Assembly (NCBI GenBank): GCA_016748015.1
Contig: JAAOMT010000046.1
Location: 644,697-708,696 of the forward strand
Length of the DNA: 64,000 bases
Reading direction: 5' to 3'
Source: Geosiphon pyriformis uo1
Taxonomy: Eukaryota; Fungi; Glomeromycota
Shown: positions 1-64,000 of the stretch, in pieces
Layout: every line of letters starts with the position of its first letter
Position numbering within the stretch: the first letter of the stretch is position 1
Notes under the pieces: generated by a model
The model's input: the letters and a program-made list of their open reading frames with translations, nothing else
Database searches by the model: none
What the model was told of the DNA's origin: nothing
Translations under genes and position numbers: made by a program

Positions 1-3000
1 TGAAACACTTTGAGCAAGCACACTCATTCGGAGTCAAATATAAACATTTGAAATCTTCTCATTATCACCCTGATCATGGAGGATTAAATGTAGATAGCGA
101 AAATTCCAATTTTGTCTCTAAACAATCTTTCGCTTATGCAAGGGCCTGGGACGCTTATTGCCTTGGAAAAATTTTTGATGACATTTATTGTTCTGGCAAA
201 AAAATAACTCCTTCAGAAATGACTGTGTCCCATTTTCGCACAAATGGGTCCGATTTCCAAAGAGGCATCTCCAAGGTCAGAATAAATCAGGTAGAATTTA
301 AAAGAGATGGTCTCTTGCCAGATGATAACCCGCCTCAAGTTTGATTTTGATTTCCAAAACCTCAGGCTCCGTTGGCTGTCGACGGTGTCATTGATGCTTT
401 ATCTTCTCCTGAGTGGATAGAACGTCCTTCCATCGATGCTATTCTCTACACTTCTACGCCGGCAACCAGCTTGCGAGATTACACCACCACCCTACCTATA
501 CCCGAATGTATCTCCGAAGTATACGATTTCCTCACCCGGTTTTATGCAGCGTAAGAATTTGAAATATTTTGCTCTCCTTTATTAATTCGATAAATGTAAT
601 ACTTCAAAGATTCAAACTTATTTTTTATTAGGCATTCGAAAGATAGATTGAAATTAGTCAAAGAATCAATCGAAAAAATATGTCATCTAAATGATGAGGT
701 ATACCTTCAAATCTTTTGTTAATTTATTTATGTATATCGATTGATAATATATGAATAAAATATTTCCTTGATTGTTAAAGGCTTTCAATCTGATTTTGCC
801 AAGTTTGGTGTCTTTGTACTCGTACGATTCCGTTAAAACTCAAGCCCTCAACCTATTTCCCATGCTTGGTCAACGTTTAGGGGAAGAAGAAACCAAAAAT
901 CATTTGCTTAAACCTATTGTCTCTCTTTTTGAAGTATGTGGTTTTCAATAATTTTTAGTTTTCTTTTTTTTTCAAAACCTAAGATATTAATTCGCTGTTT
1001 CTTATAAATCAGTCCTCACGCCCTTCCATCCCCAAGATTTTATTTAACTGGGGGATAATCGAACAGTTTTTAAGAAGATTTGGAATAACCAATTTTTTGC
1101 AACAAATTTTTCCTCTCTATTTGGATGCCCTAACTGTGGATGAAAAAATCATCGCCACTGTCATCCCTGATGTCGAATCGGATTTGAAATATATCATTGA
1201 TGCTCAACTTACGTCAAGTCCCATATCAGTTTCTAGCAGGTTTTCATTCGACACTACTTCTATTCCTACAGTCACGGCACTGGCAAATTCGGCACTTGTT
1301 GATATTTGGTTTGTGACTCATTCATTTTCTCCTTATCCATAGTATAAATGAATTCCTGGACAGGCTCCAAAGACCACAATTAACTTTATTCATTAGCTCC
1401 TTAGTAGGACCGATCCTCACCTCCAAATATATCATGAAACAAGTCTATAAATTATTACTTAAAGAATATAGCTCTTTGAACTTGCTGCTACAATCGATTG
1501 CGACAATTGGTATATATAGCTTCAATATTTAGAAAATTTCGGTTTGGTAGCAACTTACTGTTCGACAATATTTTCATTTAACATGTATATTAGGTCAACA
1601 GTTTGGAGAGACATTTACTTATTTGCAATACTCACACGCTATATCGGTCATTCAGACAAGCAGTTCATCAGCCGACTCTCGAAATACCATCATATTAAAT
1701 AATCATTTAGCGCTATTAGAGAAGGTGAATCATCTTATTTAATAGTTCAATCAATTTCTCGGTACTAATCCTTATCTAACATTCCACTGTTATGGTGCTT
1801 AGCTAACCTCACAAATATCAAGTAATAAGCTATTTACGGAATTTGAATCAGGATTGGCTGACGCATTCATTAAAATTTTAGAATGGAGAGAAATCGATAA
1901 AACCACACGCCCTACAGATACAACTCATAATTTAAAAAACAAACTCTCGGTACATCTTAAGATTATTAATTATTTATTGCAGATCAGCAATAATGGTAGC
2001 AAAGAGGATTGGGAGCGACATGTGAGATCAACTACTTTTTGGTTATTTTTGATTTAACTTAACACTGAAATCGCATCTTTTTATTTCTCAGATAGCGCCG
2101 ATACTACAAAAATATTTTTCTTCCTTTGGAATGTCCCCTGAAAACCTCGAGCAAATTAACTTGGCTAACGGTTCTGGTGATTTGGAGGAAGAAAGGGATC
2201 GACAGGTAAGAAGCCCCATGTGACTATGATAAACTCAATCTTATCAACAGGTTCTCTTATTTCGCTATTGTATAGATGGTATATGCCTATTCTCAATTCT
2301 CTAATTTGGTTGGACAAGAATCAATGCGGCGAGTTGTGCTTATTAGGTAGTGCAAGAATTTTCTAAGAGTATATACCTTTTTGGATAAACTTATGCAAAT
2401 TTTATTTTAGTGATGCTATCGAGAGTCTTATGGAAGATCAGTTATCATCGAGTAATACTCCTCCCATAAGGGTTACACCGCCGCTATCAATAGAATATTC
2501 TCTTAATGGTCATAGCCCAGACGATTCTCAATCTTCTATTTCCTCTGGGGGAGGAAGAGACCTATCTATAAACAAAGGTCACAGTGGTGATGATAAATCA
2601 TTACTAGCCAAACATGGCAAAGAATCGACCATTACCGGCCTTAGTCTTAATAGAGCCTTTTCACTCTTTGGCAATGATGGGATTCGAAAATCCCCCGATA
2701 TAATGAACGGGAAACGATTCCCTAGGAGCATGACCATAGGTGCTGGGTCAGTATCACCCCCTACTGCAGAGAAGTAAGTCATATTCGCTGAATTTTGGAA
2801 TTTATCTTGTCAATATTTATTCAGATGAAAAAAACCATTTTTAATAGATCCAGATTGAAATCCCTCCATCTTACGTGGCGCACCAAAAGCACAGCACAGG
2901 AAGATTTACGGTAAAGATCATTTAAATAAATAAACTTTAACCTGCATGTATGGAAATTTTTTTTTGGGGTATATGCATTGATCGATACCTGTTGCGTTAA

Positions 3001-4801
3001 ATCAAAATCTATGGCAAACAACCAAAAAGGAACCAATATCGAAACCTTTTAAATGTATATTTGTATGCAAGAAATCTCTATCTCTCGCTTGTTCAAGCTC
3101 TTCAAAATATGACATGTGATCAAGCTAACCCTTTATCTTGTTTGCCAAAGGAATTGGAATCGATATCTCTCAACTAACTCTGGTTGGTGCAATAACTTTT
3201 TGGTGACTATTTTAGGCCCAATTTAATTACTAAACATTACCAAATTCACATTTCAGAGGAGATGTCAAATAAGATGCAGTTCACCTTTAATGATCTTAAA
3301 TTACGCACTTATCTGGGTAAGTTCACTTTATTTGTATTTCAACTGAATGTAACTGGTTAATTTTTTGAGAAATTATCCTTTCCATCACGAACAGGTCACG
3401 CGTCAGCTGTCCGTGGAATCGGGATAAATGAGAATTCGCGTATTATCGCTTCTGGATCCCGGGACCGTACAGTCAAACTATGGTCATTAGATATACATCA
3501 TGGAATAGAAAATTCCGCCACCGAACCGTATTCGCAATGTTTAACAACGTATAGTGGTCATCGTAAAGCGGGGGTGGGCGATGTATATTTCGTTGGTGCA
3601 GGAGGCAGTTCGGGACTCGTAGATGTTGTTGCCAGTTGTGATGGTTTCATTCATGTAAGGCGCACAACCATAAATAACCGTTATAAACCTTGATTGTGAA
3701 GTACATCAAAAATAAATAAGACTCATCCCATATACTTGATTCCATGTCGCCTTAAATTGTCACAGTTGTGGCATCCGGAAACTGGACAAACCCTTCATCA
3801 GTTTGGCAATAATCGAACCCCATTCGTTTCGATCAGACCAATGTTTCGTTCACGATATATTCTCGGCGGATTATCTGATAACACCCTTACGTGTGTTCTC
3901 AATTTCCTGTAAACTGAAACATCTGACAATCGTTTTTATGCATGCTTTGAATGTTAATTTTTGCTCTACGCTAGGTTCCTCGATACGGTTAATCATTCTT
4001 CGTTGCATAAATGGAAATGCTCTACTGGTTTTTCAGGTATAAAAACATGATTTATTTGAATTCTATCATTCAATAGTTTCTTAAACGTGGTCTTTCATTC
4101 ACAAAGGGTCAATACGCGCTATCTCGGTCAACAATTCAGAAACACTGATAGCCGTAGGATATTCCAGTGGCATGATATCCCTAATAGACTCGCGGACTGG
4201 GATGATTGTAGGAAGCTGGAAGGCTGGGGATACAGATATAATACATGTAAGTAATACAACTGGACTGTGTTTTTACGGTCCCCCTATTCTCATTTCTCGG
4301 AAATGTTAGTTGAAATTTTATTCTAGTGGCTATTTGATATCCTGCGCACCGGCTGATCATGTCATATGTATTTGGGATACAGACACTATGTCCTTAATTA
4401 AAACGATCAGAGGTAAGACTCATTAAAAGATAAATTTTATTGATAAAGGCTAACTCTGAGTTATGGTCTTTCTTTGAATTTAGTGAGCTCAGATATTGTG
4501 GCCTTGAATATGTATAAGGATGAATTGATTACTATCAATAATAGTAACACAATTGCATTTACTCCTTTAAATGAGAATGTACGTACAAATATTCATTTTC
4601 TTGTATGTGGTGATTTGATTCACAGAAAAACTAATGGTTGTTATTGTTATGGATATTCGACAATTTCAACAGCTCTACGCTTACTCATCGAAATTTAGGA
4701 GTTCTACCATCAAATCCTCGATAACCTCGTTGGGAATCCTACCCATCAATCAACTTTTAGTTATAGGATGTATGGAGGGTAATTTATTTTTGTATGCCTA
4801 G
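1..4801 (+). CDS. WDR81: WDR81-like protein (HEAT-like region plus C-terminal WD40 repeats), 3' portion, multi-exon; 5' end lies outside the window
   Basis: Many GT-AG introns. WD40 exons GHASAVRGIG...ASGSRDRTVKLWSL, YSGHRK...VASCDGFIH-LWHP and IAVGYSSGMISLIDSRTG..VGSWKA; ends VIGCMEGNLFLYA* (TAG 4799-4801), similar to the WDR81 C-terminus. Confidence 0.75.
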
Positions 4802-4977
4802 AAGATACCCTTGTATATTATAATATTATTCTATTATTAAATAATATTTATTTATAATATATATATATAGAGCTTTTATACAATACACAGAAAACTTAAA
4901 ATTAAAAAACCTTTAAGATTGAAAATTTAGACAAATCAAAGATAATGATGACAAAACCACTTTTGTCGTATCGATAC

Positions 4978-6006
4978 TCAATTTTTCCGATACTCAATCT
5001 TTTCCACTTTGACATCACCCTCGACCAATTGGTAAACATAGGTTGTAACTACCAAGCCTTGAACATCCATCAGCACAAATGATGGTTTGATATCACTATT
5101 TTTTCAAAAAAAAATCTTAGCGTCAAAACCATTATTTGTTCATGAAACCAAGCACTTTTTGACAATCAATCTTACTCGGCCCCAAATGCAGAATAGGAGC
5201 CCGTGGCACTACCGGGATTTACGAAAAATTTTCCCTCGTATTCAAACGCCTCAAACCGATGCGTGTGTCCAGTCAACAAGATATCAACATCCATCTGTCT
5301 TGCAACGATTGACAATGATTCGGTATCCCCCACAGGGATTACTTGATGCCCGTGTAGGACGCCTATGCGAAGGGGGCCGTGAGTGACAGTTTTAGAGAGA
5401 GGCCAATTCGGGAACTAGTTCGTGGTGCGCATTTTGATCGCGACATAACGACAATGGGAACAAGAATTTAATGTTGAAGGATAAAAAAAGTGAGAATCAT
5501 GGTGCTTTGCCAGTTTTTCAGCTCAAAATAATCAAAGAGAAAGTAACCAAGCACATTTCTGTCAGGAAATAAGGAAATCAGAAACAGATCATAAATTGGC
5601 ACGTTCCCTTATGCGCAAATTATGCAATTCTACCTCGTCAAAATCTCCTCGCACGACATGTACGTCTGCCGCAACAGTCCTCAAGTAGTCGAAAGTTTCT
5701 TTATCACAAACGTTGCCGGTGCATATGATTTGTTGAATTTTACCGGGTACCTGAAATTTGTAAGAGGAATTTGATGATTCAGGGAACAGGCTAGAGAACA
5801 AGCGAGAAATAAACAAGAATAGTCCAAACCAAAAGTTTCTTAAATTTTGGAGGTAAATCATGTACGCGGTGTGGAATGTGAAGGTCTCCTATCACTAAAA
5901 CTAGCTATGGTGTGAAAAAGTTAAAATAGACGGAATTTAAGCATTAGACACTACTAGCCTTTATATTTAAGTCGCCGCTCAAACATCAAAGTTTTCTCAC
6001 CACCAT
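4978..6006 (-). CDS. VPS29: Retromer subunit Vps29, multi-exon
   Basis: ATG GTG micro-exon (6006-6001), then [80 protein letters not shown]...[11 protein letters not shown] (TGA 4980-4978). Confidence 0.97.
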
Positions 6007-6223
6007 TGTTGAGATCTTCGGAGGTCACAAACCTGTTGGCAACAGTAGGAAAGGCCAGCTGGTGAAAACACTTGGTTTGGCAAAATTAGACAGCTTGGAC
6101 TCTACAAGTTTATGTAATTTGGCCTATCACTGACGTTACATCTTTTTAAAGGCTGTTGAATAGCACAGCGTGATCGCATCTTGAAAGGCTGCATTCTTAC
6201 TTGAACCTCAAGACAAATCCGAC
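6007..6223. promoter_or_regulatory. Probable bidirectional promoter shared by VPS29 and BUD32
   Basis: Only 217 bp separate the two divergent ATGs. Confidence 0.6.
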
Positions 6224-7314
<1,091 letters not shown>

Positions 7315-7607
7315 CTTTCTCGGATTCGTCCAGTAAGCCTCTGAACTAATTTCTGCATATCCTGGCACGATAGAAAATTCATATAATTAAATATGTAAAA
7401 GTCGAATTTTGTTGTTATGCCTACCTAATCTAAGTGTGCAATTTTTATCTATCAAATGAGTGTACCAAGCATAATTGAAGCTCTGAAACTAATCTAAAGA
7501 TTATCATCCGCTCAAAATAATATCGTCAAGAGATAACACGATGGTATGAAGTTTTTCTTTAGCAATTTAATTGAAAAGCAAATTATACTTACCCGCGTAC
7601 AGGAATT

Positions 7608-8936
7608 TTAAATCGTGATGTTAAAAAAGTTCACATTATTAGCACTAATAAAATCGTTTCCGGATCCGAATTCCCGTACCAAAATTCCTTGAGTGAAATA
7701 CCCCTCATCAGTCCAAGCTTTCATATCTGCCCCAGAAAAGGGTCCATATACTTCTTCACTGGACCCGGATGTCCATTTATATTCCCATTGTAATATCGGC
7801 TGCATTGATGCCTCGGGTGAAAGGGTTGTATTTAATGGCTCTTCTAATGTTGGATTAACGTTATCAACCCCTAATCCACTCTCTGTTTGAGAAATTGAGA
7901 ATGCGGGCATCCAATCATCGGAAACTGCCCTTTCCTTTTTTAAATTTCTCAATATTTGCTCCCACGTATCCTCATAAACGTTTAACTGCCCCGAGCTCAA
8001 TGACAGTAATCTATCGGATAATTCAGTCAGACGTTCAATAACACGTTTACGTTGGGATTCTTGGGGGTCTTCCTCATCAGATATTATTGTTATAATGACT
8101 TGATCCTGATTTTCGGACTGTTTCACTATTTTTTTTTTATAAACTCGTTTTCCACGTTTATCCTTTGATTTGGAAGCACTACCACCACCTAATCTTTGTA
8201 AAGCCTCCAGAATATTCTCCCCAGGTTGCATTATGGTCAAAAGCTCTTTCCATATCGATACACGATCCATGGGTTCCTCAGCATGTTGTTGAGCCTCTTT
8301 AAGTTTTTTTTCCTTTTCTTGTTTTTCTTGTGCTATTCGTGCTTTTTTGATGTCATCCCGCGAAACCCCTTGGAGCCAATTATCGTGAAATTCATTCGGA
8401 TCTTTTTTGTTTCTAATATAATTTCCAGCTTCATCAAATTTTCCTTCTTCCATTTCAGCCTTCATATTGAAGGCTTCCAAAGGCGTCTCGCTTGATTCAC
8501 TATCATAATCAAATGAACCAAATTCTTGTCCATGAATATCCTCCATTCCTAAATATCTGGTTTTTGATTTTCCTTTTTTAGTATGCTTCCCATCCAAAGA
8601 TTTTTCGCCGGGGTCGTCGTCATCCGAGGCAAACATATCTTCCTCTACATCTTTCTTTTTTCCGCTTAAGCCTTTGCGACGTTGAAAACGGGCTCCTCCA
8701 TCATCTTCACTGGTATCTGTCTCGTCGCTTCCGTACCCTTCAAGTTTTACAGCACCACGACGAACTTTGGCTGGTTCGAGCGAGTCTTCATGATTAAACT
8801 CAACTTCATCTTGATCGTCACCAAGGTTCGTTGTTATAATATTCTGGGAAACCGAGATTTGATTAAAACGGACACGTTTGGAGCTTGTGTCCTTGTTGGT
8901 AAGTCGAGAAGTCGAGTTGTGCGTTCTTTTGGACAT
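7608..8936 (-). CDS. LIN1: LIN1/CD2BP2 (U5-52K) GYF-domain protein, intronless
   Basis: Open frame from ATG 8936. LEAFNMKAEMEEGKFDEAGNYI, MQPGENILEALQRLG, and C-terminal GYF domain WEYKW...YGPFSGADMKAWTDEGYF. Confidence 0.92.
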   Translation of the reverse strand: MSKRTHNSTSRLTNKDTSSKRVRFNQISVSQNIITTNLGDDQDEVEFNHEDSLEPAKVRRGAVKLEGYGSDETDTSEDDGGARFQRRKGLSGKKKDVEEDMFASDDDDPGEKSLDGKHTKKGKSKTRYLGMEDIHGQEFGSFDYDSESSETPLEAFNMKAEMEEGKFDEAGNYIRNKKDPNEFHDNWLQGVSRDDIKKARIAQEKQEKEKKLKEAQQHAEEPMDRVSIWKELLTIMQPGENILEALQRLGGGSASKSKDKRGKRVYKKKIVKQSENQDQVIITIISDEEDPQESQRKRVIERLTELSDRLLSLSSGQLNVYEDTWEQILRNLKKERAVSDDWMPAFSISQTESGLGVDNVNPTLEEPLNTTLSPEASMQPILQWEYKWTSGSSEEVYGPFSGADMKAWTDEGYFTQGILVREFGSGNDFISANNVNFFNITI

Positions 8937-8999
8937 GTTGGCAAGTCCCTTCACAAATTCTCCATATAGATTTGTTGCTAATTAAAATATAAATCAATA

Positions 9000-10500
9000 A
9001 AGGAGTCTATTTCCAATTTTAAAAGATTTGAAAAATGATAATTTTTAAATTTGAATTAAAAAGCAAATTTTTAATATTAAATCTATAATTAAGTTTTAAT
9101 ATATATAATAGCTTATTTAAACCAATTAAGATTACTTTAAATCAAACTTTAAAAATATGCTTTTATTTTATTTTATTTATAACACAATATTATTAATCTG
9201 AATTTTCAAAAAAACCAAGTATTTAACTTTATATTAAATTTGTTTTTAACAATTAATAAAAAAATAACCAAAACTATTAAAAAGCTAATAAGTTTAATTG
9301 TAAATTTTATTAAATAAAACAACTTTTATAATTAAAATTCAAAAACTTTTTTCTTTTGTACATCTTAAATTTTTTTAAAAATATTATTTTAACAAAAAGT
9401 TTTTTTATTTTTTTGTTATTTTTTTTAAAAAGTAAACTTTTTTGTGATAAATTTGACACAATAATATGGTTAAGAAAAAAACAGTCAAAAAATTTTTTTA
9501 TAATTTTATTAATAGTATTTTTTTTTAAAAGTAAAAGATTTTAATTGGCAATATAAAATACTTAGAAAATAAAAAGAACATATATTTAAACAAACTTTTT
9601 GATAATATTAATATGTTTTTAATATAAAAGTTAAGTCAGATAAAAAAAAACAACATTTTATTAACTAATAATAATTATAAAACAAATAATAAAAAATAAA
9701 GACTATTTTAATTTTAAAATAAATATTTTTAAAACAAAAAAATTAATATTAATATAATAGATAATTATTTTTTGAATTTTTGAACTATAATATAAAAAAA
9801 AACACTTTTTTTTATTTCTGTTATAATATTAATTTAGATTGATTATAAATTGTTAAAAAAAAAGAAAATATTTATTAATAAATCTTATATATTAAATATT
9901 ATTTTTTTAATAATTATAAGCAATTCTGTTATGATAAAAGTAAAAGTTGGTTATTTTTTTTAGTAAATAAATTTAAAAGTATTATTATTTTTTCAAAATT
10001 TAAAAAATTATTAAATTTATTTTTATTTTTAAAAAAAGTCTAAATAAAATTATAGTTTTAACTACTAAAAAAAATCTTAACAAATAATAATCTTAAATAC
10101 AAAAAATTTTAATTTAATTATAATTTATTAAGCTATAATAAAAAACTGTAATAAAATTTTTTAAATTAAACTAAATTAATTTGTTAATATTTAAATAATC
10201 TATTTTAATAGATAAAAATTTTATACATATAATTAAAACTAATATAAATTAAATAATATAATTATTAATAAATCAATTTAGAATATTGTTATTTATTTTA
10301 TTTATAAATATAATTATATATAATTTAAATATTTTTTTAATAAAATCAAAATTTTTTGACTTAAATTTAATTTAATTTGTTGTAAAAAAATATGATTATT
10401 TTGGGTATTTTGTTTTAAAATGTAATTTTTTTAAGACTTTTGTTTTTTTATTTAAAAATTTTTATAAATATATGTTTTTAAATAATAATTAATCTTATTT
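9000..10500. repeat. Extremely AT-rich degenerate repeat DNA, origin not recognisable
   Basis: Almost no C/G and no CpG; no credible ORF. Confidence 0.5.
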
Positions 10501-13500
10501 TACTTATTTATATGTTATTATAAATAAATATTGGTAATAAAATTTTGTAAGTTTTATAACTTGATATTTAATTAATATTTGTTATAATCTGAAAGTTTTT
10601 TTATAATTAAATTTTTATACAATAGACAAAAAGTTATTGTAATTTTAATTTAATAAATCATTTAAAATTTCTTAATATAATAATTAGTTTATTTTGGTAT
10701 TTGTACTTTTTGATAAGTAATATTAATTTTAATAATTATATCTATAATTTTTTTAATGTTTTTTATTAAACAATTCTTAATATTATAATCTTAATGTTTT
10801 TTTTATTAATTAATAATTGAAAAGTTTTAGAAAAATAAATGAATAAAAATAAAAGTTAGTATTTTATTAATAATTATAATTAAAAATTATTGTTTTAATA
10901 TTTTTAAGTTATTGTATTTAATACTAATAATATCAAAATATTAAAATTGTTTTGGATTTTAATAAGATAAATTAAGATTTATCAATAAATAATGTTAAAT
11001 ATTTTAGATAATTATATTTATTAAATTAATTATAATTTAATTAAAGAAATAATAAAGAATAAATTAATCTTAAAATAAACTTGTCTGATTTTTAAATGTT
11101 TTTTTAGTTTTTAATACTTTTGCTATATATATTTATATTTTTATAATACAAAATTTCTATAATTTTTACAATTCTTATAATTTTTGCAATTTTTTTAAGT
11201 TATTATTAGAATTTTTAGTATTTTTAAAATTATTGGCATTCTTGTTAGAATTTTTGGAATTTTTAATATTATATATTTTGATAATCTTTTAATTTACTAT
11301 TGGCTATTTATATTATTATTATTTTTATGTTTTTTTTATATAAGTAATAATATTTAAAAAAAGTGTTTTTTGTATTTAATAGCTTTTAATAAAAAATTTT
11401 AAATTTAAATAGTTTTTTTTAATTTTTAATAATAATAATAAATAATTTTGGTTTTTTTTCAAAATATCTATTTTTTAATATTTATCTGTTTGAATAAATT
11501 ACAATACAACTTAAAAAAATTTTTGGATTTTTAAAAAATTAGATTTTATTTTTATTTATTTATTTATTTTTTAAAATTGTATTTACTATAATACTAATTA
11601 ATAATTTTAATATAAAGTTAATTAATTTTTTATAAAAAATTATTAGTGTACTATTTATTAATATTTATCTTTTTGTTATTATTATTTTTTAATTAAGCAA
11701 CTTAAAAATAAATATATTAACATTTTTTGTTTCTGTTATTGTAATTTTGTTAAAAGTTAATAAGTTGTTCTTTATAAATAAAAATTTAATACTATTTTTT
11801 AATTAAGCCATTTATTTATAAATAATATAATAATAATAATAGTTTTTTATTTTAAATTTTTGGCTTAATTTTACTAGTGTTTTGTTAACAAAGTAGATTT
11901 TTTGATTAAATAGTAATTTTTTTAGATATTTATGTTAATATATCAAATTTTAATAAATAAATTCAGTTACTAATTTTGTATTGGCTTTTTATATAACTCT
12001 AGTTTTTGGTTATTTAATAAAATAATTCATAATAATAATAATATATTTATTATCTCTAATTATTATTAATAATAATTTAATTATATTGATTTCAATCTTA
12101 TTAAATAATTATTTAATTTTGATTAATCTTAATAGTTTACTTGGTTTTATTTTTTTTTGATAAATATTATAGTTTTTTATATATTGTTTTATGTTTAAAT
12201 ATATTGTTGGTTAATAATATAATTTTTTGGTTTTTCTAATGTTAATTTTTAGTTAAAATATTCTGTTATTAGATCAAAATACATATTAAAAAATATTGTT
12301 TTTTTTCTTGTTTTTTATTATTTTTAATAAACTGTTTATATATTGTTAATTTTTTTAGTAAAATATATTTTGGTAATTAATATAATATTTGACTTTTTAG
12401 TATATTTTATTTTGTTTATTTAAAATAATTTTTTTTAAATTGTTTAATAGTAATATAATATAATAATTATTAATAGTTTTTATTATTTATTTTATTATTT
12501 TTGTTGTTGTTTTATTTCTATGACTGTTTTATTTATGATAAGCTATCAATATTTCTATTTTGTTTTTTTTATAATGTATTTTGTATTTAAAAAATAAAAG
12601 AACTGTCTTTTATTTGGCAATTTTATTGTTAGCTAATTTTTTTTTGCCAATAATATTAATTTTTTATAATTAATATAAATATTAAATTCTTAATATAGAT
12701 ACTTTTTTTATTTAATAATAGTTTATTATATTGTTAAGTATTTTAATATTAGAGTTTTATAATTTTTTTTTATTGACATATATTACTGGATGTTTTTACT
12801 TATTAGATTTTTATTATAATAATACTGTTTTTAATGCTATTTTTAAAGTATCTGTAATAATTATAAATTTTTTGTTATAATTTAAATATATTAAAATTAA
12901 GACTTGTATAAGTTTTTATTTTAATGTTTTAAAAGTTTATTGTTGTATATTTATTTATTTATATTAAATATTTTTAATTTAAAGTTGATAAAGTAATTAA
13001 ATAATTGTTAAAAAGTTTTGTATAAATTATTAATAATATTTAACTAGTTTTAAAAAGTTTTTAAGTTTTGTTAAGTTTTTGAGTTTTAAAAAGTTTTTAA
13101 TTTTCTTAATTTTATTTAAATTGGTTTTAATGTTTTTTTTTAACTATATGTTCTAAAAATTTAAGTTCTGTTTTTCTGAAAAAACATTTATTTGTATTTA
13201 ATTTCAATTTAATACATCTTAATCTTTTAAATACTTGTTGTAAATAATAAAAATATTTATTAAATAATTTTAAAAATATATTGGTATTATTTAAATAAAT
13301 AATTTTTATTAATTGTTGAAATAAAAAAAAAATATTTATTAAGTTAAATAGCATTACTTCAAATTTTAAATTTTTTTTTGTCATAAATAATATTTTTTTT
13401 GTCATTTGGATCCATAATTACTTATAAATATCTATTATTTAAGTTGAATATAAAAAACCATTTTTTACTAAATGTATTAAATAATTCTTGAATTTTTGAT

Positions 13501-14559
13501 ATTAGATAATTATTATTATAAGTAATACTGTTAAATTTGTAATAATTTGCACAAAATTAAATTTTGTTATTTTTTTTGTACTAATATTATTAATGATAAT
13601 TATAAATTTATAAATATCAAATTAATTTACTGTTTAATATTTAATTAATTTTTTTTTAATAATATTATAACTGACTAGTAATATTTTATATGCTTTTTGT
13701 TTAATTGATATTGTGTCTTTAGTTTTAATTTTGTATTAAATTATATTAGTTTTTCTAAACTTATTTTTACTTACAAAAATATTAATATATTGTTTAAGCA
13801 ATATTTTTTGTAACTAATTCAAGTTTTCTAAGTTTATTTGTTCTAATTGCTTTGATTAAAACAAATAACATTCATTTTTTTGGGCCTAAACTTAAGATAT
13901 AAAGTTCACATATCTACATAATTAGTTAAAATTTAAAACATTAATAAACAGTTGGTTTTTAACTTTTAAACTTAAATATTTAATAATAATATTAACTAAA
14001 ATTTTCACATAATTTTTTGTATTATTAAAAATTAAAATTTTAATGTTTTTATAAATTTTTGTTAATATATATAAGTTAATAATAATAATTATTTTATTCT
14101 AGTATTTTTTTGGTTCTGTTTTAAAAATTTGTAGTTGATTTTTGATTTTTTTAAGTATTTCTAACAAATATTTATAATATAATAGAATAAAAACAATATA
14201 ATTAATGAAAATAATTTTTTTTTGTTAGTAGTTTTATCTGCTATATTGACAAATATATTAACTTTTTTGGTTAATTCAAATTTCTAATTTTTTTTAATTT
14301 TTTTTTGATTCTATTAATATTAATTTAACTATTTTAATTAAAAATAAGAATATAGTTTATTAATTTTATTTTATAGGTTTTGTTTTAATTATTTTATAAT
14401 ATAATAATAATATTTTTATTTTTATTTTTTTTTTATTAATGTTTAATGAGTAAGGCCCAAAAGCCACCTAGTGCAATACATCAAACTAAGTGATTTAAAC
14501 TAGGCACTAATCATGTACTTTCTACACATGACCAGCCACTTGGACTGATCAGAGCAATA

Positions 14560-17500
14560 CTATGAATCTATCAGAACAGAAATCATACCACCTATACCAG
14601 AAAAAAAACAGCAATGTTTACAAAAACCAAAGCAGACGCCAACTGCCTCAGCAATCCCAAGCAACCTAATCATCCCAGCAGAGAACATATATAACAGACC
14701 ATAGGTCACAGAATACACAGAACCATCAAGTGAAATTAAACTGCCTTTTTCCATCAAAGCCCTATATTTAGCTCTAACTACCCAAATATCTATGTGGTAA
14801 GCAGCACCCAATTCTCGAACAAAATTAACAATAAATCTTCCCGCAACCTTGACATCACCCAGTGTGGATAAAGCTTCTTGAACCCAATTTTTGAACACAA
14901 AATCTTTGCTCATGATAGTATATAACATGTTATCAGATGTGCACAGGAAGAGTACCTATGAGACACGAGATAAATGCAAGCCTAATCCAGAAACACAATG
15001 CCACTTGGCCAGATAAAACCTGAAAATGCTTTCATGGGCATTAGAGTCAAATATACAAACAAAGAAGTGGTCAGAACTTTCCACTTCACCACAGTGCAGA
15101 CATAAGACACTTGGATATACCTTATTATACAGACATTTTCTCACAGCAACTGGGAGATGGCAGTGGAGAGCCTTTAAGAAATAAGAGCACAAACTAGCTG
15201 TAGAGGTACTAGTAAAGCCAGTTGCCATATGGGAGTCAGAGTGTCACACCAAAGCAGTACAAAACCAGTTCATATCACCCAGTAAACTGTCATCAATAAC
15301 ATTAAAACCAAGACCAACCTTTCAATGAGCACAATTAATAGACTTGATAATCTTATAAGCAAAATGACAAATGTTTCCAGACACTGTTACCTTGTTAGCC
15401 ATAATAAATCTTTCCTTAACCAAAACAAGAAGTGCCAAAGAAGAGCTCACAGCCAAACTGGCTAACTCATCAACATGCTTATTACCCATAATACCCAAAT
15501 GTCCTTTCACTTTATGCCAAGAAACATCAAGCCACTTTTTCTTAATTAAATTGATAATACCATGCCGCTCCATCCAGCAGTGGTTTCGGAAATCTGGAGA
15601 CACCAGAGCAGATTCCGTTATACATGCATCCAAAGCAGCTTAACTGTCTGAGTAAACCACCACTAAACTGTCAGAGAGAACACACTCCAAAGCCAAAGCA
15701 ATTGCCTGCAGTTCCACCATAGTCAAAAAAACCAATCCACCAATCTTAGCACCTATACTCAGGTCCAAATCCAAAAAGTAAACAGTCGCGCCATATTTTA
15801 TTTTACTTAAACCTAAATCCTTCAACGATCCATCAGTGTAAACATTAACAACCCCCATATTTGCCGAAGAGAGACACTGGCCCAATCTGGAAGCCACACC
15901 CAAGCTGCAAATGTCCACATTCTGCAAACTCACAACACACAAATCAACAAAAATAGAAGATCAATCCAAAAAATCACAAACCAAAGTGAACCAACGAGGA
16001 ACAGAGTCCTTTGGATTAAGTCTCTTCCAATAATGAAAGTTTTTCCAATCAAAAATTAAACTCTTTTTGGTATATAACTGCTCAGCAAAGACAATCTCAA
16101 ACTTTTTGAGAGAAAAAAAACATTATAAAACAAGAAAGCATCTAAGACTGTAGATATTGGTGTCCCACTAGAAAAGTGGAATGCAGAAACAGTGAAATTG
16201 CCAAAAGACATGTCAAAGTCCAAAAAAATCTTAATAACACCTGCCAAAAAATTATTGACCAGACTGATACGCAATCTGATCAGATGACATAGGGAGTAAA
16301 TAGGCGACCAACCCAAAACCTAAAGATCCAGAGATCTATGATTGAACAAACGACCAAAAACACCATCAGCATTTGAGAAACACAACACAGAAGCCACCTT
16401 GTACTCAGTTTGCAACTGCTCAAAAGATTTCAAGCCATACAAAGAAGAATAGTGAAGGGCCTCATTGAGAAAGTCCCTTGAAAGACCAGCCTTAAGTCTC
16501 AACCCCCTTCTAATTAATGTATTCCACTTCAAACACACATTCCTAGAAATAAAACTGAACTGAGTTCTGTAACTGATAATAGGTTGCAATACAGCTGATA
16601 CCAGATAAAAAAATTGCTTGTCCGAGATAGCTTTCTTAAGAACCAAATTGACAAAAAACCTAACATCCGAATGCACCTTAGCCAAACTGAGTTTGGACAC
16701 ACCCTCAGACAATAAATAAATGCCAAGGTATTGATGAAACTCCTTTTTGCAAGCAATTGAAATTGGCAGACTACTATTTAATAATGATGCACTACTAACT
16801 CTCTAATTGATAGGAATGGCCACAGTTTTTTTGTTATTAATAAAAATGTCATTTACTTTGAAAAATTCACTTGCTATGTCAAAGATATACTGAGTGGCAG
16901 CCTGACTGCTACCCACCCAAATAGTATTATCTACAAATCCACCAGCAGCCAGAAACAAGATCAAACTGCTTTGGTTTTCTATTTTATCAGTCTTAGCAAC
17001 AAATTTAGTATCAATATGGTATCCACACAAACTTTCCTGACTCTTGACCTTACACAAAAGGGGGTTGTAAAAGATCCTCCACAGCAAAGAAGAGAAAACC
17101 TCACTCTAATCAAGACCATTATGTACCCAGTATCTATCAGTTAGACCAAAATCAGTCATAACCTGATTAACATGGTTATTGTAAATAGAGCCAAAAAATC
17201 TAATAAAATGCCCACACATTTTAATCTGAACCAAACTATTATGCAAGTGATACCAACCTACAGAGTCATAGACTTTACACATATTCTATAGCACAAGCCA
17301 AAGTTTACAATCTTTCTCCAAAGCATCTTTAACAACCGAACTAATAGCAAAAATAAGAGACTGAATAGTTGTGCCCTTAAGCACAAAAAAATTGTCCCCA
17401 CAAAGTACATTGAATAAACTGCATGCTGATGAAATCCTGTCAGACAGCAACTTAGAAAGAATTTTACGAGCAGTCTCAATTAAAGCAATTGGTCTAGTGT

Positions 17501-19241
17501 TTGTTAAGACACTCTTCCATTTATAGGGTTTGGGAATCATCAACACCCAAGCTTCCTTCCAACAATGGGGAATTAACTCACAAACCAAACAAATGTTCAG
17601 AAGATCCAGAAGCAAGTCTAGCACAGAACCATCACAATGTTTTCAAAGTTTATTTGAAATGCCAGACAAGCCAGCAGCTTTACCATCTGGCAAATTCTTA
17701 ATCACACACATTAAGTCATCCAAACTAATAGCATCCATCAGATCAGAAAAAGCATTATCATTGACATAATCCAAAAGCAGATATTGACGCTGTCACAAAT
17801 TAGGAACACTTTTTAGCATGGCTCTCTTCCTTGTCCAGCCCTCTATTATACCATTTATCTTGCTCTTAACTTCTACTGGGTCCAAAATCAAACTGTCATC
17901 AGAAACCAAATGATCTAACACCACTTTGTGGAATGGATGTTCCAAAACACTACAGATTGTGTGGTCTTTGTTGACCACAAAATTCTCCATTCTTCTCTCA
18001 ATAGCTAATCTAATGCCTGACTCCTCAGCTCTTAAAGACTCGGCAAGCTTGAAGGCATGATAAAACCTCTTTACACCACAAAAAGCAGAACGAACACAAT
18101 CCAAACTTGCACCAGAACTCACAAGATCCCAAACAACAGAAGCTTTGTTACTATCCAATGAAACCCAGGATCTTAACAGAGATTCAAATCTTCTAGATTT
18201 TGTTTTGCAAGAAGCCTTGACAATTTTTGAAACCAAAATTTCCAATTTATGCAACTTGAAAGACTCTTTGGTAAACATCTTATCATAACTCTTAAATCAT
18301 TTTTTCTTAAAAGTACCATTAGCTGAAAAAATCATCACTTTGCAAACAATATCTCACATAGCATCCAGATCAGAGAACTTTCTGGCTGTCTCAAACTCAT
18401 CCAAGAACATGGCAGTATTGGCCACAGTAGCATCCTTAAATTCACTCCATTTTGCTTCACTCGCACTTTTGATATCAAACTTCCAATGATCTTTATTTGC
18501 CTGCTTGTGTATTGAACTCAAATAGACATCAAGCAAACCACCCAAACCCACAGAAGCTGAAACTGCTTTGTGATCAGTATCAAAATAGTCTTCAACATTG
18601 GCCACACTATCATCTATCACAGCATTGACCAAACTTGAAGAAACGAGAATATAATTGAGAGCTCTAGTAACACCACAAGAATTGGACCACATAAGTGTTT
18701 TGACAAATAAACTTCCATGCAAAGAATCAACTAAACCCAAATCAAAGCACTTCTTAAGACTAGCATACTTTTGGGCCCTGTTTTCATTGAAATTGCCACC
18801 CAAAATAACAAAAGAAGACTCATTCACTGTCTTTGCAATAAGAGAGTTGATTTCACTAGCCTGAAAAAACTGAATCACTGACAAAGCACCAGCATAGAGT
18901 CCCAAAATTGACACTAAAAGATTATTCTTGAAAAGTAATTTGAGGGAGAGGAGTCAACCAGAAACTTTAGAAACTTTACACACATGTTTCACCAAAGAGT
19001 TGTCTATGATGATTGCAACACCAAAATCCAAATGACCAGAGTCCAAACCAAAAGTGAAAACCCAGACACCATCAAATTTATTCATGATCCATAGGCAGAT
19101 TTTGCCCCTCAACTTAGTCTCAGTAACAATAGAAATCAAATTGTTCATTTCTTTATGTCAACAAATAACATTATCTTGTTTCACAAGATTATTCATACCT
19201 CTAACATTGCACATGGCAATCTTCCAAACTAGACTGGTCAT
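14560..19241 (-). pseudogene. LINE-1 ORF2: APE endonuclease, RT, RNase H, C-terminal CCHC finger; many premature stops
   Basis: WKIAMCNVRG, ETKL, GNFNE, DTDH (APE); LTNTRPIALIETARKILSK, LWRIFYNPLL, GFVDNT (RT); VYTDGSL, ELQAIALALEC, WHKVKGH (RNase H); CLHCGEVESSDHFFVC. Confidence 0.93.
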
Positions 19242-21011
19242 TGAGAAAGAGGTTTGGATAATGCACTGCCAGCCAAAATTGAACCATCAAACCTTGCTGT
19301 AAGACTTAGAACCAAAGCAAAAAGTCCTTCCAATATGTTTTCCAATCTTTTTACTTCAGGAGAAGCAAAAGAGTCCAAAGTTGTAGCAGTTTCACCACTA
19401 GTGGCTTCACCCAAAACCTTTTCCATTACTACATCACCCACCTGATTCTGTGATGGGGGGGTTACTGACAGCTGACATCCAGGGCTAGGCTGAGAAACTG
19501 CCAGCATGAATAAGTCTAACCTCTTAGCCAACTTACCAATTTGTTCCATGAGGCTGGCAAGACTGCTTTCCAAAACAGCAAACCTCTTTTCAATATTACT
19601 TGTATCAGGAAGAATAGGCTTCATCTCTGAGGAGAAGCCAGAATTGATTAACACTTCATGCATAAAGAGAGGAAAAAAAACATTTCCACCAGCTATTTTA
19701 ATCCAAAAAACTCCACCAAAAGCAACAGGACAAGCAATTGAAACTGAATACTTGGCATAGATAGTTGCCAATCTGCTTTTATCTATGTCTGACAAAGGTC
19801 TGTGAGAACATTTTCCAGAGGAGGGATTCCCACCCACAGCACAGCCCAAAGATATATGATCCAATTTCCTACACTCAGCGTATTTAGAAAAACCCAAAAG
19901 AGACCAATATATATTCACACCCCTTAAAACTGGAGTAGTTCCCATGACAGCATTCAAGGAATCAGCTGATTCAAAACAAACAACAGCACATCTGGCTTGA
20001 GCATATGTAACAAGATGACAATCTATTGCACATGTTTTTCTATTCACAGAGCTAATATAATCCCAGATGTCATAAGCAGTCGTACCTATTGACAGAGTAT
20101 AGAGCAATGTCCTATGTTGATTTCTCAAGTTCCATGATTTTTTGTTGTGATTAGCCCTGGCCACACGCACAGCATTCTTCCCAATCAGAATAGACCAACA
20201 AGCTGTGATTAAATTAGTCTATTTATTCTTATTAAATTCAATTATAGTCTTTTGCCACAAACCTACCAACTGTATCTTGATTGACACCACCACACCAAAA
20301 TCAGATAACACAGCACACACAGCCTCAGTTGATGTTTCAACAAGAATTTTTTTTAATACTACAGCCCGATCTGAACACCTAGATGATTTTTTAAGATCAG
20401 AGTTTACCAAGATCTTCACTTCTTCAGCTTTTTTAGAAGCCTGCACCAAATTCAATTCAGACGTAAATGTTACTCTGACAATTCCAGCAAATTTTGAAGG
20501 GGTAGAGGCCCCCCCAAAACCATTGATTTTCGAAAATAATTTTCTAACAACCACAAGCTTTTCCTGAGCAGATTTTCCAACAACATTGCCCAAGCTGATG
20601 TTCAAGACGAAAAACTTCCTGACAGAAACATTGACCAAGCTTTTTAAAGAGGGAAAGAGAACCACAGGTTTGTCCAAGAGTATATCATCAACATTATCAC
20701 CCAAGAAGTCAATTTTTTTTAGTGGCCCTCTTGGTAAGAATCTTCAAACTTTTAGACATCTGCTCCAAGTCCTTTCCAGTGAAAGCATCACCATTTTCAT
20801 GATCAAAGCTGGTTTCTTCAACCAAACATTCTTCCTCCATGTCTACACTATCAGATTCAGTAGTATTACCAGTTTTAAAACCCCAAGAATGACCACTTGA
20901 TAATTTAGCAGCAACAAATTTCCTATTACCAATATTATCCTCCAAAATACCACCTCTCTTCTTCTTTCTGGACTCAGCAGACTTGACACCAATGTTGAAG
21001 CTGGGCTCCAT
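19238..21011 (-). pseudogene. LINE-1 ORF1 (RRM-like region, degenerate CCHC knuckle, coiled coil)
   Basis: ORF fragments 21011-20709, 20704-20219 and 20170-19238; knuckle (C>Y)AECRKLDHISLGC; homologous to 39762-38012 and 55607-56500. Confidence 0.85.
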
Positions 21012-22199
21012 AATTGACTTGTTTAGAACTGCAATATTAGGGCCAATAGTGGCCTTATAATCAAGTATAAATGGTTTAAAAATAGTAAACTGAATGATGA
21101 AAAACAGAAAAAACTTCTTTCAAAAAATATTATGGCTCTTTTTTTGGGAATTTGGAATGAACAAAAGAAAGATATAATATTAAATGGCTAATATATGTAA
21201 TAACTAATAAAAATTATGAGTTTTAACTATAACAATATTAATTTTTGGCCAATTTTTACTATTTTTATGTATTTAGTATTAACTATTTTTTTTTATAATA
21301 ATTTTTTTGCCAAGTTAGATTTGAATATTAATTAAATCATAATAGTTGCTAAAATTTTTAATACTAATTTTAAATTTATATTAATAAATAAGCAGAGTTT
21401 TAAAATTATAAAGACTTATTTTGAATATTTAAAGTTAAATTTAATATATATTTTATGTACTTTTTTAAATATAATGTTTTTATTATTTTCATTGAATTAT
21501 TTAAGTTTTTGTTTCTTTGCTAAGTTAAAAAGCATAATATTATTATGAATTAAAGTAATAAGCTAATAGATAATAAAAAAGAACAAAATTGTAGAATATT
21601 AAATTAATCAAAAAGAATTTAACTTTAAAGAATGAATTGAATAAGTATAAATTCAATATACAAAATTAATCTTATAAAATATTTCAGTTGCTAATTTTTC
21701 CAAAAAGTAACTAAAGAAATTAAAAATAGAGAAATAATTTATACTATTAACAAATAATAATATATTAGTATAATTCTATGTTTTATATTAGCACTCTTAA
21801 AATTTGATATTAACAAAAAAACCATAAAAACAAAATAAAAGCAATAAAATTACCAATTAATTTAAAAACAAAATTAAAAAAAAAAGATAAAACCATTTTA
21901 TAATTTACAACCAAATAATTTAAATTCTAATATTTATAACAATAATAGCATTTAAAAAATTTTTATTAGATACAACTTTTATGTAAAGTATTAATTTTTA
22001 AAATAACAAGATTTAAAATTTTCAAAAACTTAAAAGTTACAATAATAAAATATTAACAATAATAAAAATTGAAAAATAAAAAATAAAAAATAAAATAAAT
22101 ATAATTAAAAACTTTAAAAATTAAATTACTAATTTTAAAAACAATACAATTAAAAAAATTAACTAATTTGGCTTTAAAAATATTTTTTAAAATAATTTT

Positions 22200-23327
22200 T
22201 TTTTGGTTAAATAAAAAAAATTTAATCTTATCTTTTTTAATTAATACAAACTAATTGGGTAAAACTTAAAAGTCATTCAGGTATTCTGAGTAATATTTAA
22301 GCTGATATAATGGTTGATCAAACTGCTTACTTTTTTTTTTTGCTAATTAAAATTCAAGAATATTTTATAATAACTAAAGATATAGCTATATCTAGTAATA
22401 CTTGTTATTTTGTTTGTAATTTGTACAGGTTTATTTGTTGTGTTTAATAAAAGACCAGCTCTGATTATAATGTAATTCTGAGTGTGCTAATTAGATAAGT
22501 AGATTGGCCAGCTACTATAAAGATTTGACATCCTAACTCACACATGTTTTTTAAATTTACTAGTAAAAAGTCTGTAAATATATATATGCACTTAATAAAA
22601 GCTGTGCACAAACAACTATTAATAACAGTTAAAAAGAGATTGTATAATAAACTGTATTTTGGTGTATTGTGTTTGCTGTGTGATAAGATAAAATTATCTG
22701 ATTATATTTTTGTTTATGCTAAAAATAATGATATTTAAAAAAATATTTTGGCAAAAACTTTTGAAAAATAAGTGCCTACTGCTTATTTTTTTCTGCTGTT
22801 CTGTAAATGTTTTCTCAATATTTATTAAACATAAGTTTATATATGGCAATTTGCAAAAAATTTGTATTAAAAAACTAATATGTCAAAGCTATTATAGTTT
22901 TTAATAAAAGAGTAAGAATGACTTCTGCTTTTATTAAATATGTAATATATTTAGTAAAATTGCATCAAATTAAGATATAATTCATAAAATTAAAACATAG
23001 AGTGAACTTAAAGAAAGCTGGATTGGTCAAAAATAATAGCATAATTTTAGGTTTGCCTTGTTATATGGTATTAATATTATCAAATAAAGTAGTTTAGTTG
23101 TTTAGTATAATAGAGTTTTTTACAGTTAGTTTTGGTAAATATAAACAGTATTTTTTCTTTTCTGGTTTAAGTGAAAATGTATATATTAATATAGACATTT
23201 AGTATTTGTTTTGTCTGGTCTGAGTGGTTAATTATATGTAGTAAAAGCATGAACTGCATTTAGTTAGAACCATTTAGTTTGGTTTTTTGTATTAAATAGC
23301 AATTAGATTTTACTTATTAAACATTTA
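22200..23327 (+). mobile_element. LINE-3: 5'-truncated, strongly mutated LINE 3' fragment (end of RNase H, CCHC, 3' UTR); its A-tail resumes at ~39941
   Basis: WVKLKSHSGILSN..AD; HLIKAVHKQLLITVKKRLYNKLYFGVLCLLCDKIKLSDYIFVY; 3' UTR homologous to LINE-1 and LINE-2. Confidence 0.85.
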
Positions 23328-26300
23328 TTTTTTTTATTATGTATTTAATGAGCAAAGCCCAACTGCTATCTAGTACATAGAACCAAACTAAGTGGCCCAA
23401 ACTAAACACAATTTATGCATTTTCTACATGTGACTAGCCACTTAGGCCAGACAAAGCAACACTATACACCTATATTAACATGGAAACTACCATCCAGACC
23501 AAAAAAAAAAACATGATCTGCGATAACTAAAGCTAACAGTAAAAGATTCTAACACACCAAGAAATCTGATCATACCATCCAATAACCCAGAATTTGCACA
23601 ACATAAAAGACTCAACAACACACCACTATTACCAACCAAACCACCCTTTTTCATACATACCCTAAACTCAGATCTCATCAACCACACTTTAGAACAATAT
23701 AGCTTGACCAATCTCCTCACCAAATCAACAACAAAGTTAACAGCCCTCTCTTTTTCATCAAAGATTTCAATAGCTTCCTCACACCACTTTTTTAACACAA
23801 AACTCTTGCATATTACCAAATACAAGCCAACATTCAATTGACAAAGATCAAGCATCTGAAAAACAGCAGAAGAAAATGAACAATGAGCACCAATTAAAGA
23901 AGCCCAGAAAGCAGAAGCCTTAAACAAAACCTCTCTTCAAATGTTAACATCCTGAGCACAAGTAAAGACATAATCTGGCAATTCTATCTCACCACACAAC
24001 AAACAAAACACACTAGAATACTTCTTATTATAAAGCCTCTTACAAACAGCAAAAAACAGTCTATAATACACAGCTTTTATTATATATGTGTACAAAGTGG
24101 CTGATTTCTGACTAGTAGACCTTGCAAGCATATGTGAATTGGAGTGTTATATCCTTGAGATGATGACCCAATCCACATTGCTAACCAACACCCTTGAAAT
24201 CATGTTGCAACCAGAACTTGCTTCCCAATAAGCCTAACAAACAGATCTGAACACATCCCAAACAAAGTGATGAGTATTGCCAGATACAGCCATGCTTTCA
24301 GTCATCAAAAAATATTCCTGCACACCTATGGATAAAAAACAGAAGAGTCTGCTGCTTCACCTACCAAAGTATTAGCCTTCATATTACCAACAACTCCAGA
24401 ATGACTTTTAACCTTAATTCAATGCACAGTAAGATCTTTATCCCAGACCAAATTGAAAATATGTCTTTTTTCCATCCAGTAATGATTATAAAAGTCAGAA
24501 GAAGCAAGTAACATCTCAGACACACATGTATCAATAGCAGCTTGACTGTCAAGATACAAATCTACACTACAAAAGGATAGAACACACTTCAAAGCCAAGG
24601 CAATTACTTGTAATTCAGCCATAGTAGAAAAAAGAAGGCCCCAAACTTCCACACCAACACCCATGTCCAGAACCAAAAAATATGCAGCTGCTCTACTCAT
24701 GACATTAGCAGAACCAGCATTCTTTAAAGAACTATCTGTATAGACCTTAAAAACACCAGACCAAACTTCATGCAAGCCATCTTGAATATTCAAAAACTCC
24801 TTGGAATCCAAAATGCTCAAGCCAGGCAAAGAAAAAAAAAACCATAGAAACAGATTCTAAGGAACTCTTATTATTCAAAAATTTAGAAGTGAGCACAAAT
24901 CAATAAGACACAGGACCTCTAGGATCTAGTCTTTTCCAGTGGCAAAAAGTTTTTCAGTCTATCATCTTCCCTTTCTTATTATACAGTCAGTCACCAAAGG
25001 CAACCCCAAAACACTTTAAAGAATGAACAAAATCAAAAAACAAAGACTTTCTCAAGACCAAGAACATCAAAAAGACACCAGGATCACAGAAAGCACTAGG
25101 TAACATGTTTGCCAAAGATAGCTTATTGTTCAAAAAAATCCTAATCACATTAGTTAAGAAATTGTTTACTGGGCTAACATGCAATCTAACAAGAAACCAT
25201 AAAGGATCCAAAGAAGCCCAATCCAAGACCTGCAAATCTAAGAACCAGTAACAAAACAAATGACCAAAAATACTATGAGCATTAGAAAATGAGATCACAG
25301 CAGCCAATTTACCCTTAGCTTGAATTTGTTCAAATAACTTTAAACCATATAAAGATGGATGATGCAAAGTCTCACTAGGGAAATTATGCAGCAAACACAC
25401 TTTAGATTTGAGACTCTTCCTAATCATAACATTTTATCTGTGACAAACATTCAATGAAACAAAACTAAACTGAGTTTGGTATCTAACTATAGACTGTAAG
25501 ACAGCCAAAACCAAGTATGAGAACTGTTTATCCATAACAGTTTTCTTGAGCAAAACATTAATGAAGAAACAAACATCAGAATAAGCTCTGATAACACTAA
25601 ACTTGGACAACTCTTCCATAGACAAAAAGATTCCCAAGTAACAATGTGTCTCACTTTTCTTGGCTATTGAAATTGGCTGTCCACAAATACTCAAAGAAGC
25701 TACTTTAACACCTTGATTGATGAGAATAGCTACTGTTTTTTCACTGTTAATAGAGATATTATTAATTACAAAAAACTTACTGGCAATGTTCAAAGCATAC
25801 TGAATAGAAGCCTGACAGTTCCCAATCCAAATAGTATTATCAACAAATGCACCAGCTGAAAAATAGGATGTTATCTTACTACCACTCTCAATTCTACTTG
25901 TCTTTAAAACAAATTTGGTATCAATCCTGTACTCACACAATTGCTTATGACATTTAACCTTACACAAGAGTAGATCATAAAAGATCCTCCACAAAAAGAA
26001 TGAAAAGACCTTGCCTTAATCCAATCTATCATGTACTCTGTAGCTATTCAACAGACCAAAATCAGTCATTATCCTGTTAATTCTATCCACATGTATATTT
26101 CCAAAGAACCTAATAAATCTGTTACACATCTTTATATGCTGCAAGCTAGCTTTTAGGTGATGTCATCCAACAGAATTATATGCTTTTTGTATGTCCTGTA
26201 AAACCAACCAGATTTTTCTATTCTTCTCAAGAGCATTTTCAATCACTGATTTGACAGCAAACACCAGAGACTGTATGGATGTACCCTTTAACACCAAAAA

Positions 26301-26930
26301 GTTATCACCCCAGAGAACATTGAACTTACTGCATGCCAATAAGATATGATCAGACAAAACTTTAGACAGAATCTTCTTAGCAGTCTCAATTAGTGCTATT
26401 AGTTAAGTGTTTATAAGAATGCCGTCCCAGTCATATAGCTTAGGAATCATCAATACCTATGCTCTCTTCCACAAAGTGGGCACTCCACCAACAGTCAAAC
26501 ATGTATTTAACAGCACCAATAAACACTCTAATACTTCTTCACTACTATGTTTCTATAATTTATTGGGAATGCCCGACAGGCCAGCTGTCTTGCCATCAAA
26601 CAGACTAACAATAACCAAGACCAATTCACTTATGCTAATTGTACACATTACACCAGAGAAGGCATCATCTCTAACATAGTCCAGTGATGCATATTGGTAA
26701 GTCCACAGATTAGGCAGCACCAGAAACACTGCATGTTTTCTCATCCAATCCTCTATGATCTTATCTACACCTAATTTCACTTTTTCTGGTTCTAAAACCA
26801 ACTCATCATTTATCACCAAGTGGTCCAACACCATCTTGTGAAATGGACAATCCAAAACACTCCTAATTATGCTACCTTTGTCCAGACAAAACTTTTCCAT
26901 GTATTGCTCGATTATATTCCTGATAGATGT

Positions 26931-27901
26931 TGTTATCAAAGGTTTTTGGTCTCTTCTTAGCTTTTGTATGTTTGTTGTAATGCTGTCAATTCATAACTAT
27001 GGGAAGTGTTTGAACCTCCGATAACTGAATTTTTATTTTCAAATTATCTCCTATAATTTGAACTGCTGGACTTATAAGTAGAATAACCAATTTTGTGCCA
27101 GTTACTTGTGTAGTTATATTGTAGTAGATGTCAACTCTTTCCCAAAAATTGCTTGTCTGGAAGCTCACTAAAAATATGTAGTTACTTTGCTGTGAAAGTC
27201 AACTCTTCTACAGGAATCTTGTCTATAGGCTACCCTAATGATGACAATAAGAAAATAAAAGAAAAGTAAAAGAAAAGTAAAGAAATTGAATTTTGTTGAG
27301 GGAAATGTTTTCTATCCAGGCCTGGAGTCACTAACAGTTTTACTGAAATTGGTAGCTAATCAATTTCAAAACGTTAGTTGGGTTTTGGGAATTTTCCAAG
27401 TGCAATAATTAAAAAATTTGGTTTTTCAAATTATTTGATATTTATTTCTTTTTGTGTGTATAGAAATGGTTTTAAGTAATAAATCTAAGGTAAGATATAT
27501 TTTCTCAAAGAGAGAAGCTTTTCTTTTATACAACTTGTTGTAACACTATTCTATGAACTTAAACTTTGCTATTTTCTATAATTTTGCTGAACTAAAGTTA
27601 TATTTTGGTAAACTACAAGTTATTTTTGCAAACTATTAGATATTTTGATGAACTATCAATTATTTTGGCAAATTTCTACAAATTTTGGCAAATTTTTTGA
27701 ATGTTACATAGTTCAGGGTATTGCATGATTGATCATCACAATTAGGTTATATTTGTGTTATGTACAAATTGGGTTATTAATTAAATGATAATTTTGGATA
27801 TTTTACTAATATAATAAGTGATAATTTGAAATGCTAATTAATGATAAGAATTATAAAGATAATTTCATGCTAAGCAATATCTCTAATTTTGTCTGGTAAC
27901 A
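26931..27901 (-). repeat. Gypsy-1 3' LTR (971 bp)
   Basis: Direct repeat of 35820-36790, about 95% identical by manual alignment. Confidence 0.97.
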
Positions 27902-28589
27902 TAACCTCCTTCTCAAAACTGAGCTCTGTCAAAGTCCAAGTACTGTCTGTAATTTCTAGATAGTAATCCAAGATTATTGAAGAAATTTGGTCCAAAAATT
28001 TTTGAAATTCCAGTTTTGTGAGCTTTCCAATGTATTGAATCTTCAAGGATTGTAAAATTGGGTTTTGTAGGACATTTTCACAGGTGTGAAATAGGTCATA
28101 AAGTCTAAGAGCAGCTCTTAGTTTATAATAACTGTTTGTAGGTCCAGCTGTTGTCTTGAATTTGTTGTGGAGTTGTTTCTGAATAGCTTCTTTTGTAAAG
28201 TTTGCTGTTGTAAGCTCCTGTTTTTGTTCATGAAGTGTTTTTCCAATGTAGAAGTATCTATATACTGGAGTATAGTTGTAGTTTTCTTCATTAAGACACA
28301 GTTAAAGTTTTTGTTGAATAGTAGCATTTGGTGGAATACTAATAGGAGTGAGCATTAAGTTTTCTCTTAAAGCAAGCTTTAAAAGTTCTGGCAAGTGAAT
28401 TTCAGAATAACTTCTTGTGTTCTTCTTATATGAGTAATATTTTCGTGAATTTGGGACTAAATTTGTGACTACTTCTGTTTGGGTATAATTAATGTGGTTT
28501 CCAGTAACAGTAATAGATAATTCAGGTATTGTTTTTAAAGCTAATATTAGTTTTTGGAATAATTGTTGAATGTTTTGAGAAATAGTCAT
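27870..28589 (-). pseudogene. Gypsy-1 ORF3, ~239 aa of unknown function, one premature TAA; runs through the PPT into the 3' LTR
   Basis: MTISQNIQQL...IQQKL*LCLNEE...YRYFYIGKTL...FTKEAIQKQL...KLRAALRLYDLFHTCEN...IGKLTKLEFQKFLDQI...EKEVMLPDKIRDIA*, all in one frame; homologous to 63434-64000. Confidence 0.75.
27902..27914 (-). other. Polypurine tract of Gypsy-1
   Basis: GAGAAGGAGGTTA on the minus strand immediately before the 3' LTR. Confidence 0.7.
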
Positions 28590-28718
28590 TATAAGAGATT
28601 TGAAATAAAAGAAAATTATTTTTGGTGTATGGGTTTTTATGTTATTTTTGTTTTTTTGTTTTTTTTTTGTGAGATTGTTTCTAAATTATAAGAAGATAAC
28701 TATAATAATAAATTTAAA

Positions 28719-31700
28719 TTAAGTGTTCAAGTTGGGAGGTTGTTCAATGACAACTATTGGTTCTAAATTCCAGGGAATATCTTCGGGATTGATTAAAGGA
28801 GAATGTGTACCAATTTGTGGAATTAATAGTTTAGGATTATTTTTGGAATTATAGTGTTTCAAACAATCTTCATGTGCAATTTTTGCTAGGATTTTGTTAT
28901 CAAATCTTAACTTATATGACCCATTGCCTAGAACTTCATGAATAAAGAATGGTCCATTTCATTTATTTTCAAATTTTCCACTCCATTGTTTTTCAGCTTT
29001 AGTTCTGTGTAAGAGAACTTTGTTCCCAATTTTAAATTTATTGGTGCCTGGTGGCAATTTTTTGTCATGCTGTTCTTTTTGTTGAGCTTGGGAGTATTCA
29101 ATATGGGTGGCTGATATTCGTTGTTTTCCTTCCAGTGTGCTAAACAGAGTGTAGGCTCTTCATTAAAGTGTTTCCTGAAAATTGTTTTTATCGATTGGTT
29201 GTTTCCACTGTGAAACTAATTGGTAACGTTGCTATCCTTCCATAAGTTAAATCAAATAGTGTGTGTTTTGTGGTATCTTGTTTTAGTGTCTTATATGCTA
29301 GTAATACTGATGGAATAAAGATATCCCATTCTTGCTTAAAATCAGTTGAGACTTTGGCTAATGATTCACACAGTGTCCTATTAAAACATTCCACAAGCCC
29401 ATTTGTTTGTGGATGGTAGGGTGAAGATAATGGTCTCTTGACATTAAATTGTTCACAAATTTCCTGGATTAAATTGTTCACAAAATGTGTTCCTTGATCA
29501 GATAAAAGTTTTATTGGACATCCATGTCTATAAATGATGTCTTCATAGATGAAGTTTGCTACTGATTTTGCATCTGCTCATTGAATGGCTCTGGCTTCAG
29601 GCCATTTGATGAGATAGTCTACAGCTACTGCAATATAATGGTTTCCTTGGTTTGTGATAGGTAGTGGTCCAACTAAATTGATACCAACTCAGTCAAAAAG
29701 CTGTCCAACTTTGATTGAATTTAAAGGTTCTGTAGGGCATGTTCCTCCTTTTTTTTGACAACTATTACAAGAGTCGACATATTGATATATGTCTCTTCTC
29801 ATTCGGGCCAAAAGTAGTGTTCTAATGTTCTTTGAGTGATACTATCTTTTCCTAAATGTGTTGATGAAAGATCCGAGTGCATGTTGTATAAGATAGTTTT
29901 TTTTTTATGTTCTTGTATTAATCGAAGCGGTTTGTCTGGATTTCTGGAGTTTCGATAATAAATAATGTTGTTGTGTAGAAAGTATTATTTGGCTTGTTGT
30001 TGTAACCAATGTTTTTCATCTGGGGACCAATCTGTTGGGATTGTTAATGTCTCCAAATATTGTTTAAGATTGTTGTAGTTTTCAGGGTTCATTGTTTGTC
30101 ATTTTGTTGCTGTTATTTCAAATGGATATTGGTTTTGTGTTCTAATCTTGCCTTATTCTTAAGAGACAATCAACATTGGTGTAGAGTTTTCCTGGTTTAT
30201 GGTGTACAATGTATTGGTAGTTGGCTAAAAATCCTGTCCATTGGGTTTGTTTGGTATTTAGCTGAGTGTTTTTGTTCTAAAGCCATTTGAGTCCAATATT
30301 ATCAGTGATAATATCAAATTCCTTTGGCCGAAGATAAAAATTGAAATGATGTAAGGCCCAAATTACAGCTGTTGTTTCCAATTTAGTGGCAGGATAATTC
30401 TTTTCGGCTGGTTTTAATGTTCTGCTGGCATAAACAATTATTCGCTCATTTTTTTGGTCATCTAATTGTGACAAAATGGCACCAAAAGCAATGTAAGAAA
30501 CATCGGTGGCTAGTCGAAACCAGTTACTAAAGTCTAGATAGACGAGAATTGGAGCTGTTGTCAGCTTTTCTTTGAGAATTTCAAAAGCTTTTTGGTGTTC
30601 GGTAGTCCATTTGTATTCAATGTTTTTGGTAGTGAGCTGGTTGAGAGGTTTTGCAATTTCCGAAAATCTGTTAATAAACTTTCAATAGTAGGATGCTAAT
30701 CTGATAAATCCTCTTAGTTCTGTGGTATTTTGAGAAGTTTTGAAATTTTTAACAGTGCTGATTTTTCCGGGGTCAGATTTAATTCCATCTTTGCTAACAA
30801 TGTGACCAAGAAAAGCCAAACTTGTTTTTCTAAAGTAGTATTTTTCGATGTTCAGTTTCAATCCTGCTTTCTGTAATCATTGAAAAACTTCTCGCAAGTG
30901 TTTTAAGTATAGTTCAAAAAATGGTGAATAAACATCAGTATTATCAAGATAAACAACTACTGATTTCCAAAGGAGGTTTTTGTAAACAACATCCATAAGT
31001 CTTTGGAATGTTGCTGGTGCATTGCATAATCTGAAAGACATTATGTTAAACTCGTAGTTTCCTTCTTGAGTGGTGAATGCTGTTTTGGGTGATCTTTGGA
31101 ATTCATGGCAACTTGCTAGTATCTATTCTCTAAATTTAATATCGAGAAGTATTTGGACTTCCCAAGGGCATCTAACATGTTATCAATTTGGGGAAGAGAG
31201 TAGGCATCTCCAATGGTGATGCTGTTGAGTTGTTGATAATCAACACAAAATTGTATCTTTTCATTTTTCTTTTTAACTAGGACCACAGATGAAGCCCATG
31301 GACTCATCGATAGTTGAATAAGCCCATTGTTAAGCATCTATTGCACTTCTTCTTGGATAAATTGGTAACTTTCTGAAGCAACTCGGTAGGCTTGTTGTCA
31401 TCTTGGTTTGGCATCTCTTGTGTAGATTTGGTGTTGAACCAAATTGGTTCTTCTTAAGTCATTGTTGTTTTTGGCAAAGATATCAGCAAACTCTGCAATT
31501 AGTTCTTTGAGCTGGTTTTGTTGTTGTGGCTCAAGTTGTCCTATGTTGATTCGAGATAGTTTTTTCATAACAACATGGTAATTTTTAGAGCTGGGGTTTG
31601 GGTTGATTTTTGGTAGTGAATGTCCAATAATTTCAGAGAAATTGGGGACTGTTTGGGGTAATTCTTGTTGAAAGATATTACTGTAAATAACTCTAATTTC

Positions 31701-34700
31701 TAAGTTATTTAATAAAACTATGGGAAAATTGTTGGGATTGTAAAAAGTAACTCGGATTTTTTTTGTTCCTTCTGGAATATAAATGTTTGGAATTGAGATA
31801 TTATGTTCCAAGTAGATTTGTTTGTCGGACTTAAAAATTTGTTGTGTAGTTGTTGGCTTTTCACAAGTGTAAATTTCAGGATGTTTTCCAAAGAGTGAAA
31901 TGGTAATTGGTTGTGAAAGTCATAAAATCTGGTAAGATTCTTTCTGTTCATTGAAGGCTATGTTTACTGGAACTGTAAATCGTCCAGTTGAACCAAAATC
32001 TTGGGTTCCTCTTTCACTTTTTTCTAATAGTTCTCTTTGATTGACTAATTGTAAACCCGAAATGTTGATTAAAGGTAAATAAATGGCTTGGGCAATTTTC
32101 TCGGCATGTTCAATCTTAAATGGCTTGTCAGTTTCATTTTGGAGTATTACTGTTATGTTATCAATATATCCAGCATCGATTATTTCTCCTCTGACATTGA
32201 TTTCTTTGCTTGCCAGAGAGGACTGGGAGGCAATTTGAACCATTGTTCTTGGTGAGATTTCGAGAGCAATTTTAAGGTTAATTTTTGTGAGAGATTTGGG
32301 TTTGAGAACGAGAGTATTCTTGTCTGGATATTTTAAGTCATATCCAGTATTAATTTCATGTGCTTTTTCAGGTTTTATTTCTTGTCCATTGTTGTTGAAG
32401 TATTTGAGTTGTAAGGCAGACTGATTTTTAATAAGATAAATGGGTGTTGTTTCAATTTCTTCTGTTGCTTCCAGTTCCCCAGATTCAATTTTGTTCTTAT
32501 CACTTTCACTGGGCAAGGGAATGCTAAGAGTGTAGTATTCAGGACACTACTGTTCATTACAAGGCATAATGCATTCTTCACATAGCCTAATGTTTATTTG
32601 CTCTAATTGTTGAATTTGAGCTTTTTGGATTGGATAGGTGTAACTTACAATTTGGTGGTAGACTTCTACTTCATCTTTGTAATCAAATCCAGCTAATTCC
32701 ATGGTGTATTCAATGTATTCTGCTTCCTTTATTTGATGAACATCTTCTTTGGTAGCTCTATTAATTAATGCCATTGCTAGGTCAAAAATCATCTTAGCAT
32801 CATGGGGGTAATAATAAAATTTGTTGAAAGCACTGTTGTATGCCACATTAAAAGGTGTTCCTCTTTTTACTTTTTCTGAAATTGATAAAGCATATTAACA
32901 GGTCTAATTGCAAACTCCTTCTCTTATTGCTACATCAATCCAATTGCATTCTTCCAGTAGTATATCTTCACAAGTCAAACAAGGGGTGTTGTCCCATTTT
33001 CCGCTTCTTTTTATTAGATGGTCCCATCATTCTCTGTGGCAAGCCTTGCAGTAATAAAAAGTATGATTTTCATATTTTTCTTCAGATGAAATACAGGCTC
33101 TCATTGATGAGAGTTTTTTGTGGCAATCTTTGTATTTGAGTGGAATGTAAGGGCATTGTTTTCGTGGTTCTGGTTTTGAATAGGGAACATTCCATCTGGT
33201 TGTCACTGGTTTTTTTGTTTCAAGAGAATCATTTGTTAAAAAGTACTGTTGTTCAGTTTCATCAGCCCAATTGGAGGTTGATCCAAGTGCCATAAATGTT
33301 TCAATAATGGGTTTTTCTTCTTCTGGTTCAAATTCAAAAGCTGGGGCTTTTTCAGAGTGTTTGTTCAATGTACCACAAGTAACGGATACTTGGGCATGTT
33401 GTCCTTAATAGGAGAGTTGTAATTTTTGGGTTTCCCAGTCTAATTTTGCATTGGCTTTTTGGAGCCAATCATTTCCGACAAGGGCTTGATACTGGAGTGT
33501 ATTTATTATAAGAACTTTGACTAGAATGGTGATTCCATCAAGAGTAAACGGAAAATTGTCAATTTCTTCTACAGAAGTCTTTTTCATGCCATTAGTAGTA
33601 ATGATTACTGTCTGAGCTGGTTGGTCAACATTTTTCTTTAACTGTTGTATCAACTGGTAGGTAATGATACTTCCAGTGGATCCACTGTCTAGGATCAAGC
33701 AAATTGCTATTCCTTCAATTTTTGCTTCAGTGTACATAACAGTAATTGCTTTTTGTTCATTGGCAGCTGCATTGCTAAACAAGAATAGTGACTCATTTGC
33801 TTTGAACTCAAAAGGAAATATATCTGAAAGGTTGGCATTTTCAGCAATTCTGGTTGGTGGAATTGTGGTAGGAGTATAAGAAGGATTTTGTTGTTGTGCT
33901 GCAGCTCTACCTTCTGAGAGTGCAGGATGGTAAAAATCTTGTTTTTCAGGTATTGTAAGATAGCTAAGTTGAGTATAATAATGGGAGGGTCTTGGCTGAG
34001 CTGGATTTCAGGAAATTAATTGGTTATTTGGGTTGATTCTGTTGTTGTTTGTTGTGAATCAGTTTTGTGGTGCAAATTGGTTTTGTTAAACCAATTTTCG
34101 AGCAGGTACTTGGTAATGTTGAATGGGTTGTCGATACTGTTGTTGTATTGGTTGTAGAGCAGGTTGATAGTAGTCAGTTTGATATTGTGGTCTTGGTGAA
34201 TAGTAAGCTGATGGTAGTGATGGTTGGTAATAAGATTGTTATGGCAAAGGATAACATTGATTACTCCTGTTTTGTTGGTCTTGTTGTAGCTTTTTGCAAT
34301 CTCTTTTCCAGTGGCCAGAGATTCCACAATAATGGCAATTCTGAGGCTGGTTATTAGAGGATGATATGAAGTTGTTTTGATTCCATCTTTGGGGTGGTTG
34401 ATATCTTTGGAGTTGCTGTTGTTGTTGGTTGGTGAAATAGTTTTCAACCTTTTTTGTGAGTTGGTCAATTTTCTCTTCAGCTACTGAGCTGGTCTCTCCA
34501 ATGGCTAAGTTCACGAGTTTTGTATGATTGGCTTCTTCCATGGCCATTTCATATCTTTTTGCATGCTGAATGGCAGAGTTTAAATCTTCTGGGGCATGTG
34601 GGCAAATTTTTTTAATCAGTTTATCCTTTAAACCATCAATAAATTGATCTAAGACTTGAGCATTGGAATAATAATTATTAGTTTCAAGTTGGCAAATTTG

Positions 34701-35774
34701 TCTGAGAAGTTTGTTGAATTTCCCAATATAAGTCATGACAGATTTGAAGATTTCTTGTTTGATATTGCAAAAACAATTTCGAAGTGTGATTGAGGTATTG
34801 TTATCGGTGAATTGTTCTAAAAAAGCAGTTTTGAAAGCTGTTCAGTCATTAAAAGGGGTGGTCAAGTTTTTAAACCATTCACCTACTGTTCCTTTGAGAA
34901 AGTAAGGAATTGTTCTTAACATTCTGGCAGCATTCCATCTATTTGCATCTCCAGCTTTAGTAACTTGGTTGAGCCATTCTTGGGGACTGGTCTCAATGTC
35001 TTTTCCATTAAATTCAGAGATTTTTGCAATGTATGCTGTCATCTTGTCTTCTTTGTTTTCACTGTCTATTGATTTTTTTTCAGATATTTCAGAGTCATTT
35101 TCTTCATTTGCTGCTGTCTCAGAGTGTTCACTTCAATTTTCAGCTAGAAAGTCAAGGAGATTGGAACTAGTTTGAAGGGGTTTTTGTTGTCTGGTAGGAC
35201 TTCTGGGTGATGTAAAATCTTCTAGTCTTGCAAATTGATTTAAGAGTAAATTAGGTGTTTGTGCTTGTACAAGTGAAGCTGGAAAAGGTGTAATAGTAAG
35301 TGGAAGTTTTGAACTGGTTCCTTGTTCAGGTGTTTGTAAGTGTTTGGCAGTTGTTTTTGGTAGTATTAGAGTATTTGTGGTGGTTTTTGAGTATTGCTTC
35401 AATTTTTGTTTGTTTTTGTTGTTTGTTTCTGTCTCTGATTCAAAATCAATAGAGTATTGAGACTGCACTGGATATGTTTCTTCACAGTACTTGATAATGT
35501 TAAAATTAAGTTCTTGAAAGTAAGTGGCAAGTGTTTCACTGTTAAGGTTTTCAGTTCCCAACTGTGAATAGTGTACTAAATTATTATAAAGATTGCTTCT
35601 AACTTCTGAGATATTGTAATTTCCAAAAAAATAATTGTTAATGCGGTTTTCAATGTATTGGTATACTGATTTTTTGACAACTTTAATTCCGTCTGGAATG
35701 TTGAATCTTTGCTTGCAGTGGGTGTAAATTGACTGGTAATACTCTAGAGTTGTTGTGTCTGGTGTGGTCGCCAC
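28719..35774 (-). pseudogene. Gypsy-1 single gag-pol polyprotein: capsid, CCHC knuckle, protease, Cys-rich insert, dUTPase, RT, RNase H, integrase
   Basis: WLNQVTKAGDANRWN; CHYCGISGHWKRDC; LILDSGSTGS; GYDLKYP, ASQSSLA, IIDAGY, KIAQAI, RGTQDFGSTG; YLDNT; YPATKLE; YHPQTNGLVE; ends PIVVIEQPPNLNT*. Fragments from 35774 to 31116 share one frame. Confidence 0.93.
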
Positions 35775-35805
35775 TTTGAAGTTGTTTTTGCTGTGTTGTT
35801 TTTAT

Positions 35806-35817
35806 GGGAGAGTACCA
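35806..35817 (-). other. Primer-binding site of Gypsy-1 (TGGTACTCTCCC)
   Basis: TGG-initiated sequence 2 nt after the 5' LTR end; cognate tRNA not identified. Confidence 0.7.
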
Positions 35818-35819
35818 AA

Positions 35820-36790
35820 TATTACCGGAGGTTTTTGGTCTCTTCTTAGCTTTTGTATGTTTGTTGTAATGCTGTCAATTCACGACTATGGGAAGTGTTT
35901 GAATCTCCAATAACTGAATTTTTATCTTCAAATTATCTCTTATAATTTGAACTGCTGGGCTTATAAGTAAAATGGCCAATTCTGTGCCAGTTACTTGTGT
36001 AGTTACATTGTAGTAGACGTCAACTCTTTCCCAAAAATTGCTTGTCTGGAAGCTCACTAAAAATGTGTAGTTACTTTGCTGTGAAAGTCAACTCTTTTAC
36101 AGGAATCTTGTTTGTAGGCTACTCTAATAATGACAATAAGAAAATAAAAGAAAAGTAAAAGAAAAATAAAAAAATTGAATTCTGTTGAGAGAAATGTTTT
36201 CTATCCAGGCCTGGAGTCACTAACAGTTTTACTGAAATTGATAGCTAATCAATTTCAAAATGTTAGTTGGGTTTTGGGGATTTTCCAAATGCAATAATTA
36301 AAGAATTTGGTTTTTCGAATTATTTGATATTTATTTCTTTTTGTGTGTATAGAAATAGTTCTAAGTAATAAATCTAAGGTAAGATATATTTTCTCAAAGA
36401 GAAAAGCTCTTTTTTTATACAACTTGTTGTAACACTATTCTATAAACTTGAACTTTGCTATTTTCTATAATTTTGCTGAACTAAAGTTATATTTTGGCAA
36501 ACTACAAGTTATTTCTGCAAACTATTAGATATTTCAGTGAACTATCAATTATTTTGGCAAATTCCTACAAATTTCGGCAAACTTTTTGAATGTTACATAG
36601 TTCAGAGTATTGCATGATTGATCATCACAATTAGGTTACATTTGTGTTATGTACAAATTGGGTTATTAATTAAATGATAATTTTGGATATTTTACTAATA
36701 TAATAAGTGATAATTTGAAATGCTAATTAATGATAAAAATTATAAAGATAATTTCATGCTAAGCAATATCTCTAATTTTGTCTGGTAACA
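35820..36790 (-). repeat. Gypsy-1 5' LTR (971 bp)
   Basis: Direct repeat of 26931-27901; terminal inverted repeat T(G>A)TTACC...GGTAACA. Confidence 0.97.
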
Positions 36791-39700
36791 ATGTTTTCTC
36801 AGCCAGTCTTGACTTATACATATTGGATTTTTTGTATTTCCTTTTAACAAGAGATAAATGTTTAAGAATGTTCATCTGTTTCTCACCAGCCTGAACCATG
36901 CTAGTAACAATGAAAGCCTTATTAGTATCTAATATTAACCACTTCTTTACAAGATTATCAAAACCAAGAATGTTATTTGAACTCAATCTTTTAACAATTT
37001 TTACAACCAGCAACTCAAGCCCCAGAAATTTAGAGGACCACTTATTTCTCGAACACTGAAATTCACTGAATTAATGCTTAGAGAAAATTTCATCCACAGA
37101 TTCCACCATCACCCCCTTCAGTAATGACCACATTAAGTCCAAATTATTATTAGCAACAGCAACAAAAAACCTATCCTTCACTCTCAAAAGTCTAGCAAAA
37201 GAACAATCTCTATAACATAACCACTTGGCATCATTTGCATCCTTGATTTTAAACTTCCAACAATCTCTGTTAACCTGTTTTCACAAGCTATTCAATTGAA
37301 CATCTAAGAGCCCACCCAAACTAATAGACACTATAACAGCATTATGATCAGTATCAAAGAAATCAAAAACAAAAATGACTTTATGACCAGCCATTGCAGA
37401 TGACAAACTTTCATTTACAAAAATATAATCAATAACTTTCATGGTACCCTTCGAGTTGTTCCAAGTGAAAGCTTTAACCAGCAAGTGTCTACTAAAAGAA
37501 TTGACCAAGTCCAAATTTGAACAGGACTTAAAACTTGCATTTTTCTTAGACCCATTCTCATTGAAATCTCCATCTAGCACTACAAATATGAAAGAATTAA
37601 TAGCCTTAGCAATAAAAGAGTTGATCACAGAAGACTAACTAAATTTGGTTTTAGCAGAAGCTTCAGCATACAGAATCAAGATTGCCACTAACAGCTTGCC
37701 TTTAAAAAAGAGCCAAATAGAGATAAGATAACCAGAGACTTTTTCAATTTTAGTAACATGACATGCAAGAGAATTGTTCAAAATAATTGCCACCCCAGCA
37801 CCAAGAAAACCTTTGTCCAAACCAGAAGAGAATATTTTTATCTTATCAAATCTGTTCATGATTTATGATTTTGTACTAGGCCTCAGTTTTGTTTTTATAA
37901 CAATAAAAACCATATTATCAGACTCTATGTGCCAACAAACAATGTCTTTCTGCTTGGCAGGGACATTAATACTCTGAACATTACATGTAGCAAACCTCTA
38001 CACTAGCTCCATTATTGAGAAAAGGAAGCAGCAAGAACCAAACCAGCATTGTCTATTTTGGCCAAAAAGCCCATAACTGTAATTGCAAGATTTTTCAAAG
38101 TGTTCTCCATTTTCCCAATAACAGAAGAATCGAAAACTACTGCTCTCACAACAGTCTTATCACCAGTGGCCACACCTGAACCCTCACTTATCACTATATC
38201 TGTTCTTTGATTCTGTGATAAAGGAATCACCAATGGCTGACATTCAGAACTAAGCTGAGAAACTGTTAGCTCGGGTGTTTCTAATCTCTTAGCCAGCATA
38301 TCAACATGTTCTGCAAGACTGGTAAGACTGTGCTCAAGAGCAGCAAACCTATTATTGATTTTTGTTGCAACTGATAGAGATGGCTTTATTTCTGAAAAAG
38401 AACCAACATTCACTGAAACAACTTGGCCAGAGAAAGAGGAATAAAAAGACTCACTAGCAACTTTCATCCAAAAAAGGCCACCAAAAAAAACAAAATAAGC
38501 AACTGGAGCAGATCATTTGGCATATATTGCAGCCAGCCTGTTTTTATCTACATCTGAAAGCACCCTATGCAATAGACTACCAGAAGAAATCTTCCCACTT
38601 TTAGCACAGCTTAATAATATATGACCCAATTTTCCACATTTGGCACATCCAATAGAAACAAAACTAGCCCAATGTAAATTTATGCTCCTGAACACAGGTG
38701 TGGTTCTTATGGCAGTATCCAATGATTCAGCAAAATTGAAACAAACAACAGTGCACCTGACCCAAATATATGTAACTGAATGGTAATTAATAACACAAGT
38801 TTTCTCCAGATATCATGAGCATTAGTTCTCATTGGCAGTGTGTAAAACAGTGCCTTATGATAATCCCTTGTATTTTATGTTTCTTTGTCTAAATCAGCTT
38901 TGACAACATGCATGACATCCTTCCCAATTAGGATGGACCACTTAGCTGTGACCAAATCAGCATGATCCAATTGCTTAAATTCTACCACTGCTTTCTGTCA
39001 CAGTCCTACCAACTACATCTTGATCAACTTAATTATTCCAAACTCAGATAGCACAGTACACACAGCCTTAGCCAATGTTTCAATTAGAATTTTCTTAACC
39101 ATCACAGCTTAATTTGAATGACCAGTTGATTTTTTAGAATCAGTGTTTACTAAAATATCTACTGCTCTTGTCTTTTTTGTAGCCTGCGCCAAATTAGATT
39201 CAGAAGTAAATAAAGCATAGATGATTCCTAAGAATTTTGAGAGGATAGAGGCCCTCCCAAAACCATTGACTTTTGAAAACAATTTTCTGACCACCACCAG
39301 CTTTTCCTGAGAAGATTTTTTAACCACCTTATCCAGCTTAATATTCATAGCAAAAGATTTTTGGACCAAAATATTAACCAAGTTTTTCAAAGAAGGAGAA
39401 AAAACTACAGGATTGTCTAAAAAAATGTTATTACTATCATTGCTCAAGAAGTCAATTTTTCTTAGTGGTTTACTCAGAGCTCTTTTGGTCTGAATTTTTG
39501 AACTTTTGGGAGTTTGTTCCAAGTTTCTATCAGTAAAAGTGCCACCTTCCCCATAATCAAAGCTGGTTTCCTCAACCAAAAATTCTTTCTCTATGTCTAC
39601 ACTATTCAATTCAGTAGTGTTATCAGTTTTAGAACTCCAGAAATGACCACTTAATACCATAGCAGCAACTTTTTTATTACCAATACTATCCTCCAGAACA

Positions 39701-40960
39701 CCACCTCTTTTCTTCTTTCTGGACTCCACAAATTTAACACCAATACTAGAACCAGACTCCATAATAAACTTATTTAGAACAGCAATACTAGGGCCAATAG
39801 TGGCCTTGTAATTACAAAACAGTTTGGATTTATCGTACTGAATTGTGGAAAAACTTCTTTTAGAAAAAACTTTTAACTCTTTCTTGGAAATTTTGGATGA
39901 AGGAGAGAAAGAAGTTTTTTTTTATTGTTTTAAACATTTAATAAATAAAAATACAAATTAATTATTAAAAATAAACAATAATATATTATTACAAATTAAT
40001 AAACTTTAATTTAATTAAAATAACAACACTAAAAACACTAAAAATATTTTTAATATTATTAAAAAATATATTATAAAGTACTATAGAAATTGAAAAAAAA
40101 ATAAATTTATTACAAAAAATTTTACAATTTTAAAAATAATCAAGCAGAAAAAACTACTAATAAAAACTTTAATAATAGTAATTAAAAAAATCTTAAAACA
40201 AAATTTATATAAAACAACTTTAAAAATTAACTTAAATTTAACAAAAACAATTTAAATAAAAAATTAATTAAGGCCAATTTAATTTTGAACATAGTATTAG
40301 ATACAAAAAAAAGTTATTTATTTAAAAAATTTTAATAATTAAAAATTGTTTTTTAAACATTATTAAAAACAGCACTAAAGAATAAAAAAAAAATATTTTT
40401 ATTTTTATTTAATTAATTCAATTTTTAAAATTAGATAAACTTAATTAAATAAAGACATATTTAAAAATATGTTTTATTTTGTTTTTAAAATCAGTAATAA
40501 TTTGTTAAAAAACACTATATTTAATAATATAATTAATAATTAATTTTGGTTTATCTTTAAAAATATATTATTATTGTTATTATTTACATTAAAAAAAATT
40601 TAATATAATAATAGCAAATATAAATAACTACTGTTAATTTTTGGTTTTTAGATTTTTAATTATTTATAAAGTAGTAATAGTAATAATTTAAAAAAAGTAA
40701 AAACAATATTAAAATTAATTTTAATGTGTTTTTTAAAAAAAACTTTAACAAAAAAAAAACCAATCAAAAGTGAAAAAAATGCTTTAAAAGCTATTAAAAA
40801 CAGCTTTTTATTATCAATATTTAAAAAAAACATTGCTAAGATGTTTTGTTTAACTGTTTTAATAACAAAAAATTTTTTTATTTATTTATAAGAAAAGTAA
40901 TATTTAAAACTTTTTTAATCATAATCATTAAATTTAAATATGTCTTATTTTGTTAATATT

Positions 40961-41000
40961 AATAAAATAAAATAAAATAAAATAAAATAAAATAAAATAA
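40961..41000. repeat. (AATAA)8 microsatellite
   Basis: Perfect pentanucleotide run. Confidence 0.9.
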
Positions 41001-41453
41001 AAACAATAATTACATAGCTATTAAAAAAAACTCAACAATTAAATTAATAATCAGATTAATAATTAAATTAACAACTAAGTTAATAATTAGATTAATAATT
41101 ATAATTCAAAAATAAAGTGGCTAATTATATATTATTATCTGGCTAAATATATGTGATAATTAATAAAAACTGTATAACAATAGCATTTGTTTTTTTTTTG
41201 TTTTTTCTTTAATTATTGTTAATGTCGAACTAAACGTCAGTTTTCGATAACAAAATAAAATTTTAAAGTAATAATTTCAAATTTCAAATTTTTTTTTAAA
41301 TAAAGCACTTCACATAATGCTATATCACGTGAGAGCCGATCCTTTAAGCTAGTTAATCCTTATGACTGATGTAGCATACTGCTTTTTAGCAAAACTCTTA
41401 TAGATTCCAAGAAGCTAATTTTCTCCCGAAGTTGAAATTAATCCTCAAACACA

Positions 41454-43711
41454 ATGAACGACGACCTTGATGTCGAGGCAATGTTGGAGGCACCCTTTCA
41501 AAAAGGCCAGGTGATTTAAATTAGGTTTGACTTGATTCAAGATAGACACCACTACCACCCATATTTATTTCGATGCATTTTTCCAATAGCCCGACCATCC
41601 TGAGGCTTATATAAATGGTGCTACTGAGTTCGACCCAAAAGAAGTGGTTGCAAAGAGGTAAAGGCTATTTAAAAAACCATTATTTTCCATTCTATTTCTG
41701 TCTTTAATTCCAAACCATTCCATTTAAACCAGCGGAGAACGTAAACGCCATCGCAGCTCCTCTCGCTCTTCTATTCATCGTCACCGATCACACTCGAGAT
41801 CTCGTCGCTCACGCAGGTCTCGCTCAAAGTCGCGTGATAGACACAGAAGAAGGCGTAGTCGATCGAGATCGCGTGAAAGGAGACGGAGTAGATCCAGGGA
41901 AAAGGACCGAAGACGAAGAAGCCGAAGTCCACGTCGTAAAAGTAGAAGTCCAAGTAGGCTGAGGTATAATGAAAATAGTGCTTACTTCTTCATATTCTAA
42001 ATATTTAAGGAGTGTGGATTTCATAAAAATTATTGTTTGGCAGTGATCGCCGAAGACGATCTCCCTCCCCTCCATTAGATGAAGAGGAACGTGACAAACG
42101 CACTGTATTTGTGATGCAGCTTGCTGCACGTCTTCGAACTAGAGAACTTGCTGATTTTTTTTCACAGGCTGGGAAGGTCCGAGATGCTAAAATTATCGCT
42201 GATAGAATTTCTCGCAGATCTAAAGGGTAAAAAGTTGTTACCGGTTCTTCAACTGCCAACCCAGTCATACTGATTATATATTAGGCGCTAACTTTTTTTG
42301 AATATGCTTTTAGGGTTGGTTATGTGGAGTTTTATGATGAAGAGTCTGTTCCTAAAGCTTTGGCGTTGACAGGGCAAAAACTTTTAGGTATCCCCGTTAT
42401 TGTGCAACTAACCGAGGCCGAAAAAAATCGACAAGCTCGATTGGCGGAACAAGCGTAAGTCAAAACTTTTAAATATATAACTAAAATTAAGATCTAACTT
42501 TTGCACCTTGTTTTAGAGCTTCACATGCAACAGATATTGCTTACCATAGACTTTATGTCGGCTCAGTGCATTTCAATTTAACAGAAGATGATTTAAGACA
42601 GGTCTTTGAGCCATTTGGTCCATTAGAATTTGTGAACCTTCATAAAGATCCTGAAACAGGTCGATCTAGGGGGTTTGCTTTTATACAGTAAGTGGACATA
42701 ATATACGCTTCAACCCAATCAACTCTCATTTTGGACCTAGATTAACAGGCAATTTTAGGTATAAAAATCCTGAAGACGCTAAGCAAGCCTTGGAGAAAAT
42801 GAACGGGTTTGAGTTGGCTGGAAGAACAGTAAGCAAAAATTCTTGACTAAAACAGTTCTTGAATTTCAAGAATACATTAACAAAACCTATTCGCAGATAA
42901 AAGTAGGTCTTGTCACTGACAAAAGCAATGGAATGAATTTGAATCTTGATGATGGTGGTGAGTTGGGTATTTTTGAAAATTATAAAGTGTAGGTCAACAC
43001 ACATTAATATTAGTTTATATGCTCATTTTTTTGACTAGATGTGGCTGGCTTAGCTTTAAATGCCCAATCTCGAGTAGAATTAATGCAAAAATTGGCTCGT
43101 GATACTGATCTACTTCCCCCTGCTTCAAATACCGCACCTCCTGAACCGTCCGTAGAGCTTCATTTTTTCTTGTTATGCCTTTGATATCAGAATTTTAAAT
43201 AATTTCAACACCTTTCTTTCTCTTTTAGGCAGCGACCTGTTCAGCCTAGAGTAAATCCAACACGTTGTGTTCTATTAAAGCACATGTTTAATCCGGAAGA
43301 GTATGTTATCATATTCTCGAATTTTGATTTTCATTAGTTAAATTATGGTCATCGCTTTATCATTTTATCCATCACCTCAGGGAATCGGAGCCAAACTGGG
43401 CCGAGGAGCTTGAGGAAGACGTGAAAAGTGAATGTGTAAAATATGGACCCTTGGTGCATATTAGCGTTGACAGGGAATCGGTTGTAAGTAATATAATTCT
43501 TTATCAGCATTCAAAAGTGGCATTTTTCTTAATTGATCCTAACAAAAATTTTTTAAAGGGGGATATATATATGAAATTTGATACAGTTGCATCTGCTCAG
43601 AACGCAGTAAATGGCCTAAATGGTAGATGGTTCGGTGGAAACCAAATCTCGGCGGTCTTCATTCTTGATATGTTTTATAATGTCCGATTTTCAAAAGCGG
43701 CCAATTTATGA
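41454..43711 (+). CDS. RBM39: RBM39/CAPER (Rsd1-like) splicing factor: RS domain, two RRMs, UHM; multi-exon
   Basis: [15 protein letters not shown]; RS repeats; [15 protein letters not shown]; [22 protein letters not shown]; [16 protein letters not shown]; [12 protein letters not shown]; LNGRWFGG. Confidence 0.95.
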
Positions 43712-45162
43712 TGATTTGGCCGATTTTTCATGTGTAATGAAAAACCGATACTAAAATCAACCTGGCTTTTCTCGAGGTGAAAAAGACTGATCATCAATCA
43801 TTGTTATTATTAGGAATGGTTTTATTTAGGTTTTGCTGTAAAGTAGATGACGACTTGCAAACGCACAGAACGGAACAAGGAAGAAAAGCGGCGGATCTAA
43901 GCAATCACTCGAAATTCATTGCTAACAGAGTAACACTTTGTTAATGTTTCTGGTTCATTGTAAAGCGCACTCGAATTCTCATGTGTGGTATTACAAATTT
44001 ATCATTCATAGTTGAAGAAAATACGCTGCTTCAATATTTCTCGACGCTTTCATGGTCACAGTGTTGGTAACATTCTGCGAGAGAAGTTATATTTTATTTT
44101 ATTTTCGTCTTGATTCTTTTATTCAGCAAGGGTTTTTGGCGATCTGAAGCCATTTGTTCACAACTAGTGTAATAACGAACACTGAATAATACTATGATAG
44201 GTTTTGCCGTTACGAACAATGAAGGAATATCGATCATACAACCTTCCTGGATGTCGCTGGCCCTTGAAATGGGCAAAACATCTCGTAAAAAGACACCGTG
44301 AAGATTATTGGTTTGCCGTATTCATGATTATAGTCTGCAACCGTTAATTCTTTAAAATTTAACTCCAATAGCAGCATTTAAGGATGATTACTTGGAATTA
44401 CAATAGGATTGCATCATTATGTTGATCGCTATTCAGTGGATTCATTTAAAATTTTTGATGCTTTTAGGTCTTTTCTCTTAAACTTCTACAAACCGTATTA
44501 AGAATCTTGCGATATTGCAGTTTTTTTGAATTTCCTCGAGTACTTGCCAGGCCCTTAAATCGAAACCTTTGATACGGAGATGGAGGTCGGGATTTGAGAC
44601 CGACAGCTACAATGCTAAGAGCTAATATAATTTTTGAATTGTTGACATAAGAACGAACGTGTTAGTCATATTCAATAATCTTTTTAGGCTTACATTGTCA
44701 GCATTCACTGAGATGTTACATGATAACCTCATTGATAATTGCTTAACGTGTCATAAGCGATAGTGTAGTTTAGCAGTTATTCGGGGGCGTATCATGCAAT
44801 CTAACAAACCGTCACTTCAATGACGTTGCGTTTTGATGCTTTAATCACAGATGGACCGAACAACAAACAGTCTTCAACGAGGTCTCACCTCAATCAAGCT
44901 TTCACTTATTATTAGTAACGAACCAAATTTCATTTCCGCCATCTATTCTTGAAACCTTCTATACCAGTATTTACAACATTCAAAGCACCTTTGTGGCTTC
45001 TTTTCTACATAATTGAATCGCTATTTCTGCTTTCTTGTTACCAGATCTATCGAAATCGTCTGAGACGGTGATTGGCAAGCAAGACATTTCTCTATTTAAA
45101 CAATAATTAGCATCAATCCTTTTCCTCTGAGAAATCAAAGCAAGCTATCTTTTATACATTAA

Positions 45163-48100
45163 ATGTCTGCAGTTGACGAAATCGCAGTTGAAACAAAAAC
45201 CCACATCGATGAGTCTGTCTCATTATTAACTTCCGACATAAATGTTCCCGAAGTTCCCGAAGAGAGTAATCATGAATTTAAGGAATCTGTGGGCCCAATA
45301 AATGATCTACTCCAACACCAACCAAATGGATCAATGAACAGACCTTTGATCCGTTATACTAAAGAACAGCTATTGGCGCTACGTGAAAGTCCCTTGGTAA
45401 AAGTACCAGAAACTTTGCAATCAACGATTGGGTTTGCGTAAGTGACACGTTTTTCATTGATATTACATCAACATGAAATGTATGCATTAACACCATTGAT
45501 TGTGTTTTTGATCGAAAAGAGAAATAGCAAAAAAGGAGGTGAAAAAATCTACGACTGACGGGACAACTGATAACGATAAGAGGTAACTTTTATTCATGAG
45601 ATTGTATAGTGAAAGTGTATTATTAATTTTCTTTATCAACAATAATTTTTCAAACTGGACTTTTTTTCCTAAAGTAAAACTTCTAATGGCAATTTCGGAG
45701 ATAACATGAACAAATCCAAAGATGACACAAATACATTAGGAATTTCTAAAAGTCCATTGTTGACTGTTCAAAAGAGCCCTGGTAGCTCAGCTCCAACCTC
45801 TCCGAAACCATCAGGTAGATAATTTATGAAAGCTTCAGCTCACAAAATTTTCATTTTTTGATACCTAACCCCTGGTAATTAGCTTCAAACACAAAACTTG
45901 TTAGATAAGATTGTCCTTGGTCCTCCAAAGATGGCTTTCGCTTCATCTATAGGGGGCCTCAAAAGCATAGAAGATAAATCTGTGGCTTTAACGCGATCCG
46001 GCAGAGCTGATAATTTACGACAGCGTCAAGTGAGTTTTTTTTTAATTATAATTCAAATTCATCAAGAAATTTTAGTAGTTCATCATTTGTTTTAAGGGGG
46101 AAGAAGCCGCCTCATACCTACGAGCAGGAGGGGGTAAAGACTTTGAACCTCGAGCCCCTCGCGGCCCAACCGGAGGTCGTGGATTTATAGGAAGGGAGGC
46201 TTTGAAGGAAAAATCAATGGTGGAGAGGTCAACGCGAGATATAAAAGACTCAAAGGAGAAAGAAACTATTAGTCCTTCATCTAATGGTGTTCATCACAGT
46301 CGTATAACTGTTCCTCACCGTTCACAAGATCAATCAAGAAATATTCGGAGGGAAGGTAACTGTATTTACAGAAATCTCCATACATATACATTACACAATA
46401 TTTATTCTTCTTGAAATTGAAAGGTGGTGTGACAAATGTCAAAGAACATTTGGGTCGAACCAACTCTCGACATCATCCGCATGGAGAAGAAAGATCAGAA
46501 ACTCCGGAATGGATGAATTATAACCCTGAAGAAGAAAACAAGAAAGGTAAAGAGGGAGAAGAAGACAAGAAAGGATTCGATTTTCAAGCTTGGAGGCTAA
46601 GAATGAAAGAACAAGATAGAAACAAAGAAAAAATACGTACAGATAAGGAATCTAAGGAGACAAATGAGAAAGGAAGAGCTAGAAGCGTCTCCAGAGCTGA
46701 CATCAGTATATCCTGGCGAGCAGAGAATAAGCCTGGTGTTTTGGAAGAAGAGTTGGCGACTCCTATGGTAGAATCCAAAGAGAACCCCACAAAAGAAAAT
46801 CAGCCCTCGGGATATAATGGTATTGAGTATTAAAATATATTTTGGTAGATTTTAATTGATAATTTTGCCAAAATTCCACTGAGATTATTTAAACGCAGAA
46901 CCTCCAATCAATAAAATTCCCAATGTGGATCAGCTCTTTGCCCCTGGTGGAATAGGCCTTTCAGATATAGAATCTACTTCTTCAGATGCGTTTGACAAAT
47001 TTCTTTCGCAACATAAACTTGCAATGGCCGAAGAAAACCCTCCTATAAATAGTGACGGTCCTGCCGAAACCGATGCACTTGGCAATGTGGGCAGTGGTGG
47101 CCGAAAAAATGAATTTGGACGTGAACAAGCAACCTCTCGTTTTGCTAAATTTTTCACTCCTAATTCAGAAGACAATACCCCTGATATGAATCGTAAAGAA
47201 AATACCAAAGTTTACTCAATAACTCCACAAAACCACAACTTAGCTAGCGAAGCAATACCGCCAGGCCACATCACTCTTGACACTCTTTTTCAGAGTCAAC
47301 CAGCTGCAGTCACCACCAATGGACCAGCTGCCTCATCTCATACAAAAGCTAATGAAAAGAAACGAATGCTCTCAGAGGCCGAAGTTTTACGATCTCTGGG
47401 AGCCAAGCCACCTTCCAAATCAGATCTTAATGAGAGGAATCCAGAGGATATAATGGGGTTCAACAAGATTTTAGCAGCTTTGGCAAAAGGCAATGTAGGT
47501 TTCCTCTTGATAACTTATTTATTTTCGAATTAAAAGTCCAGATTTTTCAATGTTAATTTTCGACTCAGGTTCCAGATACCCAAAGGTCTTCACAACAGAA
47601 CATTTCAACATCGACCAATCAAGCCCCACCCACTGATTCATCCGCAATAGCTCCTCACATTGGATTGCCTTTCCACGATCCTTCAATTATAATTGCCCAA
47701 AAGCCACATTCAAATCCTAAAGTACCCCCACCACAATCGAGGTTTGATCCTATGAACAGGTCTTTAGGTATAGCAGATTTAACTGCATCGGATTCGGCCA
47801 GAAAGCTAAATATGCTATTTGGCGGTAACGTCCCAACCTCCGTATACCGTCAACTTAGTACAAGACCTGATGGAAACTCGAGAGAATCATCAACAAATTC
47901 TTCCCCTGCATTAAAGTTTAACACAACGAAAGCCATGCTCTCAAATTTTTCTCATTCGCAAAATATACCGCAGACTGCCAACTTACAAGATCACCTTCCT
48001 ATTTACAAATCACCACCCCGACCCCGTTCGCCCGTGCTTCACCACCAAGGCCTTAATCATTCTCACTTTCACAATATGATTTCACCTTATTCAAATGGTC

Positions 48101-48661
48101 CAAATATTCATCAACATTCCCATACACACCATGATTTTCCACCTCCATTACCCCTTGGCCGAAATATTCCTGTCGAGCAATTATTTGGAATGCTACCTCC
48201 GCGTAATCCCACCCCTCAGCAAATTCATCCACAGTACCAACAAACTCAAATAAACGTAAATATACCACCACAAGTACCTTTTAATTATCAGCATCAGCCT
48301 GATCGTTATCAACAACAAACTCCTTTCTCTGGAAATCACATTCCTCAACAATTTCCCGTTCATCCTCATCCCCCGATCATCCCTCCTGTTACCGAGGCCC
48401 TTTTTGCAAACATGCATGGTTACGCCCAGTTCATACCAAATCTGGTTAACAATGCAATTTCGCCTAATAGTATAACAGGTACTAAAGCTTTTGATTTCTT
48501 TTTAATCTGAGTCATGTAAGTTTATAAATTTCATTTGATGATAAGCTGACGAGATCAACTTTGCTCGACTCATTTCAGGAATCCCACCAAATTCCAATTT
48601 GCAGCAACGCAGTATGATGACCTTGGAAGAAATTGAAAGGAGAGGACTGGGCGGTCGTTGA
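45163..48661 (+). CDS. 4E-T/Eap1-like eIF4E-binding translational repressor, multi-exon, largely disordered
   Basis: YxxxxL-phi motif IRYTKEQLLALRES; GPPKMAFAS; ETPEWM; SRFAKFF; P/Q/H-rich tail; ends MMTLEEIERRGLGGR* (TGA 48659-48661). Confidence 0.75.
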
Positions 48662-49197
48662 CAATCAAGGACATTCTGTTATCTCAAAGCAGTCAAAGAT
48701 ACCATATTTGTTTTCATTCTTTTTATTTTTACAACTCAAAACTTGTAATTATGATAACATTTGTGCTAGTATAAACTTATATAACATATATTTTAAATAA
48801 TAATGGAAGTCTTAAAATGTGTATTATTTATAGAATGAACCAAAGATCTCACACTAATCCAAGGCCCTCTCTTAATAGCTTGAATAAATTTCAAATAGCA
48901 ATAAATTATAGCCAACAAACAAAAATAAACCATTCTGGAAAGAGAAATTCACAAACTATAATCAAGTTACCACTTTTCCAAAAGTCATTTCACAATTCTA
49001 AATCTTGATGAACCAGTAGTTTTTCGATTGTTTATATTCGCTAATAGCCGCAAATTCCCACTAGTCCAGATAATCAAGGAGCGAGACTAAGACAAATAAC
49101 TTCGGAGGTCGTTGTAATCTTACCTTTTGGAATTAAAATTTTCCCGCAAGGGCGTCATAAAATAGTTGTCAATTTATGAACTCAACCCAATACAAGA

Positions 49198-50817
49198 ATG
49201 GTTGTTTCAACTTTCTGTCTTTTGAGGGCACACTCCGAGGTGTCTGTCGGTGATATTTCTCGCTTTCTCATATCTATCGATCCTAATAAATTTGAGTTTT
49301 CAGAACGTCCTTCTTGTGTCCTTCTCCAAATTACAAATAAAGCAGCTTTTTATTATAGAGCAGCCTTAGCTAGTGGTCCCTATGTTATTTCAGCTTCATG
49401 TGTCGATACCTTCCACACAAACCTCAAAATTCCTTTGTTAAACCCTTCCATAAAAGGCGGAGAAAAGTGGGAAGTAGAATTACCTCTTTCCTCGACTCAA
49501 AAGGGTGAATGGACAATCGACATTTTTAGTGAAATGGCCTTGGCTTTGGGCTCTATGGTTAAATATGAAGTCATGTTATCGATTCCTGAGATAACATCGA
49601 TGATCGAGAATGAAGGAATACCCAATGAAGATGATACTATTGTCACATTTAGCCCTGCGATCACTATTCGATTATTAAAAACCAGAGATATATTTGCTTT
49701 GCCCAATCCCAATTCATTTTCAAATTCCAAAGAAGTTATTAAGCATCTTGTCATTTTAACACATGGCATCGCAGGGACTGCATTGGACAAATTATATTTA
49801 AAGGAAGCACTGGAACAGCGTTACATGGAGAACAACCCTAATCATATTGTGGTTGTATTCACTCCTGACATTAATCACGCGAATACTCTGGATGGCATTG
49901 AAAATTGTGGAAAAAGAATAGCTGAAAAGGTTTTGGAATACGTTGGTTGGCCCTTAGACATGATCACTGATGGCGATAAAGCCGAAAAAAAAACTGGCGA
50001 CAATGATCAATTTCTAAATTATAATCCAATTTTTACTCAAATCTCGCTGATCGGTCATTCGCTTGGTGGACTAATAAACACTTGTGTTGCTGGGTACCTT
50101 TATTTACTGACTAATGGTGTAATTTTTAAACAGATAGAACCAATTAACTTCATCGCCATGGCAACACCATGGCTTGGCACAACCGAATTACCATGGTATC
50201 TTTCTACTCCTTTACGAGTGGGACTTGGTGGGCAAACTGGTAAAGACTTGTTGCTTGCTCCGGGTACATGTTTACAGGAGGAGTCCAATCATATTACAAA
50301 GGCTAAAGAGATACCTGACCCATTGCTGTTGGAAATTGCCCAAGTGGAGTCTCCTTTCCACAGAGCCCTCTTTCAATTTATACATAGAACATTATATGCA
50401 AACATTGCTAATGATGTTCTCGTACCATTTCAAACTTCTTCCATGTATTTTGTCGATTACGATTCGGGCTGCTTATGTCAACCGGATAGCCCCAGTTTAC
50501 TTAGCTTTTTAAAACACGTCCGTAATACAGTCTATCCTCCCCTCCCGTCTTCTCATCATTTTTTAGAGCCGAACTCGGTAGCGTCACCAGTAGTACATGA
50601 CAAAGTGTATAAGCCCGAGGATATTCCCCCTTCTAAAAGCACCTCAATTTCCATAGAAGAACAAATTGCAAGGTTATGGCATCAGGATATGACATGGCGA
50701 AAAATACTTGTTAATCTTAATGGTGAGGCTCATTTTCACATAGTTGTTCGCAGGAAATTTCTTAATGTGGAAGGATGGCAGGTGATAGAACATTTGCTGA
50801 AGGAGCATACGTTTTGA
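49198..50817 (+). CDS. DUF676/ROG1-like serine esterase (lipase), intronless
   Basis: HLVILTHG; nucleophile elbow IGHSLGG; ATPWLG; LYANIANDVLVPFQTS; AHFHIVVRR. Confidence 0.9.
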   Translation: MVVSTFCLLRAHSEVSVGDISRFLISIDPNKFEFSERPSCVLLQITNKAAFYYRAALASGPYVISASCVDTFHTNLKIPLLNPSIKGGEKWEVELPLSSTQKGEWTIDIFSEMALALGSMVKYEVMLSIPEITSMIENEGIPNEDDTIVTFSPAITIRLLKTRDIFALPNPNSFSNSKEVIKHLVILTHGIAGTALDKLYLKEALEQRYMENNPNHIVVVFTPDINHANTLDGIENCGKRIAEKVLEYVGWPLDMITDGDKAEKKTGDNDQFLNYNPIFTQISLIGHSLGGLINTCVAGYLYLLTNGVIFKQIEPINFIAMATPWLGTTELPWYLSTPLRVGLGGQTGKDLLLAPGTCLQEESNHITKAKEIPDPLLLEIAQVESPFHRALFQFIHRTLYANIANDVLVPFQTSSMYFVDYDSGCLCQPDSPSLLSFLKHVRNTVYPPLPSSHHFLEPNSVASPVVHDKVYKPEDIPPSKSTSISIEEQIARLWHQDMTWRKILVNLNGEAHFHIVVRRKFLNVEGWQVIEHLLKEHTF

Positions 50818-50959
50818 ATGAAAATAATCCTATTATAATCAGAATGAGATCTCTTACTTGTTCCTTGCAATTATTAATATAATATCTGTTTCTCAAACCA
50901 ATATCATAAATCTATCATTTCAAAATTTCGTCTCAAACTTCTTTGATATTATAAATTCT

Positions 50960-51956
50960 TTATAATGTTGAAGCTAGGACCATTGGCGACGAAATTTCGT
51001 CACGTTTTTCCCTCCCAACAAGTTGCTCCACAATAGTTAATGCAAAGAGAAAAGCAGTCCCAGGACCACGACTGTCAGATAGTTAGTGCAAAGAAAAGTG
51101 GTTTTGTTCAGGGAAAGAAATACAAAAACATGATTTTACCTTGTGATAATTTTGTTATTAACTACAACGCGATCCTCTCGATAGTTATAATCTTGATTTT
51201 AGCCAAAAGAGGAAGATTTTATGCCGATTGTTTGAGGGAAAAAATGAAGGGAGTGTGTCAATACTAACCTCCTACTAAATTATCTTTAATCGAAGGATGA
51301 GAAGTAATATCACCCCCTTTATTGATATCGGAAGTCTTTATGGCGAGTGATCCTTCAGATATTGTAACAAGAAAAGAGAAGTATAGTTAATCAATCAGTT
51401 AATATCAAAAAGTATTCTATCATGACGAATAAATTACTCTATTACCAGCACAAATGGCGGCCACCAGTTTTCCAGATTGATGAATGGTCTGAAGCAATTT
51501 TTGAACATCAAGATGCGAGGAAAGTGTGTTCGCCCCATCATAACCACCCGGAATCACAATCCCATCAAAAGAATCCTTCAAATATTATTAGATACAGAAA
51601 ATCCAGAATCGGTTAAAAGCCAAATCCTTAGAAATTGTTGGTTTTTCATGATGTGTATAATGCATACCGCATAAGATAAAACATGTTCGAATAAAACATC
51701 GGGAACAATTTTGACTCCGCGACTACATTCAGCGTATTGGCCATTTTTAAGCGCGACTCCAGCAACAGTTACTTCAATCGAGGCACGTCGAAGCACATCA
51801 ACTATTATTTTTAAATGGACCCCTTAAAATTCCTCTCATTAAGTATTATATGCTAAGGTATCAACTAAACTATGGCTTACTAGAAATTATCGCTTCCATT
51901 TCTTCAGTTCCATCGGCCACGAGTACCAGAATCTTTTTTTGGTTCGAGTCACTCAT
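50960..51956 (-). CDS. DJ-1/PfpI family protein (PARK7/YajL-like deglycase/glyoxalase), multi-exon
   Basis: [24 protein letters not shown]; DVLRRA; IVIPGG; VAAICAG; ITSHP; [18 protein letters not shown]...PMVLASTL*. Confidence 0.93.
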
Positions 51957-52839
51957 GTTTTGTGAATAAAAATTTGAGAAAACACAATTAACTAGTACCA
52001 CCAATATCAATTAATACAAGTTAATTAAAGTAAAAAAATGTGTTTCGGAATTTTACTAGTAAAATTTTTTTTTAAGTTTTATAAATTCAATAATATTTAC
52101 GTATGACCAATTACTTAAACTAATTAAGATTACATATAACAAACTTTTTATAAAAAATCAAATTTATAAACTTTTATTGAAACATTTAATATTATGTATG
52201 CCAACTTTTTTAGCTTCATAAATTCCAAATAGTTTAACCAAATTTTTTATTTATTTATAATTTTTAAACTTAATTTATTCAAACATTGTTATTAAAAATG
52301 TTTAAAAAGTTAATTTTATTTTCTATTTTTAATATTGTTAACAAAAATACCTGTATTTTAAATTTGTTTTTTTTGTTTTTTTAAATTTATTGTTATATAT
52401 TAGCAAAAAATTTTGTTTTTTTAATTGTAAATGTTTTAAGTTTTAATTAAAAAACCAAATTTTTAAAAAGTTAATATATTTAATTTTAAAGATTGTAATT
52501 TGTAAAAAAATTTAATGTTTAATAATCTTTAAGTTGATTAATTAATAAATATTTTTTGTTTTAATAATACTATATTTAATTTTTTTAAATTTAAGTGTTT
52601 AAATATAATTAATTTTAAAATTATTAATTTATAAAATAAAAAAAAGTTTTTGTTAATTATAATTTGATAAAAAATATTTATTTAATAAATTGTATTTATT
52701 TTGAAAATTAATATTTTTTAACTATTTATTAATTTTAATAAAAAATAATATATGTTAAGTTAATAATAAAAATTAAAAAAATACAACCAAAAATAAAAAT
52801 TTTTTCTCTTTCTTAATTTTATAATTATAATTAAAGCAA

Positions 52840-54330
52840 AGAATAAAAAAGTTTTAAATGTTACTTTTTTTATAATAACTAATAAAATTTTGATTAAAAA
52901 AAGTTTTTTTGTTATCAAAACAATTAAATAAAATATTTTGATAATATTTTTTTAAACAAAAATAATAAAAAGCTGTTAAAAACAGTTTTTAAAGTATTTT
53001 TTATCTTTAACTAGTAATTTTTTCTTAATCAAGGTTTTTTCTAAAAAATACATTCAAATTAGTCTTAGTATTGTTTTTACTTTTTTTAAAAGCCTTAAAG
53101 TTTTTAATAATAAGCTAATTAACAAACTGGTTTTTTTTGCTTTTACTATTAATATTTTTATTACTATTTTGCAAATGGCCAAAATAGTAATAATTACTTG
53201 TATTTGTTATTATTATACCAAACTTATTTGTGGTTTTAAATAAAATATTGAAATTTTTTTTTCTAATAACAACTAATTTTTTTTTAATATGAATAATTAC
53301 AATAATAATATATCTTTTAAAATAATTTAAAATTAATTATTAACTATATTACCAAATATAATATTTTTCAACAGATTATTATCAAAAACAAAACAATTTA
53401 TTGGGTTATTTAATCTTAAAAATTGAATTAATTAAATAAAAACTGAATTAACTTTTTTTTTGGTTTTTTAATACTGTTTTTAATAGTACTTAAAAAACAA
53501 TTTTTAATTATTAAGAATTTTTTAAATAAATAGGTTTTATTCTAATATTTAATATTATTTTTAAAATCAAACTGGTCTTAATTAATTTTTTGTTTTTTTT
53601 ATTGTTTAACTTTATTAAATTTAAATTAGTTTTAGAAAACAATATTAAATTGATTTGTATAAATTTTGCTTTTGAAAATTTTTTGGTTATGACTATTAAA
53701 GTTTTTATTAATGGTTTTTTTATATTATACTTAAAATTCTAAAATATTTTGTAATAACTTTTGGTTTCTTTTTTTTCATTTTTGTTGTACTTTATAATAT
53801 TTTATTTAACTCATTCTTTAATAATATTAAAAATGTCTTTGATATTTTTGGTATTGTTACTTTGGTTAAATTAAAACTTATTAACTTGTAACAATATATT
53901 ATTGCTAATTTTAAGAACTTTTTTTACTGTTATTGTTTTTAATAACTAATTTATGCTTAAAAAAAACAGTATTAGAATTTTTTTTCTACTAAAAAGAAAT
54001 TATTATCTTAAAAAATACTTTTAAGACTAAATTAATCAGTTTTTTTTTATTGTACTATTTTTAAAATTAATAGTTTGATTTTTTAAATTAGTAATTATAT
54101 TTGTTTTATTCTTTGTTTTCTTAAATTTTATTATTATTAATACTTTGCTATTATAATTTTTAATTTTTATAAATTTTTGTATTTAATTGTTATAAAAACT
54201 AGTATTTTATATAAATATTATATTTGATAAAAAACTTTTAAATATTATTATTATTATAAATATTAAAGCTTAAATTATTTGTTTATTGTTTATTATTATC
54301 TTTTTTTAAGTTTGTTAAATTTATTATTAA
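52840..54330. repeat. Second, uninterrupted copy of Repeat X (inverted relative to 21.6-40.9 kb) inside an AT desert at 52050-54550
   Basis: Reverse-complement similarity to ~21900-22200 and ~39950-40920. Confidence 0.65.
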
Positions 54331-54742
54331 CTTTAAGCTTTTTTTTTATTTTTTGTTAAAAAAAATATTATGCTAAGACTTTTGTTTTTTTGGCTTTTTT
54401 TTTTGCTACTTTTGTAACTGTATTTATTACTAATTTTGTAATTAAATTAAAATTGGATTTTTTAAAATTTGAAATTTTAAAGCTGTTTTTTTATTAAGTC
54501 TGTTGTTATATTAATTAGTGCTTTAATTACTAAATTAAGTTGGTTAATTATTTAATTACGCGTTTTTTATTTTTTAAACACGCGTGTATAATGTTTTTTC
54601 GCGACGCGCATAATCGATTTTATTCATACTCGTTTTTTTATAAAAATGAAATGTAACGCGCATATAAGATTTTTTCGTCGTTTTTATTAAAACGAAATGG
54701 GAGCAAAAAAAGAATTAACGATTGCTCAACGTAATACTATAT

Positions 54743-54762
54743 NNNNNNNNNNNNNNNNNNNN
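54743..54762. other. Assembly gap (20 N) flanked by a 154-bp exact duplication
   Basis: 54589-54742 equals 54763-54916. Confidence 0.95.
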
Positions 54763-54870
54763 TAATGTTTTTTCGCGACGCGCATAATCGATTTTATTCA
54801 TACTCGTTTTTTTATAAAAATGAAATGTAACGCGCATATAAGATTTTTTCGTCGTTTTTATTAAAACGAA

Positions 54871-55119
54871 ATGGGAGCAAAAAAAGAATTAACGATTGCT
54901 CAACGTAATACTATATGCTTATTACAACAGCATGGCAAGAAATATCGTGATATTGCCAACATAGTCAATTGCAGCTTGACAGCAGTTTCGGATACAATAA
55001 AACGATTTAAAGAAACTGGTTCAATTGATTCAAGACCTCGTTCAGGACGTCCACGTTTATTTACTCACCAAAAATGTCGCCGACTTAAACGTTTAGTAAC
55101 ACTTAATGGAAAAATTTAG
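54871..55119 (+). CDS. Tc1 transposase N-terminal HTH DNA-binding domain only (82 aa)
   Basis: MGAKKELTIAQR...IANIVNCSLTAVSDTIKRFKETGS..RPRSGRPR; no DDE domain follows. Confidence 0.75.
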   Translation: MGAKKELTIAQRNTICLLQQHGKKYRDIANIVNCSLTAVSDTIKRFKETGSIDSRPRSGRPRLFTHQKCRRLKRLVTLNGKI

Positions 55120-55469
55120 AAAATTACTATAAAATTATAAATATGTTGTTTATTTTGTTTTATTTTATAAAAAAATAAATATTATTGTTAAATAAAATCT
55201 TGTTCGGAAACTTTTGGACACCCTCTGTATATGCTAAAATTAGAAGTATTATTTATAAAATTAAAGATTAAGTTTCTGTTTTTTAACAGATATTTGTGCA
55301 AGATTAATTCTAACTTATCTAATATTAAAAATGAATATAGTATTGGTTTTAATCTAATAAATAATAATAATAATAATAATAATAAGTAAAGTAATATATT
55401 AAATAAAAAACTTTTGTTAATTTAATAAAGCATTAGAAATTTTAATCTTTTAATATCAAGGAAAAATTA

Positions 55470-56503
55470 AAAAAAACTTCTTTTTTTTCATTTTAAATTC
55501 CAAAAAAAGAGTTTAGAATTTTGAAAGAAGTTTTTCTATTTTTTTTATTGTATTTTTCGCTATTTCTTAAATACCAAACTCATTTGTTGTCAAACTGACT
55601 GCCACTATGAGTGATTATAGTGCTAGAAAAAAGTCAGCCAAAATTGTAGCTTCAAGTTTTGTTAGTAGAAGCTTGGCTCAAAAGCAGAAGTTGTTACTTG
55701 GCAATATTAAGTATTTTAATAATAAAGCAGATTTAAGTTTTGAAAATTCAGAAAAGATTACTGGCTAATTTGCTGATATGAATACAAATGATAAAAGTAA
55801 TAATAAAAGTAAAGTTCAATCAAATTCTAAAATAAATACACTTAAAGCAAAAAGAATCAATACTAGTGCTGTAGTTGGTTTTCCTATTGGCTTTTTAATC
55901 TTTAATATGGATGATAAAAATAAAATCTTTCTTCTTTTTTGTTTACTTATCTCTCTTGACAAAAGATGAATTGATCTAAAAATAGTTAAAAATCAGATTG
56001 AAGTGGCAATTAAGAAATTTTTTGTATTGGATATTAATTTTTTGGCTGTAAAAAGCAAATTGGTAATTGCAAAAACTCAATTAATCAGAAAATTATTTTC
56101 AACAATCAATAGTTTTGGAAAAGCCACTACTCTTTCAAAATTTAAAAAGATCATTCAATTTATTTTTATTTCAGAAAAAACATAGAAAAGACTGCTTTAT
56201 TGGTCAGAAAAAAAGTGATTATTATAAACAGTAATCTCAAAAGACAAAAATTTCATTTAAATTGAGCAGTGGTAATCAAAAAAATTTTTATGAATACACT
56301 AAAAAAAATAATCATTGCTGTAGTACCTGAATTTGGCCAAATTAATTTAATTAAAGTTTAATTAATTGGGTTATGACAAAAAGTTGTGGTAAAATTTGCC
56401 AAATTGGGTTAAATTAAGCAACTAGGTTTTAAATAGTCATTTCTAATCAGAAAAAATTTGGTGTATGTGGTTATGGCTGTGAAAGATTGTGATGTTTGGA
56501 TGT
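55470..56503 (+). mobile_element. LINE-4: 5' UTR and first half of ORF1 (ATG 55607), cut by an LTR
   Basis: 5' hairpin shared with LINE-2; KFFVLDINF..KTQLIRKLFSTINSFGKATTLSKF is homologous to LINE-1/2 ORF1. Confidence 0.85.
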
Positions 56504-57273
56504 TGTTATGGGTGACTATCTCTGGTGTTAGATTAAATAACAAACCTGTAACTTGGTGCTAAAAGTTATTTGCATTGATATTATTAATCTGAAGGTTTTG
56601 GTTTGAGTTCTTTGTATAATGGACAGAAATTCAATAGTGGTTTTATCCGTAGCTTCCCAGAATCGCAATTCTGTCAATTTTTTTCTTGGCATGATGGCCA
56701 GCAATCCTCTAGTAAGTATTCTGTATCTTTTGTATGTGTCTTACCCTTTCACAGGGGTTTTTTACCAGGCAATCCTTGACGTCAGTAATCTAGCACTTTA
56801 TTCAATCAATTAGTGCACAACAATAAAATCAAAATAAAATAAAGAAAAAAAATAAAAGAAAATCATAAATAAGCCAAGGCAATTTTGCAAGTTAGTATCC
56901 CGTCAGTAGCCATGATTAAGAGTTATTGTTCCAGTGTGTTTAAGTATTAATTACTATCAACACTCTATGTTGATAGTGGAATTAGGGTTGAGATACCAAA
57001 TAGTTATTTATTGTGTTTGAAAGGTTGTCTAGATAAAATTTAAACTTTGAGGTCTGTCTTTTTAGCTTCTAATCCTACTGCTATATATACATAATTGAGA
57101 TTTCTCAATTCTTCAATTCTTCACAACAGAAATCCTGAAATTTTTGGAATCTTGCAATTTTTTTGAAAGGAATCCTGGAATTCTGGAATCCTGCGATTCT
57201 TTGTGAGAATCCTGTAATTCCTGGAATCCTGTAATTTCTGAAAAGAATTCTGAAATTCTACATTTTACTACAT
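56504..57273 (-). repeat. Antisense Gypsy LTR fragment (starts TGTTATGGG after ATGT), interrupted by another LTR
   Basis: Its reverse complement shares caaagaactcaa, accttcaga and terminal acccataaca with 57274-58316; similar to the LTR relic at 10513; gaatcctg-type repeats at 57130-57260. Confidence 0.7.
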
Positions 57274-58316
57274 TGTTATCTGAGTAGAAAAACTGATCCA
57301 AAGTTATAAAGAAACATGACCAAAACGTGACATAACACAGAATAACGCGCAATAATGTTGGATAACGCATTATAATGTTGGATAATGTGTTATAATACAG
57401 AATAACACAGAATAGTGCGCAATAACGTAGGATAATGTGTTATAACATAAGATAACTAGCGATAACGTAGAAAAACGAAGCAATAACAGAAACAACAAAG
57501 CAATAGCTAGCAATAGTGAGACAATTGAAAGCAATCCTATAAAACCAAAAGAATATATAAAAGCAAGTAGTTGTAGAAGTGAGAAAAGACAGAGAAGAAA
57601 AAATAGATACGAACCTCTAGAACAGAAATTAAAATATCCATACCCTTTCATCCTTTATTATCTTTCCTATTTCATCTCCTAAAATAAATCAATTATTAAA
57701 AGAAATCAGAATCACAAATTTATGTTCTCGAACTTCATGAAATTTACGTGAATTAACCCTTGTCTCGTATCTCTATTCTAAAACAGATGCTCTTAGCATA
57801 ACCACCTCAAACCTATTAATGATTTGGACCAATTGCTCTTGATCATGGCGATTGACGATACTAATTTATTTTTTCTCTCTTTTTTTTTCTTTTTTTTTCT
57901 TTTTTTTTCTTTTTCTGTCTTAATTTTTTTGTGGAGCAGCAACATAGTAAAATCGACTGTCTGAGAATAGACTTCGTGATAGTCTGGTAAAAGAGGGAAC
58001 CTTCCCCTAAGTTTTGGATATTAACATTATCTTGTTAGCTTACCAGAAGAGCAAAAAGACAATGCCAGACCCTAATGACTGTGCTCGTTATCTTGGAGAA
58101 GAAAGCTCACATTTACAAAAAATGTTGTAATTGACAAAAGACAAACTCTGTGTCTTATAACCAAAGAACTCAACGGGTAAAATTCACATCCAGGAATAGA
58201 CCTTCAGAGACTGATAATCAAGACTAAGCCAACAGAATTACGCAGAAGATGCATCATCAATAATTGAAAGTACCAAATGTTACTATTTCCCATACCCATC
58301 AAGTTTACCCATAACA
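57274..58316 (+). repeat. Sense Gypsy LTR (1043 bp, TGTTAT...ATAACA)
   Basis: Terminal inverted repeat; internal 10-bp array; poly-pyrimidine tract; flanks ACAT and CCAT. Confidence 0.7.
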
Positions 58317-61300
58317 CCATCAATCAGGATAAATCAATAATGACCCTATATACCAATGCCAGAGTCAGAGAAATAGACATTAAATTAATCCTAAATAGTG
58401 GATCAGCTGGTAGCATAATCATGAAGCAGCTTATGGACCAACTAGGTTGTTAAGTAGACTGTACTGCTACCACCTGGATTATTACAGTGGATGGAAACAC
58501 AAAAACCCTGATAAGAGAAATTGACAACTTCCCCTTCGAGATTAATGGAATCTAAATCCCTACCAAAGTACTTGTTATGGAAGCTACTCAATATCAAGCT
58601 CTAGTAGAAAATGATTGGTTGTCAAAAGCCAACATTATTCTTGACTAAAACACCCAAGAACTTCAACTCACATTTAACGGACAGCATGCCTAAGTCCCAG
58701 CTATGTGCAGACACTTTAAAACCCAACATACTGAGGAACCCCTTATTGAATTTGAAGACACATCACAGTCACCAACTATTAAGACCTATCAGATTTCATG
58801 GGCAGATGATTATCAAACTGAACTACCCCCACCACCAACCTGGGAAGAAAAAGGAAAAAGCAGAGCTGAAGAAAAACCCCAATCGTCATCACTAAAATAC
58901 ATAACCTCGGACCAAAGAAACTTATTTTACCAACCCCCAAGACTAATATGTGTCAATTGTGAGAAAAAACTATCTACTATGGGTGCATGTATTGAGAACA
59001 ACGAAGAATGACCCACCGCCACCAAATACTATTGCAGACCTTGTTTATTGGAAAGATTTGGATGACCAAAATGACAAGCCAAGTAGGACAACATGCCATG
59101 CCTTGCATATGGCAAAATTCTGTCAAATGAAAGACTCTAGAATAATGTGTTTGGCAGAAGAAAAACATGCAACAAAACTTGTCAATACACCATATTAATC
59201 AATGATTGAATATGAAAGAAAACCCCCATCGAGGATGCTTAGAAATGAGCACTCAACAGGCTGGACAGTTATCTACATGATGACCACAAAATCTGGAGAA
59301 TAGTAAGCACTAAGGCCAAAAATGCTATGCCCGAAGAAATACAAGAAATCAAGGACAATTCTTGGATGCCCGAATATAATGGACCCAACTACCCCAAGGA
59401 TGATTTTTTCACAGATGACCCAGATGCATTTCAGAACCAATATCAGAAATTGGCCCCAACTTGCGAAGAACAAGAGCAAAAGTTGGCTGATTTGAATACC
59501 AAACTGTGTGATCACTGTTTGATTCCCTGTCACTTCCAATACTGCAACAAAGGTAATTTCATGTTCAATTCACTTCCAAGAATACTGTTTCCAATCACCA
59601 AACTACTTGAGCCCAAAAAAAAAGAGATATTGATCACCAAGAACATGTCATTTCAAGATCCAACTAAAGATACTGAAACAGAACAGTATTTCATGTATTC
59701 TGACCTATTTAAAGAACTAGAGCTAAAATGGTACAGTGACAATGAGGAAGGAATCTGCCCCAAAAGAGTGCATAACACTAATGCCAGTTTTGACTTACAA
59801 TACTCTGGACAATCACCCATCATTATAGCCCCATATTCCCTTGTAAAAATAGATCTTAAGATAATGTTAGAAATTCCTGTTAGTACAATGATACAAGTTG
59901 CCTCTCAATCTAGTCTAACCAAGAAAAAAATTGACGTAAAAAAAGGAATTATTGATGCTGATTACACAGAGAACATCATTATGATAGTACAGAACAATTT
60001 GGACAGATCCTACAAAATAGAATCACAAGAAAAGATTGCCCAAGCTATCTTTCTACCCCTAGTCAAAATACCCCAATTAACTCTGGTAACAACCCAAGAA
60101 GAATTAAGCCTTACTGCCTGAGGAATCAATGGGTTTGGATCAAGTGGAAGAGAAAACGTACCAGTTAATTTCATGGAGGAAGACAGTGACCAGTTAGAAT
60201 TTATCTACACTAACACTGTCATCTCTATTCCTTCATACTGACAATATATCTTTAAGATGAATTAAAAGATCCAAAATCAAGCCCTGTTATTCAAAACCAG
60301 TTCCAAAATCTGTTTCCTAGTTAATGTTGCTAATTTATACCTACTGGCTAAAGCCCATAAACACTTCAAAATCCCCATCTACAACCCAACAGAAGATGTT
60401 ATTGAAATTCCCGAAAAAACCCTTGTCAGTTCCATATCCGCAGATATTCAGAATCCTGAAAAACTCCAGTCCATTCCAGATTTCACACAATTATTCTTAT
60501 TCTGTGACATTACCTCACAAGTATGGAATTTGCCAAAAAAAAGTTACTTGTTCACACCAAAAAAGATTAATAAATTGAATTTAGAAAATTTAAGTACCTT
60601 GCAACAAATACAACTCAAAGTTCTTCTGAATCAGTATGCCGATGTCTTTGCCAGTGAAAATGAATTCAGATGCATTGACATTGTGAAGCATCAGATTGAT
60701 ACAGGAGATGCTCGACCAATTAAGCAACGAGCTTATCACATACTCCCATCTGGTGATAATCTAATTAAGCAAAAAGTGCAACAGATGCTTAATAATGGCC
60801 TAATCAAAGAATTGTTAAGCTCTTGGTCCTCTCCAGTAGTCTTGGTCACCAAGAAAAATAGAAAAGTGCAATTCTGCATAGATTATCAAAAACTAAATAG
60901 CATCATGTAAGGAGATAGTTATCCTACTCTCCTCATTCAAGAAATTCTGGTCAATCTAGGGAAAAAGAAATGGTTTTCGTCATTAAATTTAGCAAGTAGT
61001 TACTGGCAAGTTGAAATGGATTCCAAAGACAAAGAAAAAACAGTGTTTACTACTTGAGACAGAAACTTTGAGTTTAACATAATGCCTTTTGGACTTTGTA
61101 ATACTTTTGCCATGTTTCAATGCCTGATAGATGTAATATACAAAGGAATCCTTTAAAAATTAGTAGTAGTCTACCTAGATGACACAAATGTGTTCTCCAA
61201 AACATTCGATGACTATTTGCTCTACTTGCAACAAGTCTTTGAATGCCTTCATAGTACCAGATTGAAACTCAATTCTGAGAAGTGCTTCTTTGGAAAAACC

Positions 61301-63353
61301 GAGTTAAAATTTCTAGGACATGTAATTAGCAAGAATGGAGTTAAATTTGATCCAGATAAAGTACAAAAAGTCAAGGATTTTCCAGCCCCAATCAACTTCA
61401 GAGAATTACAAGAATTTCTAGAATTGACAGGATATTATTGTCAATTTGTTAAAAGTTTCTTGAACATCACAAAACCACTTTATCAATTATTGTCCAAATA
61501 CATACTGTACTTGTGAAAAGAAAATCAACAAAAAGCATTTGACTATCTCAAGCAGTGATTGATCACATCCCCAATCCTGATTTACCCAGATTTCACTAAA
61601 TGATTCATTATTGCTATAGATGCCTCGAAAAATGCTCTAGGAGCAGTCTTATCACAAATAGGACTGAACAATAAAAAACACCCAGTTGCCTATGCTAGTT
61701 GCAATACTAGCCCAGCAGAAAAAAATTACAGCACAACAGATCTGGAATGTCTTGCCATTTATTAGACCATACAGACTTGAAAACATTACCTCAGTCAACC
61801 ATTTGATCTATATACCAACCACAAAGGACTTATTTGGTTACTCAACAATCCACAACTAGAAGGAAAATATGCAAGATGGAGTACTTATTTGCAACAATTC
61901 CTACTCAAAGTCTATTACAAAGAAGGATCCAAGAACACCAATGCTGACAGTTTGTTGAGGATGCCACAAACCTAATCCCAGACCCATGAACACACTCACT
62001 TATCAATAACTACATCAGTACCTATTGACACTATGTTTCAAGGAGATATTATCTTAACAGGAACAAAGTATCATATAAAAACAAGCCTGAAATTATTTTA
62101 TTCAAGACAACCAACTATATTGATAAGAATGCTGAAACCACTTCACCTCACAATAACTAATTAAGGATAGTGAAAAAAAAACTATACTATATAAAATGCA
62201 CTCAGATCCGACATTAGGACACTTTAACAAAGATACTACCCTTAAAAGAACATTAAACTTATACTATTGGCCAATAATATACAAAAACATTTTCGAATAC
62301 GTGCTCAATTGTAATGCATGCCAGCAAAGAGGAGAAGCAAGATCAACAGAACCACTTCGACCTATTCCAGTTGGAAATCTATTTGATAGAATTGGGATTG
62401 ATTTGGTTAGTCCTCTCTCAATTACATCCAAAGGAAATCAGTATATCGCTATAGTCATTGATTATCTTACAAAATGGCCAGAAGCCAGAGCAATTCAAGT
62501 GGCTGATGCCAAAACAGTAGCCGAGTTTGTACATCAAGACTTAATTTGCTGACATGAGTGTCCGAAAGAATTGTTATCTGATCAAGGAACACATTTTGTT
62601 AATAATATGCTAACAGAATTAAGCCAATGGTTTGGTATAAAATGTCCTTTATCATCACTATACTACTCATAAACTAACAGACTGGTAAAACAGTTTAACC
62701 GAACACTGTGTGAAGCACTAGCAAAAATAAGTTAAGAAAACGAACAAGAATGGAACCTATTCATATTTTCAGTACTCTTTGCATACTAAACACTAAAGCA
62801 AAATATGACACACTTCACACCATTTAAACTAGTCTATAGAAGAAAAGCTATATTACCTATTAAACAAGAAATATTGTTCTACTCAACAGAAACAATTACT
62901 AAAGAGAATTTTAAAGCTACCTTGTACCACAGAATGTATCAGCTAATAGAAACATTAGAAAACAATCGAAAAACAGCAGCTAATAACATTAGTAACACTC
63001 AAGAACAACAAAAAGAAAGACATGATAAACACCTACTAGAACAACCAATGGAATTCAAGATTGGAGACCAAGTACTGTTATATTGTATGAAAGCTGAAAA
63101 ACAGTGGAATGAAAAGTTTGACCCAAAGTGAGATGGTCTATTTCATATACACGAAGCATTAGGAAATGGAGCTTACAAATTACGATTAGAAGACAAGATT
63201 TTAAAGAAAGTAGTGCATAGAAATCAGTTAAAAATTTATCATGCAAAACAGAAATCATCATCATCAATACCTCAACTAGGAACACAAATTTCATTAATCA
63301 GACCAGAAGATATACCACGAGATCTAAAACCAATCATCATTATCGAAATGTAG
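58317..63353 (+). pseudogene. Gypsy-2 pol (protease, Cys-rich insert, dUTPase, RT, RNase H, integrase); gag and PBS missing
   Basis: LILNSGSAGS; CVNCEKKLSTMGAC; FDLQY..ASQSSL..IIDADY..KIAQAI..GFGSSG; YLDDT; NYSTTDLEC; H..GH..CNACQ; DRIGIDLV; ends PIIIIEM* (63351-63353). Confidence 0.93.
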
Positions 63354-63433
63354 ACAATAAGCAGCAAATTAAATTGGAGAATTCAAATATATATAGCATC
63401 CAAAAAGCAGCAAAAAATGATAGAAATTTTAAC

Positions 63434-64000
63434 ATGGATCTTTCAGATCAAATTTTAAATTATCTAAACAATTATTTGAAACAATTCAAAAGTTGACATC
63501 TCAAATAGAAATAACAATTGATAAAAAAGAGATATAATACAAAAATAAGAGCAGGAGAGAGGAGGACAAGAGTTCAATTAAAACTAAACGTTTTTTCCTT
63601 TACCTACCACCCAAAAGGCAATGTTGGAGAAAAAATTGCCTTCAGGCAGAAGATAGAAAAGAAGAAGACAAAGAATGAGAAAAATGTTACAAAAAAAGAT
63701 ATTTGGTCTCCGAGCTCAAAGAAATAAAACAAGCTTTAGTTCATGGAACCAAACTCTCCGAAACAGGGAAGTAGACACTTGACAATGCTCAGGAATGGAA
63801 AAAAAAACTTTCTCCAGCTTATTGGTTCTACAAAATTAGAGAACAGCTTGACTTGAAAACACCATATGAAGACCTCAACCAGAAAATGTTCAACAAAGAA
63901 GCAATACAACAAGTAAAAAAATTCATAGGAAAAAACAACCTGACCCTATATTACAAAGCAGCATACTAACTATATGCCGTTTTCTAACATTGCCCAAATA
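63434..64000 (+). pseudogene. Gypsy-2 ORF3 (degenerate; runs off the window)
   Basis: MDLSDQILNYL...; final frame AYWFYKIREQL...MFNKEAIQQV...YYKAAY*LYAVF*HCPN matches Gypsy-1 ORF3. Confidence 0.7.

Follow-up and report, generated by a model that had tools for sequence, protein, structure and literature searches.

ORF3, a probable non-envelope accessory gene shared by divergent Gypsy elements of Geosiphon pyriformis

The Gypsy elements and their separate integrase

The window, i.e., the whole 64-kb stretch of Geosiphon pyriformis DNA that was analysed, carries two Gypsy elements, Gypsy-1 on the minus strand and Gypsy-2 on the plus strand, together with three host genes. The following features can be differentiated:

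7608-8981, minus strand: host gene, GYF-domain protein
26931..27901, minus strand: 3' LTR of Gypsy-1 (971 nt, TG...CA), starting with TG at 27901 and followed by the target-site copy ACAT
27902..27914, minus strand: polypurine tract (PPT) of Gypsy-1, read in frame by ORF3
27915..27935, minus strand: conserved DNA motif before the PPT of Gypsy-1, of which different ORF3 subfamilies use two frames
27870..28589, minus strand: ORF3 of Gypsy-1, 239 codons plus stop, with one internal TAA (28302-28304)
28590..28718, minus strand: spacer between integrase and ORF3 of Gypsy-1, 129 nt, G-poor, unstructured, without TATAWA
28719..30092, minus strand: stand-alone integrase ORF of Gypsy-1, with its own ATG, stops and frameshifts; its stop codon ends at 28719
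30142..35800 (start approximate), minus strand: gag (CCHC)-protease-dUTPase-RT-RNase H region of Gypsy-1, ending in TAG at 30142, with stops and frameshifts
35806..35817, minus strand: PBS-like stretch of Gypsy-1 starting with TGG, 2 nt past the 5' LTR, assigned from sequence only
35820..36790, minus strand: 5' LTR of Gypsy-1 (971 nt), preceded by ACAT; this copy ends in TA
~41700-44100, plus strand: host gene, RRM protein
49180-50817, plus strand: host gene, DUF676 esterase-like protein
61986..63353, plus strand: stand-alone integrase ORF of Gypsy-2; the RNase H stop ends at 61975
63434..64000, plus strand: ORF3 homologue of Gypsy-2, with its ATG at 63434, a frameshift near codon 9 and 5 stops, its frame cut by the window end
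30092-30144 (minus strand), 61973-61988 (plus strand) and 772-801 of the metagenome contig L001: RNase H/integrase junctions, A/C-rich and unstructured

Gypsy-1 shows the marks of a Ty3/Gypsy element (Metaviridae): LTR ends, a target-site duplication, a PPT, a PBS-like stretch and the order gag-PR-RT-RH-IN. Pfam families appear in the Gypsy order, namely gag with a CCHC knuckle, protease, dUTPase, RNase H and integrase, and the RT was recognised via its similarity to that of L001. The duplication consists of 4 nt, ACAT (26927-26930 and 36791-36794); 5 nt are usual in fungal Gypsy elements. The two LTRs present 47 differences over 962 aligned nt, every one of them a transition, and the observed/expected ratio of CpG is 0.06-0.24 in the elements versus 0.69-1.01 in two host genes.

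The first-pass annotation had treated pol as a single frame. Actually, the integrase starts at its own ATG, past the RNase H stop. Gypsy-2 has the same gene order as Gypsy-1, and a third element is provided by L001, the contig of the metagenomic protein P0192 and one of 2 loci obtained from 256 pattern matches, in which RT-RNase H and its stop are followed by the integrase, a spacer of 316 nt, an ORF3 with unbroken frame, the PPT and the start of an LTR. Compared with the window elements, L001 shows an identity of 52-55% in RT-RH and of 32% over 133 aa in ORF3, and the solved structure closest to its RT-RH is that of Ty3 (E 6e-47). In the three elements (3/3) the integrase occupies an ORF to itself, opened by an ATG of its own and located 49 nt (Gypsy-1), 10 nt (Gypsy-2) and 24 nt (L001) from the RNase H stop and, in consequence, these are three-ORF elements of an unusual kind: (i) gag-PR-dUTPase-RT-RH; (ii) integrase; and (iii) ORF3. 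The usual Ty3/Gypsy arrangement, with the integrase inside the Pol polyprotein, is found in none of the three, which represent a variant layout. In fungal LTR elements two ORFs are usual (PMC3248453). Furthermore, the gene models P0196, P0215 and P0222 contain integrase tails fused to ORF3.

Two other features of the window elements are worth noting. One, located between protease and dUTPase (~32550-33400, minus strand; ~58950-59600, plus strand), is a stretch rich in Cys that is 28-31% alike in both; it has no Pfam family in the pieces scanned and is possibly a zinc-binding insert. The other consists of short tandem arrays with 10-nt and 20-nt periods, which lie in both Gypsy-1 LTRs (27601-27700 and 36490-36589) and at 57312-57471 (plus strand), where the array is likely part of the Gypsy-2 5' LTR.

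The ORF3 reading frame and its relatives

Past the integrase stop at 28719, an ATG-initiated frame of 720 nt had been described that would be broken by one TAA, probably derived from CAA, and would run through the PPT into the 3' LTR. For Gypsy-1, this description is correct: the frame comprises an ATG at 28589 and 239 codons plus a stop that lies 32 nt inside the LTR, with the internal TAA at codon 96. A CAA>TAA origin fits the relatives, since the TAA column holds Gln in 90/126 and Leu in 36/126 of those that match the local pattern, out of 241 stored proteins. The ORF3 start codons of Gypsy-1, Gypsy-2 and L001 all have A at -3 in their sequences, and the spacers between integrase and ORF3 are G-poor. 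A TATA box of its own for ORF3 is not supported: TATAWA occurs in 2/3 spacers (chance 0.31-0.84) and is absent in Gypsy-1.

The C-terminal tail varies among subfamilies. Within the 241 stored proteins, a tail of the EEIMLP type passes through the PPT in 95, and one of the GAQF/Y type is present in 24. The latter is the alternative frame of the pre-PPT DNA motif (the off frame reads DFDRAQF-stop in Gypsy-1 and FAGAQS-stop in L001), so that other ORF3 subfamilies stop just before the PPT, in a different frame of the same motif. Since the motif is readable in two frames, read-through of ORF3 into the LTR is optional and no feature of the family, and the conservation of the C-terminus reflects the DNA, namely, the motif at the PPT. 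This motif contains GAGCTCA (window 27902-27935, minus strand; L001 3085-3115) and is probably a cis element, without a significant hairpin (z 0.05 and -1.43). In complex retroviruses, accessory genes such as nef and the bet gene of foamy viruses also extend over the PPT and U3. ORF3 has in common with them a frame that runs through the PPT into the LTR, but its overlap is optional and some subfamilies stop before it.

When the Gypsy-1 ORF3 was used as query, with X at the break, 197 proteins were matched at E<=0.001 among 363 candidates. Among the matches listed (120 of 197), all are hypothetical proteins of Geosiphon pyriformis, many of them exactly 239 aa long and 80-87% identical. The best match is the window protein with 18 residues missing around the stop, as would result from a spurious intron in the gene model. 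In turn, the Gypsy-2 ORF3, of which 166 codons (the 5 stops counted among them) are readable before the window end, matched 40 proteins among 53 candidates, all of them from Geosiphon and including the full-length 244-aa P0125. Natural copies with an open frame thus exist, and the consensus reconstruction proposed initially is unneeded. Taken as transposon genes, these matches (197 + 40) explain at least ~200 "hypothetical proteins" in the Geosiphon annotation.

The existence of a Gypsy-2 homologue had been put forward from the two window copies. Compared directly, these do not reach significance (BLASTP E=0.052; 17% for profile versus single sequence), whereas their open-frame relatives are 26% identical over 101 aa (E=1e-6) and the family profiles match with a hhalign probability of 95.3% (E 2e-8) over 197 columns that include the N-terminus, the best of 30 block shuffles reaching 5.3%. 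The homologue accordingly stands on relatives and profiles, not on the window pair, and significant similarity between both ORF3s is a property of their families. One of the motif matches cited in its favour, FTKEAIQ/FNKEAIQ, is five residues out of register in multiple alignments and may be partly coincidental. As judged from these alignments, ORF3 homology spans divergent Gypsy subfamilies.

A profile search of 1.84 billion representatives yielded 74 hits, and the origin was looked up for the 29 of them that are <55% identical to three references: 27 come from Geosiphon and 2 are metagenomic (P0191 and P0192). No named Rhizophagus or other fungal protein appeared among the profile hits looked up. 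In the core, other ORF3 subfamilies are identical to P0008, a natural copy with an open frame, at 17/77 to 33/106 positions (~18-31%), and the sister subfamily 1b at 83/106. A further homologue search returned 119 Geosiphon proteins in the best 120 of 212 hits. There are presumably also hypothetical Rhizophagus proteins with a tail similar to that of ORF3. No relatives were found in viral contigs or prokaryote genomes. A tblastn against phages gave a best E of 0.4, and the comparison with PHROGs a best E of 0.0012, for one member and a group without assigned function.

Anatomy, conservation and possible role of ORF3

The expectation that ORF3 would have neither a signal peptide nor a transmembrane segment agrees with a hydropathy scan. 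The best 19-residue Kyte-Doolittle mean is 0.44-1.29 in 8 representatives and 0.81-1.5 in 29 full-length relatives; the usual threshold for a transmembrane segment is 1.6. In the first 35 residues of the 8 representatives, the best 11-residue value is 0.2-1.5 (from the hydropathy scan, not SignalP), with no N-terminal hydrophobic core. There is no conserved furin site either (RxxR occurs in 3/8 representatives and not in the window subfamily), and each ORF3 has 1-3 cysteines, i.e., no cysteine-rich ectodomain. Among the 17 Pfam families matched by 27 ORF3 members at E<=1 there is no Env family profile, and no family passes its cut-off, so that no confident match to an env or other known TE domain was obtained.

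The env of errantiviruses, to which the position of ORF3 had been referred, is the wrong frame of reference, as the element is fungal: the named ORF3 relatives come from Geosiphon, which belongs to Glomeromycotina and is no insect. Errantivirus Env also occupies the position of third ORF, but it is an F-type glycoprotein counted from 900 nt (PMC13486581), whereas the fungal ORF3 has 720 nt and neither signal nor anchor. ORF3 is very probably a real, functional, non-env accessory gene. Its position between integrase and 3' LTR would also suit a factor for movement between nuclei or hyphae, with the role of env and without its anatomy, and Drosophila Gypsy elements do rely for their infectivity on small ORFs other than env (sORF2, mdg1 clade; PMC13486581). 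This reading is very improbable in view of the absence of a hydrophobic segment from the 8 representatives and the 29 full-length relatives.

According to the alignments, ORF3 consists of (i) an N-terminal helix plus beta-hairpin; (ii) a variable basic linker; (iii) an amphipathic helix; and (iv) a conserved core with the motifs Y/F-x-I/L-G, G-x-x-N and A-x-x-R-L-Y-x-x-F. A basic cluster is present in the N-terminal half of 7/7 representatives checked; the pI ranges from 5.4 to 9.7 across the relatives, and net charge is not conserved. AlphaFold2 performed poorly on the window family (mean pLDDT 44), and a confident model came from the homologue P0191 (27 sequences; ~27% identical to P0008), with block-mean pLDDT of 81-93 over residues 81-160. 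This model has helices at 88-96, 105-122, 129-144 and 149-163, with the G-x-x-N turn ahead of the last one, which carries 1-4 basic residues, depending on the subfamily. In the model, helices 129-144 and 149-163 with their turn resemble a helix-turn-helix. Among the 50 best structural hits there are ParB, Spo0J, KorB and a sigma-factor fragment (Z 3.7-4.7; rmsd of 2.5-4.9 A over 56-88 residues), but these hits are tied with unrelated helical bundles, fall within the common arrangements of the tool and are at noise level.

Foldseek, one of the checks proposed in the first-pass annotation, returned no PDB match at E<=0.001 for either ORF3 model. Nor was a significant match obtained from a viral fold library (best E 0.064), from the VIA wide fold search (best Z 5.0) or from the VIA second look (best Z 4.8); a search of the PDB by sequence gave 0 hits for one query and 5 hits, with E values of 0.36-1, for another. 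The part of ORF3 that these fold searches covered well is residues ~75-200. DUF1016_N (the YhcG N-terminal domain), a domain without known function (PMC1189080), was tried and rejected: it scored 17.3 bits at best versus a cut-off of 32.8, and hhalign against 11 YhcG-type N-termini gave 1.1%, in a different region. In any case, hydropathy, model and profiles agree with the original description of ORF3 as a soluble, mainly helical accessory ORF common to divergent Gypsy families.

Selection was approached through the subfamilies 1a and 1b, represented by 25 proteins each, which are gene models and, in consequence, pre-selected for open frames. Both differ in 48 of 197 scored columns with a mean BLOSUM of +0.35, in contrast with -0.52 for the rare within-family variants (n=279; p=3e-4). 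The 1a/1b differences affect 16/26 linker columns (62%) versus 10/59 and 4/39 core columns (10-17%), and the rare variants show an even distribution (0.017-0.030 per site). There are, then, signs in these protein sequences of purifying selection while the elements replicated actively, with neutral decay afterwards, and the conservative 1a/1b changes that spare the core lend support to the earlier idea that ORF3 is kept by selection across subfamilies. The dN/dS between subfamilies, also proposed initially, is below 1 (~0.34-0.36 for ORF3 and ~0.15 for integrase, at codon level versus L001 and Gypsy-2) but unreliable, because synonymous sites are saturated. The pN of ORF3, 0.49, is only ~2 SD below shuffled controls (0.55 +/- 0.02), and its protein alignment score of 141.5, versus 30.5 for the best of 200 shuffles, shows homology and not a rate.

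These data also bear on the idea of ORF3 as a relic or captured host fragment with no present role, amplified as a passenger. Both window copies are indeed broken and many gene models are fragments, but gag, pol and integrase are equally broken in the window copies, the frame is open in lineages only ~20-30% identical, the changes observed are conservative and largely avoid the core, and the fold prediction is a confident one. Of all the accounts considered here, this is the least probable.

The reading we prefer, with a probability of roughly 0.4, is that ORF3 may be a soluble trans-acting factor, i.e., a nucleic-acid-binding regulator that would promote expression or replication of the element. 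As suggested by the model, the soluble helical protein would bind the DNA or RNA of its own element via the predicted helix-turn-helix-like core, and this binding would favour its expression or replication, by transactivation or by counteracting silencing, in a genome that mutates its repeats. Both of these functions, like the targeting that the first-pass annotation also offered, are candidates. Translation of ORF3 might take place from a subgenomic RNA or by reinitiation. A motive for such a factor lies in the CpG loss of the elements and in the all-transition differences between LTRs.

The split integrase invites a different proposal, namely, that ORF3 is a translational transactivator like TAV/P6 that lets ribosomes reinitiate on the integrase ORF past the gag-to-RNase H frame. 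Split integrase and ORF3 do occur together in 3/3 elements, with spacers of 49, 10 and 24 nt and unstructured junctions, and in caulimovirids the division of the polyprotein among separate ORFs was made possible by the acquisition of TAV (PMC5902531). On the other hand, such short spacers suit plain termination-reinitiation, for which no protein is needed (PMC5902531); the three elements belong to one clade and are not independent; and no caulimovirus protein is among the 17 Pfam families matched by 27 members at E<=1. The proposal is clearly unlikely. Its fuller version, drawn by analogy, in which the elements would be tricistronic and ORF3 would be their own TAV-like reinitiation activator for the integrase, outside Caulimoviridae and with an unclassified fold, is improbable. 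The likeness to TAV/P6 is one of architecture only, with no sequence match: both are the last ORF of a reverse-transcribing element with a split polyprotein (PMC5902531). As of 2018, according to the same source, a TAV-like factor was not known outside Caulimoviridae.

That ORF3 works together with integrase or Gag and directs integration or the assembly of particles, in replacement of the chromovirus chromodomain, is possible, if on the whole unlikely. ORF3 adjoins the integrase in every context seen, although such adjacency is expected for any gene added to an LTR element. No chromo family was found at E<=0.01 in the four integrase-tail pieces scanned (pieces split at stops), two of which have an SH3_Tf2-1 match, at sub-threshold level only.

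Known elements and other sequences of the window

The additional ORFs most comparable to ORF3 are the aORF-3S ("env-like") of plant Athila and Bagy2 elements (PMC7264820), with the same position, the same sense and many copies; ORF3 is likewise a sense ORF between pol and 3' LTR present in many copies. Some aORF-3S have transmembrane segments, and that of Bagy2 is spliced (PMC7264820), whereas ORF3 has no hydrophobic segment, is fungal and lies past a stand-alone integrase; the sequences of both were compared through Pfam and profile search alone. Regarding fungal Gypsy elements, a dUTPase between PR and RT, as in Gypsy-1, is described for PosPlaTy3-5, and an unassigned "add. ORF", comparable to ORF3 as an extra ORF, for fungal Gypsy elements (PMC2864245); the available text of that source describes no split integrase, and Glomeromycotina are absent from the corresponding part of its species table. 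A literature search, judged by titles, the start of abstracts and the passages available, found no description of ORF3. Extra ORFs that follow pol and precede the 3' LTR are, then, already known, and what is new is the ORF3 protein family and the three-ORF layout.

LTR elements make up 41.2% of the G. pyriformis genome (PMC11952901). As a conserved protein of no known family, ORF3 offers one specific candidate explanation of the success that a lineage of retrotransposons may have in an early-diverging fungus in spite of silencing, and the natural open-frame copies make its role testable.

The rest of the window contains further repeats. A LINE-like element is present in two copies, at ~14560-21100 and at 23480-26930 + 36791-39900 (all on the minus strand), and the second one seems to have been the insertion site of Gypsy-1. 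Both copies have what we take by eye to be endonuclease-, RT- and RNase H-like motifs, with no Pfam match in the pieces scanned. An older Gypsy element has left remains of its RT-RH and integrase at 11850-13270 (minus strand), which are very AT-rich and have an identity of 30-52% with L001 (tblastn). Two pairs of long, AT-rich, decayed inverted copies (40148-40920/52841-53942 and 21843-22101/54092-54350), 71-85% complementary, are probably old repeats. Finally, a 20-N assembly gap (54742-54762) is located between the copies of a 154-nt exact duplication, which is likely an assembly artefact.
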